Part shown: in pieces, positions 1 to 64,000 of the stretch | How positions within the stretch are numbered: the stretch's first letter is position 1 | How the letters are laid out: the number at the start of each line of letters is the position of its first letter | Virus record (IMG/VR): IMGVR_UViG_2609460125_000009 | DNA: 64,000 nucleotides | From: a virus | Taxonomy: Duplodnaviria > Heunggongvirae > Uroviricota > Caudoviricetes | Direction: 5' to 3' (one strand) | The notes under the pieces: generated by a model | Seen by the model: the letters and a program-made list of their open reading frames with translations, nothing else | What the model was told of the DNA's origin: nothing | Database searches by the model: none | Program-made: the position numbers and the translations under genes

Positions 1-72
1 GCGCGACAAAAAGGCGGAAGCCGAGTTTGAAGAATTTGTAGATTATCTGTTGAGTCTGGAGGAAGAAGAATA
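1..72 (+). CDS. 3' end of an upstream ORF truncated by the window edge (..EFEEFVDYLLSLEEEE*)
   Basis: Open frame from window start to TAA at 70-72, immediately followed by the next gene; function unknown. Confidence 0.3.
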
Positions 73-432
73 ATGTCCATGAAAATGGGTGACCTAGCAA
101 AGCGCAAAGAGCCTGATGCACCGGCTAAGAACACAACTCCTTTGCGCCAACCAGTCAGACCACAGGGACGCCCGACTCGTGGCAAAGAGAAAATTAAAAG
201 CCGCACAATGTCACTGGAGGACGAATACTTCGAACTGCTGGAGATGATGAAGTTCATCCCTCGCTTCGAGAAGTTCACTCGTTCTGACGTGATTCGAGCA
301 GCCATTTTCCATCTGGCAGAGAAGTCACCGCAGGAAATCGAGGACATCGTGAAATTGAATGAGGCGATCACCGCTGCCGATGTCACGATGCGTACCGATG
401 AAATCAAACGAGAGTTGATGAAGAAAGGTTAA
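73..432 (+). CDS. hypothetical small basic protein; possible ribbon-helix-helix DNA-binding protein
   Basis: 119-aa ORF; basic low-complexity N-terminus then a short beta-strand/helix pattern (TMSLEDEYFELLEMMK) typical of RHH proteins; inference only. Confidence 0.45.
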   Translation: MSMKMGDLAKRKEPDAPAKNTTPLRQPVRPQGRPTRGKEKIKSRTMSLEDEYFELLEMMKFIPRFEKFTRSDVIRAAIFHLAEKSPQEIEDIVKLNEAITAADVTMRTDEIKRELMKKG

Positions 433-484
433 AAATCATGCATTGGCGCGTACATTGCGCCAATGCATAACTACAGTGTCAGCT

Positions 485-1252
485 TTATGCCGCGCTAACA
501 CTATGTTCAGTCCTAACCACCCCAACCTTCACAAAAGGGCTACCGTAGCTTGGTGGCTTCTTGATTAATTTGCCTACATACAGTTTTCTAATATGCTCAT
601 CGGCTATTCTGCCAACAAATTCATAACGTTTTGTGTCGGGGCCAAGAGCTATATCCCTTGTAAAGTACTGCTGAGAACCGGCTTTGACCCAGCATTCAAT
701 CTGATAAACTTCCATTATCAGCCCACCATATGTAGCGTAGGCATATTTGAGATTCTCGTCTCTTGGAACCTTTGCCCATACGCCACGCGTAGCTTCATAT
801 AATGCCAGAGCGGACATTCCTGACTTGTAGGTGCTGTTTAGCAGGAAGGCAAGACCGGCGTGCTCAGGAGCAATTTCAGTTTCCTCTTGCAGCACTAAGT
901 GATGGTAGGCGTCCAGTGATATTCTGCCCATCATGGAACCACTTCCTCGTACCTTATTCGTAAGCTCTCCGACCCCCATAAGGTCGATGCATGTCGCCTC
1001 AACAAGTTTGGCTGTGGTTTCATCCATACCATGACGAAGTATATCTATGCCTAATTTTTTATTAGCCAAAAGTTCTTTGATCCGCATGGATTTGGGAGAG
1101 TCATCGGGATACTTGATGTGATCGAGACAACGAGTCGATTTGCCTTTTCCTATGTAAAACGGTCTTTTCATCTTGTCTTCTGTATCATAGAGACAGTAAA
1201 CATAGTATTTAGCCTTATCCAATGATCTCGCGTATACCGATAAATCGTCCAT
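485..1252 (-). CDS. GIY-YIG nuclease domain protein (possible homing endonuclease)
   Basis: N-terminal motifs YYVYCLY ... PFYIGKG ... R..H ... E ... N match the GIY-YIG catalytic core; C-terminal ~150 aa unknown. Confidence 0.7.
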   Translation of the reverse strand: MDDLSVYARSLDKAKYYVYCLYDTEDKMKRPFYIGKGKSTRCLDHIKYPDDSPKSMRIKELLANKKLGIDILRHGMDETTAKLVEATCIDLMGVGELTNKVRGSGSMMGRISLDAYHHLVLQEETEIAPEHAGLAFLLNSTYKSGMSALALYEATRGVWAKVPRDENLKYAYATYGGLIMEVYQIECWVKAGSQQYFTRDIALGPDTKRYEFVGRIADEHIRKLYVGKLIKKPPSYGSPFVKVGVVRTEHSVSAA

Positions 1253-1362
1253 TATTGCATCTCTTTGCTACTGACTAATGCGTTCTATTTTACACATAAG
1301 TTTTTAATCAATTTAACAGGCTCAAAGTGTAGAGCTTCTGGGCGTCTAAGACGACAAGTTAT

Positions 1363-1426
1363 GCCTGCTTCTGTATATATAAATAATAAGTAACTTATTA
1401 AATATATACGGAAGCAGGTCTTTTAA
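1363..1426 (+). terminator. long-stem hairpin (17-bp arms, conserved G.U position) followed by T-run; twin of the element at 48727-48791
   Basis: gcctgcttctgtatatat ... atatatacggaagcaggtc then tctttt; contains TATATAAATA. Confidence 0.45.
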
Positions 1427-1525
1427 AAGACACCACCAGAACAACTCCCTTCCGTTTCCACTTCCAAAAACTGCCACCAGTCGCTATCATCCGCTCATTG
1501 TGATAAGTAAGTAACTACCTACCAG

Positions 1526-2275
1526 GTGAGCCACATGAGCCAAATCTTTTTCGATACCATCGACAACGACCAGTACGACTTCATGACAGAGTGGAATACC
1601 GCTGTTATGGACAAGTGGGTCGCTGAAAACATTGGTTTGTCGCGCTGTAAAGACGAGGCTGAACTCTTCGAGACGAAGTGGTTTGATTACCGCGACATGC
1701 ATCCTCTCATGGCCACCTGTCTTTTTACGGAGGCATACAAACGTCAGTACTCAAATATCATGCTGACGCACGGTCGCGAACACTTTGAAACAGCTCCGTT
1801 CACCACCGGGTTAAAACGCCTGCCTTATCAGGAGTTGTCGACTGCCAATAAAACGTCGCTATGGAAAGCACGCCAGTTTGCGGATCGCTATTGCTGCTCA
1901 TACGACTACTTTATCTCCACCGTTCTTTCCGCAGCTGCACGACGGCTGTGGGACAAGCTGCCGCGCCCACAGCATTTGTGGCAGCCAGAGCTGATTGAGA
2001 TATTCGAAGAGAAATTAGCCAGACGCGCAACAACCCGTCTGGATGACTCTCTCGTTAGCTTTAAGCATATGGGAGACATGCAGTTCAACCCGATTCAGGA
2101 AAGCTATTTTGAGTGGATTCTGGAGCGTTTACGCACCATCCCCCGCAGCAAGCGCATACGCGCAATTTTCTCCGCTATCTGGCTAATGGAAATCGTTCCA
2201 GAGCGCCTTATTTCCGCCCACTTTCCAGAAGAACTGGAAGAAGCACGGCGGTTTATTGATCCCCTATCTAATTAA
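1526..2275 (+). CDS. hypothetical protein (candidate helicase-associated factor by position)
   Basis: 249-aa ORF with AGGTGAG RBS, directly upstream of the DnaB-like helicase; no recognisable motif. Confidence 0.55.
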   Translation: MSHMSQIFFDTIDNDQYDFMTEWNTAVMDKWVAENIGLSRCKDEAELFETKWFDYRDMHPLMATCLFTEAYKRQYSNIMLTHGREHFETAPFTTGLKRLPYQELSTANKTSLWKARQFADRYCCSYDYFISTVLSAAARRLWDKLPRPQHLWQPELIEIFEEKLARRATTRLDDSLVSFKHMGDMQFNPIQESYFEWILERLRTIPRSKRIRAIFSAIWLMEIVPERLISAHFPEELEEARRFIDPLSN

Positions 2276-2318
2276 CTAATACTAGAAAACAATTTGTTTA
2301 AAAAACAAAGGAAAGCAC

Positions 2319-3659
2319 ATGACCGAACTTTGCCATACAGGACGCGGGCTGTCCGAAGAGTTTGATGAAGATTTTCAGAACAGATTGACGGCCTATTTTT
2401 GTCGTGATCACGAGTTTCTTACTCGTGCTGGAGATCTGGTTGTACCTAGCCAATTTGCCAATGCGGCCAATGCCATATTGGTTAATATGGTTTCGGGCTA
2501 TTACCGTATGTACAAGAGCGCGCCCTCTTCATCTGCGATTCTGGATATGCTTAAGCGTGCGAAACGCGATAAGACTATCCGTGAGGAACTATTCGCCGAT
2601 GTTGTTGCTGCGTTTAAGCGCATCCTTGCAGAAAAATTGTCTGATACCTCGTACATGGTTGACCAGGTATCAACCTTCGCAAAAAGCGTAGCGTTTGATG
2701 ATGCTCTGATTAAGGCTGCTGAACTGAAAGAGAAGGGCGACTTTCAGGGGGCGATGGCAATCATGGCCAAGGTTCAGCAGATTGGATCGAACGAAGCGAC
2801 CGGAATCTATGACTACTACACCTCCGCAAGTGAGCGATTGAAAGCGCGTGAATATGAGGCTTCAGAGGAGTATGTGCCAAACAGCATTACAACTGGACTC
2901 CCTCTGCTCGATAGGTTGCTGTACCAAAAAGGCTGGGCGAAGCGTGAAATGGTGCTCTTCATGGGGTTCGCTAAATCCGGTAAATCGACCGCAATGGGTG
3001 AGTTTTCCATAAACGCAACGCTTGCTGGCTACAATGTTCTGTATCTCTCGCTGGAGGTTCACACCACCATTTTATCCGACCGTTTTGATGCAAGATTGTC
3101 GGAGACAGAAATGTCCAAGCTGGTGGAACGGCGCGATGAGGTTCATCGTAAGTTGGCAGAGTTGGGAGCCACGAAGGGGATTGGTAGTTTGTGGGTTGTT
3201 GAGCGTCCGTCAGGAAGTATGTCACCGGCAGATCTGGACCGTATGCTTAACAGCATGAAAGCCAATGGCATGGTGCCTGACATGGTTGTTGTCGACTACG
3301 CAGATTTGATGCGTGCCAGTTATGACCTTCGTGATGATCGCGCCAACATTCGTAGTATCTACACCGATTTACGTGCTCTTTATGACAAGCATAACGTTGC
3401 TGGGATCACGGCATCGCAGACAAACCGTGAAGGTGGCGCGTCAGAAGTTGCCACAATGATGCACGCTGCCGACAATATCGAAAAAGTACGTATTGCTGAC
3501 CTGGTAATAACGATCAACAAAACCGAAGAAGAAGAAGCGAAAGGAGAGGCTCGTCTCTACTTTGCTGGTTCACGTAACCAGCAGGGAGGGATCAGCATTC
3601 GCGTTAAACAAAACCTCGAACAAATGCGCTTCATTGAGCGAATCTTAGACGTTACCTAA
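2319..3659 (+). CDS. DnaB-family replicative DNA helicase
   Basis: Walker A GFAKSGKST, Walker B VVVDYADLM, RecA-like C-terminal domain typical of DnaB/T7 gp4 helicases; conserved AAAGGAAAGCACATG start context. Confidence 0.85.
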   Translation: MTELCHTGRGLSEEFDEDFQNRLTAYFCRDHEFLTRAGDLVVPSQFANAANAILVNMVSGYYRMYKSAPSSSAILDMLKRAKRDKTIREELFADVVAAFKRILAEKLSDTSYMVDQVSTFAKSVAFDDALIKAAELKEKGDFQGAMAIMAKVQQIGSNEATGIYDYYTSASERLKAREYEASEEYVPNSITTGLPLLDRLLYQKGWAKREMVLFMGFAKSGKSTAMGEFSINATLAGYNVLYLSLEVHTTILSDRFDARLSETEMSKLVERRDEVHRKLAELGATKGIGSLWVVERPSGSMSPADLDRMLNSMKANGMVPDMVVVDYADLMRASYDLRDDRANIRSIYTDLRALYDKHNVAGITASQTNREGGASEVATMMHAADNIEKVRIADLVITINKTEEEEAKGEARLYFAGSRNQQGGISIRVKQNLEQMRFIERILDVT

Positions 3660-3740
3660 AAAATAAGCGTGGAGAACACCTCCACGCTTGATTCATTGGT
3701 GAAACAACTTTTCTTTTGCCAAACCACAAAAGAAAAACAC

Positions 3741-4922
3741 ATGAGCCTTTATGTTATATCAACATTTAGGTTGGTCACAATATTGCCTGTTAAAAGTGGA
3801 ATTATCGTGAGCGAGCTGAAAGAGCTAATTACCGAATTAGATTTTGAACAATGGTTGGATACTGAAGGTATCGTTTATCGACGTGGAGGCGTGAGTACTC
3901 GCGGTCGTGAAGTGAATATCAAGGAGTGTCCGGTATGTGGCAGCTCCAACTGGAAGGTATATTTCAATCTGACCAGTGGCGTCGGTAAATGCTTCGCTGG
4001 TGATCATCCCGAAGAGATTCAGTTCAATAAGCTGGTCTTCCTCAAGCACTACAGCGGCAAATCACGACGACAGTTCGAGGAATATGTGCAGAACGCCCTT
4101 CTTTCCCAGGGGTGGGCACCAAAGAAAGAAGAGATAGTGCTTGCAAGCACAGTCGAGTTAGAGGGACCACTTGCACTCCCTCGTCATTACGAACTTCCTA
4201 TAGATGGCCGTCTTCCAGACTATCTGGTTGAACGAAACATATCGCCTGAAATGGCAAAGTATTTTGACCTACGATACTGCGTCGAAGGCAAGCACGCTTA
4301 TGTAGATCCGTATACAGATCAGGTTAAAGGACAGATATTCGATATGCGAATACTGATACCGGTTTACGATCTGGATGGGGTAATGAAGACATTTCAGGGG
4401 CGAGACATTACCGGTACAGCTGAACGTCGCTACCTCTTTCCTATGCAGCTTCCAGCTTCAGGTAAGTTTCTCTACAACGGCCATAATGCGGTCGGCAAAC
4501 AGACTGTAGTTGTCTGTGAGGGGGCGTTCGATGTTATGGGAGTTAAACGAGCTATTTTTGATGAAGAAACATTACGTGATTACGTGGAACCGATAGGAAC
4601 GTTCGGGATGCATCTATCTGGTAACACCACTCAGGATGCAGAAGATCAGTTGGGCGCGTTCCTGACGCTCAAGGCGCGTGGATTACGTAATGTGATCATG
4701 ATGTGGGATAGTGAAAAGCAAGCTATACGCAACACTATGGCCGCAGCCAGGCGACTGACCAGTATTGGTCTTAATGTCAAAGTAGCATGTTTGGGCGAGG
4801 AAGGACTCGACCCAGGCGATGCAACGCCAGAACAAATTATCAAAGCCTATTATCGGGCAAAACCGTATACCAAACAGTTGGAGTTGCAAAGCAAGGTTTT
4901 GGGCATTAAGGCGCTATCGTAA
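3741..4922 (+). CDS. DNA primase (zinc-finger + TOPRIM)
   Basis: CPVCGSS..C zinc ribbon, TOPRIM-like VVVCEGAFDVMG; start placed at the ATG with the conserved AAAAACACATG context (ORF in track begins at 3669). Confidence 0.8.
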   Translation: MSLYVISTFRLVTILPVKSGIIVSELKELITELDFEQWLDTEGIVYRRGGVSTRGREVNIKECPVCGSSNWKVYFNLTSGVGKCFAGDHPEEIQFNKLVFLKHYSGKSRRQFEEYVQNALLSQGWAPKKEEIVLASTVELEGPLALPRHYELPIDGRLPDYLVERNISPEMAKYFDLRYCVEGKHAYVDPYTDQVKGQIFDMRILIPVYDLDGVMKTFQGRDITGTAERRYLFPMQLPASGKFLYNGHNAVGKQTVVVCEGAFDVMGVKRAIFDEETLRDYVEPIGTFGMHLSGNTTQDAEDQLGAFLTLKARGLRNVIMMWDSEKQAIRNTMAAARRLTSIGLNVKVACLGEEGLDPGDATPEQIIKAYYRAKPYTKQLELQSKVLGIKALS

Positions 4923-4997
4923 CAAGTGCCGCTAAAATAAGTAGATGATTACTTATCTTTCTGTAAGAATACTTTCATCTGTTAGCTAGGAGTTGGT

Positions 4998-5780
4998 ATG
5001 AAAGACGAAATTCAGAAATTAGCCTGCGACATCATTGATAAAACTGGTTTAGAAATCAGCGAGTGCAATCGGCTAGACATCATTGAAAAAGCCGTAAAAA
5101 CAGCAATGGATCATATCGCCACTCGTTTGGTCGAGATCCCGCTACCGGGGCTACCTTATCTGAAGGTTAAGTTACACGTATGGGGTGAACCTTCTTGTGC
5201 ACGGCGTTATGCATTAGTTGTTTTTATTAGCAAAGAAAACCCGATCAGTCTTAAAGTGCAGGTTGGGGCATGGATGGATGGCAAAGTGATCTACACAAAT
5301 ACCGTTTTTTGTGCGTCAAATGACAGTATTATTGAAGAGGCTATTCAAGAATCACTTCTAACTATGCATAGCTTAGTTTTGCTGGAAGACAAGCAAAACT
5401 ACGAAGAGTACTTACGGTCGATAAAAGGTGAGAGAACATTGTCACTTAAAGCCGATTTCGTTACCCCGACAAACCTGTTGGAAGTCTTGCTTAATAAAGG
5501 GGCTAATGATGCCGTAAATGTAATCAGGGAGAGCGAATATTCGACTCTTTGGGACATGTGCAAAAGCCAGTTGGATCTGGTGCATATCGTTATTGATGCT
5601 GGGAAGGCATGTGATGGCGTAATGGCGGAATTTGCTGGGAAGGTGGTCAGGATTGCTAACGAATTACCGATGATAGAGCAAGAGGCCAAATCATACGCCA
5701 CCAATCATGTCACAGAGCTTCTTGTCCCCTATCGCTTAGAAAGCAATCAGCGCAAGATGGTTAGCTGGGGAAGTTGGTAA
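4998..5780 (+). CDS. hypothetical protein
   Basis: 260-aa ORF with AGGAG RBS. Confidence 0.55.
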   Translation: MKDEIQKLACDIIDKTGLEISECNRLDIIEKAVKTAMDHIATRLVEIPLPGLPYLKVKLHVWGEPSCARRYALVVFISKENPISLKVQVGAWMDGKVIYTNTVFCASNDSIIEEAIQESLLTMHSLVLLEDKQNYEEYLRSIKGERTLSLKADFVTPTNLLEVLLNKGANDAVNVIRESEYSTLWDMCKSQLDLVHIVIDAGKACDGVMAEFAGKVVRIANELPMIEQEAKSYATNHVTELLVPYRLESNQRKMVSWGSW

Positions 5781-5835
5781 TCTCTCCGCGCGTCGTTTTT
5801 TACGCAAATAACGATAGGTAAGTACAAGATTATTT

Positions 5836-6318
5836 ATGGCGGTAGTTGTGAAAGCTGATTTGTCAAAAATCCCTTCTATTTCAGGAAATAACGGTTATTC
5901 ACTTCGTTGTGAGGAAGTAAAGATAAACGGTGAGTCGGCATATTGCAGCTATTCCGTTTGCCAGCACACCATTCTTGCCTTCAAAGAAAACCGTCTTCCT
6001 CGAACTTCTTTCCAGTCGTGCGCAACCGCTATTAAAGCAGGCAAATGCAAGGCGTTAAAAATGATGGTTGAAGAGATTCGTAAAGGAGAATCTCTGTATT
6101 TCGAAGATATGACCGCGCTCATTAAGGAGGTTGAAGAACGGAATAAACAAGCCAGAACTATAAAACGAAAACGTGACAGTGTAACGATTAATAGCATGGT
6201 TAAGAAGAGCACCACATCACAAACAGCGATCACTGACGTGTATGCGGCGTTGCTTGAAGAAACAACAAAAGAAACACATGAGCAAATCGATCAACATATG
6301 GAGGCAAAACAACAATGA
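5836..6318 (+). CDS. hypothetical protein
   Basis: 160-aa ORF, stop overlaps ligase start. Confidence 0.5.
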   Translation: MAVVVKADLSKIPSISGNNGYSLRCEEVKINGESAYCSYSVCQHTILAFKENRLPRTSFQSCATAIKAGKCKALKMMVEEIRKGESLYFEDMTALIKEVEERNKQARTIKRKRDSVTINSMVKKSTTSQTAITDVYAALLEETTKETHEQIDQHMEAKQQ

Positions 6319-7637
6319 AAAAGTTGATCGCACTTAAGCATAAGCTGGACGAAATGAAAGCTATGGGAACCAATGCAAAAAAAGAGGCATTGGCCAACAT
6401 GGATGACTTCGAGCAAAGCATGGTTTCATTGATGCTCAACCCTTTCATCCGTTTTGGGGTAAAGAAATACAAAGTGGCAGAGCCGCTTAGTGAGTCCGTC
6501 CCAAGTGACGAAAAAGCCATTGATATACTGAATAAGCTGGCCTCTCGCGAGCTGACGGGGAACGCAGCAATAGCAGCTGTTGAGTCTATCGTGGCGTCAA
6601 TGTGCGCCGATGGGCAGGACGTGTTCCGTCGTTTCCTCTTAAAAGACCCGAAAGCAGGTGTTGGGATTAGCCTATGCAACAAGGTTTTTGAAAATCCCAT
6701 TCCGAAATTCGAGGTGCAGCTGGCGTCACCGTATAAAGAAAAAGGCGACAAATACCCCTTCAAGCCAAATCCTAAAGCCAAATGGCCGATGATTGGCAGC
6801 CTTAAGCTCGATGGTTTGCGAGTAATTTGCGAGGTTATTGTTGACGAGGAAGAGGTTAACTTCCTTTCTCGTACTGGTAATCCAATCACGTCTCTCGATC
6901 ACCTAAAGCCAGCCATGCTCGAATTAGGCAAACTTTCAGGCCACAAACACATCTTCTTCGATGGTGAAGGAACAGCCGGTTCATTTAACCAGTCCGTATC
7001 TGCATTGCGCAAAAAGAACGTGCAGGCAATTGGCGCTATTTATCATGTTTTCGACTTCTTCCTACCGGAATGGCGGGCACAGGCTAAATCCAAAGAGTAT
7101 GCAAAGACAGGTATGAAGCTGAAAGAGCGCCTGGCTATTCTCGTGGCGTTGTTCAAAAACGATCGCAGTGAAGACTACGCGCAAGACATTCACCTACATC
7201 CGTTCTACATCATCCATAGCCACGAAGACTTCATCGAACGCTTCATGAAACGCCTGGACGATAACGAAGAAGGGGAGATGGGCAAAGATCCGAACTCTGT
7301 TTACGAGTTTAAACGTACCCGCAGCTGGTGGAAGTTAAAAGACGAAGATTCAGAAGATGGTGAAATTATCGACTTTGAGCCGGGCGACCCGGACTCTGGT
7401 TTTGCCAACACACTTGGAAAAATTGTTATTCGTCTTGAAAACGGCGTCATCGTTCGTGCGAGCGGCATTAAGCATAAATATCTGGACGAGATCTGGAACA
7501 ACAAAGAGAAGTACCGTGGTCGTATTGTCGAGGTTCATTGTCACGAGAAAACACCGGACGGCAGCTTACGCCACCCACGACTGAAATGGCCGCGTTGCTT
7601 ACGCGATACAGAAGATCGAATCGGAGATAAAGAATGA
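6315..7637 (+). CDS. ATP-dependent DNA ligase
   Basis: KxDG adenylation motif (SLKLDGLR), size and context in the replication module. Confidence 0.8.
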   Translation: MKKLIALKHKLDEMKAMGTNAKKEALANMDDFEQSMVSLMLNPFIRFGVKKYKVAEPLSESVPSDEKAIDILNKLASRELTGNAAIAAVESIVASMCADGQDVFRRFLLKDPKAGVGISLCNKVFENPIPKFEVQLASPYKEKGDKYPFKPNPKAKWPMIGSLKLDGLRVICEVIVDEEEVNFLSRTGNPITSLDHLKPAMLELGKLSGHKHIFFDGEGTAGSFNQSVSALRKKNVQAIGAIYHVFDFFLPEWRAQAKSKEYAKTGMKLKERLAILVALFKNDRSEDYAQDIHLHPFYIIHSHEDFIERFMKRLDDNEEGEMGKDPNSVYEFKRTRSWWKLKDEDSEDGEIIDFEPGDPDSGFANTLGKIVIRLENGVIVRASGIKHKYLDEIWNNKEKYRGRIVEVHCHEKTPDGSLRHPRLKWPRCLRDTEDRIGDKE

Positions 7638-7813
7638 TGCTCGGCTGGATGATTGCATTTTTAGCGGTTGGTTTTTTAATCGGTATTGTGGTGATGTCCA
7701 GTTGCATCAATGACTACATTAAAAGCGGTGTTATAGAACGACGCGGTCGTATTTATCGCATTGTAGAAATAACCCGCACAGTGAAGGAGATTAAGGATGA
7801 TCGTATTAAGTAA
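7634..7813 (+). CDS. small membrane protein (59 aa), paralog of the 8009-8161 ORF
   Basis: ATG overlaps ligase stop; one TM helix then GRIYRIVEITRTVKEIKD, resembling GKRVYRVVHETKVRK in the 8009 ORF. Confidence 0.4.
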   Translation: MMLGWMIAFLAVGFLIGIVVMSSCINDYIKSGVIERRGRIYRIVEITRTVKEIKDDRIK

Positions 7814-8012
7814 GCGGGAGAAGGAAACGCTTCATGAAATCAGTAAGTGGCCGGAGTTCCCTGAGTACTGGAAGCCTAAAACGCGGGCTAAGTTAGAGCG
7901 GTTAGGGTTGGTTGCAAACGTTTCTGAAACGTGGTGTTCGGCCAACTACCAGTTAACTGATAAAGGGAAAGTATTGCTACAGCAATTAGTAGAATCAGGA
8001 GCGTTAAAATGA
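7797..8012 (+). CDS. hypothetical protein (71 aa)
   Basis: ORF in track, translationally coupled to neighbours. Confidence 0.4.
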   Translation: MIVLSKREKETLHEISKWPEFPEYWKPKTRAKLERLGLVANVSETWCSANYQLTDKGKVLLQQLVESGALK

Positions 8013-8161
8013 TTCCATACATCTCATTAGCTTTTATGGGTGGCTTCCTTATCGGCTTCGGCATCTGTCGTGATTTAATTAAGCAGGAACTTAAAACCAA
8101 AACACTGTGCATCGGAAAGCGTGTGTATCGGGTAGTTCATGAAACAAAGGTTAGAAAATGA
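8009..8161 (+). CDS. small membrane protein (50 aa), begins MIPYI on the recurring 13-mer AATGATTCCATAC
   Basis: ATG 8009 overlaps previous stop; TM helix; C-terminal similarity to the 7634 ORF. Confidence 0.4.
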   Translation: MIPYISLAFMGGFLIGFGICRDLIKQELKTKTLCIGKRVYRVVHETKVRK

Positions 8162-8448
8162 GCAATTTAACTTCTTGGGACTGGTGGTTGGCCACCTATT
8201 TCTTAGCGGCCGGAGTCGCATTCGCCTTTTACGTAGGTCAGTTAGTCGTAAAACTGCTGCTGATTAAATTTGCCAGTCATAAACGTATCGATGATGGTCT
8301 GTGGCGTCTTGGCACCCTGGTGGAAACTCGCTACGGGCAACTTAAGGAGAACGAAACCATTACTATCCAAGCGAAACGATTCACTGCCACCATCACAAGA
8401 ACACCTAGTCGTAGAGTGGCCTTGATCAAAAAAGTCACAACCGAATAA
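8158..8448 (+). CDS. membrane protein (96 aa)
   Basis: N-terminal TM helix (WWLATYFLAAGVAFAFYVGQLVV). Confidence 0.5.
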   Translation: MSNLTSWDWWLATYFLAAGVAFAFYVGQLVVKLLLIKFASHKRIDDGLWRLGTLVETRYGQLKENETITIQAKRFTATITRTPSRRVALIKKVTTE

Positions 8449-9224
8449 AAACATGGTGATAAGTATTTACTTACTTATCTTTTATGTATAAGATGACTTT
8501 GTTTTCGTTGAGACGCGACTGTTTGAACTTAAATACAAGTGCAAACGAAGAAGTCTATCTGGCAGTAGCCTAATAAGCCAAACACCAGCGAGGTCAGTTT
8601 CCAGCCTCGTTACCGAAATGGGACACACTGAGCGAGTGTGATTGCAGAACGCAGGAGGGAACATTCATGTTCCCTCCGATGAAGTAACAGAATGGGCGGT
8701 TGGTATATTTTCAACTCCATATGACTCCCGGATTCTTAGCCACTGACCGCCCATCCTGTTACGTCATTTTGTTCAATTATGTCGTTTATACTGGGTTAAA
8801 AAGCGGCGACGTAGCCCGGCTGGTATGGTTAGCCAGCACACAACGTTGAGGCCATTACATTTTTATCAATTCTAAGGTTCTATTCACAGAGATACCGGCG
8901 AGCGTTGATATGTAACATGTTGGGCAAACATTCAATCGGAGTAGTGGCCTCAACGTTGTGAAGACAGGATTGTTGTGTAGGTTTAACCACTGTTGCCATT
9001 GGTGCCTGTTTTCACAACAAATGATTCCATACATCACATTGTATAAATTACAAAGTAGGTGCTGTCCTCAGAAACATCATCTACTTAAAGATTTTGCCTT
9101 CTATTGAGCGAAGTCGAAAACGTCTGGCACTAACGGAAAGTGCAAGTAGCGGTGTGTTTCCTGGCAGAAACTAACACCGCCGCGATTGGCACTGTTGAGT
9201 AATAAATACTGGCAGTGCTGAATT

Positions 9225-9299
9225 GATGGTGTAGCTCAGCGGTAGAGCAGTTGGCTGTTAACCAACTGGTCGGTGGTTCGAATCCACCCACCATCGCCA
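9225..9299 (+). tRNA. tRNA-Asn (anticodon GTT)
   Basis: Manually folded cloverleaf: acceptor gatggtg/caccatc, D-arm gctc-agcggta-gagc, anticodon loop ctGTTaa, T-arm ggtgg-ttcgaat-ccacc, discriminator G + CCA. Confidence 0.85.
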
Positions 9300-9304
9300 A
9301 TTTA

Positions 9305-9391
9305 GGGGAGTTAGTCCGTAGAGGTAGCGGGGTAGACTGTAAATCTACTGTCATTGCGACTCGGGTGGTTCGACTCCATCACTCCCCACCA
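9305..9391 (+). tRNA. tRNA-Tyr (anticodon GTA), type II with long variable arm
   Basis: acceptor ggggagt/actcccc, anticodon arm gtaga-ctGTAaa-tctac, T-arm ggtgg-ttcgact-ccatc, discriminator A + CCA; D-arm pairing less clean. Confidence 0.75.
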
Positions 9392-9395
9392 AATT

Positions 9396-9471
9396 GCCGG
9401 TTTAGCTCAGTTGGTAGAGCGCCTGCCTTGTAAGCAGGATGTCAGCGGTTCGATCCCGTTAACCGGCACCA
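9396..9471 (+). tRNA. tRNA-Thr (anticodon TGT)
   Basis: acceptor gccggtt/aaccggc, D-arm gctc-agttggta-gagc, anticodon arm cctgc-ctTGTaa-gcagg, T-arm agcgg-ttcgatc-ccgtt, A + CCA. Confidence 0.85.
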
Positions 9472-9835
9472 ACACAACAGGTAAGAGCATTGGGCGAATC
9501 GGCGATACTGACCCACAAGCCCGTAAATCGATAGAGTCAGACCAGTGCTCTTACCGTTGTGAGGAAGTGCAGCTCTTTGAAGCAACCAGAAGATAAGCAT
9601 CTGGCTTCACAACACAACGATAAGATCATTACGGTTAATCGTCGTTCATGTGCACAATGACTGGTCGAAAGGTAGTGATCTTACCGTTGTGGTGGATTCG
9701 CAGACTGATGCGATAGCTTTCTTGGATGTTAGGGAAATGCGGCCGCAAATCTTCCCTTTCGCGAGCGGTGATCGTCCGTAGTCCTAATTGGCTGCACCGT
9801 ATGCCGGAGATTCAGTACCGGCCACCACAACGGCC

Positions 9836-9922
9836 GGAGAGTAGGGAGCATGGTGCTCAAGCGGTCTTGAAAACCGTCCCATTGCGCAAGCGATGATGGT
9901 TCGATTCCATTACTCTCCGCCA
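9836..9922 (+). tRNA. tRNA-like gene, probably tRNA-Ser (anticodon TGA), non-canonical D-arm
   Basis: acceptor ggagagt/actctcc, anticodon arm gcggt-ctTGAaa-accgt, long variable arm, T-arm gatgg-ttcgatt-ccatt, G + CCA; D-arm does not fold cleanly. Confidence 0.45.
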
Positions 9923-10077
9923 GACACAGCGTTGAGCGGTTTGGCCTTTTAATCACCCAGATTAAGACTCCGCTAACATAAACCAGACCGCTCAACGCTG
10001 TGATAGACAATTACGGCAGACGTTCTTAACCATAGCTTGCTAACATCCTAGCAACACTTTTTTTCAGCGCAAAATTC

Positions 10078-10100
10078 AAAGGGGCTTCGGCCCCTTTTTT
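10078..10100 (+). terminator. rho-independent terminator after the tRNA cluster
   Basis: aaaggggc-ttcg-gcccc followed by tttttt. Confidence 0.7.
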
Positions 10101-10143
10101 GCAACTGAAAGAGTCAAGTCTACGAACTTTGTAGGAAGAAATA

Positions 10144-10494
10144 ATGACCAGCAAAGATAACACACCACTAAAAGTCACCCCTGAACACATTGAACAACTC
10201 ATTCAAAGTGAACATTATTTCACTGCATATGATGCCAGCCACGGGGATAACTTCATCTCCGTTTACAATTCAAAAACAGATATCGACAAATGTCATGAGT
10301 CGTTAAAACTCTTAACGTTCTGCGTTATGGTTCTCAAAAATGGATATACCGTAACGGGAAAATCTGCGTGCGTAAGACCAGAAATCTTCAACTTTGATGT
10401 TGGTCGCGAGTACGCTCGAAAAGATGCTATCGATCAAATCTGGCCCCTGGAAGGCTATCTCCTGAAGCAAAAGTGGCATGAGGCAAAGCAATGA
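10144..10494 (+). CDS. hypothetical protein
   Basis: 116-aa ORF with AGGA RBS. Confidence 0.55.
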   Translation: MTSKDNTPLKVTPEHIEQLIQSEHYFTAYDASHGDNFISVYNSKTDIDKCHESLKLLTFCVMVLKNGYTVTGKSACVRPEIFNFDVGREYARKDAIDQIWPLEGYLLKQKWHEAKQ

Positions 10495-10736
10495 CGATCA
10501 CTATCTACGGACGAGATAACTGCTCATTCTGCAAACGTGCGGTCGAGCTGGCGAAGCAACTAAAGGGACATGGCTACGGTGATTATGAGTACATCGACAT
10601 CACCACTGCCGGTATCGACAAGGAAAAACTAAGTGAAATTGTTGGTAAACCGGTAGAGACTATCCCCCAAGTGCTGATCGATGGCCAACCGATTGGCGGA
10701 TACACAGAACTGGCTGCATACGTCAGCACCCTCTGA
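10491..10736 (+). CDS. glutaredoxin/NrdH-like redoxin
   Basis: 81 aa, N-terminal CSFC (CxxC) active site and thioredoxin-fold spacing (TIPQVLIDGQPIGGY). Confidence 0.7.
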   Translation: MTITIYGRDNCSFCKRAVELAKQLKGHGYGDYEYIDITTAGIDKEKLSEIVGKPVETIPQVLIDGQPIGGYTELAAYVSTL

Positions 10737-10815
10737 TTTTAACGGCTCACAGGAGCCGTTTTTATTCCCACCAAACTCACTCCCGTTTCCCTTAAAATTC
10801 AAAAAACAACGTCAA

Positions 10816-10848
10816 AATGATTCCATACCTACTATGTATGGAATCATT
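10816..10848. repeat. loxP-like site: perfect 13-bp inverted repeats AATGATTCCATAC flanking a 7-bp asymmetric spacer CTACTAT
   Basis: Read directly; lies ~100 bp upstream of the tyrosine recombinase gene; additional copies of the 13-mer at 8008-8020, 9020-9032 and (reverse) 16867-16879. Confidence 0.5.
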
Positions 10849-10902
10849 AGTAAAAATGAGTTACTTTTACTCTTGATCCTATAAGAATCTATGCCTAATA
10901 TA

Positions 10903-10918
10903 CTGTTTACTTATACAG
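10903..10918. promoter_or_regulatory. LexA-box-like palindrome CTGT-N8-ACAG upstream of the recombinase gene
   Basis: taCTGTttacttatACAGta, 29 bp upstream of ATG 10947. Confidence 0.4.
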
Positions 10919-10946
10919 TACATCGGCGTAACTCGGTGATTGTCAT

Positions 10947-12050
10947 ATGAAAAATAGCTTTGACAGAGCACGCGCTGCGGAGAACACCTCAAAAGAGGCG
11001 ATTGAGTATCTCGAAAGAGCATCTCAAATGCAGGCCGTTATGATCTCCCAGGTCAGCAATGACATGAGATTCTCGGACGCATTCATGTTATTCACTCGCT
11101 TATCTCTGCTGATAACAAGACGTCGGCCAGAGATCGCTGTTCATTGTATTTTGATACATGTTTTGCCGCACATTGCCGATGTAAAAGTAAGTGATATTAA
11201 TAGGTTCATGGTGAACCAACTGGTCAACCCACTAATACTGGATGGCAAAATTGTTATGGGTCGCCGCGTTTTCTCTCTGATGAAGCAGTTCCTCAGCTGG
11301 TGCGCCTTCCAGGGGATGATCGACGTGTCACCGTTAAACGATATGTCACTTAACAAAGTTGCCGGTGGCGCAAAGCCCACACCTCGCGAGCGGAAGCTGA
11401 CCGACGCAGAGGTATGGGTGTTCTGGAATATATGGGACTACTTCAATGTGTGTGCTGGTACAAAATGGGCGGCCAGGCTATGTCTTGTATCCGCAAGACG
11501 ACCTGACGAAGTACTGCGGGCTAAAAAAAGTGAGTTCAATCTTAAGCGTGGGGTTTGGAATCAAGGCAAGAGGAACAAATCTGCCCGTGAGCATTCTCTG
11601 CCTTTAAGCTCATTAATGCGCACTTGTATTGAAGAGTTGTTCGAATATGGTAAAGACAGCCAGTGGCTCGTGCCTTCGAATAAAAAAATCGGGAAAGACC
11701 TTCCTATGTCTAAAGTGGCAATAGCCCAGGCATTACGTCGTATTCTGGAACGACCAGAACTGATGGAGCTTGAGCCATTTACACCCCGAGATTTGCGCCG
11801 TACTGCGCGTAGTTACTTCCCAGCATTAGGCATAAGCCAGGAGGTATCACGTAAAATCATGAACCACAGTCTTGAGGGGATAGATCGGGTCTACGACCGG
11901 CACGATTATATGGACGAGATGCGAGACGCCTTAGAAAGTTTCTCGACGTACATCGCATCAATCGTAGAGCAACCGGATTTAGACGAAATTGACCACAAAT
12001 TTAAGGGAGATCGTCTATCAACAGAGCTTATTCGTGTAAATTTTTCATAG
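10947..12050 (+). CDS. tyrosine site-specific recombinase/integrase
   Basis: C-terminal catalytic domain with R ... HSL ... R ... Y pattern (RDLRRTARSY, NHSLEG, VYDRHDY); no clear RBS so start is uncertain. Confidence 0.75.
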   Translation: MKNSFDRARAAENTSKEAIEYLERASQMQAVMISQVSNDMRFSDAFMLFTRLSLLITRRRPEIAVHCILIHVLPHIADVKVSDINRFMVNQLVNPLILDGKIVMGRRVFSLMKQFLSWCAFQGMIDVSPLNDMSLNKVAGGAKPTPRERKLTDAEVWVFWNIWDYFNVCAGTKWAARLCLVSARRPDEVLRAKKSEFNLKRGVWNQGKRNKSAREHSLPLSSLMRTCIEELFEYGKDSQWLVPSNKKIGKDLPMSKVAIAQALRRILERPELMELEPFTPRDLRRTARSYFPALGISQEVSRKIMNHSLEGIDRVYDRHDYMDEMRDALESFSTYIASIVEQPDLDEIDHKFKGDRLSTELIRVNFS

Positions 12051-12431
12051 AGACTTTATGGCCTCAACAACCTTTTGTGATGCGCCTTTCTCTTTACCGA
12101 ATCGCTCGTTATATGCAGCAAGAACCTGTTTTTCGTCCTCGTTAAGAGGAGCAGTGCCTTCTTTGTATAAAAATGCTGCGAGTTCGGGTTGGCGTTCTTC
12201 CAGCACCATCATCATAAGACGACTTGGCTCAATACCCAGTGCCAGCGCCAGCGGACGAACCTTATCGATAGGCAAAGGAATTTTGCCGCTTTTAATTAAA
12301 GAAAGGTTGTTGGCGTTTTTATACCCAATTGTTTTGGCTATCTGGGCCTGGCTCATAGGTGAGGATTCAATCAACCCTGCGATAAAAGCAGCGTAGCGAC
12401 TTTCTATAAATTCAATCTTGTTATCAGACAT
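12045..12431 (-). CDS. XRE-family helix-turn-helix transcriptional regulator
   Basis: HTH SQAQIAKTIGYKNANNLSLIKSGK; convergent with the recombinase gene. Confidence 0.65.
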   Translation of the reverse strand: MSDNKIEFIESRYAAFIAGLIESSPMSQAQIAKTIGYKNANNLSLIKSGKIPLPIDKVRPLALALGIEPSRLMMMVLEERQPELAAFLYKEGTAPLNEDEKQVLAAYNERFGKEKGASQKVVEAIKSL

Positions 12432-12682
12432 GGTTACAACCTTTGCGCGTTCAATTCTCTCTGGTAAGTGCTTACCGATATTACATCAAAGGTTAGGGTT
12501 GTAAAGCTATTATCATTTTTTTCGATAGGCACTTAAAAGACCGGTTAAAGGCCATTGCACGGAGAAAAATTAGCCCAAAATAGGTAAGAAAATCAACTTG
12601 CATATGATATGAATGTATTCAGTATTGATACAAATTTTAGTAGTATTCCTTACCATAGTATAAGTTAGAATGGATTGATTGA

Positions 12683-12895
12683 ATGAACACCACTATTTCC
12701 AGCCTAATCGCTCTTGAGATCGGACACGTACAGAAATTAGCTGATGAGTGTGTAGCTGACATCCTCACCGATCTACCGAATGAGCAGATTCAGGTTGGTG
12801 TGAATGACACAACTGGATTTATATTCGAACTTAACAACAAACGCTTCACGCTTCTCAATACCGGCTCCGGGTCTTTAGCCGTCAGAATCTGTTAA
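12683..12895 (+). CDS. hypothetical protein (70 aa)
   Basis: ORF in track only; weak support. Confidence 0.3.
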   Translation: MNTTISSLIALEIGHVQKLADECVADILTDLPNEQIQVGVNDTTGFIFELNNKRFTLLNTGSGSLAVRIC

Positions 12896-12993
12896 CCCCT
12901 CTTCTCCCTGCGCGAATGGCTTAGTTCCCTGTTCGCGCAGTGCTACATTAAACACACTAGTAAATAATTTGTTTTCATAACAAAGGATTAGCC

Positions 12994-15102
12994 ATGTCTA
13001 AAAAACGTTCCATCAAAGAGGTTCAGGACTTCCGTGACAGTGTAAAACGAGTAGTCGCTCTCCTTTCAGGTAAAAACATCCCTGTTGCAGAACGAGGGGA
13101 CGACGCTTATGTACGCTATAACGATGATGGAGAGCCAATTCTCGTAAACATCCCATCAATCCCGGATAACGCAACACCGGCATTGATGAATGCTGTGCGC
13201 GGATTTCTCGATCATGAGGTTGCTCACATTTTGTTTACCGATATTCGTGTGTCCAACAAAATGAGAGAAAAAGGACGCGTTCCTTCCTGGTCGCTATGGA
13301 ATGCCTTAGAAGACGTGTTCATCGAGCGAAAAATGGGTCAGGTCTTTAACGGAACAAGACGTAATCTGATGGCAACTCAGCGCCTTATAATCGAAAAAGT
13401 CTTTAAACCAAAGGCTTCAGAGGCTATTGCTTATTGTGGCAAAGATCAGCGCGCGCTTTTTCTAAACTTCTTTCTCTGTCCGGTTGTAAGAGCCTGGGAT
13501 GGCCAAGCACCGTTCGTAGATTTCATGGATGAATATTGGCCTGTCATTGAGAAACCAATTTCATTATTAAAAGAACATGGTATCGATGTGGCCGTGCGTA
13601 ACATGTCTTGCACCGAGGATTGTGTAAAGGTGGCTGCGACCATAGCTAAGATCCTCAAAGACACTGAAAGTGAAAGCAAAGGTAAGGAGTCAGCTCCGGG
13701 AAAAACTTCCGATCCTTCAGACGCTGACCAGACGGATGCCTCTGGAGAAAACAATGAAGACAACGAAGATCATGAGACACCCTCAGCGTTAGATAATCAC
13801 AAATCTATCAAATCAGAATCACACAGTAAGCACAAACATGATAATAACGACGGTGATGATTCAGATAATTCTGAATCATCAGAAACAATATTCGATGATA
13901 CAGAAAATGATAAAGAGGTATCAGATTCTGATGCTTCTGATAACGCGGTGTCAGAATCATTTACCGCTGACCACGAAAAAAGAAAAACGACAGAAGACGG
14001 CTCTTCAGATATCCCAACTCCGTCAAAAATGAGTCTGGAAGAGGCTTTAGAGGAGCTGGATAGCATAGAAGATGAAGTCGGAGGCATGACAGAAGATGCT
14101 CTATCCGAAACGATTAAAAGCGAGTTAACAGAAACCTCGAAAAGCGAATACAGGCCATACAATCGCTCATACGACTTCATCGGCTCGATTGATCAGGCAG
14201 AAGCCCATATCAAACGGCTTATTAAAACATTCTCCGATATTGATTTAGGAGGATATCCAATCAGCCGCTATCGCATCGTTCCTGAAGGCAACCAGCTCTT
14301 CGACAAATATATTGAAAAGCATCTTTCGTCAGGTGTTTCGTCGACGCTGGCAAAAGACCTGGAGCGAGCAATAGCAAGCAGAAACAGAGTTCAGTTTATA
14401 CCGGGCCAGCGTCGGGGGCGCATTCATGGTTCTAGTATCTACAGATTAGCAATGAATGATGATCGCGTGTTTCGTAAAAAAGAAGAATCTAAAGCCGTTA
14501 ACGCCTGTGTTCAGCAAGTGATTGATTTATCAGGTTCAATGAGTGGTATAACGATACAATTGGCTCTTGCAAGTGCATATACCATCGCCGATGCCCTTGA
14601 TCGAATAAATGTTCCCAACATTATCACCGGCTTCACTACATTTGGTAGTCATATGGCGGCAGGAGAACTTAAGGCTGTCAAGTATGAGTTCTCTCGCTTT
14701 GAATCTTTAATGCTACCTATCATCAAAAATTGGAATGAAAAGGTAAATTCTCGCGAAGTTCGCTCACGTATGGGGTGCGTAGGCTACACATTCCCACTTC
14801 TTAATAACGTGGATGGTGAAAGCATAGCCAGCCTTGCATCGTTATTTTCCGGTCGCATGGAGGACAGGAAGATCATGCTTGTTCTGAGTGATGGCGCGCC
14901 GTGGGCTGTTGGGAGAGGTTTTGACGCTCATTTGCGTTCGGTTGCGAAGCAAATTGAAACGCAGACTGACATTGATTTGATGGCAATTGGCATCATGACT
15001 GACGCACCGGAGAGATTATACTCAAATCATGCCCTGGTAACGAGCGTTGATAGTCTTGGTTCATCTGTAGTTACTGAACTATCTCGTATCATTTTAAAGT
15101 GA
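12994..15102 (+). CDS. VWA-domain protein, CobT-like
   Basis: C-terminal MIDAS-like DLSGSMSG, long acidic/Ser-rich central linker; paired with the downstream AAA+ ATPase. Confidence 0.65.
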   Translation: MSKKRSIKEVQDFRDSVKRVVALLSGKNIPVAERGDDAYVRYNDDGEPILVNIPSIPDNATPALMNAVRGFLDHEVAHILFTDIRVSNKMREKGRVPSWSLWNALEDVFIERKMGQVFNGTRRNLMATQRLIIEKVFKPKASEAIAYCGKDQRALFLNFFLCPVVRAWDGQAPFVDFMDEYWPVIEKPISLLKEHGIDVAVRNMSCTEDCVKVAATIAKILKDTESESKGKESAPGKTSDPSDADQTDASGENNEDNEDHETPSALDNHKSIKSESHSKHKHDNNDGDDSDNSESSETIFDDTENDKEVSDSDASDNAVSESFTADHEKRKTTEDGSSDIPTPSKMSLEEALEELDSIEDEVGGMTEDALSETIKSELTETSKSEYRPYNRSYDFIGSIDQAEAHIKRLIKTFSDIDLGGYPISRYRIVPEGNQLFDKYIEKHLSSGVSSTLAKDLERAIASRNRVQFIPGQRRGRIHGSSIYRLAMNDDRVFRKKEESKAVNACVQQVIDLSGSMSGITIQLALASAYTIADALDRINVPNIITGFTTFGSHMAAGELKAVKYEFSRFESLMLPIIKNWNEKVNSREVRSRMGCVGYTFPLLNNVDGESIASLASLFSGRMEDRKIMLVLSDGAPWAVGRGFDAHLRSVAKQIETQTDIDLMAIGIMTDAPERLYSNHALVTSVDSLGSSVVTELSRIILK

Positions 15103-15197
15103 ACAAAACAGCCTTAACGATAAGTAACCACTTACGATAGATAATGATATATTTATATAAGAAGTTGAACGCTCATTAGAAAACAAAGGAAAAACGC

Positions 15198-16433
15198 ATG
15201 ACTACTACTGCACTGCAAAATGAAAACAATCCTTCTGATTACCTTGTTTGCAAGTGGTGCGGAAAATCATTTCACTATTTTAAGTCCCATGTTGCCAATG
15301 GTAATTGCGAGGGCATTCCTGAGTCAGTAAAAGATGCCGATCCTGACACCGTACTGAAAATGTACACAACACAGTTTCCAGATGAGCCAACGCTATCGAA
15401 AAAGGCACTTGATGCAATTCAAGCTAAACGTGCCGAGCAAAAAAGCGAAATGGCCAAATCATCTGGCGTGACCAGTAGCCCAGGCTACACAGGCACAGTT
15501 GAGTACAAGACAGATCTGGTCGCAGCTCACGAACTGCTAAATGTAACGGTGAAAGAACTCGGAACAAAACGTGGGACGCCGCTCATGGTTAGCGTCAACG
15601 TCAATACGCCGTTTCCAGAGTTCGTTCCAGAAGTGAAGAAGGGATACGTATATGGCGACTTCGAACTGATCAAAGACATTTTCATGATGCTTGAACTTGG
15701 CATACCTGGCTATTTGTGGGGTCATGCAGGAACAGGCAAATCGTCATTGCCTACACAACTATGTGCTTTGCTCAATCGTCCGTTGATCCGTGCCCAACAT
15801 ACAGCATCAATGGAAGAGGCACATGTTACGGGGCAAATTCTGGCGCGTGATGGCTCTACGTATTTCGAGCCTGGCTTGCTTGCGCTCGCAATGAAGCATG
15901 GCTGGGTTTACCTCGCGGATGAATACGACTTTGCGTTTCCACAAATTCTTGGCGTGTATCAGCCAGTGCTGGAAGGTGAAGCGTTAGTCATCAAAGAGGC
16001 GACTCCAGAATGGCGTCGCATTACTCCGCATGAACGGTTTGCTTTCATTGGCACTGGCAACACGAACGGATCTGGTGATGAAACCGGCTTGTACCAGGGT
16101 ACAAACATCCAGAACGCCGCGAACTTTTCGCGTTTTGGCATCGTTTCGAATGTGAAATACATGAGCAAAGAGGCAGAGATCAACATGTTGATAAATGCCG
16201 GTATCGTGGATGAATACGCAGAAAAGATGGTTAAGTTTGCCGGTATCGTTCGCGATGGATACGAAGAACACCTTATCAGTCAGCCAATTGGCCCTCGTGA
16301 ACTTTTGTTGTCGGCCAAGATTGGAATGATGCGAGGCGACTTTGTGACAGGTATTGAGCGTTCTTTCATTAACAAACTCCCTTCAGCTTCTGCACAAGCG
16401 GCTCGTGAAGTTGTTCAAAAAATATTTGGTTGA
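15198..16433 (+). CDS. AAA+ ATPase, CobS/MoxR-like
   Basis: Walker A GHAGTGKSSL, Walker B VYLADEYD, sensor region; conserved AAAGGAAAAACGCATG start context. Confidence 0.7.
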   Translation: MTTTALQNENNPSDYLVCKWCGKSFHYFKSHVANGNCEGIPESVKDADPDTVLKMYTTQFPDEPTLSKKALDAIQAKRAEQKSEMAKSSGVTSSPGYTGTVEYKTDLVAAHELLNVTVKELGTKRGTPLMVSVNVNTPFPEFVPEVKKGYVYGDFELIKDIFMMLELGIPGYLWGHAGTGKSSLPTQLCALLNRPLIRAQHTASMEEAHVTGQILARDGSTYFEPGLLALAMKHGWVYLADEYDFAFPQILGVYQPVLEGEALVIKEATPEWRRITPHERFAFIGTGNTNGSGDETGLYQGTNIQNAANFSRFGIVSNVKYMSKEAEINMLINAGIVDEYAEKMVKFAGIVRDGYEEHLISQPIGPRELLLSAKIGMMRGDFVTGIERSFINKLPSASAQAAREVVQKIFG

Positions 16434-16613
16434 TCGTGCGTAAAGGATGTTTCGGCTCTCTTATCGCTGCTTCTGAAACTGGTAAGGCTTGTCTGGTGTG
16501 TCCAGACAAGCCCGATTGTCACCAATCAGCAAAAGAAGTTGCGATTTCGATGCATGGGAAGTTCGTAGGCTTCCCAAATGACAAAATCAAAAAAACCAGA
16601 AAGGTAAAAACAC

Positions 16614-19600
16614 ATGAAGGCACTGATGGTTCGAACTGACTTCTCACTTGGGGAGTCGGCTTTAAAAGCAGAAAACGCGGTGAAGATTGCCAGAGAAGCT
16701 GGCTACACCGCTGTAATTTCAGCAGATAGCATGAATATTGCGAGCGTTATTCCACTACAACGTGCCGCTGGTGACGACATGGCGGTTATTTGTGGTGTGA
16801 AACTAAACATCGTTGATGATCCCACATACGAGCACCGGGCTAAACTTGCTAAAGAGTCTAAGGGATGTATGGAATCATTGGAGCGAGGACGTAACTACTC
16901 GTTTACCGCTCTAATTAAAAATGAGAAAGGATATCGCGACATCTGCGAACTAATGACGGCGGCCAACACACGAGAACAGTTCTACTTTGTACCGCGTCTC
17001 TCGCTCGAACAGTTGGTTTCTACATATGCCAAAGGCAACATCATCCTGCTTACTTCCGACATCGGTAGCGTGTTCCAACGCAACGATTTTGCAAAAATCA
17101 TAAGCACACTGATTACAGCGGGTGGAAAAGACAACTTCTATAGTGTGGTTTATCCGCACCCTACCCCATTCTACGACCAGATTAACGTCCGGGCGATGAA
17201 AGTCGCCAGCGCATTGAAAATAGAGCCAGTGGCGTTCTATCCCGCTTATTACGAATCGATCGACGATGCAGACATTAAAGACATTGCGCACATGGTTACG
17301 AACAACATAAAAATCGACCAGCCGCATCGTCTGCGTATCCCCCACCAGCGAGATAACGCCATCAATGGTCGTCGCCATCTCCTTGAGGCGCTTAAAGCCT
17401 TCTCCGTTCGCATGGATGTGCCGGTAACAGCTGCAATGGCCTCAACAACGCAGGACTCCATTATCGATGCCTGCACATGGCGCTGGCATGAATTGCCACC
17501 AGCACTGCCCAAGATGGCAGACGACGAACCTGCAACGCTGATGAAACTGGCTGTTGCAGGGCTGCGTAAACGTCTTACCACAAAAGAGTTTGGATACACA
17601 CCACCTGCTTCTGAGAACAGGGTTTATGTTGAGCGGCTAAAGTACGAAATGGACACGCTGACTCGCCTGGGATTCTGTGGTTACTTCCTGATGGTACGCG
17701 ATCTGATGAATCACAGCCGTGAAACTGGCATTCCTGTCGGGCCTGGTCGTGGTTCCTCTGCCGGTTCTCTGGTGGCGTGGTGCATAGGCATAACCAACGT
17801 CGACCCAATCCGTCACGGTCTTCTGTTTGAGCGTTTCATCAACCCTGAGCGTCTCGACTTGCCGGATGCTGACTTGGACTTCAGCCAGGCACGTCGCCAT
17901 GAGGTGATCGAGTATCTGAATGAACGCTACGGCGAAGATTACGTTGCAGGCATTCCGAACTTCACCTATCTGGGCGCGGCATCTGCGCTGCGTGACACTG
18001 CACGTATTTACGGTGTCGATGCTGCGGATATGGCGGTATCCAAAGAGTTCAAGAATATGGAGGACGACAGCCTGTCTCTGGAAGAGCTGCGCGAGCAACT
18101 GGCCAGCCTGGACAAATACGCCACGAAAAACCCGGAAGCGTTCAAAGCGGCGTGTAAGCTGCAAAGCCTGATGCGTGGTTTTGGTCGTCACGCTGCGGGG
18201 ATGATCGTCGCTGGCGTTCCATTAGTAGAGCGCACGCCCGTCGAGCTGCGTGGCAATGCTCGATGTATTGCGTTCGATAAACGTTACTGCGAGGCGATGG
18301 GGCTGATTAAGTTGGACGTTCTCGGTCTGGCAACACTCGATCTTCTGGATAGCGCGAAACGCTACATCAAAGAGAGTACCGGTGAAGACATCAATCTCGA
18401 CGCTATCCCACTGGACGATCGCAAGGTTCTGGATGGGTTCGCTGCAGGGTACACGCAGGGCGTATTCCAGCTGGAGTCCGGCCCCATGCGTAAGCTGCTT
18501 AAAGATCTGGGCGGTGGCATCGAGCCAATGAGTTTCAAAACCGTTGTCGCAACTACCGCCCTCTTCCGACCGGGACCGATTCAATCCGGCATGTTGGATG
18601 ACTATGTTTCCGTTGCGAAAGGATTTATGACGCCTACATCACTACATCCTGTCTTGGATGAACTGACCTCTGAAACAAATGGAGTGATTCTCTATCAGGA
18701 ACAAACGATGAACGCAACAAGGCTTCTTGCTGGTTTCACAATGGCCGAGGCGGATGGTGTGCGTTCAGCAATCGGTAAGAAGAACATGGAAAAGATGAGG
18801 AGCATGGGTGAGAAATTTGTCATTCAGGCTCAAGCTGGGTGGATCGACGTAGAGCTTGAAAATGGCGCAATACAACGGATTCATCGCGCAGAACATTTTA
18901 AATGCGAGGACGGTACTCTGAGGACAGTTGAAGAGGCGTTGGAGCATGGAGTGAAGCTGCCAATGCCAGTTGTGCGCGTTACAACGTCACATCCAGGTCT
19001 GTCTGAGACGAAGGCAAAAGAGATATGGACTGCATTTGAGAAAAACGGAGCCTATCAGTTCAATAAATCACACTCCGTTGCTTATTCTTTAATCAGTTAT
19101 CAGTCTATGTGGCTAAAGACGCACTACCCTGCTGAGTTCTTCGCAGCTGCGCTCACCATTCTGGGCGAGGATAAGCATCAGGGGCTGGTGAAGGATGCGC
19201 TGACCTATGGCATTCGCGTATTGCCACCAGACGTTAATGTGTCATCTAACCGAATTGAGATCCGCACACTCGAAGACGGCAGTCAGGCACTGTATGCGCC
19301 ATTCTCTGCTGTGAAAGGCTGTTCTGAAAATGGTTGTCAGGCAATTATGCGTGCGCGTGAGAAAGTTGGTGGCAAATTCGAGTCAGTGGCACAATTCGAT
19401 GAAGCGGTCGAGAAGCGTGCATGTAACAGTCGTGTACGCGAGTCGCTTCATAAAGTAGGGGCTTTTGCGTCAATTGAGCCAGGCAGTCTGCCAGCAACTG
19501 ATCCTGAACGACTGCGCGACCAGGCTGAGCTGATGGGCAATCTCATCATTGACGCTGTTAAAGCATCACGTCCGTTCGAAATGAATCCTAAGCGTTCTGC

Positions 19601-20132
19601 CGAAATCAACGTACTCATGACACGTATGGCGGCTGAAATGGGCTTGGGTGAGGAGTTGATACGCCCGACTATTGGTATTAAACCCAAAATCATGATCATT
19701 CTGGACAATGCGAACGGCAATGACGCTCGTACCGGCTACTTCATGGAGAACGGATACGACGACTTTAAGGCAAAACTACTGACAGTTGGAGATCTGCGCA
19801 TGGGCGATCTTTATGTCACGGGTGTTTGTAAGAAGGTTAAGGACAAAGAGAAAGACTATACCAAAGACGAGATAGGCCAGTTCACAGACTTTATGCGGGA
19901 AGAAATTAATCTTGTACGACCAACCTACATTTTGACGTGTGGTAGTCGTTCAACCGCACTATTTAACAATAAGAGTAAACCATCAGATCTGATTGGTCGT
20001 AAGGAGTACTTCCCAGAGCTTGATGCAACCGTCTTCTACGGATTTAACCCGAATATCCTGTACTTCCGACCGGAAGAAGGAGAGCGACTGGAGGCCATTC
20101 TGGCTGATATCGCGGAGACAATAAATAAGTAA
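16614..20132 (+). CDS. DNA polymerase III alpha subunit homolog (DnaE-like) with a divergent C-terminal domain
   Basis: 1172 aa; N-terminal PHP domain, polymerase core motif GPGRGSSAGSLVAWCIGIT; conserved AAAAACACATG start context. Confidence 0.9.
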   Translation: MKALMVRTDFSLGESALKAENAVKIAREAGYTAVISADSMNIASVIPLQRAAGDDMAVICGVKLNIVDDPTYEHRAKLAKESKGCMESLERGRNYSFTALIKNEKGYRDICELMTAANTREQFYFVPRLSLEQLVSTYAKGNIILLTSDIGSVFQRNDFAKIISTLITAGGKDNFYSVVYPHPTPFYDQINVRAMKVASALKIEPVAFYPAYYESIDDADIKDIAHMVTNNIKIDQPHRLRIPHQRDNAINGRRHLLEALKAFSVRMDVPVTAAMASTTQDSIIDACTWRWHELPPALPKMADDEPATLMKLAVAGLRKRLTTKEFGYTPPASENRVYVERLKYEMDTLTRLGFCGYFLMVRDLMNHSRETGIPVGPGRGSSAGSLVAWCIGITNVDPIRHGLLFERFINPERLDLPDADLDFSQARRHEVIEYLNERYGEDYVAGIPNFTYLGAASALRDTARIYGVDAADMAVSKEFKNMEDDSLSLEELREQLASLDKYATKNPEAFKAACKLQSLMRGFGRHAAGMIVAGVPLVERTPVELRGNARCIAFDKRYCEAMGLIKLDVLGLATLDLLDSAKRYIKESTGEDINLDAIPLDDRKVLDGFAAGYTQGVFQLESGPMRKLLKDLGGGIEPMSFKTVVATTALFRPGPIQSGMLDDYVSVAKGFMTPTSLHPVLDELTSETNGVILYQEQTMNATRLLAGFTMAEADGVRSAIGKKNMEKMRSMGEKFVIQAQAGWIDVELENGAIQRIHRAEHFKCEDGTLRTVEEALEHGVKLPMPVVRVTTSHPGLSETKAKEIWTAFEKNGAYQFNKSHSVAYSLISYQSMWLKTHYPAEFFAAALTILGEDKHQGLVKDALTYGIRVLPPDVNVSSNRIEIRTLEDGSQALYAPFSAVKGCSENGCQAIMRAREKVGGKFESVAQFDEAVEKRACNSRVRESLHKVGAFASIEPGSLPATDPERLRDQAELMGNLIIDAVKASRPFEMNPKRSAEINVLMTRMAAEMGLGEELIRPTIGIKPKIMIILDNANGNDARTGYFMENGYDDFKAKLLTVGDLRMGDLYVTGVCKKVKDKEKDYTKDEIGQFTDFMREEINLVRPTYILTCGSRSTALFNNKSKPSDLIGRKEYFPELDATVFYGFNPNILYFRPEEGERLEAILADIAETINK

Positions 20133-20138
20133 TAAAGA

Positions 20139-20162
20139 AAACCCGCCTGTTGGCGGGTTTAT
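20139..20162. terminator. bidirectional rho-independent terminator
   Basis: aaaacccgcc-tgtt-ggcgggttt between convergent genes. Confidence 0.65.
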
Positions 20163-20435
20163 AAAGAATTATGGCGCTTGTTGAGGAAGTCACTCCTCTT
20201 ACGCACTTTGTTTTGCCATGCCGGCAGTTAGCTTCTGCCTTTGACTATTCATGCGGCAACCCCGCATTTCGCCACAATGGGCAATTCACTTTTATGGAAT
20301 AAACTGGCCGTTGTGTCGATTTAATTAGCATGGCCTTACCATGCTAATTTATTCAACTTGTACAATCCTACAAATCTATCCACTCAGGCTTACACCGTCT
20401 TCGTTATTGTAGAAATGAGGATCATCAGCGTTGAA

Positions 20436-20651
20436 TCAGCTTAGAGCAACGACATTTGCTGCTGCTGGGCCTTTAGCCCCATTCTCGATAGAGAATTCGA
20501 CCTGCTGGCCTTCTTCCAAAGTGCGGAAATTATTACTCTGAATTGCCGAAAAATGTACAAAAACATCTTTACTGCCATCAGCAGGAGAAATAAAGCCAAA
20601 GCCTTTATCAGAGTTAAACCATTTTACTAAACCAGTCATTTTATTAGACAT
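20436..20651 (-). CDS. cold-shock protein, CspA family
   Basis: [21 protein letters not shown] ... VFVHFSAI with RNP1/RNP2-like motifs; start moved to the internal Met matching the CspA N-terminus; ~300-nt leader upstream. Confidence 0.85.
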
Positions 20652-20980
20652 AGATATTACCTTCTTAATTTTGTGAGCCACATAGTGCGGCGAGAATTTG
20701 ATCTGTATAGATTGGGACTTACTTAGGCACTTAAGGAGGAGACTCACGAAGAAGGGAAATCAGAAGATAACACTGAACTGAGACTGCTTTACTAAAACTG
20801 CTTACATAAGGTCTGTCTTGCAAACCAACGATGCTATTAACGCATACCCCTTCTTTTCATGCAACCTTTATTTTTCAAAGATAACTAATTTTTGTCACCA
20901 TTGGTTTAGTAAACGTTAACGAACCAGACGATGCCAGACACCTTTACAGAGAACAGATGCCCGCCAATTGGCGGGCATCA

Positions 20981-21544
20981 TTATGCGCATTTCGCAATAT
21001 CTTTGCGGCGTTTAATCAGTTTCTCCGCAATTTGCTCTATTTCGTTGAAATCTTTCGAGACGCTGTTTCGAAGCGCCAGATTCCATTTACTCAAAGTTCG
21101 GGCATTTTGGACAATTTGATCGCCCTCTTTAAGTCGTCCGTTATTCATGAGCCATTCAGCCACATCAGCCCAATCCCAGAGAGGAGACTGGCCTTTTATG
21201 CGTTGTACAGGGCAAGGGAAGTCGCCGCTTCCGCGCTTACCGTCTTTGAGCAACGCCACTGCCTGGCGAGACAGGTCTGTCAGTTCCGCGATATCGCTTA
21301 AGCCCACAAGAGCCGAGTCGACGGATTCAACAATTGCACCGATACCGGCTGATTCAATATTGTCGACCGCAGATGCGATAGCTGCATCAAGTGATTGTGC
21401 TTCGCGGTCAAATTCTACATAGACGGAGTTTCCATATGCGCAAATTAGCGCATCGTCACAGCCGTTTTGGTACAGCGCGTCTTCCAGTCCTTCCGTCTCA
21501 TACGATACGCCTGAGAGCGTCAGAGTGAAGTTATAAAGCGCCAT
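20981..21544 (-). CDS. hypothetical protein (187 aa), possible DNA-binding protein
   Basis: ORF with internal start MALYNF; terminator hairpin just downstream (20958-20980). Confidence 0.5.
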   Translation of the reverse strand: MALYNFTLTLSGVSYETEGLEDALYQNGCDDALICAYGNSVYVEFDREAQSLDAAIASAVDNIESAGIGAIVESVDSALVGLSDIAELTDLSRQAVALLKDGKRGSGDFPCPVQRIKGQSPLWDWADVAEWLMNNGRLKEGDQIVQNARTLSKWNLALRNSVSKDFNEIEQIAEKLIKRRKDIAKCA

Positions 21545-21604
21545 AGTTTTCCTTTGAAGATAGTTGGACAGTTTCTGCAAAAGGCGGCTAATGCCGCCTT
21601 GAAA

Positions 21605-21829
21605 TCATTTACAACGATCAACCATTCGTTTGATCTGTTTGGCATGGTTTTCGGGATTACCCGGAGTCGACCATACGCTCATTTGGTGAGTTTTGTGTTC
21701 ACCTTCTGGATTACCGCATCGCAGTCTGCAAAAACAATGTGCAGCACCACCAGCAGCTACCCAGATCCAGCCTTTACTTAATGCATAGTCAATGGCTGCT
21801 TGAATATGCTTATTCGGATGTTGCTTCAT
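21605..21829 (-). CDS. hypothetical Cys/His-rich small protein (74 aa)
   Basis: ORF in operon with the 20981-21544 gene; HCFCRLRCGNPEGEHKTH cluster suggests metal binding. Confidence 0.45.
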   Translation of the reverse strand: MKQHPNKHIQAAIDYALSKGWIWVAAGGAAHCFCRLRCGNPEGEHKTHQMSVWSTPGNPENHAKQIKRMVDRCK

Positions 21830-22083
21830 TCGCCTCCGATAATAGTATTCTATTCACAGTGTTGACATCTGTCAACGGCGACTGAATTTCATCCGTTCAT
21901 GCCACACCACCATCCATCTCATGTATGTGACCTAAAGATGGTCAGCACAGCTTACCAAAATAAGACAACTAATTATCTTCGGTGATCTCAATATCTTCCC
22001 CTGAACAAAGTTGACATGACGCCATAAACCCGTTCTCTGTTTGATATAATTGATACAGATTTTATAAGTAGGAACCTATTAGA

Positions 22084-22515
22084 GTGAACACTGATATTTT
22101 TTCTAAAATCATGGCCGATCTGGAGTTCGACCGCGACAACCTTGAGGAAGTATGGCGTAAACAGCCACGGCTTTTAATGGAGTATGGGTCAAAACTAGCG
22201 CAGGCAGATCGAGATGTCGCAGAGGCAAAACTTAACCTTGAAGCTGTTGAAGCAAAGCTATACGACACAGAGCGTAAGAACTTGAGTATGAACGGCATTA
22301 AGTTCAACGAGTCTGTACTGGACGCTAAGGTTAAAACAAACCCACAGTATCTGTCTAAACGGCAGAAGTTGGATGAAGCACGGCACATCGCAGACATATA
22401 CAAACATGCTGTCGCCGCCTTTTCGCATCGCCGAGACATGATCGTTCAGGCGTCAAAGATGGCCATCGTTGAATTAGAGCGATTAGGCTCTGAACGCTTT
22501 ATTACTCCCCGTTGA
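22084..22515 (+). CDS. hypothetical protein (GTG start)
   Basis: 143-aa ORF, AGGA upstream; first gene of the long plus-strand block. Confidence 0.5.
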   Translation: MNTDIFSKIMADLEFDRDNLEEVWRKQPRLLMEYGSKLAQADRDVAEAKLNLEAVEAKLYDTERKNLSMNGIKFNESVLDAKVKTNPQYLSKRQKLDEARHIADIYKHAVAAFSHRRDMIVQASKMAIVELERLGSERFITPR

Positions 22516-22632
22516 TTTTTGATAGATAATAAGTAAGTACTGATCTATCATTTAACAGCTCGAAAGAGCCACGAATGAACGAAAGCCCAACGCGCATAGC
22601 GCCATCGGCCAAATCACAACAAGGAGAAACAC

Positions 22633-23661
22633 ATGTCTAAGACATTACTTGATTTGCTTAACAAAACTCGTGAAGACATTGCCGCCAAACGTGGCAACAA
22701 CGTTGATCTGACTCGCTTAAAAGACGGCGTCAACTATATCCGCATCTTCCCGAATAAAGACGACCCAAACGGTAAGTTCTTCCAGACTTTCGGTATGCAC
22801 TACGTTAAGTATCAGAACGAGGAAGGTAAAGAAGCAACCAACGCTTATATTTGTGAGCAACATACTCACGGTCGCGCTTGTCAGCTATGCGAAATGGTGA
22901 TGGAAGGTCGCGCTCGTCACAAGGGTAACAAAGCAATGGAAGAACGCATCGGTCAAATGCGTGCCACTCCTCGCTACCTGGTCAACGGCATTCTTTCTGC
23001 TCGTGAGGATTTCGCAGATGCTGAGAAATGCCAGTTAATCGAGCTGCCGTCTACTGTATTCGATGATATCTGCAAAGCAATCACCGAAGACATCGCTGAT
23101 GATATCGGCAATCCACTGAGCAAAGAGGAAGGCTACGCATTCCTGATTAAACGTACTGGCTCTGGTCGCGATACCAAATATGACGTCTCGCCTAAGCGTA
23201 AAGTCTACAAAGGCGATATCGAAGATAAATTCTGGAACACCCAGCATGATCTGATCGCATACGCAAATCAGGCTGATGAAACTCGTCTTCTGTCGACAGT
23301 TCGCACTATGGGTCGTCTGATTGGCATCGCTGCACCAACTGCCGCAGCATCTGCACCAGCAATTTCCTCAACCGCGAAAACATCGGCTGCGGCACTACCT
23401 GGATTTGGCTCTGTCACTGGTCATACAGAAGGAGCGACGGCTGTAGCAACCGCGCACACACCGGCTTCTGAACCAACCAGTCTGGTTGATGAAGAAATCC
23501 TCCGTGCCGTTGAAACTGAATTTAAACCAGAGGCAAGTTCCGCTGCCGTTGCCGTATCAGTCAAAGAGTCTGAAGCAGTCGCAGCGACATCTGTAGCAAC
23601 CGCATCTGCGACGGAAGATGAAGGTCTGGATGACCTACTGAGAGAGCTGGACTCTCTGTAA
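22633..23661 (+). CDS. single-stranded DNA-binding protein, gp32-like
   Basis: Zn-binding C..H.H...C..C cluster (CEQHTHGRACQLC), Ala/Ser-rich linker and acidic C-terminal tail DEGLDDLLRELDSL. Confidence 0.65.
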   Translation: MSKTLLDLLNKTREDIAAKRGNNVDLTRLKDGVNYIRIFPNKDDPNGKFFQTFGMHYVKYQNEEGKEATNAYICEQHTHGRACQLCEMVMEGRARHKGNKAMEERIGQMRATPRYLVNGILSAREDFADAEKCQLIELPSTVFDDICKAITEDIADDIGNPLSKEEGYAFLIKRTGSGRDTKYDVSPKRKVYKGDIEDKFWNTQHDLIAYANQADETRLLSTVRTMGRLIGIAAPTAAASAPAISSTAKTSAAALPGFGSVTGHTEGATAVATAHTPASEPTSLVDEEILRAVETEFKPEASSAAVAVSVKESEAVAATSVATASATEDEGLDDLLRELDSL

Positions 23662-23678
23662 TCCCATTACGTGACCAG

Positions 23679-23707
23679 TAAGGCGTCTACGGACGCCTTA
23701 CTTTTTG
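23679..23707 (+). terminator. rho-independent terminator after the SSB gene
   Basis: taaggcgtc-tac-ggacgcctta then ctttttgg. Confidence 0.6.
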
Positions 23708-23721
23708 GAAGGAATGTACCG

Positions 23722-24666
23722 GTGAATTATCTCTTCGTAGATGGCAATAGCCTGGGTTATTACCACCAACAATCTGACAAATTGCACAACGGCGAAATGG
23801 AAGTACAGGCTGCTTTCGGCTTTGTTAAGAACGTCCGTCGTTATGCCTCCATCCTCCATGCCCGACCTATGATTCTTTGGGATGGATTTAGTGACAAGCG
23901 TCGCGACTTTTACCCGGACTACAAAGCAAATCGCGACGACGATCCTGATATGAAAAAGATGAAGGAAGGCTTTGCTATCCAGAAGCCATACATCCTCAAA
24001 ATGATGACCGCGCTTGGAGTTACCCAACTCATTGCAAAAGATGCAGAAGCGGATGATCTGGCCGGGCTGCTGGTATCCCGCATGGCACCGCAGCCAACCG
24101 TTGAACACATCTATCTGTTAACAGGCGATAGCGACTGGCTTCAGTTAGTTCGTGAAAACGTAAGCTGGGTAAGCCTGCGTGAAGACGCCAAAAACAAGCA
24201 GGTTAATTTTGAGCAATTTGCGGAGCTGACAGGATTCGCTACTCCTCGCGCATTTTTGGAAGCAAAAGCATTACAAGGCGATAAATCGGACAACATTAGC
24301 GGTGTTGGTGGCATTGGTGCTGGCGGTGCGAAAGAGCTGCTGCATGAATGGGGAAGTGTCGCAACGATGGTACGCGGCATCAACGACGGCTCAATCGTGG
24401 TTGACAAAGGACGCCATAAGACCGCCTTCAACAAACTAGCGAAGAATGCCTTCAACGAGAAAACAGGCTGTCGAATGCTCGAAGCGTTCAAGAGAAACAT
24501 CACGCTAATGAACCTGATTGAGACGAAGTTTCCGCCTACCGAAATCGAAACAATCAAAGGCAATCGTGACGTGAAAGCATTCGAGCAACTGTGCTACGAG
24601 CTGAATTTCCGTTCGTTCCTTGAAGACCTTGAAGTGTTTGTTCTTCCATTCGAAAGGTATTGCTAA
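23722..24666 (+). CDS. 5'-3' exonuclease / flap endonuclease (RNase H-like, FEN family)
   Basis: LFVDGNSLGYY N-terminal motif and TGDSDWLQLV helical-arch motif; start moved to GTG after the terminator with GGAAGGA RBS. Confidence 0.8.
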   Translation: MNYLFVDGNSLGYYHQQSDKLHNGEMEVQAAFGFVKNVRRYASILHARPMILWDGFSDKRRDFYPDYKANRDDDPDMKKMKEGFAIQKPYILKMMTALGVTQLIAKDAEADDLAGLLVSRMAPQPTVEHIYLLTGDSDWLQLVRENVSWVSLREDAKNKQVNFEQFAELTGFATPRAFLEAKALQGDKSDNISGVGGIGAGGAKELLHEWGSVATMVRGINDGSIVVDKGRHKTAFNKLAKNAFNEKTGCRMLEAFKRNITLMNLIETKFPPTEIETIKGNRDVKAFEQLCYELNFRSFLEDLEVFVLPFERYC

Positions 24667-24932
24667 TGCTTAAATCGATTATTAATGGCGCTACAACCAC
24701 CCCCACCCAACTGGCAAAAGAGATTGTCTTTTATCACGGTGAGTACGCTGTCATCGCACTGCCGTCAATTCTAGGCGCTGCCGGAATGAAAGCGACAGAT
24801 CGCGAGTTTGGATTAGTCAGCGAGCAGGTCGTAAAAATCCTCGCTCGTGTATCCAGACTCCTTAACCACGATGCGATTGTATTCGACGAATCCGCCGCTT
24901 TAAAACGAATCAACGAAACAAAAGGAGCCTGA
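24666..24932 (+). CDS. hypothetical protein (88 aa)
   Basis: ORF in track; ATG overlaps previous stop. Confidence 0.4.
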   Translation: MLKSIINGATTTPTQLAKEIVFYHGEYAVIALPSILGAAGMKATDREFGLVSEQVVKILARVSRLLNHDAIVFDESAALKRINETKGA

Positions 24933-24934
24933 TC

Positions 24935-27274
24935 ATGGCAAAAGGAAAATCCGCACTGGCACTTGCTCTGAAAAAGAAAATCGGTAGCAACGACGAAATT
25001 CAGAAAGTAACTCATTGGATTGACACAGGCTTTCCTCCGTTAAACAAAGCTATTTCCGGTCGTTACGATGGCGGTTTCCCATGTGGTCGTATCGTAGAAG
25101 TATTCGGGCCACCAAGCGCGGGGAAATGTGTTACCGCAGACACCATGCTGCTGACGGAGCGTGGAATGGTAACAGTGAAAGAGTTGTTTGAGATTGAAGG
25201 GTACAAAGCGACATGCACTACTCGCGATGTAGAGCATAACGTTGGACTCATCAATGAAAATGGCGTGATAGAGAAGACCTCACACCTGACATGGAACAAC
25301 CGTCGCAAATTCAAGCGTATTAAGCTGGCATCAGGCGGTTATATCGAGGCTACGTTCCGTCACCCAATCCGTGTGGTTGACGACTTAGGTAATGTCGTCT
25401 GGCGACATGCTGAAAAAATCAGTGTAGGCGACACGATTCCTTCAATGGTTGGCACACATCAATTCGGCGATCAGCACCTGGATGCCAATATCGCAAAACT
25501 GATGGGCTATTTAATTGCTGACGGATACGTGGCCTCTGAAAATTCAGTGAATTTTTCTAACACAGATCCTTTCATCAAGGATGAGTACTACCGCCTCATT
25601 TCGCTGGTATCAGACAAGATGCCAGTTACGAGAAAACATAACGGCTCGGAAGACCATGTGCTGTTTAGCAAAGAGGTGCGTTCGCTGCTTTTTAAAGAAT
25701 ATGGTCTGGAGTATGAGAAAGCTGCTGGCAAGCAGGTTCCGTTGAGTGTGCGTCGCGCCAATAGCGAGGCTCAAATTGCATTCCTTCGCGGCTACTTTGA
25801 GCTGGAATGCCACGTCAATGATGGTCGCTGCATTGAGGTTGTGAGCGCGAGTGGGCTGCTGCTACAGCAAATTCGCCTCATGCTCCTGAATCTGGGGATT
25901 ACGTCAACTATCTCTGAAAAACACGTCGCGGGTTATGAAAATACATATTACCGGCTGTCATTCAGTGGCTCTAATTACGACCTTTTTCTGTCAACGATTG
26001 GTTTCGAATCTCCGGCACGTTTATCAGTGGCAACCAAACGGGACATTGGTTTTGACCGCACTTACTCAGGCTATGTTCCGCACATCAGCGGCTTAGTGAA
26101 ATCACTCTACGAGTCGCTCACCAAGACCACCCGTGAAGACTACGCTCTGGTAGACCACGTTATTGGCCGCGGCGATCGTGTCGGAATAGACAAACTGCGA
26201 GAAATCTATGTCTCCTTCATTGGCAGAAAGAATCGTTTTAACGAGCATCTGTTTGCACAACTGGCAGCGGTAATTGGCTCTAACTTGTTCTACGACGAAG
26301 TCGTGGCTATTGAGGAAGGTGAAGCACCAACGTTCGACGTAGCGATGCCGGAAACACACTCTTTCTGGTCTAACGGGATTATCAGCCACAACACATTCCT
26401 TGCAACAGCAGCGATGATCTCCGCTCAAAAACAAGATGGTCTGGCGGTATTCCTCGATCATGAAAACAGTTTTGACGTTGGCCTGGCTGTAGCCAATGGC
26501 CTGAACGCAGATGAGGATGACGGTCAGTGGGTATACAAGCAGCCAGATACCTTCGAAGACTCTGTAGAGTTGATCGGCACAATACTTAAATTGGTTCGTG
26601 ATGAAGAGCTTATCCCCGAATCAGCACCTATCTGTATCGTGGCTGACTCTCTTGCGTCTATGGTTCCGAACTCCAAAGCCGAGAAGTTCGAAAAGATGGC
26701 TGAAGGCACAGCCAAAGACAAAGATCAGCTAAACATGAACGACAATACGGCACTGGCTCGTGCGACGAGTGCGAACTTCCCTACTCTGGCTTTGTGGGCA
26801 CGCAAATACAACGCCTGCATCATCTTCTTGAATCAGGTTCGCACAAAAATCGGTGTAATGTTTGGCGACCCTACTACGTCGCCAGGTGGAGATTCACCGA
26901 AGTTCTACGCTTCTGTACGTATCCGTCTTGGTGCATCGGTGATGAAGGATGGTAAAGAGAAGATCGGCCAGGACGTAGGCGCAGAATGCATCAAAAACAA
27001 AGTTGCACCACCGTATGGCAAATGCACCTGGAAATTCTACTTCGATCCTACTCGTGGCCTCGACGTTATCGAGTCGCTCGTCGAGTACATGCTGGAAGAA
27101 GGATACCTGCCAAAGAACGCCAGCGGTCGAGTAGAAATTGGTGACAAGAAATACACCAAATCACAGATCGTCGAGATGTATCGGGAGAAGCCACTAGCTG
27201 AAATCATTGCGGCTTTACAGGCAATCGACGACCGGAGATCAAAAGACAATCCCACCGAGTCAGTAGAAGAGTAA
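24935..27274 (+). CDS. RecA-family recombinase interrupted by an intein
   Basis: Extein: GPPSAGK|TFLATAAM P-loop and FLNQVRTKIGVMFGDPTTSPGGDSPKFYASVR, closely matching the RecA core; 422-aa insertion between K64 and T. Confidence 0.85.
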   Translation: MAKGKSALALALKKKIGSNDEIQKVTHWIDTGFPPLNKAISGRYDGGFPCGRIVEVFGPPSAGKCVTADTMLLTERGMVTVKELFEIEGYKATCTTRDVEHNVGLINENGVIEKTSHLTWNNRRKFKRIKLASGGYIEATFRHPIRVVDDLGNVVWRHAEKISVGDTIPSMVGTHQFGDQHLDANIAKLMGYLIADGYVASENSVNFSNTDPFIKDEYYRLISLVSDKMPVTRKHNGSEDHVLFSKEVRSLLFKEYGLEYEKAAGKQVPLSVRRANSEAQIAFLRGYFELECHVNDGRCIEVVSASGLLLQQIRLMLLNLGITSTISEKHVAGYENTYYRLSFSGSNYDLFLSTIGFESPARLSVATKRDIGFDRTYSGYVPHISGLVKSLYESLTKTTREDYALVDHVIGRGDRVGIDKLREIYVSFIGRKNRFNEHLFAQLAAVIGSNLFYDEVVAIEEGEAPTFDVAMPETHSFWSNGIISHNTFLATAAMISAQKQDGLAVFLDHENSFDVGLAVANGLNADEDDGQWVYKQPDTFEDSVELIGTILKLVRDEELIPESAPICIVADSLASMVPNSKAEKFEKMAEGTAKDKDQLNMNDNTALARATSANFPTLALWARKYNACIIFLNQVRTKIGVMFGDPTTSPGGDSPKFYASVRIRLGASVMKDGKEKIGQDVGAECIKNKVAPPYGKCTWKFYFDPTRGLDVIESLVEYMLEEGYLPKNASGRVEIGDKKYTKSQIVEMYREKPLAEIIAALQAIDDRRSKDNPTESVEE
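25127..26392 (+). mobile_element. intein with LAGLIDADG homing-endonuclease domain inside the RecA P-loop
   Basis: Begins with Cys directly after GPPSAGK, ends ...SHN followed by Thr; internal LAGLIDADG-type motifs MGYLIADGYV and FLRGYFELECHV. Confidence 0.75.
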
Positions 27275-27280
27275 ACACAA

Positions 27281-27304
27281 GGCGTCCACAGGACGCCTTT
27301 TTTA
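27281..27304 (+). terminator. rho-independent terminator after the RecA gene
   Basis: ggcgtcc-aca-ggacgcc then ttttttat. Confidence 0.7.
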
Positions 27305-27367
27305 TCTCTTGAAAATATATAAGTGCTTACTTATCATTTTTCACATAACAACCACATAGGAAAACAC

Positions 27368-27568
27368 ATGATCAAAATCTATCTATTGGCAGTAGCCACA
27401 GGCCTTTCAGTGGCTCTCATCTACGGATTACTGGTTCCGTCGCTGATTTCTGCAAAGAGTGATTTGGCCGTCATGCTTGGAGTTCTCGTTGGTTTTGGCG
27501 CTCCAGTAATCGGTCTTATTGGTGGTCGTAAGTTTATTAACTCATTAATCAAAGCAAAGGGGAAATAA
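27368..27568 (+). CDS. small two-TM membrane protein (66 aa)
   Basis: Start at the ATG with GGAAAACACATG context; hydrophobic throughout; directly upstream of the SPFH gene. Confidence 0.5.
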   Translation: MIKIYLLAVATGLSVALIYGLLVPSLISAKSDLAVMLGVLVGFGAPVIGLIGGRKFINSLIKAKGK

Positions 27569-27571
27569 GTA

Positions 27572-28402
27572 ATGAAGAAAGGTTTACTTGCAGTTGCTCT
27601 GGCGGCTATTTGCACAATGGGTCTTACTGGCTGTGATCGCGTGGAGCCTGGATACGTTGGCATCAAAGTAAACAAATTAGGTGAAGACAAAGGGATTGGT
27701 GAAGTGGTTGGCGTTGGTCGCCAATGGACAGGTCTTAACACCGAACTTTACGTATTCCCGACCTTCAAACAAATGAAGACCTACGACGAACCGTTCACAT
27801 TCCAGATGAGTGACGGTACTGCTATTGGTCACAAAATTGGCGTTGCGTATCTGGTTAATCGTGACAAGGTAACGACGGTGTTCCAGACCTATCGCAAAGG
27901 CGTAGACGATATCACCGAATCAGATCTGCGTCAGAAAATTGCCGACTCTCTAAACCGTTTGGCCAGCCGTATGACCACTGACTCATTTATCGACGGTGGT
28001 AAGGCACAATTGCTGGACAACGCACTGAAAGATATTCAGAAAGAGATGTCTCCGGTTGGTATTGAGGTACTGAGCCTGTCATGGGTTGGAAAGCCTGATT
28101 ACCCAAAAACCGTCATTGAATCTATTAACGCCAAAGTAACGGCTAACCAGCGTACTCTGCAACGTCAGCAGGAAGTTGAACAGCGTAAAGCTGAGGCGAA
28201 TATGCTACGTGAACAGGCTAATGGTGAAGCTGATGCTATCCGTGCTCGTGCGCAAGCAGAAGCAGACGCCATTCGTCTGCGCGGTGAAGCTCTGCGTCAA
28301 AACCCGAACGTTATGGAACTGGAAGCCATCAATAAATGGAATGGCCAGTTACCGCAGTACATGACTCAAGGGGCTAACACTCCTTTCATTACAGTGAAAT
28401 AA
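27572..28402 (+). CDS. SPFH/band-7 (prohibitin/stomatin-like) lipoprotein
   Basis: Signal peptide with lipobox LTGC, SPFH-like core, C-terminal coiled coil with AEA-rich repeats. Confidence 0.65.
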   Translation: MKKGLLAVALAAICTMGLTGCDRVEPGYVGIKVNKLGEDKGIGEVVGVGRQWTGLNTELYVFPTFKQMKTYDEPFTFQMSDGTAIGHKIGVAYLVNRDKVTTVFQTYRKGVDDITESDLRQKIADSLNRLASRMTTDSFIDGGKAQLLDNALKDIQKEMSPVGIEVLSLSWVGKPDYPKTVIESINAKVTANQRTLQRQQEVEQRKAEANMLREQANGEADAIRARAQAEADAIRLRGEALRQNPNVMELEAINKWNGQLPQYMTQGANTPFITVK

Positions 28403-28419
28403 CTCCCCTAAAAAGTTCA

Positions 28420-28444
28420 GGCGTCCAGTTGGACGCCTTTTTTA
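28420..28444 (+). terminator. rho-independent terminator after the SPFH gene
   Basis: ggcgtcc-agtt-ggacgcc then ttttttat. Confidence 0.7.
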
Positions 28445-28493
28445 TCGCAATTATCTTATTAAGAAAACAATTTGTTTAAAAGGATAAGAAAAC

Positions 28494-28919
28494 ATGACAG
28501 CTATTAAGAAACTCTACGATGCCGCAAACGTGGCTCTGGATGTTATTGATGATGAAGTAGCAAAAGGCTTTCCTGAACCTGATTGGGCGCATCAGCTACG
28601 AAACGCTATCGCAGAAATGACCCCACCAGATCCAACCCCCGACGAGACAGACTGGCAGCGATTCATCCGTATGTACGCTCAGGAAATAGGTCCAACGCCA
28701 ACGGCAGAGCAAGCAATGCTGCTGAAATACTTCAAAGAGGCGGGGGAGGATTTACCAATTGATGACTCAGCATATTGGTTCCACTGCGCATGGCGTAAGT
28801 ATGACGTGATATTCACACAAGGCATGGGGAGCAAAGATATGGTTGTGTGGCATCTACTCCATATAGACACAGCCGTTGACAGAGTTATTGAACAGTTTTT
28901 CCCTAAACAAGAAGATTGA
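28494..28919 (+). CDS. hypothetical protein
   Basis: 141 aa; conserved AAAACAATTTGTTTAA ... AAAACATG upstream context. Confidence 0.55.
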   Translation: MTAIKKLYDAANVALDVIDDEVAKGFPEPDWAHQLRNAIAEMTPPDPTPDETDWQRFIRMYAQEIGPTPTAEQAMLLKYFKEAGEDLPIDDSAYWFHCAWRKYDVIFTQGMGSKDMVVWHLLHIDTAVDRVIEQFFPKQED

Positions 28920-28974
28920 TCGCCTATTCATAACTACCAAAATAAGTAAACACTAACCACAAAAGGAAAAACAC

Positions 28975-29250
28975 ATGAGAGTTTTAGTTCGAATCGTTAC
29001 CAGCACTGTCTATGACGCATTTCCGCTTTTTATCGTCAAAGCCGATGGCCTTAACGACGAAGAAACTGACGCGCTGATCCAGCGTACTCTTGTTGAATAT
29101 ACAGGTCATGACGCTGATTCAGTGATGGTTGATGATGATGGTGTTTGTTGGCATAACGGCAACTGTTGGTACGTAGAAGAGACTCAACAAATCAGTGATG
29201 AAGATGCCGCACATCTTGAGCGTATTTTAAGCATCAGCACTTTTGAGTGA
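28975..29250 (+). CDS. hypothetical acidic protein (91 aa)
   Basis: Conserved GGAAAAACACATG context; Asp/Glu-rich. Confidence 0.5.
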   Translation: MRVLVRIVTSTVYDAFPLFIVKADGLNDEETDALIQRTLVEYTGHDADSVMVDDDGVCWHNGNCWYVEETQQISDEDAAHLERILSISTFE

Positions 29251-29289
29251 GTTTACAGTAAAATTTATATAAGTTAGTATCTACCTATC

Positions 29290-29469
29290 ATGAAGATTTT
29301 TATTGAATACTTGTTACTCATCGTTTCAATAGCTTTTGTCATCGACTGCATTTTCACCGGTGTCATTCGTAAAGTCTTTTCCCCGGTGAACGACGTAGTC
29401 ATAAACGCTTTGGCTATCGTGCTCGTATTTAATTCAGCATTTGATGTAATCAAAGAGGTGGCAGCATGA
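29290..29469 (+). CDS. small membrane protein (59 aa)
   Basis: Hydrophobic ORF below the track cutoff; stop overlaps next start. Confidence 0.35.
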   Translation: MKIFIEYLLLIVSIAFVIDCIFTGVIRKVFSPVNDVVINALAIVLVFNSAFDVIKEVAA

Positions 29470-29801
29470 AGGCCATCCCATTCACTCTGTTGTTCCTTTC
29501 CTCGATCGTTGTGGCCGACACCACTGTTTATCAGTGTGAAATGTCTGTAGCCGACGTTAAGAATGGCGCTCTTACCGACGTCATAAAAGCACCATATGGA
29601 GCGATGGTCGTAGACAGCGGCGACCAGTTCTATGTTGTGCGTGACGATCGAGTGTTGTCATCCCCATATCTCACAAACCGTAATGGCAAATTAACCGGCG
29701 TCGGAGAAGACCACTTCGTATACAACAAATACAAGGGCTTCTATGGCGTTCACGCTTCTCAGCAAAGCTACCTTTTCGATGACTGCAAGGAGGTTGGATA
29801 A
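29466..29801 (+). CDS. secreted/periplasmic hypothetical protein
   Basis: N-terminal signal peptide MKAIPFTLLFLSSIVVA. Confidence 0.5.
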   Translation: MKAIPFTLLFLSSIVVADTTVYQCEMSVADVKNGALTDVIKAPYGAMVVDSGDQFYVVRDDRVLSSPYLTNRNGKLTGVGEDHFVYNKYKGFYGVHASQQSYLFDDCKEVG

Positions 29802-30013
29802 TGGCATTAACACTGGCAGGTCTGGAAATCGAGAAAACAAGCGGCTACTGGCGTGCTAAGGGTTTCAAGCAGCCTGGCATTCTTGAGCGTCTGGAACGTG
29901 AAGATGGGTATATCGTCCACCAGCGGCGTGAATGGCGTATGTACGATCCAGAAACAGGAAAACTGACTACAAAAGCCGGAACACTTTGGGGCCTGTTGAA
30001 GAAAATACACTAA
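29801..30013 (+). CDS. hypothetical protein (70 aa)
   Basis: ORF in track; overlapping stop/start. Confidence 0.45.
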   Translation: MALTLAGLEIEKTSGYWRAKGFKQPGILERLEREDGYIVHQRREWRMYDPETGKLTTKAGTLWGLLKKIH

Positions 30014-30491
30014 TAGCACCAACCACTGCGGTGAGTAGCCAGCTCACCGCATTCGTATCAGCTCATTATCCACTGTGGTCTGCAGTCCTCTCTTCCTACA
30101 TATCTGCTAACCACTGTAGCGAGTAGACAGCCTTTCATTCGCATCAAACAACCACTATGGTGAGTATTGGAGTGAGATGTACAGCGGGTATCCACTATGG
30201 TGAGTAAGCCTTTGCTGTTTTCAGTGGATATCCACTCGCCACAGTGGATACGCTCAAAGATGAGGGCGACAACAACCACTATAGACAGTAAATTTTCCAA
30301 GATACCCAGTGACCACTAACCTCGCAGCCCTTGTTTCATCAGTGTTAGTGATCACTAACATTTGATTCAGTATTTGCATTCTACTGCCTACAGTGGTTAT
30401 CAACAGATAACGATACTCACTATAGTGGATAGCGAATTACAGATATAAGTAAGGCTCACTACAGTGGATAGTGAGCCTTACTACTAACTAC
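30011..30491. repeat. iteron array downstream of rep (incA-like): ~10 copies of the palindromic core CCACT(A/G)T(A/G)GTGG in both orientations
   Basis: e.g. aaccactatggtgagta (30141, 30181), accactatagacagta (30265), ctcactatagtggatag (30406), ctcactacagtggatagtgag (30445). Confidence 0.7.
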
Positions 30492-30501
30492 AGTGGTTGG
30501 G

Positions 30502-31557
30502 CTATTTGCGAGTCTTTGCCTTGCGCAACTCTTCGAGAAGCGCCAGTTCTTCTTTACTCAACATGACCATTTTGCCTTCTTTTTCGTCAGGCACAACGTC
30601 GATAATGTCATCTTGATTCTCATCTGGGAGGCTATATTCCGTCTCATCATTATCGATTTTTGTTGATATTTGTGCCTGGCGTAACTTTGGCCGCCTATAG
30701 TGGATGACGAAGTAGACCGAGTTTCCGCGCTTAACTTCCGTGTAATCGAGATATCCTATCTCTCGCAGCTGTTCCATAGCCTTTCTTACCGTCGCATTCT
30801 GAGTAATAGTGCGACTTGTCAGATTAAGTCTGGCGCGTAAACGGGCTAGTGATATTGGTGCCGGATCAGGCGGCAAACTTTCAATAAAAGTATAAAGCGC
30901 CTGAGCGGATTCTTTTCTTGAGAGTTCGTTTATAGCCCGGAGTTGCAGAAGAACCTTTTTGTCGAACTGGTAGAGTTCGAAAATCTTGGGATCTGCTTTC
31001 AGTTCGACCGTATCGTGCTTGACACTATATTTTGCCGTTTGCACAAGATGCGTTACGTAAAACTCATCAGAGCCTTTGCTACGGAACGAGATGGTATTTG
31101 TGGCAATACGGCTTAGCGAACTGTCCAGGCGTTTGCGTAACTTCGCTGATGACCTGGCGGTCGGAATGCCACACAGCCTTACAAACTCAACGAACGGCAA
31201 CGTGACAGTATCGCCAACGACCTTGTGTTTGGCAAACGCGTGGATTATTCCCACCCACGTTTTAAAGTCGTTATCCATATCAAGCCGAAGGCCAGAGATC
31301 CTTATGTCTTCGTACCCTTCGGCTTTTGCCAGAGACAGCTGTTTGAGTTCAGCAGAGGCATCCATAGAGACCATTTGCCCCTTTCTTCCTCTGGATGTCG
31401 ATTTCAGCGTCGGAACGAAGAGGCCCAGACGCATCAAAGCAACAGGCTGAACAGTGTTATTAGTGTTAGGAACCAACGTAACAACTTCGCCTGTCTTTTT
31501 ATCTGTTTCTGAAAATGCTTCAACGATCGCTATGTTTTTATTGCCGTTTTCGCTCAT
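30502..31557 (-). CDS. iteron-binding plasmid replication initiator (RepA/Rep_3-like)
   Basis: 351-aa protein flanked on both sides by iteron arrays, adjacent to DnaA boxes and GATC cluster; family assignment from architecture and general sequence character. Confidence 0.7.
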
Positions 31558-31602
31558 TCCAAATGTCTCTTGTTATTCGACGGCTTTGGTGGCCTTTGCT
31601 GA

Positions 31603-31722
31603 TTACAGTGGATAGTAGCACTCATCACAGCGGTTATCCTACCGTCTATAGTGGTTTTTCTCCTCTCTATAGTGGTTGCTTTGCTCCCTATAGTGGATTA
31701 TTCGCTCTCTATAGTGGATATC
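31603..31722. repeat. iteron array upstream of rep (incC-like): direct repeats ctctatagtgg at ~20-bp spacing
   Basis: ctatagtggtttttc, ctctatagtggttgc, cctatagtggatta, ctctatagtggatat. Confidence 0.75.
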
Positions 31723-31740
31723 GATCATGTCTGAAGGCAG

Positions 31741-32220
31741 ATGGCGCAACGGTTTGAGGTGGGCGGGGATCTTATTGGGTCTTTATGGGTCTCTTTGGTT
31801 CTCTTTGTGATCTGAATTACTGGATCGGGCCTGTGGATAAAAATCAGAGGATTTCAAGAACAGGTAACTCTACTCTTCTGTGGATATTTAAGGACATAAG
31901 AATCATGACTAAGAGTAGAGTTTAAAATATATCTATGTATATCAGTATGTTAATGAAGAATTAAGTCATTAAGTTATCCATAAAAGACAATGTGCTCTAC
32001 TCTCTACAGTGGATATATACAGCTCTCCAGAGTGGTTGTTTTACTCTTCATAGCGGTTATTCAGCTCTCTACAGAGGTTTCTTTGCTCTCCATAGTGGAT
32101 GGCAACACCCTTTCAGACCAGTAACCGCAACGGCTAGAGGCGATCGGGGATCTCTTTGGATCTTCTATTTGATCTTACTTGGGATCTCTTATTTGGATCT
32201 ATCCAGTGGATAACTGGGAT
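31741..32220. promoter_or_regulatory. origin-like region: two copies of a module (GCAACGG.TAGAGG..GGGGATCT + GATC cluster + DnaA box) separated by a second iteron array (31995-32102)
   Basis: DnaA boxes tgtggataa (31832-31840, perfect TTATCCACA on the other strand), near-matches at 31879-31887, 31974-31982, 32205-32213; six GATC within 32143-32200. Confidence 0.6.
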
Positions 32221-32300
32221 AAGTAAAACAGGCAAATGCAGATTAAGGTATGCCTAATGAGTTATCGTAGCATCGGCCAATAACTACTGAAAAAACGATT

Positions 32301-32945
32301 ATGGATCTAAAACGCACGCGCTGGGTTCGTCGTCTTGAGGACGGCTCCTACACTATCGAATCAAATTCCAACCTGAATAAGCAGAAGTTACTTTGTGATA
32401 TCTGCGGTATAGCGGCGAAGTGCCCGATCTACGAAACCAGAATTAAACTTGATAAGGCTGGTGTGAACTTTCATTTGAATAGTTGTATCAGGTACGTTCC
32501 ATTGCTCGCATTTCGTAAACCGATCATCGGATTGGATGCGCCCTACTTCAACACACTCCGTTCAGGAGTAACGTGGCGAGATCGTTTATCACCAGACAAA
32601 CTGATTTGCCTTGTATCCGCAGATACAGGAAAAATCATTCGTTTTGGGAAAGTAGACAAGGTTTACTCAGGCCCAGTTGACGAGATGTTGCGGAAACACA
32701 GCCGGTTTAATCACCTCTGCATGGGTGGTGAGAAAATAGAGAAGGTTGAAGAAGTGATCCGCAAATCCTACGGACACTTCCTGACCAAAGATAGCCTGCT
32801 CACTGCAATCTACATCAGACATGTAAAACGTGAGTTCGACCTTGAATACCATAGCGAAGAAGAACTGAACCTTGTCGATCCACGTCCTAAAGCTGGCGTC
32901 ATAAGCATAAATGCAGCGCGTAAAAAGCCCACTGACGCGCTGTAA
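32301..32945 (+). CDS. hypothetical protein
   Basis: 214-aa ORF followed by hairpin terminator ggcgtagat-agaa-tctacgcc. Confidence 0.5.
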   Translation: MDLKRTRWVRRLEDGSYTIESNSNLNKQKLLCDICGIAAKCPIYETRIKLDKAGVNFHLNSCIRYVPLLAFRKPIIGLDAPYFNTLRSGVTWRDRLSPDKLICLVSADTGKIIRFGKVDKVYSGPVDEMLRKHSRFNHLCMGGEKIEKVEEVIRKSYGHFLTKDSLLTAIYIRHVKREFDLEYHSEEELNLVDPRPKAGVISINAARKKPTDAL

Positions 32946-33199
32946 CCCTCCAGATCGTATATTGGCGTAGATAGAATCTACGCCCCCTCAAAATAGCTCT
33001 CATAGCGTTCTACAGTGATCCAGTCTTATTTTTAGTCATACAGACAAGCAAAGTTGCGCCACGATAAATAGGTATATACTTACTTATAAATTTTGTATAT
33101 TAAGGCGCTCGTTTCATTCCTAACATACCGTTATGCATAGTTGTTTACCTCCTCATTGCTCTTAGAATTTGTATCAAAATAACCACAAAGGAAAAACAC

Positions 33200-34285
33200 A
33201 TGACTTTGCCATACGGCGTCATTTCTGACTGCCACTACCACAAATGGGATGCGTTCTCCACGACGAACGCTGAGGGGCTTAACTCCAGACTTGAAATACA
33301 GTTGGAAGCAACGAAAGAAGCAGCCATCGCCATGAAGAAGGCCGGTTGTACGTACATGTTGGTTGCCGGTGATACATTTCACGTCCGAGGAACTGTGTCC
33401 CCTTCTGTTTTGCATTACGTAACTGAAACGTACAAGTGGATTATCAACGAGCTTGATCTGACAGTAGTAATGCTGGCCGGTAATCACGATCTTGAAACCA
33501 ACGATTCAGTATATAGCGCCAACGCAGCAGCATCGCTGAGTTCTATCGGCGTGGTAATCGTATGTGGCAAGTGCCCACACTCAATAAAAATTGGTGATGT
33601 GACTGTCCACCTGATTAGCTGGCGTAACAATCATGCGGAGCTTATCAGCGATCTGAAAGCATTACGTAAGAGCGTAGAAGGTGACAATCATGACGTTGTT
33701 ATCCATACATCCATTAACAAAGCCATTCCAACAATGCCTGACGTCGGTATCGATGCGCAGGAGTTAAAGGATATCGGCTTTCGTCTCGTGCTTAGTGGGC
33801 ATTACCACAACCACAAAGAGGTCATTCCTGGAGTTATCAGTGTCGGTGCACTGACTCATCAAAATTGGGGAGATGTTGGATCTCTGGCTGGCTACATGAT
33901 CGTAAACCCGGACGGCAGTTTCAGTCACTACGAAACCAGTGCGCCTAAATTCATTAACCTGGAAGATGATGTTGCTGATGACCAAATTCGCGGCAACTAC
34001 GTGCGTTTCCGCGCCGTAATTGAGAACGATGAAGAAGGCATTAAGTACCAGAACATCCTCAAAACAATGGGTGCAAAAGGTGTCGTGTGCAACTTCATCC
34101 GTAAGTCATCAATGATGGAAGGGACAGCCAGCACAACTGAAACCAGCAAAATCGATAGCCTGGGAGAGTCGGTATCTGCTTATTGCAAGATTGTCCACGA
34201 TACTGACGGCGGATTTGATCTGAGCAAATTGGATATTTTGTGTCAGGAAATCCTCACCGAAGCGGAGAGTTCGGAGGCTGTGTGA
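33200..34285 (+). CDS. SbcD/Mre11-like nuclease (calcineurin-like phosphoesterase)
   Basis: Motifs DCHYH, GDTFH, GNHD; followed by the Rad50-like ATPase. Confidence 0.8.
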   Translation: MTLPYGVISDCHYHKWDAFSTTNAEGLNSRLEIQLEATKEAAIAMKKAGCTYMLVAGDTFHVRGTVSPSVLHYVTETYKWIINELDLTVVMLAGNHDLETNDSVYSANAAASLSSIGVVIVCGKCPHSIKIGDVTVHLISWRNNHAELISDLKALRKSVEGDNHDVVIHTSINKAIPTMPDVGIDAQELKDIGFRLVLSGHYHNHKEVIPGVISVGALTHQNWGDVGSLAGYMIVNPDGSFSHYETSAPKFINLEDDVADDQIRGNYVRFRAVIENDEEGIKYQNILKTMGAKGVVCNFIRKSSMMEGTASTTETSKIDSLGESVSAYCKIVHDTDGGFDLSKLDILCQEILTEAESSEAV

Positions 34286-34514
34286 AGCAAAGTCGTTATG
34301 GGAGCTTTCGAGACTTTGCCATCACGATGAAAAGACTTGAACGAGGCCAGACGGTGATGTTTCACAAGCCCTACCCGCCACAAGGAAATCCCGTAGCGTT
34401 TTATCTTGGAAGGTTAACAAGAAAAGGCGTATTGAGACGCAGATCCTTCCCGGCGCATACGGAGTTCAGATTGAAAGAAGGCCAAAAGCTAACACACGGT
34501 ATCAGAGGTGTTAT

Positions 34515-36431
34515 ATGAAGTTTTTAAAGCTCCAGGTTGAGAATTTTATGGCTATCGCCAGCGCGGAGGTCGAGTTAGATCAGCGTGGTTTAGTGCTCAT
34601 TCAGGGTGTTAATAGTGATGATAGTTCCGCATCAAGTAATGGCTCTGGAAAGTCAACTCTAATGAATAGCCTGATGTGGTGTCTTTATGGCGAAACAGCT
34701 CATGGTGTGAAGGGTGACGATGTGTTGTCTACCGACCATGAAAAGAACTGTCGTGTTGCAGTAACCATCGAGGATGAAGGCAAGAGATACGCAATCATTC
34801 GTCACCGTAAACACAAAGAGTTCAAAAATCGTCTTATCGTTCGTGGTGAAGATGGCGATATGACGAAAGGCAAAGATGCGCTGACGCAGGAGTTCGTCGA
34901 GCGTCTGATCGGTGCATCTAAAGAGGTTTTCATGGCTTCCATCTATGCGAGCCAAGAAGCTATGCCAGATTTACCTGGAATGTCCGACAAAAACCTCAAA
35001 ACCATCGTAGAAGAAGCCGCTGGCGTTGACAGACTGACACGCGCCTACGCTATTGCTCGTGAGCGAGCTAATGCAGCTGCCGCACGTATGGATGTGGTTA
35101 AAACCAAATTGGAGTCGACAATCTCGACCATTGAGGCAACACAGTCAGAAATTGAGTCAGCGAAAGCCTCCTCTGAATCATGGGAGCAAGAGCGTTCTAA
35201 ACGTTATGACGATGCCCTGGCTGGGCTGGCCAGTGCCGAAGTTGAGTTAACGGAAGTTGAACTTGAGATCCGCACTCTTCCCGAACAGATACGTGATACC
35301 GAGAAGGCAATCGAAAGTGAGCGCAAAAAGTTAGCCTCAAAAGAAGAACATGACGCCAAGTTGCTCAAAGTTCGTGGTGCGATAACTGATATTCGGGCAA
35401 GCATCAAAGCTACAGAAAATAGTCAGGCTGATGCAATGAACCGCGCGCGTAATTTTAAGACCAAAGCAGAAGAGGTTGGTACTAAAGTGGGATCACCATG
35501 CCCTACTTGTGGCAAAGCCTACTGCGAAGAAGATCTATCAACGGTGAAGGAGAATTTCATTGAACAAGCACGTCAGGAAATTGGTCAGGCGAAGACACTT
35601 GCAGAGGCAATGGCTAAACACAAAACGAATCTTGAGAAAGCGTTAAGCATTGAGTCTGCCCTTGTTAAAACGACACCTGATGTAACGGCTATCATTGCCC
35701 GGATTGAAGAGCTTACGAAACAACTCTCATCTTTGCGTCATCGTGAGAAGGAGGTTGTTGCTATTGAGTCTCTTGTGACTCGTGCTCGTACTGAGGTCGA
35801 TCGTATATCAAAAGAGATTAATCCGTTTATTGCTCTTATCGCCAGACACGAAGATAACCTGGTATCCAGTAAGTCTACCTTCAAGTCCTTAAAAGATGAG
35901 TTGAAGGCTATTCAGGAACAAACGTTGCTATTGGAAAAAGCTCGTCAGGTCTACTCTCCTGCCGGGGTGCGTTCTCATATTTTGACGTCTGTTACGCCTT
36001 TCCTGAATACACGCACTGCCGAGTATCTCAATACGTTGTCTGACGGGAATATTACTGCTGAGTGGTCGACGATGGATGTCACTAAAAAAGGTGAGTATCG
36101 CGACAAATTCAACATTAGTGTGCAGAAGAAAGGTTCAAGTAAGTCGTTCCAAACCCTCTCTGGTGGTGAGAAGCGGAAGGTTCGCATTGCGTGTTCTTTG
36201 GCATTGCAGGATCTGGTTAGTAACCGGGCGAGTAAAAACATCGATTTGTTTATCGGCGACGAAATTGACGATGCACTCGATACAGCCGGTCTTGAACGCC
36301 TCATGGGTATTCTGGAGTCCAAAGCTCGCGAGCGAGGTACTGTGCTGATTATCTCCCATAAAGAGATGAAGTCGTGGTTCCGGGAAACTATTACGCTGGA
36401 AGTTAAAGAGGGGCGCAGCTATGTCGTTTAA
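34515..36431 (+). CDS. SbcC/Rad50-like ATPase
   Basis: N-terminal Walker A GSGKSTLMNSL, long coiled coil with CPTCGKAYC zinc hook, C-terminal signature LSGGEKRK and Walker B LFIGDEIDDALD. Confidence 0.8.
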   Translation: MKFLKLQVENFMAIASAEVELDQRGLVLIQGVNSDDSSASSNGSGKSTLMNSLMWCLYGETAHGVKGDDVLSTDHEKNCRVAVTIEDEGKRYAIIRHRKHKEFKNRLIVRGEDGDMTKGKDALTQEFVERLIGASKEVFMASIYASQEAMPDLPGMSDKNLKTIVEEAAGVDRLTRAYAIARERANAAAARMDVVKTKLESTISTIEATQSEIESAKASSESWEQERSKRYDDALAGLASAEVELTEVELEIRTLPEQIRDTEKAIESERKKLASKEEHDAKLLKVRGAITDIRASIKATENSQADAMNRARNFKTKAEEVGTKVGSPCPTCGKAYCEEDLSTVKENFIEQARQEIGQAKTLAEAMAKHKTNLEKALSIESALVKTTPDVTAIIARIEELTKQLSSLRHREKEVVAIESLVTRARTEVDRISKEINPFIALIARHEDNLVSSKSTFKSLKDELKAIQEQTLLLEKARQVYSPAGVRSHILTSVTPFLNTRTAEYLNTLSDGNITAEWSTMDVTKKGEYRDKFNISVQKKGSSKSFQTLSGGEKRKVRIACSLALQDLVSNRASKNIDLFIGDEIDDALDTAGLERLMGILESKARERGTVLIISHKEMKSWFRETITLEVKEGRSYVV

Positions 36432-37164
36432 ATTAAGCCGCTCGCAGTTTTTGCAGGTATTTGCAGTGATGCAGTCGATAAAACTGATCAATGGGCATAC
36501 TTCCAATGGTGCGGCTCCACGTATTCTGTGGGGCAGCAACAATATTGACGGAGTACAATTCGCCGCGTTGCTTGGTCTAATATCCGAGACGCCATTGATG
36601 CAAAGTTTGAAATCACTACCACCTGGATGTATTGCGCCGATCCTGATTAATCCTTTTGTTGAGGGGGGATATCTTCCCAACGTCGGGCCTGGGTTTATCG
36701 CAACCCATGAAACTGAAGATCTTAACATTGATAGCGAAGGGTTCTTTGGGGCAATGGATGCGCATCTCTGTATGGCTTTCACGAACCTTATTCGACTTGC
36801 CAATAAGCGGGTGGATAGTTTGGCATCGCCAGGTGATGCTTTTACTGGTTTCCTTATCCAAAGGAGGGATAAAAAGTACAGTGCGGACAAACTACAGTTT
36901 GTTGGTAAGTATGGAGAAATGGTAGAAATCGAACTTCAGCTCCCTCATGTTTTAGCAAACGATAGTGCAGACAGTCGGAGGCTGTTGGGCATCATGCGTC
37001 ATTTCATAGCAAGTGGCGTTAAACATGCCGTAGATAAACGTGTCACGCAGGAAAATGAGTATTCAGACTTTGCAAACTATCCCCAACCAACGTTGCAAAC
37101 GGCAATAGTAGCCAATTCGTTGGAGGCGAGATTATTGGAAAACCCTCTATGGGGAACATGGTAA
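36421..37164 (+). CDS. hypothetical protein
   Basis: 247-aa ORF between SbcC-like and RuvC-like genes. Confidence 0.5.
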   Translation: MSFKLSRSQFLQVFAVMQSIKLINGHTSNGAAPRILWGSNNIDGVQFAALLGLISETPLMQSLKSLPPGCIAPILINPFVEGGYLPNVGPGFIATHETEDLNIDSEGFFGAMDAHLCMAFTNLIRLANKRVDSLASPGDAFTGFLIQRRDKKYSADKLQFVGKYGEMVEIELQLPHVLANDSADSRRLLGIMRHFIASGVKHAVDKRVTQENEYSDFANYPQPTLQTAIVANSLEARLLENPLWGTW

Positions 37165-37173
37165 GGAGACTAT

Positions 37174-37743
37174 ATGAGTAAAAAAATCAGCGTAGTTGGT
37201 GTTGATCCCTCTATGAGCAACTTTGGGCTTGCTGTGGGCACTTTAGACCTTGAAACGGACGAACTTGAGATTCACGGCCTTACTCTTGTTGAGACTAAAG
37301 CGGGGAGTAACAAAAAGACCGTTCGTGTGAACAGTGACGATCTGCGCCGTGCCAGTGAAATATGGCGTGTTGCGAAGCCAATCATTGATAAGGCGAATAT
37401 GGTTTTTTGTGAACTACCGGTTGGGAGCCAAAACTCTCGTTCGCAGACGTCTTACGGTATTTGTATCGGTGTACTTGCGTGTGTGGATAAGCCATTGATC
37501 CAGGTCACTCCAAACGAAATCAAGCATTTTGTTGGCAATAAACTTACTACATCGAAAGAAGAGATTATCCAGTGGGCTACGAAAAAACACCCTAAAGCAC
37601 CGTGGCTGCGTCGTAAGCAATCTGGACAGGATGTTCTCGTGAACAAAAACGAACATTTGGCTGATGCGGTGGCTGCCATCCATACCGGTATGCAAACAGA
37701 TCAGTTTCGCCAGGTGCGCGATGTTCTCAAGTCTCTCATTTGA
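37174..37743 (+). CDS. RuvC-like Holliday junction resolvase
   Basis: N-terminal VVGVDPSMSNFGLAV and downstream acidic residues consistent with the RuvC/RNase H fold. Confidence 0.6.
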   Translation: MSKKISVVGVDPSMSNFGLAVGTLDLETDELEIHGLTLVETKAGSNKKTVRVNSDDLRRASEIWRVAKPIIDKANMVFCELPVGSQNSRSQTSYGICIGVLACVDKPLIQVTPNEIKHFVGNKLTTSKEEIIQWATKKHPKAPWLRRKQSGQDVLVNKNEHLADAVAAIHTGMQTDQFRQVRDVLKSLI

Positions 37744-37816
37744 TCTCATTGATAGGTAAGTGCTTATCTATTAACATGGGCCACTAAATATAGTGGCCCT
37801 CTTTATTTGGTGATAC

Positions 37817-40132
37817 ATGATAAGCATCGTAAAACGTAACGGCCAAACAGAGCCGTTATCCGAAGAAAAATACAACCGCGTCGTAATGTATGGCGTAGAA
37901 GGCATTCGTGGTGTAAGCGCATCCGCTGTAGCAATGGGAGCTGCGACCAGCATTTTTGATGGGATTACCACCAGCCAGTTGCATGAGGCTTTGGTTAAAT
38001 CTGCCGCTGATTTGATCTCACCAGATGCACCAAATTACTCGCAGGTGGCTGCCCGCCTGAACATTTTTAAAATCCGCAAAGATGCCTTCGGTCGTTACGA
38101 CTATCCGAACTTCTACCAACACATTGTCAAGAACGTTAACAAGGGCGTTTATGACAAGGATTTGCTGACACATTATTCATTTGAAGAGATCGAAGAACTC
38201 GGCAATTACATTAAGCCTAAACGTGACGATCTTTTTGGCTATGCAGCTACGGTGCAGTTGCAAAGCAAATACCTCGTTCAAAACCGTGTTACTGGTGAGA
38301 TTCACGAAGGCCCGCAACATATCTATATGCTGGTGGGCATGTGTCTGTTCCAGAATTGGGAAGACGACTGCGCGGGCAAAACACGTATGGAGATGGTCAA
38401 AGGTTTCTATGACGTTACAAGTACGTTCAAGCTGTCTCTGCCCACACCAATCATGGCCGGCGTCCGTACTCCAACCCGTCAGTTCTCCAGTTGTGTGCTG
38501 ATTGAGTCTGGCGATAGTCTGAAAGGGATTAGTGCAGCTTCAGCCGCAATTATCGACTACGTTTCACGTCGTGCTGGAATTGGTATTGGTTTTGGCCGTA
38601 TCCGTGCGCTGGGCAGCGAGATCCGCAATGGTGAAGCCACCCATACCGGAGTTATTCCATTCCTGAAGCATTTCCAGACGGCTGTTAAATCTTGTTCGCA
38701 AGGTGGTGTTCGTGGTGGCGCAGCAACAGCGTTTTACCCGATCTGGCATCTTGAAGTTGAAAGTCTGCTGGTGGTGAAAAATAACCGTGGTATTGATGAA
38801 AACCGCGTTCGCCATCTTGATTACGGCGTCATGAGTAACCGTCTAATGTACCGTCGACTCGTCAGAAGCGAGAACATCACTCTGTTCAGCCCGCATGATG
38901 TGCCTGATATGTACGAAGCCTTCTTCACAGACCAGGATCTGTTTGAAAAGCTGTACCATAAATACGAAGCCGATGATTCAATTCGCAAGAAGTCAGTACC
39001 TGCCATTGAGCTGTTCTCATCTCTGATGCAGGAACGAGCGTCCACGGGCCGAATTTATATTGCGAACGTCGATCATATTAACGAGCATGGCGCTTTCATT
39101 CCTGCTCTTGCACCTGTTCGCCAGTCAAACCTGTGCATGGAGATCACTCTACCCACTCGTCCACTGGCATTTACCGACGACCCGAACGGTGAGATCGCGC
39201 TATGCACTTTATCCGCTTTTAACCTCGGAGCCATCCGTTCACTGGAGTCCCTTAAAGAGGTGGCGTTCTATGCCGTTGCTGCACTGGATTCGTTACTGGA
39301 TTATCAAGACTATCCGATGGAGGCAGCCGAAGTGCCTGCCAAAGCTCGTCGTAGCTTGGGAATTGGTGTAACCAACTTTGCTTATTACCTGGCAAAGAAT
39401 GGCGTTCGTTATTCTGATACCGCTGGCAATAAACTGGTGCATGAAACGTTCGAAGCTATCCAGTATTACCTTCTTGATGCCAGCTGCCGACTTGCTGAAG
39501 CAAAAGGTGAGTGTGACTGGTTTGAGCAGACCAAGTACGCAATTGGTCAGTTGCCGATCGACCATTACCGTTCTTCATTAGACGAAAGTGGCGAAACCAA
39601 CTTTGAGTTAAAGATGCCGTGGGAAGAACTGCGTGAACGTATTGCAAAATACGGCCTTCGCAACTCCACACTGACGGCACAAATGCCATGCGAGACTTCC
39701 AGCCAGATCACTAATTCCACCAACGGCATCGAACCGCCTCGTGGCCCGGTGTCGGTGAAATCTTCTAAGGACGGCATCGTTAAGATGGTCGTGCCTGAGT
39801 TTGAAAAACTGAAGGAACAGTATGAATACCTGTGGGATATGCCGGACAACCGCGGCTATCTGACAAAGGTGGCGATCATCCAGAAGTTCTTTGACCAGGC
39901 TATTTCAGCCAATACCAACTATGACCCTTCTCGCTTTGAAGGCGATAAAGTCCCAATGATGACGCTACTGTCAGATTTGCTTCTCGCCTACAAGATGGGA
40001 GTTAAAACGCTTTACTACCACAACACCAGAGATGGTGCAGGAAAGCGTGATGACGACGAAGCGCAGAATCCACTTACGCAAGCTGTAGCCGTCGAGCCAG
40101 AAGATGAGTGCGACGGAGCCTGCAAAATCTGA
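37817..40132 (+). CDS. nrdA: ribonucleotide reductase class Ia large subunit
   Basis: N-terminal ATP-cone, active-site region SNLCMEI, C-terminal Cys pair; 771 aa. Confidence 0.9.
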   Translation: MISIVKRNGQTEPLSEEKYNRVVMYGVEGIRGVSASAVAMGAATSIFDGITTSQLHEALVKSAADLISPDAPNYSQVAARLNIFKIRKDAFGRYDYPNFYQHIVKNVNKGVYDKDLLTHYSFEEIEELGNYIKPKRDDLFGYAATVQLQSKYLVQNRVTGEIHEGPQHIYMLVGMCLFQNWEDDCAGKTRMEMVKGFYDVTSTFKLSLPTPIMAGVRTPTRQFSSCVLIESGDSLKGISAASAAIIDYVSRRAGIGIGFGRIRALGSEIRNGEATHTGVIPFLKHFQTAVKSCSQGGVRGGAATAFYPIWHLEVESLLVVKNNRGIDENRVRHLDYGVMSNRLMYRRLVRSENITLFSPHDVPDMYEAFFTDQDLFEKLYHKYEADDSIRKKSVPAIELFSSLMQERASTGRIYIANVDHINEHGAFIPALAPVRQSNLCMEITLPTRPLAFTDDPNGEIALCTLSAFNLGAIRSLESLKEVAFYAVAALDSLLDYQDYPMEAAEVPAKARRSLGIGVTNFAYYLAKNGVRYSDTAGNKLVHETFEAIQYYLLDASCRLAEAKGECDWFEQTKYAIGQLPIDHYRSSLDESGETNFELKMPWEELRERIAKYGLRNSTLTAQMPCETSSQITNSTNGIEPPRGPVSVKSSKDGIVKMVVPEFEKLKEQYEYLWDMPDNRGYLTKVAIIQKFFDQAISANTNYDPSRFEGDKVPMMTLLSDLLLAYKMGVKTLYYHNTRDGAGKRDDDEAQNPLTQAVAVEPEDECDGACKI

Positions 40133-40232
40133 CATATGGTGGGGTATATCCCCACCTTATCTTTGATTTGTAAGCCTTGTTTAAACACATAAGATAACAA
40201 CTTGTTTAAACACATCAAAAAAGGAAAAACAC

Positions 40233-41375
40233 ATGTCATATTCAACGTTCCGTTTGGGTGCTAATGATGCAACCAAAGAGCCTATGTTCCTCGGACAATC
40301 TGTCAACGTGGCACGTTACGATCAGCAAAAATACCGTGATTTTGAAAAGTTGATTGAACGTCAATTGTCTTTCTTCTGGCGGCCGGAAGAAGTTGATATT
40401 TCGAGTGATCGTATCGACTTCAACACGAAGCTGCGGGACCACGAACGTCACATTTTTCTGAGCAATCTCCGTTATCAAACGTTACTCGATTCAGTTCAGG
40501 GACGTAGCCCAAATGCAACGCTTCTGCCGCTTATCTCTATTCCTGAACTGGAAACGTGGGTTGAAACATGGTCTTTCTCTGAGACTATCCATAGCCGCAG
40601 CTACACCCACATTATTCGTGGCATGGTGGACGATCCGAGTATTGTTTTTGACGGTATTGTTACGGATGAAGAAATCATCAACCGAGCGATCAGTATCTCT
40701 GCTGAATATGACAGGCTTTATGGGATGACCTGCGAGCGCCAGTCGTTAGGTGAGAAAGAGTTTGAACGTCTGTACGTAAATGAATATGGCTGGGAGCCAT
40801 ACCCTTTGCACCGTCAGCTTTTCCGCACGTTGGTGTCCATTAATGCGCTTGAGGCGATCCGTTTCTATGTAAGTTTTGCATGTACGTTTGCCTTTGGCGA
40901 ACGGAAGTTGCTTGAGGGTAACACCAAAATTATGCGCTTTATTGCCCGTGATGAAGCTCTGCATTGCGAAGGAACTGAACGCATGATCCGCTTCATGCGT
41001 ACCGGTCGCGAAGGCTTATTGTGGAAAGAGATTGCTGCTGATGAAGAAAACGTCATTTACGACACCATGAAATCAGTCGCCGAACAAGAAATGAACTGGG
41101 CAGACTATCTCTTCAAAGACGGTTCGATGATTGGTTTAAACGCGGATATTCTGAAGACCTATGTAAAATACCGCACCAATCTGGCTATGAATCGTCTTGG
41201 CCTGAAGGCTTTATTTCCAGAAGTTACCACAGATCCGCTGGTCTGGATGAACAAGTGGTTGTTAACCGACACACTGCAAATTGCACCACAAGAGGCAGAG
41301 CAAAGCACATATCTGGTAGGTCAGATCGATTCTACCGTGGATAAGGCTTCTCTAAGCCAGTTTGCAGACCTGTAA
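40233..41375 (+). CDS. nrdB: ribonucleotide reductase class Ia small subunit
   Basis: Immediately downstream of the large subunit; length and overall sequence character typical of R2; conserved GGAAAAACACATG context. Confidence 0.85.
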
Positions 41376-41452
41376 ACCGATACAAAGCATTATGTGGCCT
41401 GGCAACGCTGGGCCACAATGGATCACAAGAATTAAGAAGGAACAAAACTAGC

Positions 41453-42322
41453 ATGAACTTTACCAAACTGACTGACCACCTGAAACTTGCCACCGATCGT
41501 CTCATTGGATTTAAGCCAGAACCATATGAGTTGCATGAAGGTCATGGTGTAGCTACTGAAAGTATTTACAAGATGGTCGATCAGTTTCATGAACTCTTCC
41601 AGCATCCGAGACGCGTTATGCCGACACCAGAGCTGCTTCGTCTCCGTGCAAGCCTGATTCATGAAGAAGCTGTAGTGGAAGGTATTCCAGCCGCAATGAA
41701 TGGGGATATTGAGCAACTGCTGGATGCAATGGCCGACTTTTTATACGTTGGTGTTGGTACGATGGTCGCCATCAAAGGTGGTATTTCTACCGGCATGACC
41801 TATTACACGCAGGAACAGAGCATTGATCGCTTTATGCAGACAATTTTTGTGCCCGGTAACACTGTTTTCGATGATATGGCAATGCCATTTCAGGAAGCTC
41901 GTGAGGCGTCATGTATGCTCGAAGAGCTGGCAGATAAACTTGAGAAGAAGACTGTTAAGGATTCTGAGCTGATTCAGGAACTGCGCCGTGTAATGAACAA
42001 AATCTATGTGGCGTGCATGATGACTTATCGACTGGCTGATTTCCTCGGTATCAATGTCGTCGAGCTGGTTGGCGAAATTCATCGGTCTAACATGACAAAA
42101 TTATGGCCTGCTGATGTTGAGGAACGTCGCCAGGCTGTGGCCAACTGCAAATACGACTCTTCAGATCTGGGATTCCGCCATGCTGATGGCACCGATAAGA
42201 TGATCGGTTTTCGAATTTCCGATGGAAAGATTATGAAGTCTCCAACCTATAGTGATGTCGATTTATCCTCCTTTGTTGAGCAAGCTAAAGCCTCAGCAAT
42301 GTACGGAATGATCAAAAAATAA
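41453..42322 (+). CDS. MazG-like nucleotide pyrophosphohydrolase (tentative)
   Basis: All-alpha character with E..E..D-type acidic motifs (IHEEAVVEG ... DIEQLLDAMADF); domain assignment not verified. Confidence 0.4.
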   Translation: MNFTKLTDHLKLATDRLIGFKPEPYELHEGHGVATESIYKMVDQFHELFQHPRRVMPTPELLRLRASLIHEEAVVEGIPAAMNGDIEQLLDAMADFLYVGVGTMVAIKGGISTGMTYYTQEQSIDRFMQTIFVPGNTVFDDMAMPFQEAREASCMLEELADKLEKKTVKDSELIQELRRVMNKIYVACMMTYRLADFLGINVVELVGEIHRSNMTKLWPADVEERRQAVANCKYDSSDLGFRHADGTDKMIGFRISDGKIMKSPTYSDVDLSSFVEQAKASAMYGMIKK

Positions 42323-42492
42323 TTGTAGGTAGTTATCTATCTGTGTATATTTAACATGCGTAATAAAACTCTGGAATGACTATTCGTTTTGGTGGCCTAT
42401 GGCCGCCATTTTTTTATCTGTCTGGTCTTGTTCTCTCAATGAATGTAAACTCACACGATGAATAAGTAATTACTTATCTTTGTGAGGTTTTT

Positions 42493-43596
42493 GTGTCACT
42501 CCTTTTGAATCGAGAGCATACGAACGGTCAGGTAACAAACGCATCGTATGCAAAAGTTATTGAGACGGTGCTTAAAAGCGGCGTGCAGGCTGATGATCGC
42601 ACAGGCACTGGTACTTTAAGCACCTGCTACGTTCCCTCTTACTACATGCTTACTGGTGGGACTGTGCCGCTTATTTCTGGAAAGGCGGTAAATCTTAAGC
42701 CACTGCTTGTCGAACTTGAGTGGTATCTGAAAGGCACGGGCAACATCCAATTTCTCAAGGATAACGGCGTTAAGATTTGGGATGCATGGGCCGATGAGAA
42801 TGGCGATTTGGGGCCGGTTTACGGTAAGCAGTGGCGTCGATGGGAAGATACCCGCATCGTGAGCCATAGTGAATATCTGAGCAAGATCGATACTTTCCGT
42901 GAACGCGGGTACAAAGTCGAGGGATACCTGGGTATCAGTGAAGATCGCGTAGTGCTGTCCCGTGAAATCGATCAGCTACAGCGTATTGTCGATACACTGC
43001 GCACGAACCCCACCGATCGTCGCATCATGCTTAACGCATGGAACGTAGGCGAGCTTGAGGATATGAAACTGCCACCTTGCCACTTTGTCTTCTCTTTGTG
43101 GAGTCGTGAGCTTGATTTTGAAACCCGTTTAACGATGGCAACTGACATTGGTCTTCAACACAGTCGCCTCGGTTATGAGTCTATCTACACCAAGATGCTA
43201 TACGATCTGGAGATGGACGGCAGTGTTACTGAAACTGAACTGGATGAACTTGGAATCCCCAAACGCATCCTCAACTCCTGCCTCGTACAGCGTAGCGTAG
43301 ACACTTTTGTTGGTATGCCATTCAATATTGCTGGCTATGGCATTCTCACTCATTTTCTCGCGAAGATTACGGGTCACATGGCCGGTGCATTTGTACATTT
43401 TGGCTTTGACGTGCATTTGTACAACAACCACATGGAAGGTGTGTGTGAGCTAATGAAACGACAGGCTCCAGAGCATTCAGATCCGGTCGTTATTTTCCCT
43501 CATGAATGGTCTGAGCTGGATGATTTCAAATGGGACGATATTCTGATTCTTGGCTATGACCCTCTACCGTGGATCAAGGTTCCAGTGGCGGTGTGA
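42493..43596 (+). CDS. thyA: thymidylate synthase with two insertions
   Basis: DRTGTGT, IWDAWADENGDLGPVYGKQWR, NAWNVGEL, PPCH, FNIAGY, HLY motifs align with E. coli ThyA; GTG start with GAGG RBS. Confidence 0.9.
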   Translation: MSLLLNREHTNGQVTNASYAKVIETVLKSGVQADDRTGTGTLSTCYVPSYYMLTGGTVPLISGKAVNLKPLLVELEWYLKGTGNIQFLKDNGVKIWDAWADENGDLGPVYGKQWRRWEDTRIVSHSEYLSKIDTFRERGYKVEGYLGISEDRVVLSREIDQLQRIVDTLRTNPTDRRIMLNAWNVGELEDMKLPPCHFVFSLWSRELDFETRLTMATDIGLQHSRLGYESIYTKMLYDLEMDGSVTETELDELGIPKRILNSCLVQRSVDTFVGMPFNIAGYGILTHFLAKITGHMAGAFVHFGFDVHLYNNHMEGVCELMKRQAPEHSDPVVIFPHEWSELDDFKWDDILILGYDPLPWIKVPVAV

Positions 43597-43597
43597 T

Positions 43598-44011
43598 ATG
43601 GCAATAGGTATGTATGTCTTATGCGAAATTGAAGGTGTGCTGGCAAATACCAGCCATCGTAAATCTGTATCTGACGCGGATGCAGGCCAGCTCATTGCCG
43701 GTGATGAACTCATTTTCCCCACCAGCCGTATGTTGCGTGGTTTTGCTCGCTCAGGGGCTGAAGTGGTGCTTATCAGTAGCCGCTCTGAAACTCTTGAAGC
43801 GCCCACTAAACGATGGTTGAAAGATTTTGGTGTTGATTACGACTGGCTTCATCTCGTACCGAATGGCGTCAGTTATGAGAAGCATATTAAGCGCACATTA
43901 GCGGAGCATAAAGGCGATCTGCTTATCGCTGCGCTGGTGCACGATCCTCGACTCCGTGCCGCTTTAGCTGACTCTCATCATAGACCGGTCATCTATGAGG
44001 TGAGCAAATGA
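43598..44011 (+). CDS. hypothetical protein
   Basis: ORF with ATG 2 nt after thyA stop; start uncertain. Confidence 0.4.
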   Translation: MAIGMYVLCEIEGVLANTSHRKSVSDADAGQLIAGDELIFPTSRMLRGFARSGAEVVLISSRSETLEAPTKRWLKDFGVDYDWLHLVPNGVSYEKHIKRTLAEHKGDLLIAALVHDPRLRAALADSHHRPVIYEVSK

Positions 44012-44484
44012 AGATGATAGCTGCTGTTGGCCGTAACTATGAGATCGGCATAGCGAACGAACTGCCCTGGCGTTGTTCTACCGATCTGAAGCTATTTAAG
44101 AGACTCACCAAAAACGCCACTGTCGTTATGGGGCGTAAAACGATGGAAAGTCTCAAACGCCCTCTTCCAGAGCGTCATAACCTCGTTTTGACGCGCTCTC
44201 ATGGCTTTGTACCAAATGGATTCTACCCTGCTGGTGTGGATGATGTGTTGCGATTACCAGAGCCTGTGTGGGTGATTGGCGGGGAACAAATTTACTCGCT
44301 ATTCATGCCGCATGTTGAAGAGATTTGGCTCTCCCACATCGGCGTTGATGTGCCAAACGCCGATGCATTCTTCCCGGCAAGCATGATGCGTAATTTAGGC
44401 TTTGTGCCTGTTGAAACAGTTTTTACCCAACGAGCCAGCGAGGAAGAGCTTGGCTTTTCGCAGATCGTATACAGAAGGTCGTAA
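44008..44484 (+). CDS. folA: dihydrofolate reductase
   Basis: MIAAVGRNYEIG ... LPW ... VVMGRKT ... VIGGEQIY motifs. Confidence 0.85.
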   Translation: MKMIAAVGRNYEIGIANELPWRCSTDLKLFKRLTKNATVVMGRKTMESLKRPLPERHNLVLTRSHGFVPNGFYPAGVDDVLRLPEPVWVIGGEQIYSLFMPHVEEIWLSHIGVDVPNADAFFPASMMRNLGFVPVETVFTQRASEEELGFSQIVYRRS

Positions 44485-45128
44485 TGGATTACCGGATTGG
44501 GATCACTGGTGCTCAGGGCAGTGGGAAAACAACCCTGGCAAAATATATCGACAAACATTACGGAATCCCTTACGTGGATGCTGGTGTCGGAAGTTTGATG
44601 AGCCGACTCGGTGTTCGAGTAGGTGAGTCTATGCCTCTATATGAGCGGCTTCAGATTCAAATGGAAATAGCAAAGCATATAGAGCTACTTACGCGTGGTG
44701 TTGAAGGCTTTGTTATCGATCGCACACCTGCTGATGTTATGGCCTACACGTTGGATTTGGTCGGCCATACCAATGAAGATCGATGTATTGAGTTAGCCCT
44801 CGATATCGAAAAGTTTTGCCACAAAACTGCTATTTCAAACTTTAACGCCATTGCTGGCTTACGCCCGGGAGTCGCTCTCTCAGAGCGAGATTACTTGCGA
44901 TCACAACGAGCATCATTAGACCGTCTGTATGTCGCTCGTATTGATGCGTTGATGTGCGGGGAACTGACAAAAATTCACCTGCATCCGCAAAGGGGGGATC
45001 TGCAAACCTTCGTCGTTTCCAACCGATATCGCACGGTTGAAGCAAGAGCCAGATCAGTGATGAGAATGCTAGATAACGCTGTAGAAAAGATAGAAAACCG
45101 GTTCTGTGGCCGAGTGACCGTTCATTAG
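44484..45128 (+). CDS. P-loop NTPase, putative (deoxy)nucleotide kinase
   Basis: Walker A GITGAQGSGKTT at N-terminus; sits in the nucleotide-metabolism cluster. Confidence 0.5.
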   Translation: MDYRIGITGAQGSGKTTLAKYIDKHYGIPYVDAGVGSLMSRLGVRVGESMPLYERLQIQMEIAKHIELLTRGVEGFVIDRTPADVMAYTLDLVGHTNEDRCIELALDIEKFCHKTAISNFNAIAGLRPGVALSERDYLRSQRASLDRLYVARIDALMCGELTKIHLHPQRGDLQTFVVSNRYRTVEARARSVMRMLDNAVEKIENRFCGRVTVH

Positions 45129-45189
45129 AAATTGTTCGCCTCTTCGACATTGCGACAATAAAACTCTCAAAATGGGTTAAGGATAAAAA

Positions 45190-45609
45190 ATGTTTAGTGA
45201 AATGTTGCTTGAAGATGAACTGGATCGGAAAACAACAGAGGCTTTGATTCGTGTAGCGGACGAACATTCCCGGTCTCTTATGAGCGATCGAGAGGCTCGT
45301 CTGGCTATTCGTGCCATATTCGAAACTGCGCAGGGGCTTGTTGGCGCACAAGTAGGTGAAGCCATTAACATCGCCATGTCTCAGTTCAGTGAAGGCAGTA
45401 AAAAGCCTCTGTTTCCTATGCATTTGATGCTGGCTGGTGGCACGGTGCTTTACGTCTCTGTTTGTCTGGATAGCAACCAAATCAACATTCTCAACACGGC
45501 GTCAGGTAAGTGGAAAGATCCGGTTGTCTGTGAAACCAGTGAAGAAACTTTGAAAAAAGCGGCTCAATTTGTACGTAGCGCACTACTTAAGGGCGCTAAG
45601 AAGTTGTAA
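45190..45609 (+). CDS. hypothetical protein
   Basis: 139-aa ORF with AGGA RBS. Confidence 0.5.
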   Translation: MFSEMLLEDELDRKTTEALIRVADEHSRSLMSDREARLAIRAIFETAQGLVGAQVGEAINIAMSQFSEGSKKPLFPMHLMLAGGTVLYVSVCLDSNQINILNTASGKWKDPVVCETSEETLKKAAQFVRSALLKGAKKL

Positions 45610-45618
45610 GGAGTAGTA

Positions 45619-46413
45619 ATGGGACAACCGGTAGACATAACAGGTAAACGTTTTGGAAAGTTGGTTGCACTTAAATATTCCGGTATTTCAAACAAACAAG
45701 GGCGACTTTGGGATTGCATCTGCGATTGCGGCAACACCTGCCTGGTTAGTTACGGGAAGCTAAATCACGGGGCGACAATATCGTGTGGCTGTGTCTACAA
45801 CGCACATCGCCGTAGCGTAAAGCCTCATGGTATGAGTAAAACGCCAATTTATCGTATATGGCTGGGTATGCGGGAACGATGTGAAAAACCAATCCATCAC
45901 GCCTATAAGTGGTATGGCGGCCGAGGTATCAAAGTCTGCGAGCGGTGGCAAATATTTGAAAACTTTTATGCTGACATGGGAGAGCGACCAGAGGGGATGT
46001 CTCTTGATCGCAAAGATGTGAATGGTGACTACGAACCTGAAAATTGCAGATGGGCGACTTTTGAAGAACAGGCCAATAACACGCGTTCAAACTTAATTTT
46101 GGAGCATAAGGGGGAAAAGCTGACTCTCTCACAATGGGCTAAAAGAGCCGGGATTCAGACATCAACTCTTCACTATCGAATCAAGAAAGGGTGGCCATTA
46201 GATCGCGCGCTTAACGCCAGCGTCGACACGTATGCCAACCGAGATAGTAAGCGTCTGATCGAGTGTCGCGGCAGAACTCAGCGAATTACCGAATGGGCTA
46301 GAGAGGTTGGCTTGACTGCGACCATTATCTCGCAGCGAATTTTGAGGGGGTGGGATGTTGAAGCTGCCATCTTCACACCGTCCAAACGACCAGTAAAAGG
46401 AGATAAAAAGTGA
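45619..46413 (+). CDS. HNH-like homing endonuclease family protein (degenerate) with C-terminal HTH repeats
   Basis: Cys-rich N-terminus, YGGRGIKVCERW and SLDRKDVNGDYEPENCRWAT..EQANN resembling HNH_3-type proteins, two helix-turn-helix-like repeats. Confidence 0.45.
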   Translation: MGQPVDITGKRFGKLVALKYSGISNKQGRLWDCICDCGNTCLVSYGKLNHGATISCGCVYNAHRRSVKPHGMSKTPIYRIWLGMRERCEKPIHHAYKWYGGRGIKVCERWQIFENFYADMGERPEGMSLDRKDVNGDYEPENCRWATFEEQANNTRSNLILEHKGEKLTLSQWAKRAGIQTSTLHYRIKKGWPLDRALNASVDTYANRDSKRLIECRGRTQRITEWAREVGLTATIISQRILRGWDVEAAIFTPSKRPVKGDKK

Positions 46414-46958
46414 TTGCTACAGGGGTGGACATCGAATCAACAGGTCTTGATTTCCTCTCAGGCCATAAAATCATTGAAATCGCAATGGTGAAGTACGAAA
46501 TTGAGACACAGACAATGGTTGATAGTTTTGTAATGCGGTTCAACCCGCGTCGCAGTATCGATCCGAAAGCGCAAGCGGTACACGGCATCAGTCTTGAAGA
46601 TTTAGCCGCCGAGCCGTTACTAGCCGATCACGCTTCATCTGTCGCTTCGTATCTCTCTTCTTCCGATATTTGGATAGCCCACAACGGCGAAGCGTTCGAT
46701 ATTCCGTTTATTAGGCATGAGCTGAAAAGTTACGGTTTTTCGCTTCCAGACATCCCATTGATTGACACTCTATTTTCCCTGTGGGCCACAGAAGACGGTA
46801 AACGTCCTCGCCTTGAAGAATTGGCCTTCTCTCTTGGCTTTATATACGATCATGCCAAAGCACATAGTGCCTTATATGACACAAACTTAATGATGCAATG
46901 CTTCTTTAAGGCACGTAATAAATACGGATTTTTTAAATTACCCTCTGAAATTGTGTAA
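46410..46958 (+). CDS. DnaQ-like 3'-5' exonuclease (DEDDh)
   Basis: Exo I VDIESTG, Exo II IAHNGEAFD, Exo III HSALYD; GTG start with AGGAG RBS. Confidence 0.75.
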   Translation: MIATGVDIESTGLDFLSGHKIIEIAMVKYEIETQTMVDSFVMRFNPRRSIDPKAQAVHGISLEDLAAEPLLADHASSVASYLSSSDIWIAHNGEAFDIPFIRHELKSYGFSLPDIPLIDTLFSLWATEDGKRPRLEELAFSLGFIYDHAKAHSALYDTNLMMQCFFKARNKYGFFKLPSEIV

Positions 46959-46963
46959 AACAA

Positions 46964-47002
46964 AAGCCTGCTTTAAAGAGAGTTTGAAGCAGGCTTTCTT
47001 TT
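46964..47002 (+). terminator. rho-independent terminator after the exonuclease gene
   Basis: aagcctgctt ... aagcaggctt then tctttt. Confidence 0.6.
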
Positions 47003-47118
47003 AAAGAACAGTCGCCTTTCAATCATTTCCTGCCTGTATTTAATACTTTTCCGCCTGATAGGTTTAGTCAAAATGTAGCCATCGAAACGCAAATGTAACC
47101 AAGCAGAAGGAGACTTAC

Positions 47119-47928
47119 ATGAGTTCGGTTGAAAATGTAATGACAAATGATGATCTGGACGAGCTGACAGCCATGTTGCAATCACTTGATGAACCAGTAA
47201 AAAAAGCCGCACAGGTTGAAAATACTGATGATATTGACGATCTGCTGCTCGGCCTCGATGCTGGCGTAGCCATGAGTTCTGATGATGTTGCCGAAGAACT
47301 GTTCAATGAAGAAAAAGCAGGTGATTTCAGCTCTGCTTTAAATGAGTTGGAGTTAGCGCATGAGCCTATAAACGTAATTAACGCTGAAAGTGTTGAAGCT
47401 GCCGAAAACGAGCCAGAACAATTGGGATTTATTGAGGTTGAAGAGTATGTTGAGGTTAATGACGAATTAAAAGTTCAACAGTCAAATGATAGCAACACAA
47501 ATAAAAAAGCGCGTACTGCAAGAGGTCCTCGTTTTACTTTAAGTGATAAAGATGATTCGTTTTTCAATAAAGCAGGCTTAGAAACAGATATTTTCTTAGA
47601 CGCTTACGAAAACGCGCCTGTCAAAGCAAAGGATAAGATATTAAACCTTCTTAATTGGTTTAGCGGAGGTCCAGATATTAGTGTTTACACGGTAATTTCC
47701 ATGAGACACCTTCTCACAGAAAAGAAGGCTACAAGTAATAGTATTAAGATTGCTTTAATGAGCAATCCAGAAAAACCGTATCCGCTTAACACTGCGTCAA
47801 CTCAGGCTGGGCAAATGATGGCTGTATTTCCAGCGACAGGAATTGCCGTTAGAGACGGTGGAAATCTAACATTGAACGAAGAATCACCGATCGTTAAGAA
47901 GTTTGTAGCGGAGTACACTATTGGATGA
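47119..47928 (+). CDS. hypothetical protein with highly acidic N-terminal half
   Basis: 269 aa; AGGAG RBS; Asp/Glu-rich first ~120 aa. Confidence 0.5.
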   Translation: MSSVENVMTNDDLDELTAMLQSLDEPVKKAAQVENTDDIDDLLLGLDAGVAMSSDDVAEELFNEEKAGDFSSALNELELAHEPINVINAESVEAAENEPEQLGFIEVEEYVEVNDELKVQQSNDSNTNKKARTARGPRFTLSDKDDSFFNKAGLETDIFLDAYENAPVKAKDKILNLLNWFSGGPDISVYTVISMRHLLTEKKATSNSIKIALMSNPEKPYPLNTASTQAGQMMAVFPATGIAVRDGGNLTLNEESPIVKKFVAEYTIG

Positions 47929-48111
47929 CGTCCCCCTACTGAAAATAAAGCCCATAGAGAGCTTTATAGTGCTGGGTAAGCCAATCACATACCCAGCACC
48001 ACAAAAACGCGCCAGAGAGCTTCTCGTTTGCATTTCTGGCGCGTTTTATTTGATTGCCAGACATAAAATCAAATGCAAAAATAGGTAATCACTTACCTAT
48101 CGAGAAAGAAG

Positions 48112-48705
48112 ATGATTGCAGCCGAAAAAATCAAACAGCGAAAGCGCGACAACTCTCTTCGTGACCTCTGGAGAACACCTGACTGGCTGTTTTCTGCCAT
48201 TCAACGTTATCTTGGAGTGACATTTGATGTTGACGTTGCCTGCAACAAGGACAATGCAAAGCTGCCTAATTTCATAGGCGTTGAGCGTGATGCTTTGAAA
48301 TCTGAATGGGGACAGCCAGGTACAATTGCCTTCCTCAATCCACCCTACTCCAAAATCTCCCCCTGGATTGATGCGGCTATACGTGAGCAGGCTCGCGGAG
48401 TTACAACAGTGATGCTAATTCCTCAATCCCTCGATACAAAGTGGTATGAGCGTGCAACAGAGTGTGCGAATGAGACGATTATTCTGTCTGGTGGCCGCGT
48501 AGCGTTTGTCGAGCCTGACGTCAATTTGGGTCAGGTAGAAGTAAACATCAACCCCGGTGGCAGTATGCTCGTTGTTTTTCGAGGATTTTGTCAGGACGCT
48601 GGGCACTCTATAAGCAAGATCCCTTTGGACGTCATGAAAAGTCTGGGAGGGTATGATCCTGCGAATGTGATCAGGAAAAAAAGACCATCAAAGAAGGCTG
48701 CTTAG
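48112..48705 (+). CDS. DNA N6-adenine methyltransferase (phage Dam-like)
   Basis: Catalytic NPPYS motif and overall organisation of the small phage N6-MTase family. Confidence 0.7.
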   Translation: MIAAEKIKQRKRDNSLRDLWRTPDWLFSAIQRYLGVTFDVDVACNKDNAKLPNFIGVERDALKSEWGQPGTIAFLNPPYSKISPWIDAAIREQARGVTTVMLIPQSLDTKWYERATECANETIILSGGRVAFVEPDVNLGQVEVNINPGGSMLVVFRGFCQDAGHSISKIPLDVMKSLGGYDPANVIRKKRPSKKAA

Positions 48706-48726
48706 TTTGTTCTGGAGTCTGTAATT

Positions 48727-48791
48727 AGCCTGCTTCTGTATATATAAATAACTACATATTAATTATTAATATACGGAAGCAGGCTGTTTTA
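48727..48791 (+). terminator. long-stem hairpin terminator, twin of 1363-1426
   Basis: agcctgcttctgtatat ... atatacggaagcaggct then gtttta; same G.U position as the first copy. Confidence 0.55.
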
Positions 48792-48891
48792 TATCAGAGA
48801 CTCCCAGACCTGAACACCACTACAGAATCCACTAGAACCCCTTCCCAGACGCTTTAAAATCGATTTTATGAACCACTTTAAGGAAACCAAC

Positions 48892-49122
48892 ATGTCATAC
48901 CCGACTAATGTCGTTGCGCTCGTAGAGAGCGATTTTCTGGCCCAGGCTCGTGAAATGATGAAAGATCGTGAGCAGGCTTTCAACTTGTACGAGTGGGCAA
49001 TTAAGTGCTTGCATCTTGGCGAGCATCGCGAACTTGTTGAACAGCTTTTAGGTGAGTTGATCAATGAGGTGTTTGCCTTGAATGTTCAACTACATGGTCG
49101 AGAAAATAATCAATCACAATGA
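48892..49122 (+). CDS. hypothetical protein (76 aa)
   Basis: Start moved to the ATG with AAGGAAACCAACATG context. Confidence 0.4.
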   Translation: MSYPTNVVALVESDFLAQAREMMKDREQAFNLYEWAIKCLHLGEHRELVEQLLGELINEVFALNVQLHGRENNQSQ

Positions 49123-49706
49123 TAGATAAGTACAAACTATTCATAAAGTGAATTGTAAGTGCTAAGATCTGATAGTTTCCAGTCGTAGACTGGAGGCTCG
49201 ACCTGATGGGTGGGGGTAAGCGTCACTGGCGTCAGGTTTAAAAAAGCTCACTACCAGCGTAGAACCGGTGCCGTATAGGTGTCGGGGAAGGGGGAACCAA
49301 AGTGAGCAGAGACAAGGGTCACTTTATGATTGTCGAGTCTGGGGTGTTTCGAGAGGTTGAATCCAGTACTCCCCTTCATAAAGTGTGGGAAGATCTCGGT
49401 TCTGGGGTGCTGTCATCCATAACTTCCCAAGTCTAAGCTGGCAGTAGACTTAGACCATAACTTTTCAGGTTATGAAACGACCAGGTTGGTGAGGGATTTT
49501 TATACTCACCTCCCTGGGAGAGTATTACCTGAAAAGACAACCTCTCACTTCGTTCGAGGTGAACTTCACTCACTTCGTTCGTTCAGTTCAGGTTTATAAA
49601 AACCTGTTCTGGGAAGTAATTTGTTTATTTTAATAATTATTAACACGCACGCGTGTGCGCACGCGCGAGGAAAAAAATCGGCGCGGCGCTTGATTCAGGA
49701 GTTTAT
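49123..49706. other. ~580-bp non-coding region with hairpins, tandem cacttcgttcg repeats and GC palindrome acgcacgcgtgtgcgcacgcgcg next to an AT-rich tract
   Basis: No ORF of 60 aa or more on either strand; structures read directly; function unknown. Confidence 0.4.
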
Positions 49707-50300
49707 ATGACGACGAAGACACCAGCCCGATCGCAAGCAAAAACTCGCAAAAAAGCCAAAAACAAAAATTCTCCCCGCACCAATCCCACAACGCCTGTCG
49801 TAGAGTTCAATCCCCAGCTTAAAACCGTGAAAATCTTCAGTGATGGCTCTTGCCTTAAAAATCCGGGTGGCCCGGGCGGTTACGGTATAGTTCTCCAGTA
49901 TCGTGGTGAGGAACGCGAGTTCTCAGATGGTTTTCATAGCACCACCAATAACCGCATGGAGATGATGGGGGCACTTATCGGGCTGGAGCGTTTGAAATAT
50001 CCATGCAACGTTATTTTGCACTCTGATAGCCAGTATCTGAAAAACGGCATGACACAGTGGATGAAATGGTGGAAACGCAATGGATGGGTGACTTCTGACA
50101 AAAAACCGGTAAAGAATGTTGATCTGTGGAAGCGTCTGGATGAGGCTGCAAGTCGACATAATGTTCGCTGGAAGTGGGTTAAAGGTCACGCCGGGCATCG
50201 TGAAAATGAAATATGTGATCGACTCGCGAAGATCGCAGCTTTTTCCGCAGCAGATATGCCTCACAAGAAAGATATTGGTTTTGTTTACAACAAGCAGTAA
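49707..50300 (+). CDS. rnhA: ribonuclease HI
   Basis: [57 protein letters not shown] align with E. coli RNase HI; start moved to the Met with AGGAG RBS; basic N-terminal extension. Confidence 0.85.
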
Positions 50301-50445
50301 GTAAGTGTTTACCTATCATTTTAAATCATGTATCTTATCGGCGTCAGGATGACAATGTGTCGGTAAGACACAGTTCCAGGATGGAACGAGAAAGGCGGCT
50401 GGCAATCGCCAGCCGCAACTCTTTCTGACACTGGATGGAGTCCAC

Positions 50446-50940
50446 ATGGCACGTCAAACCTATTTCACTTCTGCAACTAAACGTCCTCGTTCACTACGTC
50501 AAATTTTGGCCGAATTATTTAGCGGTCGTGTTCTGTCACGTCTTGATGAACTAGAGACTGCCGTTCGGTTGCTGAATGAACGTTTAGATAAGCAAGCGTC
50601 AGTTGTTGCGAACGTGGGGGCGATTGTTACCTCTGGTTCTTCACGCGAAGCGAAAAGTACACGGCCTTTAGTGAAGGAGAAAAACAACAAGGACAGTTCG
50701 AATGGAAAATTTTCAAAGAAAGAGGCTGAAACCAATGGCCTACGTTCTCATTATAGTTTCACTGGCGACGGTAGCCGTTCCAGCCGGCCAGAGCCTTTTG
50801 ATGCCGGGTTCATCCATCACCACACCTCCGTCGACGACAATTACCACCACTCCAGTAGAGCGTCCTGTCACTCTGGATGGGATGACGGTGGATGCGATAC
50901 CTCAAGTTCATCCAGTTACTCAGGATCATGCTGTGACTAA
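50446..50940 (+). CDS. hypothetical protein; C-terminal part overlaps an alternative frame (50702-50953)
   Basis: First ~85 aa protein-like, remainder low complexity; alternative frame encodes a TM segment plus Pro/Thr-rich linker. Confidence 0.35.
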   Translation: MARQTYFTSATKRPRSLRQILAELFSGRVLSRLDELETAVRLLNERLDKQASVVANVGAIVTSGSSREAKSTRPLVKEKNNKDSSNGKFSKKEAETNGLRSHYSFTGDGSRSSRPEPFDAGFIHHHTSVDDNYHHSSRASCHSGWDDGGCDTSSSSSYSGSCCD

Positions 50941-50949
50941 GGCGGTTGT

Positions 50950-51147
50950 ATGAACTGGTTTTCAAATCACTTTGGAAAAACTTGGCTGGCGATTCTGGCT
51001 TTCATAGCTCTCATGGCCGCCGGTTGGGTATCGAACATTGTAAAACTCGTTTGCTCTGGTGATCTCCAGTTTCAGGCTGGTATGACCTTGGCTCGTGTTG
51101 TTGGGATTTTTGTTTTTCCAGTCGGTTCGGTACTTGGTTATTTCTGA
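50950..51147 (+). CDS. small membrane protein (65 aa)
   Basis: Two hydrophobic segments. Confidence 0.4.
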   Translation: MNWFSNHFGKTWLAILAFIALMAAGWVSNIVKLVCSGDLQFQAGMTLARVVGIFVFPVGSVLGYF

Positions 51148-51240
51148 CGGTTGTTAGTGCATATGCATTGACCGTCTTTTCGTAAGCAATTCATGTAACT
51201 AGAAAACAACTTGTTTTAACAAATAACAAAAGGAAAGCAC

Positions 51241-51666
51241 ATGTTAGGTTTATTCAAAAAGAAAACTCGTAAAGCTGTTATCGAGGTCAAAAAAATGGAG
51301 AACCGAGATGCGGTTGAAGCCACCGTGTGGGGCGCGTACATGATCTCCTATGCCGATGGCACATGCGACGCAAAGGAAATTTCCATTCTTGAGAAAACAA
51401 TTGCAGCTCTGCCTGCGTTTTCTCCGTTTGCTGGTGAGATTGCCCAAATGAGCGCCAATATCCGTGCTCAATACGAAGCCTCACCGCGCCGCGCTAATGC
51501 CCAGGCTTTACGTGAGCTGGCTGATGTGGCCGGGACTAATGATGCAGTAGATGTACTGTGTCTGTGCCTTGATATTGCCGACCAAGACGGTATTGGCGAA
51601 CAAGAAGAGCTGGCCCTGAAAAAGATCGCACAGGCGCTTCAGTTGTCACTGGATGCTTATCTCTAA
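51241..51666 (+). CDS. TerB-like domain protein (tentative)
   Basis: Two ADG..(E) helical repeats (ISYADGTCDAKE, DIADQDGIGEQEE); conserved upstream motif. Confidence 0.45.
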   Translation: MLGLFKKKTRKAVIEVKKMENRDAVEATVWGAYMISYADGTCDAKEISILEKTIAALPAFSPFAGEIAQMSANIRAQYEASPRRANAQALRELADVAGTNDAVDVLCLCLDIADQDGIGEQEELALKKIAQALQLSLDAYL

Positions 51667-51824
51667 TGCTTGAGAGATTCCGGCTTGTGACCGTCATTGC
51701 TCTTCTGGTGATGGCGGTGTTGGTGGATTTTACGGGAAAGATGATGTCTGTCATTTCTGATGGCGTCCTCATTGGTCTGGCGATCTACTTCGCTTATCCG
51801 CTAGTCCGTAAAGCAACGTGTTAA
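51666..51824 (+). CDS. small membrane protein (52 aa)
   Basis: ATG overlaps TerB-like stop; hydrophobic; followed by terminator 51828-51856. Confidence 0.4.
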   Translation: MLERFRLVTVIALLVMAVLVDFTGKMMSVISDGVLIGLAIYFAYPLVRKATC

Positions 51825-51963
51825 TGACAAGGGCCAAATGGCCCTTGTGTTTCGTTGACCGAAATAGAGAGTTTGCACCTTTACGTTTAGCTTGCTCCCC
51901 TTTTATGCCACATCACAATAAAGCCAATAAGAAAACAACTTGTTTAAGCATTAGGAAAAACAC

Positions 51964-52530
51964 ATGTGCAAGAAATGCAAAGCGATAGCTGATGAACAAA
52001 ACGCCTTATTCGAAGAAATGGATGCTAATGAACTGGTCAAAATGTTAGCCATTCTTCGAGGAATAGAAGACGTTTCCATATTTGAGAGAGTGGTTACAGC
52101 ACTTAATTTTGAGTCCACCTTTGAAGAGCCAACTCAGATTGTAGCTTTAGCACATCATTTCGGTGTTCATTATCTTGCTGAAAAAGAGAGAGCTGATAAG
52201 TTGCAAGCGACTTTGGATATGGTGAGCGAGACTCAAGGATCTCATGACGGTAATAAAAGTGAGACGATTATTGCCAGCAAAGATCGTGAAATTGCCGGGC
52301 TTAAATCCTCTCTAACGATGTTGATGTCTGCAATTAACCTTATGTCTTCTAAAGCAGGTTATAAAATGCCATCACTAAACAGCGACGATCCGATGGCCGT
52401 TCGCCAGCTTTTAGGTGCAATGGCCGACCAGCTCGACGACACAAAGAGTCGCCTTGAAGACATGATGCGGGAGCTCACGCATCGCCATGACTTGAATAAG
52501 CAGCCGCACAAAACGCAATACGCACTCTAA
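51964..52530 (+). CDS. hypothetical coiled-coil protein
   Basis: 188 aa; conserved upstream motif; terminator gggggc-gaaa-gccccc at 52548-52570. Confidence 0.55.
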   Translation: MCKKCKAIADEQNALFEEMDANELVKMLAILRGIEDVSIFERVVTALNFESTFEEPTQIVALAHHFGVHYLAEKERADKLQATLDMVSETQGSHDGNKSETIIASKDREIAGLKSSLTMLMSAINLMSSKAGYKMPSLNSDDPMAVRQLLGAMADQLDDTKSRLEDMMRELTHRHDLNKQPHKTQYAL

Positions 52531-52671
52531 TACTGCACCAGTCGACAGGGGGCGAAAGCCCCCATTTTTACGCCTTAAATCTGCTGTAACGCCTATGAAT
52601 GCAGCTTTTATGCCTTTTCAAGTTTGCGATAATTACACCAATCAGAAAACAAATTATTTAATGGTGTAATT

Positions 52672-54357
52672 ATGAATACAGCCCTTTCTATCATCGACGA
52701 TGCCAGCTCAAACACGGCTATCGACTATCGTCAGGAAATGAATGTCATCCACGAAATTGTGGCCGAGTGCGAGAAAGAGATCGCCTTCATGTATCAGGTA
52801 CACGACTTCGTTTATGGCGACGAACGCCACAACATGATTAATCGCCTGCTGAGACTAAACCATCGACCAGATGAAGATCGCTCGCGTTTAAATCGAGGTT
52901 GGTTGGATAAAGTCGATCTGGAATGGGTGAAACAGAATATTTGGGCCGAGTACTGGAGGAAGGTCACGGACATGACTAACGTTTTGCTGATCATGCCAGC
53001 TTCCCGTCGAGATGAGTGGCGCGAGCAGTTTATAGAGGGCAAACAGGAAGTCATCAAAACTGACAGAACCGGCTACCAGATGAAGGTTAAAGAGTTCGTT
53101 GGTGTACCGGAGTTCAAAGCAGAAACGGTCATACCCACGATGCTTAATTTGCTGAATGACAGGCACAAATATCTCTCTGAGCGCGTGTATGGCTTGTTTA
53201 AGGCGCTGAGTCCTGCGCACAAGACAAATAAGACAAACGGTTTCAGCGAGCGTCTGATAATCGCTGACTGCATTTCTGATTTCTGGCGGGACAGCGTTAG
53301 CGTGAACTATCGCAAAGAGGACTACATCGACGATCTGCGTGTCTTGCTTCATTTCTTCGCGCACAAAGAATTTATTACCATCAACCGCACTGCTGAGGTG
53401 CTATCAGCTGCGTATAGGGCAAACGACTGCCAGACCGGTGACTGGATGAACGTCGATGGAAATCTGATGCGCGTGAAGATGTTCAAGAACGGCAACGTTC
53501 ACTTTGAAATACATCCTGACGTGGCCTGGAAGTTGAATGAGGTGCTGGCTTACAGTATGCCTGCTGCAATCCCCGCGCCATGCCGAACTGCGCCAAAAAC
53601 ACGGGCACCAAAGCAGTTCGGTTTAATCCAGAAGACGATCTCCGTGCCGGTTCGCACTGCGCTTCGTGACGGGCGATTGAGCAAAGACAAAGGCGTATGG
53701 TACTTCTCTGATTCAGCTCTCCAGAAGTCGCAGGTGGAAGAGCTTGAGCGCACACTGAGCTTCATTGGCGGCGTGCAGGAGAAAAAGCACTGGCAGTTCC
53801 CGTATGAGATCGGCCATACGCTAAATACGATTGTGGCTACCGGATTAATACCGGATACAAAATCACACCAGTTCTACCCTACCCCACGCTTGATTGCTGA
53901 GTACGTTGCCAGAGCCACTGAATTGAAGTCTGGTGAGAAGCTGCTGGAGCCTCAAGCCGGACGTGGGGATCTTCTGGCCTATATCAACGCCGATCTGGAA
54001 GATGTTACCTGCATAGAAATCGCACCTCTCTTCGCTGATATCCTGCGCGGAAAAGGGTATACGAACACGATTTGCTGCGACTTCATAAAGTGGTCTGAGG
54101 ACAACGTAGGTTATCAGTTCGACAAAATCGTTATGAACCCGCCGTACTCGCTTGGTCGTCATAGAGAGCACACGCTGGCTGCGCTGGGGCATCTGAAAGT
54201 CGGCGGGCGTCTTGTAGCAGTATTGCCGGGCACTGCGCCAATACTGGACTGGATGACGATGGATAATTACGTTTATGCCAGAGGGAAGTCGTTTACCAAC
54301 GAGTTTGAAGACACAGGGATCACAGTCAGCGTATACGTTTTCAAACGCGTTAAATGA
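52672..54357 (+). CDS. fusion protein with C-terminal N6-adenine DNA methyltransferase domain
   Basis: C-terminal SAM-binding LLEPQAGRGDL and catalytic NPPY; N-terminal ~400 aa of unknown function. Confidence 0.65.
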   Translation: MNTALSIIDDASSNTAIDYRQEMNVIHEIVAECEKEIAFMYQVHDFVYGDERHNMINRLLRLNHRPDEDRSRLNRGWLDKVDLEWVKQNIWAEYWRKVTDMTNVLLIMPASRRDEWREQFIEGKQEVIKTDRTGYQMKVKEFVGVPEFKAETVIPTMLNLLNDRHKYLSERVYGLFKALSPAHKTNKTNGFSERLIIADCISDFWRDSVSVNYRKEDYIDDLRVLLHFFAHKEFITINRTAEVLSAAYRANDCQTGDWMNVDGNLMRVKMFKNGNVHFEIHPDVAWKLNEVLAYSMPAAIPAPCRTAPKTRAPKQFGLIQKTISVPVRTALRDGRLSKDKGVWYFSDSALQKSQVEELERTLSFIGGVQEKKHWQFPYEIGHTLNTIVATGLIPDTKSHQFYPTPRLIAEYVARATELKSGEKLLEPQAGRGDLLAYINADLEDVTCIEIAPLFADILRGKGYTNTICCDFIKWSEDNVGYQFDKIVMNPPYSLGRHREHTLAALGHLKVGGRLVAVLPGTAPILDWMTMDNYVYARGKSFTNEFEDTGITVSVYVFKRVK

Positions 54358-54418
54358 TAGGTAAATACTTACCTAATTTGTGTAAGAATGTAGTTACTAA
54401 ACGATAAGAGAAAAACAC

Positions 54419-55123
54419 ATGAACAACCTCCAGTTAGAGCATTTTAACGTCACAGGCCATTCTGATTTTCCTTTCAAGTTTACATTGAAAGGTTATGCAG
54501 AGGATGCGGTAGGCCAGATCATTATTGATAAAGGCATCGTTAAGTTTGAGGGGGATTTTGATGAATCCGCGAAAACATTCATAGACTTCGTTGCCAAACG
54601 TTGGAGCGAGCAATGGAAAAACCTGGAAAAGCGCGCCAATGAGTTTGATCGGTTCATGGATGCAATGGATACAGCAAAAGAGGCTCTTGATGCCGGGACT
54701 CCGTTAGATCTGGAGTCACTTTTCAACGGCGAAGTGGCCTCTGCGATGTTCGCCACCATGTTCGCGGGTGAGTTCGTCCGCAGCGGTGCCAAAAACTACC
54801 TTGAGCTGGATTACAACGTCCCTGCAATTGGCGATTTCGTCGTTACCATCCAACGCAAAGAAGGTAAGACGCCAGGTGAACGCGTCGCAGAGCTTGAGGC
54901 CGTTGTGGATCAGCGTAACGGAGAGTGTGACCGTTTGATCAACGAGCTTCATGCACTTCGGGAAGAAAGAATATGTGCGGGTAGCAATACACGTAATGCA
55001 GCGGATATCTACTTCCAGTTAGTTGAGGAATGCCAGATTCCACCAGGTGGCTCTCTTGTCGATTACGTCAGACATTTAATGGCGGAAGTTAACTCCAGCC
55101 ATAAAGATGGTGAGGTGCGCTGA
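54419..55123 (+). CDS. hypothetical protein
   Basis: 234 aa; conserved GAGAAAAACACATG context. Confidence 0.55.
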   Translation: MNNLQLEHFNVTGHSDFPFKFTLKGYAEDAVGQIIIDKGIVKFEGDFDESAKTFIDFVAKRWSEQWKNLEKRANEFDRFMDAMDTAKEALDAGTPLDLESLFNGEVASAMFATMFAGEFVRSGAKNYLELDYNVPAIGDFVVTIQRKEGKTPGERVAELEAVVDQRNGECDRLINELHALREERICAGSNTRNAADIYFQLVEECQIPPGGSLVDYVRHLMAEVNSSHKDGEVR

Positions 55124-55503
55124 TGTTTGGCATTGACGCACAGCGTATAGCCGCTTTTGCAAAAAGCCCTCTTGATAATCCCTTGTCTCGTAGTGAGCAA
55201 ATGGAGCTGGCAAGGCTTTTTCTTCACATTCAAAAACAGGCAGACATTTTCAATAACATGCCTAATCAACCTATTCTGGATGGTCACATCCAGATGGTCA
55301 TTAACAGTCATGAGAAAGGCTGGGCTGCAATCGTCCCCTGCACAATTACATACAAGTTGGCGAAAGAGGTTCAAGAGTTTCGAAAAGCCAGTGTCGAATC
55401 GGAGTCTACCAAAGCCGCAATAAACACTCTTATTCGCATGGGGTTCACATGGACCGGTGGAGCCTACTGGCAAGCACCTCACCCCATTTTATCCGGCAAT
55501 TAG
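55123..55503 (+). CDS. hypothetical protein
   Basis: 126 aa; GGTGAGG RBS; overlapping stop/start. Confidence 0.5.
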   Translation: MFGIDAQRIAAFAKSPLDNPLSRSEQMELARLFLHIQKQADIFNNMPNQPILDGHIQMVINSHEKGWAAIVPCTITYKLAKEVQEFRKASVESESTKAAINTLIRMGFTWTGGAYWQAPHPILSGN

Positions 55504-55622
55504 ACGCTACAAATCCTTCGGCATGAATAAATAAAGGCCATAAGTTGTGGCCTTAAATAAATTGTTTTCTACCTTTTCTTATTTGTGAAAATAACAACAA
55601 CTAGAAAACAACGGAGTTAAGA

Positions 55623-56264
55623 ATGTCTAGTATTTCCGAAGCTCATATGTTCGCCGCTGGCGCTCATGGTGGCGTTGGTCAGAAAAGAAAATATACCGGC
55701 GAAGACTACATCAACCACCCGGTTGCTGTCCGAGAGATTGTTGCATTGCATGACGGAACCGTGGAGATGCAAATCGCGGCGCTTCTGCATGATGTGGTCG
55801 AAGACACCCATGTAACCATAGAGATGGTTCGTGATCACTTCGGTGAGCGCGTAGCTGAAATGGTTCAGGCTCTGACCAACATTGCAAGGCCAGAAGACGG
55901 CAATCGAATACAGCGTTTCATCATCAATGTCCGGGAGCTGGAGCAAAATCTCGACATGCAGACGCGCATGATCAAGCTGGCTGACCTGCTCGACAATACC
56001 TCTTCTATCGTGAGTCGCGATCCCGAGTTTTCAGCTGTCTACCTCGCAGAGAAAGAACTGATGCTGGACGTACTCTTTCACGGCAAAGAGATTGGTGCCA
56101 ACGCTGATGTTGTCGAGTACATGGAGAGGATAGGTATAGAACACCCGTTGCTATTAAGCGCAATGGCGAAAGTCACTGAAGGTATTGCGCTTCTGAAACC
56201 GGTACACATCAAACGTTATGAAAAACACAAATCGCTGATCTGGAGCGCGTGGGAGGCTGCATGA
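55623..56264 (+). CDS. HD-domain phosphohydrolase, SpoT-hydrolase-like (small alarmone hydrolase candidate)
   Basis: AALLHDVVEDT matches the RelA/SpoT hydrolase HD motif; ~210 aa with no synthetase domain. Confidence 0.65.
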   Translation: MSSISEAHMFAAGAHGGVGQKRKYTGEDYINHPVAVREIVALHDGTVEMQIAALLHDVVEDTHVTIEMVRDHFGERVAEMVQALTNIARPEDGNRIQRFIINVRELEQNLDMQTRMIKLADLLDNTSSIVSRDPEFSAVYLAEKELMLDVLFHGKEIGANADVVEYMERIGIEHPLLLSAMAKVTEGIALLKPVHIKRYEKHKSLIWSAWEAA

Positions 56265-56803
56265 AGGTCGAAAAAATAGATGTTCTTTCCTTTGTGCTGA
56301 CGGATCTGGAACGCCTCGATCCGGTTCGAGTGATGATTGAAAACTACGAACCTGGTAAGGGAAGAATCACCATCATCTGCTACGGAAAAGCGTGGACTGC
56401 GGCTTGGTTTGCTATGGGCGGTGATGATGTGCAGACGTTCATTAAGCGGGTCAGCAACGAGTATCTAATCGGCTATTTCGACTCTCAACTGCGAAGCACG
56501 GTCGACGATGACAACGATGCAAATCTGCTTTTCGTGAAGTCAGAAATCATAAAGTTACGAAGAGAGAGAGAAATCGACGCCGTACTGGCTCGTGAAATGT
56601 GGGACGAGGCGGAAAACACCGATGACGTAAAAGAAAGCTGCTGTTGTTTCGGCGTCGGTAACAAACTGCTGAATCTCTTTGGTGATGATCCGTGGTATGC
56701 CGACTGGCCAACGGTACCAAACCCGAAATACCAGTATCTGGAACGCATTGTGAACGCGGTACGTGAAGGGCTGAAAGAGTTAGATAAGTTAGAGGCATCG
56801 TAA
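56261..56803 (+). CDS. hypothetical protein
   Basis: Start moved to the ATG with GGGAGG RBS. Confidence 0.5.
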   Translation: MKVEKIDVLSFVLTDLERLDPVRVMIENYEPGKGRITIICYGKAWTAAWFAMGGDDVQTFIKRVSNEYLIGYFDSQLRSTVDDDNDANLLFVKSEIIKLRREREIDAVLAREMWDEAENTDDVKESCCCFGVGNKLLNLFGDDPWYADWPTVPNPKYQYLERIVNAVREGLKELDKLEAS

Positions 56804-57303
56804 TGAGAGAGAAAATCAAGAACCCGGTCGTCGTATTGTATAAACGGGAAACCAGCGATTCTTATGCGGTATCCATCACTGATGGAAGCCAGAACATGCA
56901 CGATGGTCTGCTAATGGCCTCCGTATCTCCTGATGATTCTGACTACCCTTTCGCCACTTTCGCTATGGTTGGTTACTACATGGCTGCCGAAATTGAGAAG
57001 TTGCGAGCGCAGAGAGACGCATTAGCGGCGGAGAATGCAGCCCTGAAAGAATCTGAGCGAGCATTCGATGCGATGTGTGCCGAGGAACACGGAGATAATT
57101 GGGTTAGCGAATTAACGGAGACTCCAGCCACCGATGCTTTTCTGGCTGAAGTACGTGCGCAGGGCGTGGATATGGCTCGTAACGCGATGATTGATTTTGT
57201 TGATGGTGAAGTTGGGCCAAACAAGAACGTTCCGGGGCTGATTAGAGGCGCAGAGATATGCGTAAGTATTGCTGAACAGCTTCGTAAAGGAGTCATCCAG
57301 TGA
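56803..57303 (+). CDS. hypothetical protein
   Basis: 166 aa; GAGG RBS. Confidence 0.5.
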   Translation: MREKIKNPVVVLYKRETSDSYAVSITDGSQNMHDGLLMASVSPDDSDYPFATFAMVGYYMAAEIEKLRAQRDALAAENAALKESERAFDAMCAEEHGDNWVSELTETPATDAFLAEVRAQGVDMARNAMIDFVDGEVGPNKNVPGLIRGAEICVSIAEQLRKGVIQ

Positions 57304-57701
57304 GCAAGATTGACTATCAGGCACTGCGTGAGGCGGCAGAGCGTGCAATTCCGGCAATGGAACGCCTGTTAATGTTGCCAGTTGATGATGATCTGATATG
57401 CGAACAGGAACTTAAAGATAGCGGTGTTGATATTGATGCCCTCAACGCCTTCAAATTTCTGGCCGGACCAGAAACCGTGCTGGCACTACTGGATGAGATC
57501 AACGCATTAGAGGAAACGCGTATCAACGATGTTTGCCGTATTGCGGAACTAACAAAACAACTGGAGTTGGCAAAATCAAAACTCAACGAGCAGCGTGAGT
57601 ATTACGAGGGCGTTATCTCGGATGGAAGTAAGCGCATAGCCGCTCTTCTTCGCAAGGACAATCTTGCCAGCGCCACGAACATTGAAGGTGAAAGAAAATG
57701 A
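57300..57701 (+). CDS. hypothetical protein (GTG start)
   Basis: 133 aa; AGGAG RBS. Confidence 0.45.
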
Positions 57702-58021
57702 CCACATCGCACTCTGCTATTACCCAAGAAAAAGCCTTCAACATACTCGAACGACTAGAGACGCTCGCTACGGAGGAGGAGATATCCCCGGAGAAACTGG
57801 TTGAGTTCAGCCGTGTGATATTGCGTCGCAAGAACGATATGGAGCGGCTGACATCTGGCGCTCCATCCTTATCAGTCAGGCGAACACTTTGTTGCAGCTT
57901 CTGCAACAAATCCCAGTACGCCGTCAAAAAGTTAATTGCTGGGGACGCCGTTTTCATCTGCGACGAGTGTGTGGATGTGTGCAACAGAATTATCCGGGGA
58001 GAGAAAGAGAGATCAGCATGA
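57698..58021 (+). CDS. ClpX N-terminal zinc-binding-domain (ZBD)-like protein without ATPase domain
   Basis: C-terminus [35 protein letters not shown] aligns with the E. coli ClpX ZBD ([34 protein letters not shown]). Confidence 0.7.
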
Positions 58022-58548
58022 AATTATCCAAATTTTCTGAGTTGGTGAATCGTATTTTGTCCAACAACCACAGCCATCGTCGCGATATGGATGTAACGAT
58101 CGTTGTTCATTCGCCTGGTCGCATCGGTTCAACACCATCAGTTGAGGTTCAGTCAATTCAGGCGGGTTTTGATTGGGATGCCGGGCAAGTGATGATTTTT
58201 CCATCACAGCCACTGACCACGCTAACACCAGAGCAGGTTGCTGATATCGCTGATAGTGTGCGCAAAGGTCAGTCTTGGCACGCGTATCAGGAATACAAGA
58301 AGCATAAAGAGCAGTTGGAAAAATTGTCGATGGAGTTGGAAGCCGCTAAACAGCGGGAAAAAGATCTGTTTATGGAAAATGTTCGACTTAAGTCAGGTAT
58401 AGCCGGTCTGATACACCTCGGTATTCGATATGCGGATGTTGAGGTCATGAAAATTGCTGGAGATGCCCAGCTTTCTACTCCATGCACTGACAGCATCATA
58501 AACAGCATTGCAGCAGGCATTTTCACCAAAGAGGGGGCAGCACGATGA
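58018..58548 (+). CDS. hypothetical protein
   Basis: Start at the ATG overlapping the previous stop (track ORF begins at 57889). Confidence 0.5.
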
Positions 58549-58730
58549 GAACACTAGAGGTTCGCGCTGAAGACGTAATCCCTGGTGATGTGCTCATAAC
58601 ATCTAAAGGTCAACAATGTGCGGTTAAATCTTTTTGGATGGAAAATGACAAAGTGACTCTGTTCGGTACGGATGGTTCCGAAACTGATTATGACTACGAC
58701 GAATTGCTTGTTGTTGAGAGAGCTGCCTAA
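58545..58730 (+). CDS. hypothetical protein (61 aa)
   Basis: AGGGGG RBS. Confidence 0.4.
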   Translation: MRTLEVRAEDVIPGDVLITSKGQQCAVKSFWMENDKVTLFGTDGSETDYDYDELLVVERAA

Positions 58731-59383
58731 TGACCACCGTTAACAATAAGAAATGCTACCCAAGCGAGAAATATCTTAATGAGCTGATCACCAACATTGA
58801 GTTTGCTGCAAGGGCACCAGTTGAAGTCGTGAGAGCGATTGCAGCAGAGCTACAGAAGCACCGTAAGGCCTATGCCAATACAGCCGCATCTAAGGATGGT
58901 TGGATAAGCTGTAGTGAGCGAATGCCTGTAATTGGCGAGCTAAATTGGAGAACTAGTTTTCCTTTACTGGTTACGTGTGAGATCGGCGTTATACCTGCTT
59001 ATTACGGCTTTGTGAGCGTTAATGGTGATAGGCATTATGGCTTTATGGAGAGTCTTAAATACGGAGACGATAACGGCAACCATCCTCAAACTAATGAATA
59101 TGGTCTGATTAGCAATGTCACACACTGGATGCCACTACCAGAACGCCGCAGGAGTCGAACAGTGAATAATGCAGAGTTATTTCAGAAAATATCGGCTCTC
59201 GCGACTGAATGCCACGCTATAGCATCTGAGCTTGATGTTGGCGATGAACGAACCGAGATGTTCGAAATATACAGTGTGCTGCGCAATCTCTGTCGGCGTG
59301 GCTACGCCACTCAAGTAGGGCGAATGACTAACCCACTACTCTCATCCTGTGATGAGGATGACTCGGATGAGGATGACGAATGA
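58730..59383 (+). CDS. hypothetical protein, possible DUF551-like region, acidic C-terminal tail
   Basis: GWISCSERMPV segment resembles the DUF551 motif common in phage proteins; tentative. Confidence 0.45.
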   Translation: MTTVNNKKCYPSEKYLNELITNIEFAARAPVEVVRAIAAELQKHRKAYANTAASKDGWISCSERMPVIGELNWRTSFPLLVTCEIGVIPAYYGFVSVNGDRHYGFMESLKYGDDNGNHPQTNEYGLISNVTHWMPLPERRRSRTVNNAELFQKISALATECHAIASELDVGDERTEMFEIYSVLRNLCRRGYATQVGRMTNPLLSSCDEDDSDEDDE

Positions 59384-59763
59384 TGCATAAATCAGTAGCC
59401 GGTGAGTTTCAGAAGGAAGTCGATAATACCACTGATCTATTGGACGATATTTTAAGCATTCTCGCGCTGCTTGAGGCTGGCGATTGGTCAGAACATTGCA
59501 CTAAAACAGAGCTAGGCGGTCGGCTTGAAAGAGAGATTACACGACTGATTAGCGATGCCCAAAATGATTTGTCACCTGAGCATCTCCCCTGCGATGTAGT
59601 TCTTGTGCCAGGGATGAGGATACACGAAGGCGTCAGAACGAAAACATTATTAACCGCATTACAGAGAAGAGCCGAACTAAGCTCGCGGATAAAGTTGATG
59701 CCATCCAAAATATTTGATGTCGTCAAATTTACGCCATCGCAACATACTGAGAGAGATAAATGA
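59380..59763 (+). CDS. hypothetical protein
   Basis: 127-aa ORF. Confidence 0.45.
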   Translation: MMHKSVAGEFQKEVDNTTDLLDDILSILALLEAGDWSEHCTKTELGGRLEREITRLISDAQNDLSPEHLPCDVVLVPGMRIHEGVRTKTLLTALQRRAELSSRIKLMPSKIFDVVKFTPSQHTERDK

Positions 59764-60392
59764 GCACGGTAGCGAAAGATCTCACAGAAGATATTCTCAA
59801 TGAAATTATTGCTGGTGCAAATACCTCGCTTGAGCAACTTCTTGCGTTAGCACTGAGAGCCGAACGTCGAGACAGAAATCGTTTTTATGAACGATTACCA
59901 GGGAAACGACCAGATAGATCAGATGAAGAAGGTTGCGATATAGACTACATGGAGCCTTCAGAGATTTATCAACTTGGTAAAGATGACGGCTGGAACGCTT
60001 ATCACGATGCTGTGATGAAGTTGGATGAAAAAGTTAAACCTCTTTCTCGACCGGTAGATCACGGTTTCCGCGATAACTGCGAATGCTCTAGTTGCCAGAC
60101 CACGGCCCGTATTTGTTCCGAATTGACAGATAAGTCCAGCCTAATCTACGAAGTTAATGTAGGCGGTAATACATGGGTCGAATGCACAAGAGCTGCATAC
60201 GTAAGAGCAAAAGACAAGGGTGAATTAACCAGAGTTGTTGCCCATCACCCAAATAATGAGCTTAAAGATCACCAGATTAGAGAACTGGTGAATGAGTTGC
60301 GGGATATTGCGGTTCAGTACCACGGAACGCAGCAATTGCGGGAGAAAATTGCCAGAGCAGTGAACAACTCAATTAGATCAGAAAGTATGTAG
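59760..60392 (+). CDS. hypothetical protein
   Basis: 210-aa ORF; last gene of the plus-strand block. Confidence 0.5.
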   Translation: MSTVAKDLTEDILNEIIAGANTSLEQLLALALRAERRDRNRFYERLPGKRPDRSDEEGCDIDYMEPSEIYQLGKDDGWNAYHDAVMKLDEKVKPLSRPVDHGFRDNCECSSCQTTARICSELTDKSSLIYEVNVGGNTWVECTRAAYVRAKDKGELTRVVAHHPNNELKDHQIRELVNELRDIAVQYHGTQQLREKIARAVNNSIRSESM

Positions 60393-60835
60393 TCAATACA
60401 ATAAAATGGCCCCATTTGGATGGGGCCGGTAACAACTAGCATTATGGGCGCTGGTTGACGTACTCAATGATCGCTTCGATGATTGCGAACATAGGCGGCA
60501 CGATTTTGAAAAGTAAGTTAAGCACTATAGGCCTCACTTAGTTTTATCGCACCTAGCTGCAAATACCTTTGAGCTTGCCTTTGCAGTTGCAATATCTGTA
60601 GTCGCCAGATACTTACGGCACGATTTCGAGTTAAGGTAAGGTTTTAGAGTCACCAAAAACCTGGACTTAAATCTTCTTTGAGAACAACGATGTTTGGTAA
60701 ATGGTCATTATTACCTAGCATGACGGCTCAACGTTTCTTGATGAATCCAGTACATTCGGTTAATCTTAGCTCAGTCGCCAGATACTTATGGCTCAGGAAC
60801 AGAGGCGCAAACTCTGTTTCCTTTTAAAAAGCCCA

Positions 60836-60869
60836 GCCTAGTCAACTGGGCTTTTTTAATGTCCGTTTT
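60836..60869. terminator. rho-independent terminator (bidirectional shape)
   Basis: aaaaagcccag-cctagtcaa-ctgggcttttttaa. Confidence 0.6.
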
Positions 60870-61154
60870 TAACCAAATGTACCCACAATACCGCAACATC
60901 AGTGTCTTGCGAATTAAGATAGGATTTATAGAGACTATGTGCAAGTGCATAACTTTGTGGATAACTCGTAAAGGAAAAAGTGGTTTCCGCGGACATTAGT
61001 TCAGACAAGGAGTCTGGGAAAGTCAATGGGAAGTAAAAATTTGTTAAAAATAACGTTTGTTGGAATTGTATATATTTATGCCTTTCAATAGTTAGCATCT
61101 TATTAACATCTTTTTTAAGAGATAGAGTTCAAAAATATATAGCTTCAACATATA

Positions 61155-61170
61155 CTGTATGCATATACAG
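61155..61170. promoter_or_regulatory. LexA (SOS) box
   Basis: taCTGTatgcatatACAGca, perfect CTGT-N8-ACAG with AT-rich centre, ~20 bp upstream of the UmuD'-like gene. Confidence 0.7.
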
Positions 61171-61188
61171 CATTAAGAGGCGAGTATT

Positions 61189-61578
61189 ATGGGCTTCCCT
61201 TCTCCTGCGGCGGATTATGCTGAGAGCCGTATTTCTCTTGATCAGCAGATAATTAGACATCCTTCAGCGACCTACTTCATGAGGGCGGCTGATAGTCATC
61301 ATCGTGAGGGAATATTGCAGGGTGCATTGCTGGTGGTCGATTCCTCACTGACTCCTGTTGATGGATCTCTTCTTGTATGTGCTCTGGATGGGGAATATCG
61401 CGTAAAAAGATACCGGAAGTATCCACGTCAGCATCTGGAGGATTTAAGAACTGGTAAGAAGGAAGCATTGCCAAAGGATGATGATGGATGCACGGGCAGC
61501 AATGCCGTGTTTGGTGTGATCACTCACATTATCAACGACGCAAGAAGTGGCGAGTTTGATGATTGTCCTGTGATGTAG
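61189..61578 (+). CDS. UmuD'-like protein (pre-processed UmuD homolog, HumD-like)
   Basis: Begins MGFPSPAADY, i.e. at the position where UmuD is cleaved to UmuD' (..C/GFPSPAADY); retains the Ser (DS) and Lys (RVKR) region; SOS box upstream. Confidence 0.8.
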   Translation: MGFPSPAADYAESRISLDQQIIRHPSATYFMRAADSHHREGILQGALLVVDSSLTPVDGSLLVCALDGEYRVKRYRKYPRQHLEDLRTGKKEALPKDDDGCTGSNAVFGVITHIINDARSGEFDDCPVM

Positions 61579-61590
61579 GAGAACTGTTTA

Positions 61591-61616
61591 GGTGGTGCAT
61601 TGCACCACCTTTTTAT
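61591..61616 (+). terminator. hairpin terminator between the umuD'-like gene and mrp
   Basis: ggtggtg-cattg-caccacc then tttttat. Confidence 0.55.
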
Positions 61617-62716
61617 CACACTGCGCGGAATGCGATTTCGCCAGGTATTACTTCACCTTGCCAATACATTTGGGCAGCAACGCGATCTGCGAGGTCACGA
61701 TAAATAGCCGTAAATTCGCTATCTGGACGACTAATAACGGTTGGTGTTCCGTTATCCAGATCTTCACGAAGAGAGATATGAAGTGGCATTTGGCCTAACA
61801 ACTGCGTGTTGTATTTCTCGGCCAGTTTCTGTGCGCCACCGGTGCCAAAAATTGGCTCGTGATGACCGCAGTTACTGCAAATATGCACACTCATGTTTTC
61901 GACGATACCTAGTACCGGCACTTCGACTTTTTCGAACATCACAATGCCTTTCTTCGCATCGATCAGCGCGATGTCTTGCGGCGTAGTTACCACAACCGCA
62001 CCAGTTACAGGAATGTTCTGCGCCAGCGTCAATTGAATATCACCAGTGCCCGGCGGCATATCGAGAACGAGATAGTCCAGATCAGGCCACAGTGTTTCCT
62101 GCAACATCTGCATCAGCGCCTTGCTGGCCATCGGTCCACGCCACACCATTGCATTGTCGTCGGTGACCAGATAACCAATAGAGTTGGTTGCCAGGCCATG
62201 AGACATGATAGGTGCCATGTGAGTACCGTCCGGTGAGGTTGGACGTTGGTTTTCCGCGCCCAGCATGGTTGGAATTGATGGACCATAGATATCGGCATCC
62301 AAAATACCAACTTTCGCACCTTCAGCAGCCAAAGCCAGTGCCAAGTTTACTGCTGTGGACGATTTGCCTACACCGCCCTTGCCTGAGCTTACGGCGATAA
62401 TATTCTTAACACCATTAATGCCTGGTTGGTTTTTGACGCGCTTAAGCGTGGCAATGTTGTACGACAGCTTCCAGTCAATAGCCTTTGCGCCAGTGATACG
62501 GAGCAGATCACCACTACATTGCTCTTTCAGGTCTTCAAAAGGCTTATTCCACACGAAAGGCATGATTAGTTCGACATGCAGTGTGTCATCCATCAACGCA
62601 ACATGGTGTAACGCTTTAAGCGTAGTCAGGTTGTGTTTCAGGGTTGGGTGCTGAAAATTAGCCAGCGTACCGGCTACCATTGCTCTCAGGGCATCCGGCG
62701 ATTTGGACTCGCTCAT
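61616..62716 (-). CDS. mrp: Fe-S cluster carrier ATPase Mrp/ApbC
   Basis: Near-identical to E. coli Mrp over its length (SSGKGGVGKSSTAVNLALALA ... CSNCGHHEPIFG). Confidence 0.95.
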   Translation of the reverse strand: MSESKSPDALRAMVAGTLANFQHPTLKHNLTTLKALHHVALMDDTLHVELIMPFVWNKPFEDLKEQCSGDLLRITGAKAIDWKLSYNIATLKRVKNQPGINGVKNIIAVSSGKGGVGKSSTAVNLALALAAEGAKVGILDADIYGPSIPTMLGAENQRPTSPDGTHMAPIMSHGLATNSIGYLVTDDNAMVWRGPMASKALMQMLQETLWPDLDYLVLDMPPGTGDIQLTLAQNIPVTGAVVVTTPQDIALIDAKKGIVMFEKVEVPVLGIVENMSVHICSNCGHHEPIFGTGGAQKLAEKYNTQLLGQMPLHISLREDLDNGTPTVISRPDSEFTAIYRDLADRVAAQMYWQGEVIPGEIAFRAV

Positions 62717-62873
62717 CCCGTCTCCTTTATTTTAATTTGCGCAATTGTCGCCTTGTAGTGTACTCCAGCTGCGACATTTAATCATTTATGAGAAATGCTG
62801 TTATCACATGGCAGACATAAGGCCATTTTGTTACTATCAAGCCCCTTTTCACTACAAAGAAGTAATGCCTACT

Positions 62874-64000
62874 ATGACCCAAGTCGCGAAGAAAATTCTG
62901 GTGACGTGCGCGCTGCCGTACGCTAACGGCTCAATCCACCTCGGCCATATGCTGGAGCACATCCAGGCTGATGTCTGGGTTCGTTACCAGCGAATGCGCG
63001 GCCACGAGGTTAATTTCATCTGTGCCGACGATGCCCACGGTACGCCGATCATGCTGAAAGCACAGCAACTTGGTATCACACCGGAGCAGATGATTGGCGA
63101 AATGAGTCAGGAACACCAGACTGATTTCGCAGGCTTTAACATCAGCTATGACAACTATCACTCGACGCACAGCGAAGAGAACCGTCAGTTGTCTGAGCTT
63201 ATCTATACTCGCCTGAAAGAGAACGGTTTTATTAAAAATCGCACTATCTCTCAGTTGTACGACCCGGAAAAAGGCATGTTCCTGCCGGATCGTTTTGTGA
63301 AAGGCACCTGCCCGAAATGTAAAGCGCCAGATCAATACGGCGATAACTGTGAAGTTTGCGGCGCGACCTACAGCCCGACTGAACTGATCGAGCCGAAATC
63401 GGTGGTTTCTGGTGCTACCCCGGTAATGCGTGATTCTGAACACTTCTTCTTTGATCTGCCCTCTTTCAGCGAAATGTTGCAGGCATGGACCCGCAGCGGT
63501 GCGTTGCAGGAGCAGGTGGCAAACAAAATGCAGGAGTGGTTTGAATCTGGTCTGCAACAGTGGGATATCTCCCGCGACGCACCTTACTTCGGTTTTGAAA
63601 TTCCGAACGCGCCGGGTAAATATTTCTACGTCTGGCTGGACGCACCGATTGGCTACATGGGTTCCTTCAAGAATCTGTGCGACAAGCGCGGCGACACTAC
63701 CAGCTTCGATGAATACTGGAAGAAAGACTCCACCGCCGAGCTGTACCACTTCATCGGTAAAGATATCGTTTACTTCCACAGCCTGTTCTGGCCTGCCATG
63801 CTGGAAGGCAGCAACTTCCGCAAGCCGACCAACCTGTTTGTTCACGGCTATGTGACGGTGAACGGCGCGAAGATGTCCAAGTCTCGCGGCACCTTTATTA
63901 AAGCCAGCACCTGGTTGAATCATTTTGACGCTGACAGCCTGCGTTACTACTACACTGCGAAACTCTCTTCGCGCATTGATGATATCGATCTCAACCTGGA
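62874..64000 (+). CDS. metG: methionyl-tRNA synthetase (5' portion, runs off the window)
   Basis: [46 protein letters not shown]... HIGH-type motif and E. coli MetG N-terminus. Confidence 0.95.

Follow-up and report, generated by a model that had tools for sequence, protein, structure and literature searches.

One initiator is known to serve more than one iteron cluster or origin per molecule in plasmids such as R6K, with its alpha, beta and gamma origins, and RK2, whose oriV carries 5 + 3 + 1 iterons; none of these sets repeats a single complete origin cassette in tandem, and the initiators come from other branches of the family. The replicon of phage P1 (and of P7; IncY) has the order oriR(incC)-repA-incA with one copy of oriR, and parA-parB-parS lies directly downstream of incA. 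The RepFIB replicons (P307/F type, and also the P1-like phages SJ46 and RCS47) represent a different branch of the family, in which RepA is ~44% identical to the protein described here and iteron arrays flank repA. The interval separating repA from the upstream gene in SJ46 is only ~300 bp, room for one module. The single-origin SSU5-like phage-plasmids (Klebsiella and the E. coli pEC881_2 type) and Cronobacter pCS1 share the gene neighbourhood of the present locus (cra-like gene, repA, origin, ASCH-like gene). They also carry the same Dam/DnaA block, with 68-70% identity to the distal module of our locus, but differ in having a RepA that is 45-46% identical, iterons of the sequence ACCGCTGACAGCATA and a single oriR module located directly upstream of repA.

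The locus studied here lies in a 64-kb window, meaning the whole stretch of DNA that was analysed (64,000 nucleotides). The comparisons showed that the locus is 99.3% identical to the phage-plasmid Cyrano, 99-100% identical to many plasmids of the pLF82/Cyrano lineage (one of them typed as IncFIB and non-mobilizable), about 80-83% identical to SSU5, and ~80% identical to two further plasmids, pMT1 of Y. pestis and pHCM2 of S. Typhi. The repA gene and origin of NZ_CP058309.1, assigned to IncFIB by MOB-suite, are 99.9% identical to ours; pMT1, pHCM2 and the Enterobacter relatives are likewise typed as IncFIB, and the SSU5 replication gene is entered as IncFIB in typing tools. In this comparison RepA is 91-92% identical to its counterparts in SSU5, pMT1 and CT29, and the 743-bp region containing two origin modules is 75-81% identical to that of the SSU5/pMT1/pHCM2 group, with a shared iteron map. 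Very probably, then, an SSU5/pHCM2/pMT1-group phage-plasmid belonging to the pLF82 'Cyrano' lineage uses this IncFIB-typed locus as its low-copy plasmid-prophage replicon, which is a true homologue of P1 oriR-repA-incA with another iteron specificity. It was found in 91 of 5426 complete E. coli genomes (1.7%) and was plasmid-borne in every case. The copy number of Cyrano is 5.5 per cell (PMC9928086). Since repA and the origin are nearly identical to those of typed IncFIB members of the SSU5/pHCM2/pMT1 group, the replicon itself is not new; it is already known and catalogued as IncFIB, its class is ordinary, and the gain is therefore the refinement of a known system. The features of the locus are listed below by coordinates, strand and description.

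30020-30499, six iterons per strand: downstream incA-like control array of 12 iterons (18.6-27.6 bits with the weight matrix), on the minus strand at 30020, 30067, 30108, 30149, 30189 and 30273 and on the plus strand at 30211, 30231, 30380, 30412, 30451 and 30480
30344-30359, no strand: perfect 16-bp palindrome GTTAGTGATCACTAAC with a central GATC (verified), in the iteron-free gap of the downstream array
30502-31557, minus: repA, ORF of 351 aa, predicted iteron-binding initiator of the Rep_3 family (WH1 + WH2)
30687-30706, plus: iteron-like site within the repA coding sequence (17.1 bits; outside the training set of the matrix)
31558-31594, minus: repA leader (5' UTR and ribosome-binding region)
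31595-31720, plus: proximal incC-like array of six direct iterons, starting at 31595, 31617, 31638, 31659, 31680 and 31701
31721-31764, no strand: proximal G+C-rich spacer, with GCAACGG at 31746-31752
31765-31826, no strand: proximal heptamer block with three GATC (31768, 31809, 31823), the other repeats reading GGGTCT, GGGTCT and GGTTCT
31832-31840, minus: proximal DnaA box TTATCCACA, a perfect consensus
31841-31995, no strand: variable centre between the modules
31996-32101, plus: distal array of five direct iterons, the iteron half of origin copy 2, starting at 31996, 32019, 32040, 32061 and 32082
32102-32141, no strand: distal G+C-rich spacer, with GCAACGG at 32127-32133
32142-32199, no strand: distal heptamer block with six GATC (Dam sites) 7-13 bp apart
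32205-32213 and 32214-32222, minus: distal DnaA boxes TTATCCACT and TTATCCCAG, the latter degenerate

A preliminary description of this DNA had placed a Rep gene at 30502-31557 on the minus strand within an incC-repA-incA layout of P1/RepFIB type. The gene was found as an ORF of 351 aa, and the layout is supported by the Rep_3 domains of its product, the identity to P1 RepA, the matching order of parts and the homology of the distal DNA to P1 oriR. In the Pfam search, Rep3_N scored 42.2 bits (curated cut-off 22.4; E 1.3e-10) and Rep3_C scored 22.6 bits (curated cut-off 21.1; E 1.3e-4), while the NCBIfam scan and the PDB sequence search gave no match for RepA. A tblastn comparison with P1 and P7 RepA gave 47.5% identity over residues 40-293 (E 1e-71), and a second comparison with P1 RepA gave 47.9% identity (E 4e-76). 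These results point to a Rep_3-type initiator (WH1 + WH2) homologous to P1 RepA, from which it differs by an acidic C-terminal extension of ~60 aa with a terminal helix.

The same description had claimed a direct-repeat array upstream of repA at 31603-31722 and a mixed-orientation array downstream of it at 30011-30491, and both are present. The first spans 31595-31720 and holds six iterons (17.5-26.0 bits), successive ones being 22, 21, 21, 21 and 21 bp apart, so that direct iterons lie two helical turns apart immediately upstream of repA, as in P1, which has five at 21-22 bp. The second consists of 12 iterons at 30020-30499, six on each strand, and corresponds to the mixed-orientation incA array downstream of P1 repA, which holds nine; as in P1 incA, the four iterons closest to repA are oriented like the upstream arrays. 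The map of the downstream array is conserved in SSU5, pMT1, pHCM2, Enterobacter and CT29 (12-15 copies), with 12 iterons in the window and 13-15 in the SSU5/pHCM2/pMT1 relatives. The 16-bp palindrome is confined to the window lineage, being absent from SSU5, pMT1, pHCM2, Enterobacter and CT29. On the other side, P1 ParA and ParB gave no tblastn match in the 64-kb window, in agreement with the earlier remark that no par genes are adjacent; parABS is thus absent from the window, unlike the P1 region, and the genes flanking the replicon are small phage genes. A 'MinD' gene (CYRAN_99, 61616-62716) was considered as a partition ATPase and rejected, as it resembles Mrp/ApbC and adjoins a metG copy.

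Altogether 24 iterons were identified at the locus: 12 of mixed orientation downstream of repA, two upstream sets of direct repeats with 6 and 5, and one within repA itself. They scored 17-29 bits with the weight matrix, against a best score of 13.7 elsewhere in the window. The motif CTMYAGTGGWT with at most one mismatch matched 29 times, compared with 5.15 +/- 2.33 expected (29 or more in 0 of 100 shuffles), and 20 of the 29 matches fell within 30068-32211. The iteron consensus TCTACTCTCTACAGTGGTTA shows no resemblance to P1-sequence iterons (GATGTGTGCTGGAGGGAAA, IncY specificity); the corresponding sequence here is TCTACTCTCTAYAGTGGWTA, and because the two are unrelated, specificity and incompatibility should differ from those of P1. 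The iteron core had been described as a perfect palindrome, CCACTATAGTGG, a claim that has to be withdrawn, as this sequence has zero occurrences on either strand. A perfect 12-bp palindromic core was ruled out as well: all six symmetric pairs around the CTAYAG centre were found in 0 of 24 iterons, five in one iteron, and 3.1 of six on average, so that the core has merely a partial dyad. The 10-mer CACTATAGTG occurs a single time, at 30418. The iteron-like site inside repA covers the HYRRPK codons, including a rare AGG Arg codon (AGA in CT29), and is present in all six clade members examined.

By analogy with P1, the proximal array is presumed to be the RepA operator over the repA promoter as well as the iteron half of origin copy 1. 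A consensus scan located no repA promoter: its best hit, a 9/12 match at 31724-31697 on the minus strand, lacks conservation in SSU5 and pMT1. The position of the P1 -10 element is occupied here by the hexamer TAGGAT (31636-31641, minus strand), with no good -35 element accompanying it. The repA leader is conserved, with a divergence of 0.09 compared with 0.31 at repA synonymous sites.

The whole oriR cassette of ~240 bp, comprising iterons, G+C-rich spacer, heptamers and DnaA box, occurs twice in tandem, ~400 bp apart, whereas P1 has a single copy. The preliminary description had recognized two copies of a GCAACGG...GGGGATCT module, GATC clusters with DnaA boxes, and a further iteron array at 31995-32102. 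All of these could be located: the module copies lie at 31745-31783 and 32126-32164 (79% identity over 39 nt), both kinds of site were found, and the array consists of five iterons at 31996-32101. An origin core made up of G+C spacer, GATC heptamers and outer DnaA box is accordingly present twice. In both modules 48 nt separate the last iteron from the GATC of GGGGATCT, compared with 47 nt in P1, giving G+C-rich spacers of near-equal length.

The distal module shows close similarity to P1 oriR. Its spacer aligns with the spacers of P1 and of the single-origin relatives, its Dam/DnaA half aligns with P1 oriR at 68% identity, and the GATC heptamer block is followed by outer-edge DnaA boxes as in P1, with the 21-mer TTGGATCTATCCAGTGGATAA (32193-32213) identical in the two. 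The distal DnaA box is identical to that of P1 in the window lineage and reads TGTGAATAA in other SSU5/pHCM2/pMT1 members. With six GATC within 58 bp, where 0.26 would be expected (Poisson 4e-7), the distal block forms the densest GATC cluster in the window, and it keeps all six sites invariant across six lineages. It is also a local stability minimum beside the G+C spacer, and the stability profile of the distal module mirrors that of the P1 control. By analogy, the distal heptamer block is predicted to be the site of strand opening and of SeqA sequestration.

The two modules are not equivalent, since the distal block (32142-32199) has six GATC and the proximal heptamer block three. The proximal block is nearly invariant in the six lineages, and the proximal DnaA box reads TTATACACA in SSU5, pMT1 and pHCM2. 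The idea that the distal iterons are weaker was rejected: they scored 20.9-29.2 bits, and the mean scores of the two upstream arrays are similar (23.0 and 24.1 bits). Between the modules, the centre is 72% A+T in the window (pLF82/Cyrano) lineage only, where it is the least stable duplex of the locus, and 56-60% A+T in relatives; it contains one-mismatch DnaA boxes at 31879-31887 and 31974-31982. As a conserved unwinding element it was rejected in general, being AT-rich in this one lineage and evolving near-neutrally.

Both modules are present in six diverged lineages. Within the SSU5 clade, the divergence of the proximal copy is 0.12 for the iterons, 0.08 for the heptamers and 0.04 for the DnaA box segment (31827-31845), and that of the distal copy is 0.10 for the iterons and 0.115 for the heptamers, compared with 0.31 at repA synonymous sites and 0.27, close to neutral, in the centre. 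Both cassette copies diverge 2.5-4 times slower than synonymous sites, which shows that both are kept by selection. No segments in the clade are more conserved than the proximal heptamer block and its DnaA box, as would be expected equally of an active origin and of an operator. In two Pantoea loci (L038 and L057), variant iterons are common to both upstream arrays position by position, and the downstream iterons stay consensus.

Two modules were also found on large non-phage plasmids of Pantoea (pAR1aB among the Pantoea examples), Rahnella and Erwinia, whose RepA is 62-77% identical. This distribution bears on the proposal that one module serves plasmid maintenance and the other lytic-phase phage replication. 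The element is a phage-plasmid induced by ciprofloxacin (PMC9928086), which would suit such a split, but the dual arrangement on non-phage plasmids and the use of the same RepA iterons by both modules make it highly improbable. Between Pantoea and the SSU5 clade, the identities among modules fit either a single or a repeated origin of the duplication.

In all, tblastn confirmed 205 loci. Of 52 species-level relatives, 46 have a complete distal copy and 22 a complete proximal one, as called with a weight matrix trained on this window and a simple DnaA-box pattern. The proximal GATC cluster or array was lost in at least 12 loci and the distal module in one; several genera include natural variants retaining the distal copy alone, and a Buttiauxella MAG (L065) retains the proximal module alone. 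Identity to the single origins (P1, Klebsiella, Cronobacter and pEC881_2 types) is 68-70% for the distal and 59-64% for the proximal module. The preliminary description had offered a choice between a pair of adjacent origins and a single origin accompanied by a copy-control locus. These were the right alternatives, and sequence alone leaves them undecided; the comparative data favour the distal copy as primary, with both copies under selection. Because the distal copy is closer to the single origins, complete in more relatives and less often lost, we lean towards reading it (31996-32222) as the primary origin, P1-like and dependent on Dam and DnaA. On this view the iterons (operator/control) are why the proximal copy (31595-31840) would always be kept, and its role in this clade would be that of a second or accessory origin with less dependence on Dam.

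The same data bear on the possibility, which we regard as a weaker candidate, that the two copies are equivalent, redundant origins, both firing with RepA and DnaA and either one sufficient. All parts occur in both copies, both are under purifying selection and their spacer geometry is alike. Variants with one copy also exist on each side, and since L065 keeps nothing but the proximal module, that copy may suffice alone. Against redundancy stand the losses, which are strongly skewed towards the proximal copy; in this clade that copy has also lost three GATC sites. In P1, those GATC sites are needed for origin function.

It is unlikely that the proximal module, which lies beside repA as in P1, is the sole origin and the distal one an additional locus for negative control or incompatibility that mirrors incA on the upstream side. 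The proximal module does have six iterons, four of them with the exact core CTATAGTGG, a perfect DnaA box adjoining the weakest duplex in this lineage, and the most conserved heptamer block and DnaA box. Six invariant GATC, DnaA boxes and a conserved spacer would, however, be superfluous in a pure iteron sink, and it is the distal copy that better matches P1 oriR and the single origins; moreover, several relatives are without a complete proximal module, and the AT-rich centre is lineage-specific and near-neutral.

RepA-mediated looping between iteron arrays is known in P1. A single composite origin can accordingly be envisaged, in which the two arrays, brought together by bound RepA with the intervening ~280 bp looped out, form one initiation or cis-handcuffing unit; both consist of direct repeats pointing the same way, and most relatives retain both. 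This arrangement appears very unlikely, as the inter-array distance varies widely (the distal array starts 214-650 nt from repA among relatives), the intervening sequence is near-neutral, and relatives with a single module exist.

By analogy with P1, the locus would most likely work as follows. RepA monomers would bind the iterons at their 21-bp spacing and, together with host DnaA on the box that closes the module at its outer end, would open the adjacent GATC-heptamer block, re-initiation being gated by Dam methylation and SeqA. RepA on the repA-proximal iterons would repress its own promoter, and the 12 downstream iterons would limit copy number through titration and handcuffing.

That the entire oriR cassette is duplicated in tandem, and that this is conserved in a RepA clade extending to non-phage plasmids, seems to be undescribed. 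The literature on the iterons or oriR of pHCM2, SSU5, pMT1 and pFra gave no relevant description, although pMT1 papers or a recent phage-plasmid heteroresistance preprint may already cover the repeats or the copy control. More tentatively, this P1-family clade (the SSU5/pHCM2/pMT1 phage-plasmids and many Pantoea, Rahnella, Erwinia and Kluyvera plasmids) might use two complete tandem origins with one initiator, both active with different inputs: a GATC-rich distal origin gated by Dam and SeqA, and a proximal origin that is GATC-poor in this lineage and largely escapes sequestration. If two origins are indeed active, their pairing in cis by RepA would provide a further level of copy control, so far undescribed for iteron plasmids. 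The replicon maintains a widespread phage-plasmid family, including S. Typhi pHCM2 and the Y. pestis virulence plasmid pMT1, and some phage-plasmids of the family bear resistance genes; its copy control therefore sets the dosage of clinically relevant cargo. The conserved tandem duplication of a complete P1-type origin represents a natural experiment in origin redundancy and sub-functionalisation.

The initiator of the replicon, RepA, contains the Pfam domains Rep3_N (1.3e-10) and Rep3_C (1.3e-4), both of which exceeded the curated cut-offs in the profile search, and shares 47.5% identity over residues 40-293 (E 1e-71) with RepA of P1 and P7, in agreement with the preliminary description of a P1-like replicon. 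An acidic C-terminal extension (60 aa; 30502-30680) with a helix at its end is common to RepA and every non-P1 relative examined; it is absent from P1 RepA and gave a weak, sub-threshold Pfam match to T4_y05I_C. In Klebsiella pR48_3 (L009:1752-2969) and E. coli pEC881_2 (L010:1773-2987), the initiator is annotated in RefSeq as a 405-aa 'RepB family' protein, but this start lies too far upstream, since the CDS crosses the iteron array; from the conserved start (MSTKNKK...), the protein has 365-366 aa.

A 20-nt weight matrix derived from the locus repeats (consensus TCTACTCTCTACAGTGGTTA) detected 24 sites of 17-29 bits within 30020-32101, while the rest of the 64-kb window reached at most 13.7 bits. 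The pattern CTMYAGTGGWT matched 29 times in the window (5.15 expected), 20 of these inside the locus. The upstream iterons form two arrays, one adjacent to repA (proximal) and one farther away (distal).

Features of the replicon
30020-30499, six per strand, 12 downstream iterons (weight matrix)
30502-31557, minus strand, repA (ORF, 351 aa)
30687-30706, plus strand, iteron-like site in repA (17.1 bits)
31595-31720, proximal upstream array, 6 direct iterons (weight matrix)
31996-32101, distal upstream array, 5 direct iterons (weight matrix)

The perfectly palindromic iteron core proposed earlier, CCACTATAGTGG, had zero occurrences on either strand. The 10-bp palindrome CACTATAGTG was present in one iteron only, and symmetry around the CTAYAG centre reached 6/6 pairs in none (mean 3.1/6); the iteron dyad is weak and partial only. 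A 12-bp palindrome, GTGGATATCCAC, lies at 30224-30235, at the junction of iterons 30211 and 30231, and many iterons are similar to a DnaA box in their 3′ half (AGTGGATA), the first P1 box being CAGTGGATAA. The iteron-like site in repA overlays codons of the conserved HYRRPK motif, one Arg being encoded there by the rare codon AGG (AGA in the SSU5-clade relative CT29). It was found in 6/6 SSU5-clade genomes examined and, at a 14-bit threshold, was not detected in Pantoea; RepA may genuinely bind there, or the site may simply reflect conservation of the protein.

The annotated order of P1 is parS-parB-parA, incA (9 iterons), repA, incC (5 iterons at 21 bp), five Dam sites and DnaA boxes, and the incC-repA-incA layout recognised earlier matched this order except for the par genes. 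Their absence next to the replicon held for the entire window, in which neither P1-type ParA nor ParB was found. The 'septum site-determining protein MinD' of Cyrano (pLF82), the lineage of this element, corresponds to 61616-62716 (minus strand) and was rejected as a partition gene, as this 366-aa P-loop ATPase is Mrp/ApbC-like and its gene adjoins that of methionyl-tRNA synthetase; we take the two genes to resemble a captured chromosomal mrp-metG pair. Elsewhere, a 779-aa RecA-like recombinase (24935-27274, plus strand) is split by an intein or homing-endonuclease segment and is annotated in relatives as a hint-domain protein, a LAGLIDADG endonuclease or RecA.

Beyond the iterons of each upstream array come a G+C-rich spacer with GCAACGG, a heptamer block (G(G/A)TCT) and a DnaA box. 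The duplicated origin module of the preliminary description was recovered as two copies with all these parts, but the copies are unequal. The distal module has six GATC in 58 bp (0.26 expected), the densest GATC cluster of the window, whereas the proximal heptamer block has three, its remaining repeats being GGGTCT, GGGTCT and GGTTCT. The GATC of GGGGATCT lies 48 nt from the last iteron in either module, compared with 47 nt in P1. The distal spacer, heptamers and DnaA boxes aligned with P1 oriR at 68% identity, including an identical 21-mer, TTGGATCTATCCAGTGGATAA, and in the nearest-neighbour stability profile the distal heptamer block stood out as weak next to a highly stable spacer, as in the P1 control. 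In contrast, the iterons show no relation to those of P1, and therefore binding specificity and incompatibility should differ. No repA promoter could be placed; the best sigma-70-like match of the region, TTAACA-16-TATATT (10/12; 31926-31953, minus strand), lies in the AT-rich centre, faces the proximal module and repA, and is conserved in neither SSU5 nor pMT1.

Segment divergence within the SSU5 clade was set against repA fourfold-degenerate sites.

Divergence of replicon segments in the SSU5 clade
repA synonymous sites (yardstick), 0.31
centre between modules, 0.27
proximal iterons, 0.12
proximal heptamers, 0.08
proximal DnaA box, 0.04
distal iterons, 0.10
distal heptamers, 0.115

The low divergence of both modules relative to repA synonymous sites indicates that both are functional, and rules out the proximal module as a decaying relic despite the loss of half its GATC sites.

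A survey of relatives, with one genome per species, gave 80 loci (RepA 62-91% identical), 52 of which had AGTGG-type iterons and were evaluable; they came from Kluyvera, Buttiauxella, Yersinia, Rahnella, Phytobacter, Erwinia, Pantoea, Cedecea, Xenorhabdus and others, and the majority had two arrays. A single P1-like module immediately 5′ of repA was found in Klebsiella SSU5-like phage-plasmids, E. coli pEC881_2, Cronobacter pCS1 and a Kosakonia conjugative plasmid, and one module also in a sister group of Pantoea megaplasmids with TAYAGTGAAC iterons; single-module close relatives carry other iteron types, whereas AGTGG-type replicons have two modules. Pantoea agglomerans pAR1aB (RepA 67% identical) was discarded as the unduplicated form because of its two complete modules. 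In two Pantoea loci (L038 and L057), the same variant iterons (AGCGG, ATCGG) occur position by position in both upstream arrays, while the downstream iterons retain AGTGG, which argues that the upstream arrays form one functional class apart from the downstream control array. Taken together, the comparison indicates that the duplication is old, widespread and selected.

With completeness taken to require a DnaA-like box and a minimum of 4 units and 3 GATC, 46 distal and 22 proximal modules were complete among the 52 loci. The proximal GATC cluster or the entire proximal array was missing in 12 loci, seven of which kept only the distal module complete (Entomohabitans, Scandinavium, Pseudescherichia, Phytobacter, Franconibacter, a Tolumonas MAG and L063); that the proximal module is the only origin seems improbable. 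The distal module was decayed in one locus only, the Buttiauxella MAG L065. This case, and the fact that the proximal core is strongly constrained in the SSU5 clade, keep alive the reading of two equivalent, redundant origins, which is nevertheless doubtful given the asymmetry of the losses. The distal copy also matched P1 oriR and the single origins of relatives better (68-70%, versus 59-64% for the proximal copy), and combines six invariant GATC sites with a P1-like stability profile. On these grounds we lean towards the distal module as the primary Dam/DnaA-dependent origin, with the proximal module supplying operator or control iterons and an accessory or second origin less dependent on Dam. 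By analogy with P1, RepA would bind the iterons and DnaA the outer box, the heptamer block would open, Dam and SeqA would gate the origin, RepA would repress its own gene, and the downstream array would act by handcuffing. A Dam-family N6-adenine methyltransferase gene is present on the element itself (48112-48705, plus strand; PF05869, 2.5e-38), which fits a GATC-controlled origin.

The downstream iterons number 12 to 15 by lineage (L003 and L005-L008 compared with 30020-30499), through gain or loss of outward-facing copies at ~40-bp spacing, and form head-to-head inverted pairs in Pantoea rwandensis (L038). A ~100-bp iteron-free gap in this array holds a perfect 16-bp palindrome with a central GATC, GTTAGTGATCACTAAC (30344-30359), which was missing from SSU5, pMT1, pHCM2, Enterobacter and CT29.

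The replicon region is 99.3% identical to that of Cyrano from E. coli LF82, which has ~5.5 copies per cell (PMC9928086), and 83% to that of Salmonella phage SSU5, whose replication gene is listed as IncFIB by typing tools (10.1101/2025.09.12.675607). Dozens of ~105-125 kb plasmids match it at 99-100%, one of them typed as IncFIB and non-mobilizable. Matches at 75-81% identity that cover at least 97% of the 743-bp origin region are present in Y. pestis pMT1, in S. Typhi pHCM2 and in plasmids of Enterobacter, Citrobacter and other E. coli. Therefore, the replicon itself is already known and catalogued. The searchable literature, which stopped short of the pMT1 papers of 1998 and of a 2026 preprint on copy-number heteroresistance of an SSU5-like phage-plasmid, yielded no description of its iterons or doubled origin. 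Among 5426 complete E. coli genomes, 91 carry the replicon, on a plasmid in every case and at full length in 90, the remaining copy being divided by the record start. The type of system is not new; the tandem origin duplication represents a tidy, testable case in a clinically widespread replicon.

Follow-up and report, generated by a model that had tools for sequence, protein, structure and literature searches.

Two short sequence elements precede the start of nrdB, an inverted repeat and a block that ends on the start codon, and both recur upstream of other genes in the window, a term denoting here the whole stretch of 64,000 nucleotides that was analysed. The window belongs to a phage-plasmid of the SSU5/pSLy3 type and is 99% identical to Escherichia phage Cyrano (pLF82); the DNA identity of nrdA between the window and Salmonella phage SSU5 or Klebsiella phage-plasmids is approximately 76%. 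Its content is a T4-like replication, recombination, and nucleotide-metabolism module, including genes for helicase, primase, ligase, CobT/CobS-like proteins, DnaE, UvsY, a gp32-like SSB, RecA, SbcCD, NrdAB, and ThyX, among others, with UvsW also annotated. SSU5-type phage-plasmids are widespread; examples are pHCM2 (S. Typhi), pMT1 (Y. pestis), and carriers of resistance genes from Klebsiella and E. coli. In the searchable literature, no description was found of either element or of the regulatory circuitry of SSU5-type phage-plasmids, and a search with the motif sequences returned no papers. The window was compared with the rest of Cyrano, SSU5, pJN2-26, K. oxytoca pCAV1015-111, Y. pestis pMT1, and distant Acinetobacter and Aeromonas relatives, helicase identity to the window being 68% for pCAV1015-111 and approximately 37% for the Acinetobacter and Aeromonas relatives.

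Several further features of the window were recorded. The RecA/UvsX-like gene (24935-27274) encodes 779 aa versus 358 aa in SSU5, and contains an intein with a LAGLIDADG homing endonuclease at approximately residues 73-486 (Pfam). A cold-shock protein gene (20411-20829, minus strand) carries a full-length cspA thermoregulator 5'UTR (Rfam RF01766, 186 bits), and three tRNA genes, annotated in Cyrano as Asn, Thr, and Ser, are clustered at 9225-9468. Repeated units of the CAGTGGATAG type at 30440-30500 adjoin repA (30502-31557, minus strand) and are probably replication iterons. Two LexA (SOS) boxes are present, at 10901-10920 and 61153-61172; a perfect box, TACTGTTTACTTATACAGTA, lies 27 nt upstream of an integrase-like gene, and a box with one mismatch lies upstream of an S24-peptidase (UmuD/LexA-like) gene. 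The two boxes fit the induction of Cyrano by ciprofloxacin (PMC9928086).

The start-site block

The block consists of an A/C-rich leader, AAGGA, an A-run, CAC, and the start codon (AAGGA-A(n)-CAC-ATG). The first-pass annotation had described it as nearly invariant before thirteen start codons, and it is indeed found at all 13, the weakest instance being that of gene 28494, AAGGATAAGAAAACATG, which is without CAC. The 15-mer AAGGAAAAACACATG, with up to two mismatches allowed, has nine matches in the window versus 0.26 expected, and every one of the nine lies on the plus (gene) strand and ends at an ORF start. The helicase gene (2319) and gene 51241 carry the same block sequence, AAAGGAAAGCACATG, and the commonest 8-mers on the plus strand of the window are AGAAAACA (14 copies) and AAACACAT (13 copies). 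The length of the A-run differs by up to 3 nt, giving a spacing of 5-8 between the SD and CAC, and CAC stays fixed beside ATG. A scan of IMG/VR for AGGAAAAACACATG returned only isolated, scattered matches, and neither the block sites nor the repeat sites have an Rfam match.

In two relatives, the block ATG opens a uORF of 6-15 codons that overlaps the main start (TAATG or TAAATG), an arrangement that suggests translational coupling from the block. These uORFs were observed at L138:1411-1503 and, upstream of primase, in L139 and L009, with the stop overlapping the start of helicase or primase. In a Buttiauxella contig (L137), the ATG of the primase block is replaced by ACG.

Table 1. Coordinates of block, O_A, and cassette sites in the window (O_A denotes the inverted repeat)
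Feature	Position	Strand	Remark
O_A, helicase gene	2284..2301	+	
Helicase block AAAGGAAAGCACATG	2307..2321	+	
Primase block	3729..3743	+	in pCAV-type relatives, ATG opens short uORF coupled to primase
O_A, CobT-like gene	12960..12977	- (reverse orientation)	without full block
O_A half-site AGAAAACAA fused to CobS-like block	15178..15200	+	
dnaE block	16602..16616	+	within preceding small ORF
gp32-like SSB block	22621..22635	+	
Small membrane-protein gene block	27356..27370	+	behind O_B promoter
O_A and weak block (without CAC), DUF7238 gene	28462..28496	+	
Block of gene 28975	28963..28977	+	
SbcD-like block	33188..33202	+	
Extra O_A half-site, nrdB	40176..40190	+	first copy of 15-bp direct repeat CTTGTTTAAACACAT; second copy at 40201
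O_A upstream of nrdB, AGATAACAACTTGTTTAA	40192..40209	+	orthologous position conserved in SSU5 and pJN2-26
nrdB block AAGGAAAAACACATG	40221..40235	+	orthologous sites: GGGAAACAC-ATG or GGAAAATAC-ATG
O_A and block, TerB/TciA-like gene	51201..51243	+	
O_A and block, gene 51964	51930..51966	+	
Canonical cassette, DUF4942 gene	52625..52661	+	extended -10 TGCGATAAT, 10 nt, O_A; ordinary RBS, without block
Block of gene 54419	54407..54421	+	behind O_B promoter
Full cassette	55534..55611	+	terminator hairpin, then upstream O_A at 55553-55570; TGTGAAAAT extended -10 at 55584-55592; downstream O_A half-site at 55603-55611

Were the motif simply the optimal RBS context of the host, E. coli genes should carry it just as often, which is not borne out. 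CAC occupies positions -3 to -1 in 13 of the 64 window genes; none of 97 compared genes of E. coli K-12, a set that includes ribosomal-protein operons, has it (Fisher p = 3e-6, window versus E. coli), nor does any of 25 structural genes of Cyrano. The strict form GGA-A(n)-CACATG does not occur across 100 kb of K-12, and with a block matrix the true blocks score 14-19 versus 7.3 for the best of the 97 E. coli start regions; host-optimal RBS context was rejected on these grounds.

Conservation between lineages is concentrated on the same positions. Among 31 ortholog pairs from the window, SSU5, pJN2-26, and pCAV lineages, identity at -6 to -1 is 0.94 versus 0.64 in the non-coding upstream sequence and 0.75 in the first four codons, with 0.47 for control first genes; conservation thus extends beyond the Shine-Dalgarno requirement, as had been proposed. 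The C-A-C at -3 to -1 is conserved at 84-100% across lineages, above the first codons, and pCAV retains the block although the encoded N-termini are only 32-68% identical. The block is also present in Y. pestis pMT1 and was not found in the Acinetobacter and Aeromonas relatives. Block leaders are 80% A+C, and structure prediction indicates that the block keeps the start region unstructured, the predicted opening energy being 5.5 kcal/mol for block genes versus 8.7 kcal/mol elsewhere (p = 2e-4).

A shared post-transcriptional site is supported by the conservation of the block beyond the SD, by its non-host context, and by its attachment to the start codon. The block is probably a shared translational control site, and the pattern argues for a sequence-specific translational signal. 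On the mRNA, it would give genes of replication, recombination, and nucleotide metabolism a structure-free site for ribosome loading.

The inverted repeat and the promoter cassettes

The inverted repeat, here termed O_A, is a palindrome of the form AGAAAACAA-N-TTGTTTAA, and AGAAAACAANTTGTTTAA with up to three mismatches has eight matches in the window versus 0.40 expected. It had been described as often accompanying the block. A repeat is located 23-32 nt upstream of the ATG at only five of the 13 block genes (2319, 28494, 40233, 51241, and 51964), and it also precedes three genes without a block (12994, 52672, and 55623); O_A and the block are therefore separable. Further copies are located upstream of parA and of the terS/late operon, and O_A is also found upstream of promoters and in reverse orientation.

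A set of 70 O_A sites was assembled from five genomes (the window, Cyrano, SSU5, pJN2-26, and pCAV1015-111). In this set the half-sites are invariant and the central base is random (15/18/19/18); the 40-odd deviations are all one-sided, and compensatory pairs number zero. As an RNA hairpin, the repeat would reach only -0.7 kcal/mol, and with no covariation in the 70 sites the RNA-hairpin reading of the repeat was rejected. Structure prediction around the start codons, which had been suggested as a check, thus speaks against a folded repeat and for start regions that open easily at the block. The Salmonella fliC leader was also considered as an O_A site and rejected, since only a 7-8 bp core, CAAGTTGT, is common to both and invariant positions are violated.

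The surroundings of O_A are those of a promoter. The promoter-proximal cassette has the form ..GCCTTTTc-N8-TGnGATAAT-aacaccaaca-AGAAAACAAnTTGTTTAA-SD-ATG, in which O_A begins 10 nt past GATAAT, itself preceded by TGn (an extended -10). In many cassettes, a second full O_A is located exactly 50 bp upstream, next to a terminator hairpin and over the -35 region. Canonical O_A cassettes mostly have an ordinary GGAG RBS instead of the block. Judged from these sequence features, O_A is a DNA operator in a compact promoter-operator cassette, not an RNA structure. The repeated promoter is of the sigma-70 type with an extended -10 (TGnGATAAT), and its predicted start lies a few bases ahead of O_A, which places the operator at approximately +5 to +22. 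A dimeric repressor would bind there, and with a further copy often over the -35 region, the bound protein would exclude RNA polymerase. Cyrano, SSU5, and pCAV additionally contain clusters of O_A together with AAGAAAACAA half-sites in a stretch without apparent coding sequence (L008 ~100-250; L005 ~40700-40800; L011 41000-44600), perhaps serving as a regulator sink, a centromere-like site, or an sRNA locus.

O_B, the other palindromic operator class, has the form TA(A/G)GTA-NN-TAC(T/C)TA and yields 24 matches in the window versus 2.1 expected, with start positions at 1504, 4938, 8460, 15121, 22065, 22530, 27320, 28943, 29274, 33069, 37753, 42463, 48082, 50298, and 54358. O_B overlaps the -10 (..ACTTATCAT) of sigma-70-like promoters, several of which drive block genes, and O_B-overlapped promoters precede nrdA, thyX, dam, ssb, cobS, and others. 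Half-sites of O_B are located in the control region of the HTH repressor gene (12431-12683), and related sites are present even in the Acinetobacter and Aeromonas relatives. The leading candidate for an O_B-binding protein is CYRAN_45. Positions of both O_A and O_B overlap predicted -10 or +1 regions, and genes downstream of O_A or O_B are at background in RNA-seq of the Cyrano lysogen (PMC9928086, supplementary table S1). The block itself occurs behind O_A promoters, behind O_B promoters, or behind neither; the dnaE block, being inside the upstream small ORF, is not behind a promoter. The two alternatives offered by the first-pass annotation, a shared post-transcriptional site or a compact promoter plus RBS cassette, apply to different elements, the former fitting the block and the latter the inverted repeat.

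Two explanations that treat repeat and block together can be weighed against this arrangement. One is an RNA operator made up of both, in which one translational repressor recognizes a small hairpin together with the SD; in its favour are the 23-32 nt between repeat and ATG in five genes and the Salmonella fliC leader, where a small inverted repeat is centred at -21 before AAGGAAAA. However, the independent occurrence of repeat and block leaves such an operator unsupported, some repeats are placed ahead of promoters or in the opposite orientation, and neither covariation nor hairpin stability favours an RNA fold, so that this explanation is scarcely credible. The other holds that the similarity arose from the spread of mobile promoter-terminator-RBS cassettes by recombination, in the manner of PeSL, the mobile regulatory cassettes of T4-type phages (PMC2839356), and not from selection on a regulatory site. 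The combination of terminator hairpin, promoter, operator, SD, and start codon flanking small accessory genes speaks for such spread, and of approximately nine breakpoints between the window and Cyrano, one (55595) is inside an O_A promoter cassette, which hints at gene shuffling via cassettes. It nevertheless leaves unexplained the conservation of -6 to -1 at orthologous sites with diverged flanks, as well as a block within coding sequence before dnaE; its probability as the source of the similarity is low, and it is compatible with selection on two regulatory elements, not exclusive of it. Replacements and indels distinguish the window from Cyrano, with breakpoints at 55595, 430-1354, 45614-46780, and 52473-52607.

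A candidate repressor and other readers of the block

A search for an RNA-binding protein among the small unknown ORFs had been recommended; the candidate that emerged, of the FljA family, is encoded outside the window. PHROGs assigned no function to the small proteins except for an HTH repressor at 12045-12431, and Pfam detected no RegA-family protein (PF01818) among approximately 60 proteins drawn from the window and from the remainder of Cyrano. No FljA-family gene is present within the window; the candidate, CYRAN_114 in Cyrano (SSU5_121), is encoded elsewhere on the replicon and matches PF03614 (FljA) over its full length (E = 1e-80), with a weak match to Hfq and a predicted tandem Sm/Hfq fold of the RNA-binding type. 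In a distant relative of the element, Aeromonas hydrophila pKAM330_1, an Hfq homologue (L185:11618-11941) is encoded directly upstream of the replicative helicase, so RNA-binding proteins with an Sm fold may be a recurrent feature of this replication module.

The FljA-like gene is present on 831 plasmids, comprising 341 of Klebsiella, 229 of Escherichia, 92 of Enterobacter, 62 of Yersinia, and 60 of Salmonella, and none of the 831 is an Acinetobacter plasmid. K. pneumoniae and Y. pestis lack flagella, and a purely fliC-directed role would therefore not explain why the gene is retained. The protein is found in all five block-bearing lineages examined, with orthologues in SSU5, pJN2-26, pCAV, and pMT1, and the Acinetobacter and Aeromonas relatives have neither the protein nor the block; this co-occurrence carries little independent weight, as it could reflect one ancestral clade (phylogenetic confounding). 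In the Cyrano lysogen, CYRAN_114 is expressed at log2 ~7-8 in most conditions, while expression of the block genes stays at background (PMC9928086, supplementary table S1). FljA-type proteins act post-transcriptionally by preventing translation of fliC mRNA, according to PMC2652032, which cites Bonifield & Hughes 2003 and Yamamoto & Kutsukake 2006.

The Salmonella fliC leader was recovered from 42 metagenome contigs and confirmed by the divergent fliD. This leader, ..GATAAGGAAAAGATC-ATG, has AAGGAAAA, the spacing, and C at -1 in common with the block and agrees at 12 of 15 positions. Its block-matrix score of 4.8 is above 96 of the 97 E. coli start regions but far below the true blocks, and E. 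coli fliC scores -10, so the likeness of the block to the known FljA target is weak.

From these observations, the following arrangement can be proposed. The block would most likely double as an operator that all its genes share and that a sequence-specific translational repressor recognizes, the best candidate for this repressor being the FljA-family tandem Sm/Hfq-fold protein of the same replicon; in plasmid-state lysogeny, this protein would bind the AGG-AAA-AAC stretch and occlude both SD and AUG. The analysis establishes that both elements exist, that they are separable, how they are distributed, and that they are selectively conserved, as well as the low predicted structure of block leaders and the presence, predicted fold, and distribution of the FljA-like protein. 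We consider the chances roughly even that the account as a whole holds, with O_A as a DNA operator and the block acting on mRNA with an FljA-like candidate repressor. The more specific proposal, in which the block is the RNA operator of an FljA-family tandem-Sm regulon that silences the T4-like replication and recombination module in plasmid-state lysogeny, is tentative and may well be wrong. We infer the link between FljA-like protein and block, as we do the transcription starts, repression at O_A, and every binding event. The variation in A-run length fits a rigid protein site poorly, and since transcription of the block genes is already off in the lysogen, their silence does not call for a translational layer.

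Alternative readings of the block differ mainly in whether they account for its exact sequence. It might be a purely cis-acting, structure-free RBS of high efficiency, a C/A-rich enhancer that was inherited and selected for strong initiation in early operons with no dedicated trans factor. C/A-rich elements reportedly serve as translational enhancers, and the composition and easy opening of the leaders, the near-optimal SD strength and spacing, and the ability of the block ATG to act as ribosome entry for coupled uORFs all agree with this explanation, which deserves serious attention even though we think it unlikely, since many sequences would be equally unstructured and yet C-A-C is conserved above the first codons, and since neither the highly expressed structural genes of the phage nor the ribosomal-protein genes of E. 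coli ever use it. A host factor could also read the block: AGG-AAA-AAC corresponds to the A-R-N repeat bound by the distal face of Hfq, ACA..GGA to a CsrA site, and AAACACA to the UGUGUUU seed of the sRNA GcvB, and the phage-plasmid encodes no antisense copy of the block within two mismatches over 13 nt. These matches are short and were noticed post hoc, however, and the sampled E. coli genes without the block indicate that it is not a general host regulon signature, which makes a host reader improbable. The gp32-like SSB (22633-23661; PF08804, E = 1.7e-66), whose own gene carries the block, might repress the block genes by coating their unstructured leaders once ssDNA is saturated, thereby widening the autoregulation of T4 gp32 to a regulon, in keeping with the T4-like replication module (UvsY, UvsW, gp32, SbcCD, NrdAB). 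Since gp32 binds with little sequence specificity, the exact conservation of CAC would remain unexplained, and the ssb gene is silent in the lysogen; we regard this explanation as very improbable. Matches to a DnaA box, an NrdR box, boxA, MazF ACA sites, and SgrS pairing were poor or at chance level and were dropped.

Comparison with known systems

The outcome is a testable wiring diagram that comprises dispersed O_A and O_B operators, a family-specific translational signature, and a candidate RNA-binding repressor. Should the FljA link prove true, it would provide a function for a protein conserved on more than 800 plasmids, hosts without flagella included, and a second multi-gene translational operator system in phages beside T4 RegA. 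The flagellar phase-variation repressor FljA would then be a member of a broader family of mobile-element translational repressors, acting across the SSU5, pHCM2, pMT1, pKpn, pSLy3, and pCAV groups (more than 800 sequenced plasmids).

T4 RegA is a translational repressor of an early-gene regulon, and the arrangement described here resembles it in that a conserved, unstructured sequence containing AUG is common to about a dozen early replication genes that are otherwise unrelated, within a replication module that is itself T4-like. It differs in that no PF01818 protein was found among the approximately 60 proteins scanned, and in that the consensus is A/C-rich (AAACAC-AUG), not A/U-rich. The likeness to the Salmonella FljA-fliC pair consists in a full-length protein of this family on the replicon, the family being described in PMC2652032 as preventing mRNA translation. 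Identity of the protein is 35-36% to plasmid-borne FljA of Salmonella and 39-41% to other FljA-annotated proteins; additionally, many targets are proposed here where FljA has one, Klebsiella and Y. pestis without flagella are among the hosts, and the similarity of the target sites is weak.

P1 C1 operators, mycobacteriophage L5 stoperators, and IncP KorA/KorB are examples of dispersed-operator control, in which, as here, many promoters around a replicon carry copies of one operator sequence. The operator sequences differ, and two operator classes are present here, O_A and O_B (TAAGTA-NN-TACTTA); O_A is palindromic, whereas P1 and L5 sites are asymmetric. The PeSL cassettes (PMC2839356) share with those described here, as judged by sequence only, a repeated sigma-70-like promoter, a stem-loop terminator, an SD, and a start codon before small accessory genes. 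The cassettes of this temperate phage-plasmid differ by the addition of a palindromic operator, which is often duplicated at a distance of 50 bp, and recombination between cassettes is suggested by one breakpoint only.

What the first reader, a model, noticed from the sequence alone, without database searches (positions are those of the whole stretch)
48079..48102. Recurrent ~20-bp palindromic intergenic motif (ATAGGTAAG-N-CTTACCTAT) in at least 13 gaps
Near-identical imperfect palindromes with half-site ATA(G/A)GTAAG occur in intergenic gaps across the element: 1502-1523, 4936-4959, 12462-12478, 15108-15132, 22521-22550, 27317-27339, 29276-29300, 33069-33090, 37751-37772, 42460-42480, 48079-48102, 50297-50321, 54357-54379. 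Most lie 20-60 bp upstream of a gene start. This looks like a dedicated regulon: operator sites for one element-encoded dimeric regulator (the XRE-type protein at 12045-12431 is a candidate) or promoters read by an element-specific factor.
Basis: seen in the sequence. Interest (0 to 1): 0.7.

Follow-up and report, generated by a model that had tools for sequence, protein, structure and literature searches.

The report
Repressor operator sites across a phage-plasmid
A 20-26 bp palindrome repeated about 27 times in this SSU5-type phage-plasmid is most likely the binding site through which the element's own XRE-type repressor shuts off its lytic promoters: a real but familiar kind of regulatory design that seems not to have been described for this widespread plasmid family.

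Summary
The window is an SSU5-like phage-plasmid, 98% identical to Escherichia phage Cyrano/pLF82. The consensus ATARGTAAGY|RCTTAYCTAT, often extended to ATG...CAT, matches 11 sites at up to 3 mismatches against 0.04 expected. There are 14 strong sites in the window, all intergenic, and about 27 per genome, including the structural and lysis genes.

It behaves as a DNA site for a dimer, not an RNA hairpin: the two halves vary independently, G·U and A·C mismatches are equally common, and several sites cannot fold.

Sigma-70-like promoters overlap the sites on the gene strand, but at varying registers (the site covers the -35, the spacer or the start site). That is repressor-operator geometry, not activator geometry.

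A weaker 14-bp core sits on the start site of the XRE repressor gene's own promoter and is conserved from E. coli to Klebsiella, Salmonella, Cronobacter, Citrobacter and Yersinia pMT1. Acinetobacter phage-plasmids with diverged XRE homologues carry their own variants (ATCAGTCAGTACTGACTGAT; ATTAGTAAGCGCTTACTAAT). In one of them, three copies lie in the immunity region.

Verdict: a dispersed operator regulon of the XRE repressor, analogous to P1 C1 operators, L5 stoperators and phiC31 CIRs. Binding has not been tested.

The parts
48081..48100 (.). The flagged site, ATAGGTAATCACTTACCTAT. An operator that covers the predicted start site of the adenine methyltransferase promoter.
   Evidence: One mismatch to consensus on both strands; 27.9 bits. 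Conserved in SSU5 and the Klebsiella-type relatives while the flanks vary (cluster 2).
48054..48082 (+). Sigma-70-like promoter TTGCCA-17-AAAAAT with TG (extended -10). The last two bases of its -10 are motif positions 1-2. The predicted start is near 48089 and the ATG is at 48112.
   Evidence: The -35 and TGnAAAAAT are kept in the relatives while the spacer varies. The TSS position is an inference.
1503..1522 (.). Site ATAAGTAAGTAACTACCTAC, 12 nt before the ATG at 1535. No good promoter is detected here.
4937..4956 (.). Site ATAAGTAGATGATTACTTAT, followed by a conserved TGtAAGAAT (extended -10) at 4962-4970. The site covers the -35 region.
   Evidence: cluster 21.
8459..8478 (.). It lies upstream of a conserved non-coding block and the tRNA cluster.
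   Evidence: 26.7 bits; TTTACT-17-TAAGAT with the -10 at motif position 31; tRNAs at 9225-9468.
12460..12479 (.). Weak site TCTGGTAAGTGCTTACCGAT. Its inner 14-bp palindrome (12463-12476) lies on the predicted start site of the XRE gene's promoter and is the presumed autoregulatory operator.
   Evidence: The block is invariant in E. coli, Klebsiella, Salmonella, Cronobacter and Citrobacter. pMT1 keeps a 12-bp core.
12478..12505 (-). Promoter of the XRE gene, TTTACA-16-TAATAT.
   Evidence: Both hexamers are invariant in five genera.
12045..12431 (-). XRE / Cro-C1-type HTH protein of 128 aa, the candidate reader of the motif and presumed prophage repressor.
   Evidence: HTH_19 and phrog_8. AF2 model with Cro/C1 fold matches. 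The recognition helix GYKNxNxLSLIK is nearly invariant. Expressed in the LF82 lysogen as CYRAN_45 (PMC9928086).
15120..15139 (.). Degenerate site ATAAGTAACCACTTACGATA.
   Evidence: 15.6 bits. The SSU5 orthologue scores 18.5 bits.
22529..22548 (.). Site ATAAGTAAGTACTGATCTAT, lying in the spacer of TAGATA-17-TATCAT (22523-22551), upstream of the gp32-like SSB gene.
27315..27334 (.). Site ATATATAAGTGCTTACTTAT, filling the spacer of the strong promoter TTGAAA-17-TATCAT (27309-27337), just after the terminator at 27279-27299.
   Evidence: 12.9 bits; conserved (cluster 11).
29269..29288 (.). Site ATAAGTTAGTATCTACCTAT. The ATG follows after 2 nt. Overlapping promoter-like matches lie at 29252-29291.
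33068..33087 (.). Site ATAGGTATATACTTACTTAT, upstream of the SbcD-like gene, with TATATT (-10) 8 nt downstream.
37752..37771 (.). The best site, ATAGGTAAGTGCTTATCTAT, inside TTGATA-17-TAACAT (37749-37777), upstream of nrdA.
   Evidence: 0 mismatches. The -10 varies as TAACAT/TACCAT/TACTAT/TAATAT (TAnnAT kept) in the relatives (cluster 1).
37778..37799 (+). Terminator hairpin immediately after the site. The predicted start of the overlapping promoter falls inside its left arm.
   Evidence: Compensatory changes in the stem across relatives. The start position is an inference.
42462..42481 (.). Site ATAAGTAATTACTTATCTTT. An alternative register at 42458-42477 holds the perfect 16-bp palindrome ATAAGTAATTACTTAT. 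The SD and GTG of thyX follow directly.
   Evidence: (cluster 0).
50297..50316 (.). Site GTAAGTAAGTGTTTACCTAT, at the end of the RNase H gene.
   Evidence: (cluster 7).
54357..54376 (.). Site ATAGGTAAATACTTACCTAA, with a conserved TGtAAGAAT (extended -10) at 54381-54389.
   Evidence: (cluster 14).

Best explanation
The palindromes are operators: double-stranded DNA sites bound by a dimer of an element-encoded repressor, most probably the 128-aa XRE/Cro-C1-type protein at 12045-12431.

In the plasmid-prophage state the repressor would occupy about 27 sites. These sites overlap, or directly abut, sigma-70-type promoters in front of the lytic operons (replication, recombination, nucleotide metabolism, methylase, and also head, tail and lysis genes), and binding there would keep host RNA polymerase off them. 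A weaker core site on the start point of the repressor's own promoter would give negative autoregulation. Sites with no recognisable promoter may act as roadblocks to read-through transcription.

Shown by computation: the motif, its statistics, its conservation, the independent variation of its halves, its overlap with promoter-like sequence, its presence in the XRE promoter, and clade-specific variants alongside diverged XRE homologues.

Inferred: that XRE is the binding protein, that binding represses, and the positions of the start sites.
For: 1. Strong enrichment and intergenic restriction.

2. About 27 orthologous sites in both Cyrano and SSU5, which share about 80% nucleotide identity; sites are kept while flanks diverge.

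3. No RNA signature. Mismatches are 90 G·U against 74 A·C, there is no covariation at pairs 4/17 or 10/11, and the MFE is between 0 and -1 kcal/mol for four sites.

4. Promoter overlap.
- The best sigma-70 model score is higher on the gene strand than on the opposite strand (8.16 against 6.66; Wilcoxon p = 2.7e-4; 44 sites).
- The only site where the minus strand wins clearly is 12460, which faces the minus-strand XRE gene.
- Five of the eleven plus-strand promoter-like hits that the independent scanner reports between 20 and 60 kb fall on four motif sites: 22529, 27315, 29269 (two overlapping hits) and 37752. A sixth, 48054-48082, ends on motif positions 1-2 of site 48081.
- The -10 begins at motif coordinates -3, 7, 12, 18, 21, 30 or 35. 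The site therefore covers the start site, the spacer or the -35. This fits steric repression, not activation.

5. The XRE promoter block CTGGTAAGTGCTTACCGATATTACA...TGTAAAG is invariant in five genera, although the rest of the intergenic region diverges. pMT1 keeps it too.

6. The XRE recognition helix is nearly invariant across enterobacterial members that are only 55-70% identical overall, matching the invariant operator.

7. Acinetobacter phage-plasmids are syntenic and carry XRE homologues at 48% identity over a 92-residue local alignment and 29% in the multiple alignment, with altered recognition helices. They carry ATCAGTCAGTACTGACTGAT (13 distinct sites at up to 6 mismatches in 40 kb, nine of them at up to 4, three of the 13 in the XRE intergenic region) and ATTAGTAAGCGCTTACTAAT (11 sites). 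In the first, 7 of 11 sites are preceded on the gene strand by a -10-like hexamer ending at motif position 2, which places the operator on the start site.

8. Near-consensus 30-mers occur only on plasmids of roughly 95-215 kb, most of them 100-113 kb, never on chromosomes, in 5,426 complete E. coli genomes. This argues for an element-encoded reader.

9. CYRAN_45 (the XRE protein) is transcribed in the LF82 lysogen. None of the genes reported as expressed in that lysogen is the first gene after a strong site (PMC9928086).
Against: - There is no binding, footprint or transcript-start evidence of any kind.
- The co-variation argument is not specific to XRE, because every protein of these elements has co-diverged.
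- Conservation over all 20-26 bp, including the centre, and the tandem tetranucleotide make-up of each half-site (AAGT-AAGT) are unusual for a Cro/C1-type HTH dimer.
- Several sites (1503, 42462, Cyrano 2020 and 5443) have no credible promoter.
- The flanks, and the -10-like hexamer at motif position 18, are symmetric (43% on the plus strand, 51% on the minus). Part of the promoter-likeness may therefore simply be the binding site itself.
- SSU5 lacks XRE yet has sites as good as Cyrano's.
- Direct repression of the late structural operons by the prophage repressor would leave temporal control unexplained.
Confidence: 0.63

Rival explanations
1. The sites are bound by a different element-encoded DNA-binding protein. 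Candidates are a lytic-phase regulator that activates lytic promoters and shuts off the XRE promoter (Cro-like logic), or one of the two ParB_N-domain proteins acting as a KorB-like global regulator.
For: - A site lies 17 nt upstream of the ParB-like operon in Cyrano and SSU5 (cluster 10).
- CYRAN_119 and CYRAN_120 carry ParB_N domains.
- A site on the XRE start point would equally suit a protein that turns XRE off.
- SSU5 keeps the sites without XRE.
- KorB of RK2 is a known ParB-type global repressor with dispersed palindromic operators (own knowledge).
Against: - The variable register of site relative to promoter argues against an activator.
- In the Acinetobacter plasmid three sites cluster in the XRE intergenic region.
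- No HTH or other DNA-reading domain was identified in the other candidates.
- The small divergent gene is not conserved between the enterobacterial and Acinetobacter elements.
Confidence: 0.17
2. The motif is a phage-specific promoter class, like the Lpa-dependent late promoters of P1 (palindromic -22 box plus -10). It would be read by host RNA polymerase with an unidentified element-encoded activator.
For: - The P1 late promoters annotated in NC_005856 read AAGTNACTT-N4-TAnnAT, and the core here is AAGTRCTT.
- TAT(C)AT at motif positions 18-23 is -10-like in 43% of the site groups.
- Sites precede both DNA-metabolism and structural genes.
- SSU5-like elements share several genes with P1: Cra, TciA/B and the tail fibre.
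Against: - tblastn finds no Lpa homologue (best E = 0.73) and no sigma homologue.
- The box is 8 bp rather than 9, and the distance from its centre to the -10 is 7.5 rather than 9.
- The -10-like hexamer is equally frequent on the non-coding strand.
- Several sites lie 0-12 nt from the SD or start codon, or cover the predicted start site (48081; the Acinetobacter sites).
- The best promoters have a good -35 of their own, such as TTGAAA and TTGATA.
Confidence: 0.09
3. The motif acts in RNA, as an intercistronic hairpin serving as a processing site, stability element or terminator component.
For: - The element is palindromic, lies between co-directional genes, and in five orthologous groups is followed within 1-12 nt by a conserved GC-rich hairpin or terminator.
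- Some sites fold at -7 to -8 kcal/mol.
Against: - There are no compensatory changes, and A·C mismatches are about as frequent as G·U (74 against 90).
- Four window sites have essentially no hairpin.
- Primary sequence rather than pairing is what is conserved.
- There is no Rfam family match.
- A site occurs in the divergent XRE promoter.
Confidence: 0.04
4. The sites belong to the regulon of a host transcription factor that the element has recruited.
For: The motif is identical across elements from E. coli, Salmonella, Klebsiella, Cronobacter, Citrobacter and Yersinia.
Against: - Near-consensus matches are absent from all chromosomes of 5,426 complete E. coli genomes (0 chromosomal places against 640 on plasmids).
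- The Acinetobacter elements carry their own variants.
Confidence: 0.03

Closest known systems
Phage P1 C1 repressor and its dispersed operators
   Same: Both are plasmid prophages of enterobacteria in which one repressor controls many operons directly. The operators are scattered round the genome, overlap sigma-70 promoters, and include sites at the repressor's own gene. The P1 record lists Oref, Omat, Ossb, Oc4, OrepL, Odmt, Oban, O26, Oppp, OpmgR, OpmgT, Olpa and Oc1a-e.
   Different: - C1 operators are asymmetric 17-mers (own knowledge), whereas these sites are 20-26 bp palindromes.
- C1 is a 283-aa protein unrelated in sequence (own knowledge), whereas the candidate here is a 128-aa Cro/C1-type HTH.
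- P1 late operons use Lpa-dependent promoters, whereas here the same site also sits inside the head, tail and lysis gene blocks.
Mycobacteriophage L5 gp71 'stoperators' (Cluster A phages)
   Same: - About 24 repressor sites lie throughout the genome, mostly in short intergenic gaps.
- The consensus varies between related phages along with the repressor.
- The lytic derivative D29 has lost the repressor by deletion yet keeps the sites (PMC5712189; PMC9283540). This is the same pattern as SSU5.
   Different: - Stoperators are 13-bp asymmetric sites bound by a monomer and point one way relative to transcription.
- They act by blocking elongation.
- The sites here are palindromic and mostly overlap promoter-like sequence. 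A roadblock function is only conjectured, and only for the promoter-less sites.
Streptomyces phage phiC31 conserved inverted repeats (CIRs)
   Same: A highly conserved palindromic operator associated with autoregulation of the repressor gene recurs in many intergenic regions in front of early genes (own knowledge: Ingham et al. 1994, Nucleic Acids Res 22:821; not retrievable here).
   Different: The sequence is different (17 bp), the repressor family is unrelated, the host is Gram-positive, and the phiC31 promoters are of a special non-sigma-70 type.
P1 Lpa-dependent late promoters (-22 box)
   Same: A short palindrome with an AAGT...ACTT core sits next to a TAnnAT -10 in front of many operons.
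   Different: - The geometry there is fixed and there is no -35.
- They need Lpa, for which no homologue is found here.
- The present sites occupy variable positions, including on the start site.
KorB OB operators of IncP plasmid RK2
   Same: A dozen palindromic operators dispersed over a plasmid are read by one global repressor (own knowledge).
   Different: KorB is a ParB-family CTPase. The link between the ParB_N proteins of this element and the motif is untested, and is weaker than the link to XRE.

Membership tests
Dispersed operator regulon of a temperate-phage repressor (P1 C1 / phiC31 CIR type) | One sequence motif repeated far above chance, concentrated in non-coding DNA | tested here: met
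   11 sites at up to 3 mismatches against 0.04 expected. All 14 strong sites are intergenic.
Dispersed operator regulon of a temperate-phage repressor (P1 C1 / phiC31 CIR type) | Sites overlap the core promoters of the controlled operons | tested here: inconclusive
   Promoter-like sequences overlap most sites on the gene strand (p = 2.7e-4). They are predictions only, and about a quarter of the sites have none.
Dispersed operator regulon of a temperate-phage repressor (P1 C1 / phiC31 CIR type) | A copy of the site in the regulatory region of the repressor gene itself | tested here: met
   The 14-bp core lies on the XRE promoter start site and is conserved in six genera. Three copies lie in the Acinetobacter immunity region.
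Dispersed operator regulon of a temperate-phage repressor (P1 C1 / phiC31 CIR type) | The repressor protein binds the sites and represses transcription | not testable with these tools
   Needs EMSA, a footprint, ChIP or reporter assays.
Dispersed operator regulon of a temperate-phage repressor (P1 C1 / phiC31 CIR type) | Site sequence changes together with the repressor in related elements | tested here: met
   Three XRE clades carry three motif variants. The test is not specific to XRE, because the whole genomes co-diverge.
L5-type stoperators | Asymmetric site in a single orientation relative to transcription | tested here: not met
   The site and its flanks are palindromic.
L5-type stoperators | Blocks elongating RNA polymerase when placed between a promoter and a gene | not testable with these tools
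   Promoter-less sites (1503, 42462, Cyrano 2020 and 5443) would be the candidates.
P1 Lpa-dependent late promoter | 9-bp inverted repeat at -22, exactly 4 nt before a TAnnAT -10, with no -35 | tested here: not met
   The core is 8 bp. The position of the -10 varies from -3 to 35 in motif coordinates, and good -35 hexamers are present at the best sites.
P1 Lpa-dependent late promoter | An Lpa homologue encoded by the element | tested here: not met
   tblastn of P1 Lpa against the window, Cyrano and SSU5 gives a best E of 0.73. Only sequence-level sensitivity was applied.
Structured RNA element (hairpin, RNase III site, terminator) | Pairing maintained by compensatory or G·U-biased changes on the transcribed strand | tested here: not met
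   90 G·U against 74 A·C mismatches, and independent variation at pairs 4/17 and 10/11.
Structured RNA element (hairpin, RNase III site, terminator) | A stable fold at every copy | tested here: not met
   The MFE is 0.0, 0.0, -0.2 and -1.0 kcal/mol for sites 22529, 29269, 1503 and 50297. There is no Rfam hit.
ParB/KorB-type centromere or global operator | Read by a ParB-family HTH protein of the element | not tested
   Two ParB_N proteins exist and a site precedes their operon. No specific link was tested.
Host transcription-factor regulon | Sites also present in host chromosomes | tested here: not met
   0 chromosomal places against 640 plasmid places in 5,426 E. coli genomes. The test covers near-consensus matches only.

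The most novel reading that the evidence does not exclude
The palindrome may be more than a set of promoter operators. One option is a genome-wide set of transcription roadblocks or insulators (a Gram-negative, palindromic counterpart of mycobacteriophage stoperators), working together with the adjacent terminator hairpins. The other is the recognition element of an unidentified activator that defines a phage-plasmid-specific promoter class related to the P1 -22 box. Either reading would mean that the whole lytic programme of the SSU5 supergroup, late genes included, is wired through one 20-bp element.
Probability: 0.15. Interest if true: 0.6.

Novelty: new member of a known kind. Interest (0 to 1): 0.4.

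Why it matters
SSU5-type phage-plasmids are common in Enterobacteriaceae. XRE homologues were found in 995 PLSDB plasmids, including Yersinia pestis pMT1 and Klebsiella plasmids. Members of the group carry resistance genes (PMC9600943, listed). Their regulation is essentially unstudied.

A map of about 27 operator/promoter positions gives three things:
- a first transcription-unit map of these elements;
- a testable model of how lysogeny is held and released;
- a way to predict immunity groups.

On the last point, the operator and the recognition helix are the same across six enterobacterial genera, which predicts cross-immunity between their elements. The Acinetobacter elements should be heteroimmune.

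The map also offers handles for inducing or curing these plasmids.

Tried and rejected
- P1 Lpa lead. I extracted the annotated P1 late promoters and searched for Lpa by tblastn. There is no homologue and the geometry differs.
- Sigma factor lead. An Acinetobacter relative encodes a sigma-70-family protein next to dnaE, but there is no homologue in the window, Cyrano or SSU5.
- RNA hairpin. Pair-type counts and folding energies argue against it, and Rfam finds only three tRNAs and a cspA leader.
- I first read SSU5's lack of the XRE gene as evidence against XRE. I withdrew this once XRE proved to be present in the Klebsiella, Salmonella, Cronobacter, Citrobacter and Yersinia relatives. SSU5 looks like a deletion derivative.
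- Other candidate regulators. Pfam and PHROGs gave nothing decisive. CYRAN_114 is a FljA-like flagellin repressor, probably a moron.
- Searching XRE against PDB sequences gave no hit. The fold search gave only generic Cro/C1 HTH matches at weak E-values.
- Literature. Searches on SSU5, phage-plasmid and promoter terms, and on the motif's own k-mers, found no description of the element. The LF82/Cyrano paper does not mention it.
- A -10 scan by offset showed that the flanks are symmetric. The TATCAT at position 18 cannot therefore, on its own, be taken as a directional promoter signal.
Full report
**What the window is.** The window is 98% identical to Escherichia phage Cyrano (pLF82, OV696614, positions about 29.9-94 kb). 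It is about 80% identical to Salmonella phage SSU5 and 76-78% identical to Klebsiella phage-plasmids. It therefore comes from an SSU5-supergroup phage-plasmid. It covers the partition, replication, recombination and nucleotide-metabolism genes, the integrase/XRE module and a block of small early-type genes. Nearly all lytic genes are on the + strand.

**The observation.**
- The flagged site is ATAGGTAATCACTTACCTAT at 48081-48100.
- The half-site ATARGTAAG occurs 10 times against 0.78 in shuffles.
- The full pattern ATARGTAAGYRCTTAYCTAT at up to 3 mismatches hits 11 distinct sites against 0.04 expected.
- Many secondary hits are ±4 register shifts, because each half-site is itself two tandem tetranucleotides (AT-AAGT-AAGT).
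Site 15120 is degenerate, and site 12460 matches only in its inner 14 bp.
- All 14 strong sites lie in the roughly 12% of the window that is non-coding.
- ATAAGTAA is the joint most frequent reverse-complement-collapsed 8-mer in the window.

**Extent.**
- Scanning whole genomes gives about 27 sites in Cyrano and about 27 at the orthologous places in SSU5. These include the late region: terminase/portal, inside the 3' end of the portal gene, after the capsid gene, between tail genes, and before the tail fibre and the holin. This is not an early-gene regulon.
- An exact-pattern scan of IMG/VR returned 105 loci, and all but four single hits are SSU5-like.
- In 5,426 complete E. coli genomes, a near-consensus 30-mer hits 197 genomes, always on plasmids of roughly 95-215 kb (most 100-113 kb) and never on a chromosome.
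- The phage-derived part of Yersinia pestis pMT1 keeps eight sites.

**DNA or RNA?**
- A logo shows information at all 20 positions. The gene-proximal upstream half is slightly better conserved, and the flanks are partly palindromic: ATG or AAA on the left, CAT or TTT on the right.
- Across 91 distinct 20-mers, mismatched pairs are 90 G·U against 74 A·C.
- Variable pairs 4/17 (GC 27, AC 24, AT 20, GT 12) and 10/11 vary independently.
- Predicted hairpin energies run from 0 to -8.3 kcal/mol, and four sites have none.
- Orthologous sites differ by uncompensated changes.
- Rfam finds nothing at the sites.

This is the behaviour of a double-stranded DNA site read by a symmetric dimer, not of a structured RNA.

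**Relation to promoters.**
- Sigma-70-like matches are depleted in the window overall: 11, 22 and 11 per 20 kb against about 29.5 in shuffles.
- Even so, five of the eleven + strand matches between 20 and 60 kb fall on four motif sites:
  - TTGAAA-17-TATCAT at 27309-27337;
  - TAGATA-17-TATCAT at 22523-22551;
  - TTTACA-17-TAGTAT at 29252-29280 and TTTATA-16-TATCAT at 29264-29291 (both on site 29269);
  - TTGATA-17-TAACAT at 37749-37777.
- A sixth match, TTGCCA-17-AAAAAT with TG at 48054-48082, ends on motif positions 1-2 of site 48081.
- With a simple -35/spacer/-10 model, the best promoter overlapping each site scores higher on the gene strand than on the other strand (mean 8.16 against 6.66; Wilcoxon p = 2.7e-4; 44 sites in three genomes, not all independent).
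- The only site where the minus strand wins clearly, 12460, faces the minus-strand XRE gene.
- Phylogenetic footprints support individual promoters:
  - upstream of nrdA, the -10 varies as TAACAT, TACCAT, TACTAT and TAATAT (TAnnAT kept), while TTGATA is constant;
  - upstream of the methylase, TTGCCA and TGnAAAAAT are kept while the spacer changes.
- The register is not fixed. The -10 starts at motif coordinates -3, 7, 12, 18, 21, about 30 or 35, so the site covers the start point, the spacer or the -35. A repressor tolerates such variation; an activator does not.
- A scan by offset shows that the -10-like TATCAT at position 18 is mirrored on the other strand (43% against 51%). Part of the promoter-likeness therefore belongs to the palindrome itself.
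- About a quarter of the sites have no credible promoter.

**Neighbouring hairpins.** In five orthologous groups the site is followed within 1-12 nt by a GC-rich hairpin whose stem shows compensatory changes. At 37752, at Cyrano 15529 and at Cyrano 9018, the predicted start of the overlapping promoter falls inside or beyond the left arm of that hairpin. Transcripts from upstream would terminate there, while new transcripts would lack the terminator. This is inference. Elsewhere the order is the ordinary one of terminator, then site: 27279-27299 before 27315, and a long hairpin before the -35 at 48054.

**Who reads it?**
- The XRE gene at 12045-12431 (minus strand) has a promoter TTTACA-16-TAATAT at 12505-12478. 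The 14-bp core GGTAAGTGCTTACC begins one base after its -10 and therefore lies on the start point.
- The block CTGGTAAGTGCTTACCGATATTACA...GGTTA...TTGTAAAG is invariant in E. coli, Klebsiella, Salmonella, Cronobacter and Citrobacter elements, while the rest of the intergenic region diverges. pMT1 has it too.
- The protein is a Cro/C1-type HTH with a helical C-terminal part.
- Its homologues all sit on contigs of about 100-116 kb of this family. The recognition helix GYKNxNxLSLIK is nearly invariant among members that are only 55-70% identical overall.
- In LF82 this gene (CYRAN_45) is expressed in the lysogen and is treated as the master repressor (PMC9928086).
- SSU5 lacks the XRE/integrase/CYRAN_46 module, but all the other relatives examined have it. 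SSU5, which is used as a lytic biocontrol phage (cited in PMC7969092), therefore looks like a deletion derivative that has kept its operators. Mycobacteriophage D29 does exactly this with the L5 stoperators (PMC5712189).

**The comparative test.** tblastn found distant XRE homologues on Acinetobacter baumannii plasmids of about 110 kb. These are the AB group, which Pfeifer et al. relate to the SSU5 supergroup (PMC7969092). They are syntenic: XRE, a divergent small gene, cobT-like, an ATPase, dnaE.
- In NZ_CP155459 the most repeated 9-mers spell ATCAGTCAGTACTGACTGAT. There are 13 distinct sites at up to 6 mismatches in 40 kb, nine of them at up to 4, almost all intergenic, and three of the 13 lie in the XRE/divergent-gene region.
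- In pDD520 the repeated palindrome is ATTAGTAAGCGCTTACTAAT, at 11 sites.
- The recognition helices differ accordingly: GYKNANNLSLIKSGK, GFKRPNVLSMIKSGE and GI-NQNMVSFIVRGK.
- In the first Acinetobacter plasmid, 7 of 11 sites are preceded on the gene strand, but not on the other strand, by a -10-like hexamer (AATAAT, AAAGAT, AATAGT, TATATT) ending at motif position 2. This puts the operator on the start point, a position from which only repression is plausible.
- The co-variation is suggestive but not specific to XRE, since all proteins of these elements have co-diverged. The small divergent gene, however, is not conserved between the groups.

**Rivals.**
- P1's Lpa-dependent late promoters (AAGTNACTT-N4-TAnnAT) resemble the core AAGTRCTT. 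But there is no Lpa homologue and no sigma homologue, and both the spacing and the fixed-geometry requirement fail.
- A ParB/KorB-like reader is not excluded. Two ParB_N proteins exist and a site precedes their operon. Nothing links them to the motif specifically.
- A host factor is unlikely.
- An RNA role is unlikely.

**Conclusion.** The motif is best explained as the operator of the element's XRE-type prophage repressor. It is dispersed over about 27 lytic promoters and perhaps a few roadblock positions, with a weak autoregulatory copy at the repressor gene. The design is known from the P1 C1 operators (annotated), the L5 stoperators and the phiC31 CIRs (own knowledge). I found no description of it for the SSU5 supergroup. 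It is a new member of a known kind. Binding, repression and start sites all remain to be shown.

**Unexplained.** I cannot explain how a small Cro/C1-type HTH specifies 10 conserved base pairs per half-site, centre included. Nor can I explain why each half-site is a tandem tetranucleotide whose clade-specific change (AAGT-AAGT to CAGT-CAGT) affects both units.

Noticed in passing
window, e.g. 28961-28977, 27355-27370, 54406-21: Many genes share an almost identical translation-start region, (A)AGGAAAAACACATG. The word AAAACACATG occurs 8 times in the window, and the same region is seen in the relatives. It is a start-associated sequence separate from the palindrome.
   Followed up: no
window about 1362-1420 and about 48726-48786; also Cyrano 31160-31215 and the 3' end of the Cyrano record: Several copies of a long hairpin, gcctgcttctgtatat...(AT-rich loop of about 24 nt)...atatacggaagcaggc, followed by T-rich sequence. 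The loop scores weakly with the motif PWM (14-15 bits). The CTGTATAT arms recall half of a LexA box. Its function is unknown.
   Followed up: partly
window 37778-37799; Cyrano about 15558-15590 and about 9042-9058: Terminator hairpins directly downstream of motif sites have stems that change by compensatory substitutions. The predicted transcript start of the overlapping promoter falls inside the left arm. This suggests a compact terminator-over-promoter arrangement.
   Followed up: partly
window 1-60000: Sigma-70-type promoter-like matches are two- to three-fold depleted compared with dinucleotide shuffles: 11, 22 and 11 found against about 29.5 ± 5 expected per 20 kb.
   Followed up: no
window 20411-20829 (-): A full-length Rfam cspA thermoregulator leader (185.7 bits) lies on the minus strand, so the element carries a cspA-type cold-shock gene with its regulatory 5' UTR.
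   Followed up: no
window 8479-9468: Downstream of the strong site at 8459 there is a non-coding block conserved with SSU5, followed by three tRNA genes (9225-9468). P1 has a dicF-like region and tRNA-Asn/Thr in the corresponding arrangement behind its C1-controlled ban promoter.
   Followed up: no
Cyrano 100780-101301 (L002:20980-21501, minus strand), outside the window: The gene annotated as 'Transcriptional regulator' CYRAN_114 is a full-length FljA homologue (Pfam Flag1_repress, E = 1e-80), a repressor of phase-1 flagellin. It is probably a moron acting on host flagellin.
   Followed up: no
L118:15101-15766 (Acinetobacter pDD520): The Acinetobacter relative encodes a protein annotated as a sigma-70-family sigma factor, between the MoxR/CobS-like ATPase and dnaE. 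No homologue is detectable in the enterobacterial elements.
   Followed up: partly
L119 (Yersinia pestis pMT1, NC_017155.1 44765-85148): pMT1 keeps the XRE homologue (65% identity), its promoter with a core site, and seven further motif sites in its phage-derived half. There are none in the caf1/IS region.
   Followed up: partly
window 12580-12675: The XRE/divergent-gene intergenic region also holds isolated half-sites: ATAGGTAAG at 12580, and CTTACCATAG followed by TATAAGTTAG at about 12652-12671. The relatives have a conserved TAGGTAGTAATAT block there.
   Followed up: partly

Follow-up and report, generated by a model that had tools for sequence, protein, structure and literature searches.

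The largest ORF-free gap in a gene-dense block of phage DNA raises the question of whether it holds a replication origin, an RNA gene, or something else. The window we analyzed, i.e., the whole 64-kb stretch of DNA, shares 98% identity with the Escherichia phage-plasmids PhiR41_1, Cyrano, and CMS-2020a, and 77–81% with Salmonella phage SSU5 and Klebsiella SSU5-like phages, and because of these identities it can be recognized as a portion of an SSU5-like phage-plasmid. The gap itself (584 bp, 49123–49706) lies within a long block of plus-strand genes for nucleotide metabolism and replication, between the stop codon (49120–49122) of an 84-aa ORF (phrog_5343, 48868–49122, plus strand) and the ATG of an RNase HI gene (rnhA, 49707–50300, plus strand). 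The initial annotation, made from the sequence alone, had singled it out as the largest ORF-free gap of the block, and it is also the biggest unannotated gap among co-directional genes in the annotated, 98% identical PhiR41_1. Two readings had been offered, a candidate lytic origin and a candidate non-coding RNA (ncRNA). The origin reading finds no positive support; the ncRNA reading is strongly supported, with a promoter, plus-strand-specific covariation, the lack of a conserved ORF, and an RNA-seq signal in the lysogen all in agreement. The best overall explanation, and in our view a probable one, is a self-contained plus-strand gene of SSU5-like phage-plasmids for a structured ncRNA of ~450 nt, expressed in the lysogen and presumably acting in trans.

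This RNA gene was previously unannotated and matches no known family. A comparison of positions 49000–49800 to Rfam 15 (4227 models), which the initial annotation had proposed, returned nothing at the gathering threshold and nothing informative at a permissive E ≤ 10; the best E-value (0.06; 21 bits vs. a 56-bit threshold) came from a viral stem-loop model placed on the GC tract. ARAGORN detected no tRNA or tmRNA in the gap, the only four tRNAs being located at 9.2–9.9 kb, and we found no relevant ncRNA account in the literature for SSU5 or pHCM2, nor for the sequence of the hairpin motif described below. The RNA was nonetheless detected in 687 PLSDB plasmids, nearly all of ~105–120 kb and non-mobilizable, from Klebsiella (>300 plasmids), Escherichia, Enterobacter, Salmonella, Citrobacter, and Cronobacter, as well as in 12 phage records and in 232 of 5426 complete E. 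coli genomes (4.3%), in which the PGAP annotation is blank at this locus.

Eleven relatives, drawn from Salmonella, Klebsiella, Enterobacter-type, and other lineages, served to assess conservation. Across this set, identity is 88–95% in the core of the region (49196–49675), vs. 73–80% for flanking coding sequences, 66–80% for dam, the small ORF, rnhA, and the next ORFs, and 53–75% for the 70 bp immediately upstream of the core. When the 64 kb were scanned in 150-nt steps against one complete Klebsiella phage, identity had a median of 75%, with the RNA region forming the highest island (mean 91%, peak 97%) and only two coding patches reaching 90%, inside Pol III alpha and a 561-aa ORF. Judged by these sequence comparisons, the RNA is the most conserved segment of the 64-kb window, and recombination spreading one allele could account for part of this high conservation. 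Recombinant alleles were also encountered (L031, L033, and L034).

The gap had been described as structured, and its plus strand indeed folds with a z-score of −6.0 relative to dinucleotide shuffles, with a fold energy of −210.8 kcal/mol vs. −171.7 kcal/mol for the minus strand. Across the 58 distinct sequences of this RNA (hereafter type A; alignment A1), RNAalifold predicted 135 pairs; double compensatory changes occur in 15 of these, and 98.7% of cells were paired. Compensatory cells numbered 184 vs. at most 25 in slid controls, and the covariation score was 0.098 vs. ≤0.029 when partners were slid. A Dam-anchored search of IMG/VR yielded a full-length but divergent homolog (the L362/L363/L366 lineage; nhmmer 160 bits vs. 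520), in which whole helices are swapped relative to other type A sequences. With this lineage added (alignment A2), 99.0% of cells were paired, 32 of 100 pairs were compensatory (1–4 in slid controls), the covariation score rose to 0.357 vs. ≤0.096 in controls, and 13 of 16 helices were supported. G-U pairs make up 10% of the cells, and the same helices taken on the minus strand are paired in only 89.0% of cells vs. 98.7% on the plus strand, which places the RNA on the plus strand. Unpaired columns are nearly as often invariant (71%) as paired ones (80%), suggesting sequence-specific contacts. Along the region, conservation climbs sharply after the 5′ hairpin, stays high through 49617, and then collapses. 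Two long-range pairings were dropped because they are broken in the divergent lineage, namely a “giant terminator” helix (ACUUCCCA/UGGGAAGU) and a closing helix from the first alignment (49309–49312/49543–49546).

Upstream of this fold, a predicted promoter of the sigma-70 type comprises a −35 element TTCATA (49140–49145), in which TT and the A at position 4 are (near-)invariant in the 58 distinct sequences, and, 17 bp further, an extended −10 element TGCTAAGAT (49160–49168). The TGnTAnnAT pattern of the latter is kept in all lineages but the Klebsiella clade, where the TG is missing and the element reads TAGAAT, and the divergent L362 group carries TGCTAACAT. The −10 element ends 7 nt upstream of an invariant G (49175), the likely 5′ end of the RNA; with a 3′ end presumably in the U-rich tract at 49619–49631, the type A transcript would span 49175–49631, i.e., ~450–460 nt. 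A LexA box near the transcription start was considered and rejected, since by eye the CTG-N8-CAG spacing is wrong.

The RNA, whose elements are all given here on the plus strand, opens with a terminal hairpin (49175–49197) in which six of nine pairs show compensatory double changes: its sequence varies between lineages and its pairing is kept, and its U-G wobbles favor an RNA over a DNA operator. A hairpin bearing the invariant block AUGGGUGG follows (49201–49237; four compensatory pairs), and then a domain (49246–49307; three compensatory pairs) with the conserved single strands UACCAGCG, GAACCGG, and GGGGAAGGGGGAACCAAAG, whose closing helix CUCACU/AGUGAG is swapped entirely in the L362 lineage. 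The central multi-helix domain (49315–49530) has compensatory changes in every helix but two short ones, and is built from the pairings 49320–49328/49377–49385, 49339–49343/49362–49366, 49386–49392/49423–49429, 49405–49409/49414–49418, 49431–49440/49445–49455, 49456–49462/49468–49474, and 49481–49494/49505–49517; the stretch 49386–49430 shows no variation among all 58 type A sequences of alignment A1. Two of the hairpins reported in the initial annotation belong to this domain. The first (aagtcta-agctggcag-tagactt, at 49431–49455) is backed by compensatory changes and has a conserved loop. The second, given as ggtgaggga..tccctcacc, exists as GGTGAG...CTCACC (49488–49493/49505–49510), but the string “tccctcacc” is absent.

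The 3′ part of the RNA contains twin hairpins (49540–49590; hairpin A, 49540–49560; hairpin B, 49560–49590), each capped by UCACUUCGUUC and invariant in 58 of 58 close relatives. These account for what had been read as tandem cacttcgttcg repeats: two exact 13-mers CTCACTTCGTTCG are present (49544–49556 and 49569–49581), each capping its own hairpin, but they lie 25 nt apart and form no array. Three compensatory pairs in the L362 lineage support the outer stem of hairpin B, and covariation in this lineage backs the twin-hairpin fold over an alternative pairing of CGAGGUGA with UCACUUCG. Next come a hairpin CAGGUUU..AAACCUG, with a compensatory UA/GC stem change, and a conserved UUCUGGGAAGU (together 49589–49617). 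They are followed by an AT-rich/U-rich spacer (49618–49643), variable in sequence and length and with only 3% of columns invariant, which is the probable transcript termination zone. A canonical intrinsic terminator was looked for in type A and not found, and in the Klebsiella clade the U-rich tract is missing as well, hence the RNA might run on as a long leader. Directly 3′ of this 26-bp spacer, the GC-rich element which had been called a palindrome does adjoin the AT-rich tract, but is a perfectly alternating pyrimidine-purine (CG/CA) tract of 24 nt (49644–49667), prone to Z-DNA or hairpin formation. The alternation extends over 16–28 nt in all rnhA-linked lineages, among which its sequence drifts, and is shrunk to CGCGCGAG in the L362 lineage. 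The remainder of the gap (49668–49706, plus strand; alignment A1) consists of a purine run GAGG-A7, length-polymorphic with an A-run of 5–9, a GC-rich GGCGCGGCGC, and the rnhA Shine-Dalgarno AGGAG (49697–49701), with a GC-rich hairpin predicted right before the Shine-Dalgarno in every clade.

Expression of this RNA can be followed in E. coli LF82, which carries Cyrano, an element 98% identical to the window. One spurious ORF within the RNA is annotated in the Cyrano record as CYRAN_81 (49302–49436 of the window, 135 nt), and the published LF82 table (PMC9928086), which lists values per gene without strand or transcript ends, reports the RNA signal through CYRAN_81 alone. Expressed as log2(FPKM+5), this signal was 6.8–6.9 in LB, 9.0–9.3 at 1 h, and 6.9 at 6 h, and within macrophages 8.2–9.0 at 1 h and 10.3 at 6 h, the highest value (up to 10.35), compared to 3.1–5.8 for the upstream ORF and 2.6–5.0 for rnhA (PMC9928086, Table 1 and S1 Table). 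From these values, CYRAN_81 lies 12–40-fold above both flanking genes in the lysogen and, in LB, 12-fold above the prophage background, with a 14–40-fold drop from CYRAN_81 to rnhA. Most transcription therefore ends before rnhA, and in the RNA-seq check that the initial annotation had called for, the RNA behaves as a discrete unit of transcription that is active in the lysogen and for the most part ends short of rnhA.

The RNA is also independent of its neighbors. In PLSDB, rnhA was detectable in 645 plasmids vs. 687 for the RNA (~42 more). On the Citrobacter plasmid NZ_CP056836, an IS3 element breaks the upstream small ORF and betT cargo stands in place of rnhA, with the promoter, the 5′ hairpin, and the entire RNA core intact. 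Similarly, the gene 3′ of the RNA in the L362 lineage is an unrelated 207-aa ORF and not rnhA. The RNA is thus kept when either neighbor is destroyed, and RNase HI, whose adjacency had been considered suggestive, is a neighbor and not an obligatory partner. The RNase HI encoded here has a lineage-specific, basic 39-aa N-terminal extension, the Pfam RNase_H domain spanning residues 40–178 only. A search of genome contigs with RNase HI matched chromosomal rnhA genes only and was uninformative, and in distant RNase H phages (47% identity) no gap was found upstream of the gene.

A second RNA occupies the same position in a sister lineage (L367–L373, L376, and 30 Klebsiella plasmids), in which the small ORF, syntenic with this position across all lineages, and the RNase HI with its basic N-terminus are orthologous. 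Between these two genes, a gap of 560 bp contains another conserved sequence (type B) without similarity to type A, which includes a promoter-proximal 5′ hairpin with a variable stem, several compensatory helices, and a canonical intrinsic terminator ~100 nt before rnhA, and likewise has no match in Rfam. Since type B sits in the same slot as type A, this locus is a conserved slot for at least two alternative large structured RNA cassettes.

The cap UCACUUCGUUC of the twin hairpins links type A to T4-like phages. In the variants TCGCTTCGCTC and TCCCTTCGGTC, motif positions 3 and 9 covary, and the motif can therefore be defined as an outer stem, a 2 × 2 UC/UC internal loop, 2 bp, and a UUC triloop. 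The cap 11-mer occurs in pairs in at least 49 unrelated IMG/VR contigs, compared to 9 hits for a reversed-sequence control, and inverted repeats of at least 4 bp, differing in sequence, directly flank 39 of 127 cap copies vs. 0 of 38 in the control. Most carriers are T4-like phages (EC-W2, JC221, and Cr30 among them), in which the hairpins are intergenic, lie beside helicase, UvsY, DNA polymerase, SbcD, and gp55 genes, and are often found in both orientations around an AT-rich spacer. In EC-W2 a capped hairpin lies ahead of a near-consensus promoter, and in some T4-like phages hairpin pairs are found just past divergent promoter regions. PeSL cassettes of T4-like phages have polyG/polyC stems and no defined loop (PMC2839356, PMC4122927). 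They resemble the twin hairpins as intergenic terminator-like hairpins beside sigma-70 promoters in T4-like genomes, but the motif described here combines a variable stem with a conserved UC-N-C-UUC-G-N′-UC cap, and an assignment to PeSLs was rejected on this basis. The capped hairpin could serve as a 3′-end/terminator module, or could bind a factor that T4-type replication systems share. Being common to T4-like phages, it may represent a widespread undescribed phage regulatory or RNA-stabilizing element.

Several alternatives to a trans-acting RNA can be weighed against these observations. Coding for one or several small proteins, such as the 44-aa product of CYRAN_81, is extremely improbable: although the Cyrano record annotates this ORF and RNA-seq reads map to it, it is intact in only 43 of the 58 distinct sequences, and frameshifts or interruptions affect each of the gap's seven ORFs of ≥30 aa across whole clades. 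Variable sites show neither periodicity nor a third-position bias (10/8/9 by codon position), and indels of 1–2 nt are tolerated in the RNA region (alignment A1). Short translated ORFs, which the initial annotation had named as evidence against its reading, thus have no counterpart conserved across lineages, and the RNA is, as far as substitution patterns indicate, untranslated. We also consider very unlikely a DNA-level element, be it a recombination/resolution site, a packaging signal, or a protein-bound region, transcribed only incidentally. Very high conservation extends to unpaired positions, and the alternating GC tract and AT-rich tract are DNA properties, yet strand-specific, G-U-mediated covariation in 13 helices is unexpected for double-stranded DNA, the promoter is conserved and expression discrete, and there are no repeated protein-binding sites beyond the two hairpin caps. 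The two main rivals are a cis-attenuator and an R-loop primer, to each of which we attach a low probability. A cis-acting leader or attenuator, i.e., a 5′ UTR of rnhA and its operon whose fold, or a factor bound to the twin hairpins, sets termination vs. read-through, with analogs in P4/N15-type termination immunity and put/nut-type antitermination, is unlikely. RNA and rnhA share a strand, and in most carriers the RNA directly precedes the gene; type A lacks a clean terminator and has the GC-rich hairpin before the Shine-Dalgarno in all clades, and the lysogen signal falls markedly ahead of rnhA. In addition, CGAGGUGA could pair with either UCACUUCG copy in mutually exclusive fashion, and some T4-like hairpin pairs directly follow divergent promoter regions. 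Retention of the RNA with another downstream gene (L362) or betT cargo (the Citrobacter plasmid), as well as in ~42 more plasmids than have a detectable rnhA, argues against such a leader, as do the preference of covariation for the twin-hairpin fold and the complete terminator of type B ~100 nt ahead of rnhA; a 450-nt leader outdoing all coding sequence in conservation would also be atypical.

An origin function has to be considered separately for the plasmid and lytic states. The true plasmid origin is located at 30.5–32.2 kb, 17 kb from the gap, with a Rep_3 initiator (30502–31557, minus strand), 21-bp iterons (31645–31721 and 32000–32098), a perfect DnaA box (31832–31840), and a GATC cluster. 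The gap itself contains no tandem iteron array and no DnaA box and has no adjacent rep gene, and cumulative GC skew, a weak test for a phage genome, shows no turn there but a monotonic rise over 34–62 kb. T4 origins are primed by promoter transcripts, the oriF primer being the uvsY transcript per the T4 annotation, and the element has a T4-type set (UvsW, UvsY, a gp32-like SSB, RecA/UvsX, SbcCD, Pnkp, and RNase HI), which makes an R-loop origin RNA a legitimate rival. Such an RNA would form a persistent R-loop at 49618–49643 and be processed by RNase HI into a lytic primer, the alternating GC tract acting as a structural boundary. Consistent with this, the element encodes the R-loop helicase UvsW together with UvsX/UvsY, gp32-like SSB, SbcCD, and RNase HI, and no dedicated lytic initiator. 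G-runs are enriched in the 5′ half of the RNA (18 GGG vs. 9.3 expected), the order of elements is promoter, ~450 nt, AT-rich tract, polypurine run, and an rnhA with a basic N-terminal extension, and the T4-like twin capped hairpins also border AT-rich spacers beside replication/recombination genes. As in T4 ori(uvsY) and ori(34), a promoter-driven transcript precedes an AT-rich tract in an element with UvsW/UvsX/UvsY/gp32/gp46-47. In T4 R-loop origins, however, the promoter is directly followed by the unwinding element and folding of the RNA is not required, whereas here ~450 nt of selected structure lie between promoter and AT-rich tract, selection bears on the fold and single-stranded blocks and not on the AT-rich tract, and the hairpin motif is absent from T4 oriF. 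A role of the twin hairpins as part of oriF was rejected, no copy being found within 10 kb of it. A likeness to ColE1 RNA II can also be drawn, with a ~450–550-nt structured transcript directed toward an AT-rich/polypurine site, RNase H acting in the model system, and exchangeable non-homologous alleles among related replicons. Type A differs from it in having neither an antisense RNA I promoter nor homology (the sole promoter-like site on the minus strand, 49181 to 49152, is directed away from the RNA, and Rfam RNAI gave no match), in being uncoupled in expression from the Rep_3/iteron replicon 17 kb away, and in being retained without rnhA. Finally, the RNA is already expressed in the lysogen, and the strong intrinsic terminator of type B would release the transcript, unlike a persistent primer hybrid. 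Altogether, we regard an R-loop origin RNA as quite unlikely.

Under the preferred reading of a trans-acting RNA, transcription from the conserved promoter would start at G49175 and produce an always-paired 5′ hairpin, ~15 helices, nearly all backed by compensatory changes, with long invariant single strands between them, and a 3′ part made of the two same-capped hairpins and the poorly conserved U-rich spacer. This RNA may act as a riboregulator, scaffold, or decoy. Its partner, contacted through the invariant unpaired stretches and the two capped hairpins, would be conserved throughout the Enterobacteriaceae and could be a machine of the host or a core factor of the phage-plasmid, and the 5′ hairpin and 3′ twin hairpins would shield the ends of the RNA. 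Within the 64-kb window (of an element of ~108 kb), no complementarity of ≥13 nt to the RNA was found, and repeats or complements of its 11-mers occur at chance level (16 vs. 14 expected). The interchangeable cassettes further suggest a specificity function, i.e., immunity, exclusion, or compatibility between related elements. As a more speculative proposal, which we hold only tentatively, the fixed slot and its interchangeable, non-homologous, ultraconserved RNAs of 450–520 nt might constitute a specificity determinant, working through the T4-like capped-hairpin module either in immunity, exclusion, or compatibility or as a T4-style lytic primer/licensing RNA. SSU5-like phage-plasmids are frequent in clinical Enterobacteriaceae and carry resistance genes, and the most conserved stretch of the window is an unannotated RNA, transcribed in the carrier state and rising inside macrophages. 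Its function is directly testable, given a defined promoter, a fold model, two natural cassettes, and natural neighbor-deletion variants.

In comparison with known systems, type A has the features of structured ncRNA genes in general, namely a promoter, strand-specific compensatory changes, and discrete expression. A CsrB/RsmB-type (CsrA) sponge was rejected, as GGA is not enriched (7 vs. 8.3 expected). A type III toxin-antitoxin RNA was likewise rejected: two 13-nt copies 25 nt apart do not form an array of 34–45-nt repeats, and the downstream gene is a dispensable RNase_H and not of the ToxN/AbiQ type. The immunity RNAs P1/P7 c4, P4 CI, and N15 CA are similar as lysogen-expressed ncRNAs of phage-plasmids or satellites with lineage-specific alleles and with internal repeats that have a complementary partner, but these are 70–100 nt long and cut from leaders at the start of the operon they control, whereas type A is ~5× larger and located mid-block, and Rfam C4 had no match in the gap. 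To our knowledge, bacterial and phage RNAs this large with so many covarying helices are rare, and past cases have been ribozymes or large ribonucleoprotein machines. GOLLD and ROOL are large structured ncRNAs of phages and prophages, several hundred nt long, with many covarying helices and conserved junctions. Type A differs from them in having no sequence or structure match in Rfam, in its Enterobacteriaceae phage-plasmid hosts, and in the absence of adjacent tRNA genes, and resembles them in size, in its many covarying helices and conserved junctions, and in being carried by temperate phage elements.

The slot between the 84-aa small ORF and the RNase HI gene, occupied in the window by the structured non-coding RNA termed type A (49175-49631, plus strand), is filled in other elements by a second structured RNA candidate, type B, which is ~500 nt long and non-homologous to type A. 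In compared sequence L367, type B lies at 4030-4580, bordered by the orthologues of the small ORF and of the RNase HI gene, and its carriers comprise L367, L368-L373, L376, and 30 Klebsiella plasmids (e.g., CP027615). It had no match in Rfam, and includes a 5' hairpin with covariation and several helices backed by compensatory changes, along with a terminator of canonical form.

Natural variants of the type A locus were also identified. In Citrobacter plasmid NZ_CP056836 (positions 1264-5263; L297), the RNA copy is intact while both neighbours are disrupted, with an IS3 inserted in the small ORF and rnhA replaced by betT choline transporter cargo; this locus represents a natural "neighbour knockout". 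Within the E. coli clade of the alignment of 58 distinct type A sequences, three members (L031, L033, and L034) combine E. coli-type flanks and RNA ends with a central RNA segment of Salmonella/Enterobacter type, a mosaic which indicates recombination within the RNA gene.

One component of the RNA, a capped hairpin, is found both in SSU5-like elements and in numerous T4-like phages unrelated to them. Its stem is variable and its cap conserved (UC-N-C-UUC-G-N'-UC, with N and N' covarying), and it mostly comes as two neighbouring copies, in intergenic positions close to replication genes. Copies were found at window 49540-49590 and in six compared sequences (L218:160-207, L210:103-147, L226:2009-2038, L180:9033-9244, L291:1385-1521, and L292:~1365-1530). 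This hairpin has no entry in Rfam, and is unlike the promoter/stem-loop (PeSL) cassettes of T4-like phages as published.

The surroundings of the RNA gene display further features. Directly 3' of dam, a 17-bp inverted repeat (AGCCTGCTTCTGTATAT / ATATACGGAAGCAGGCT; window 48727-48785) with an AT-rich 25-nt loop is followed by GTTTTAT, and is likely a terminator between dam and the units of the small ORF and the RNA. On the other side, around window 49644-49677, lies a CG/CA tract of 16 to 28 nt depending on lineage, whose alternation is always perfect and which is Z-DNA-prone. The adjoining A-run (5-9 A) is length-polymorphic even between E. coli elements that are otherwise near-identical, a pattern suggestive of slippage. 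RNase HI itself begins with a lysine/arginine-rich extension outside the Pfam domain (residues 1-39; window 49707-49823), and RNase HI of the type B lineage bears a different, equally basic one; the extension could act as a nucleic-acid tether.

In public records, type A RNA has been mis-called as protein (window 49302-49436 and 49653-49706). The former interval is annotated as a 44-aa hypothetical protein, CYRAN_81, in Cyrano, the 98%-identical phage-plasmid of E. coli LF82, and in the SSU5 record (JQ965645, 79147-79911) the RNase H ORF is stretched ~170 nt upstream, into the 3' region of the RNA. In published LF82 RNA-seq data (PMC9928086), the induction profile of type A RNA partially parallels that of CYRAN_98, a UmuD/LexA-like gene (window about 60 kb) strongly induced in macrophages.

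Elsewhere in the window, the plasmid replicon (30502-32200) includes a minus-strand Rep_3 initiator gene and 21-bp iterons in two sets, at 31645-31721 and 32000-32098, with a perfect DnaA box between them at 31832-31840; GATC-rich repeats cluster at 32148-32200. The cspA thermoregulator 5' UTR (RF01766) is matched over its full length at 20411-20829 on the minus strand (185.7 bits), which implies that the phage-plasmid bears a cold-shock protein gene along with its RNA thermometer. Four tRNA genes (Asn-GUU, Tyr-GUA, Thr-UGU, and Ser-UGA) cluster at 9225-9922; three tRNAs are annotated at the corresponding site in Cyrano. Adjoining this cluster, the minus-strand gene for hypothetical protein CYRAN_43 (about 10.9-11.5 kb) reached 723-fold over prophage background in the LF82 RNA-seq.
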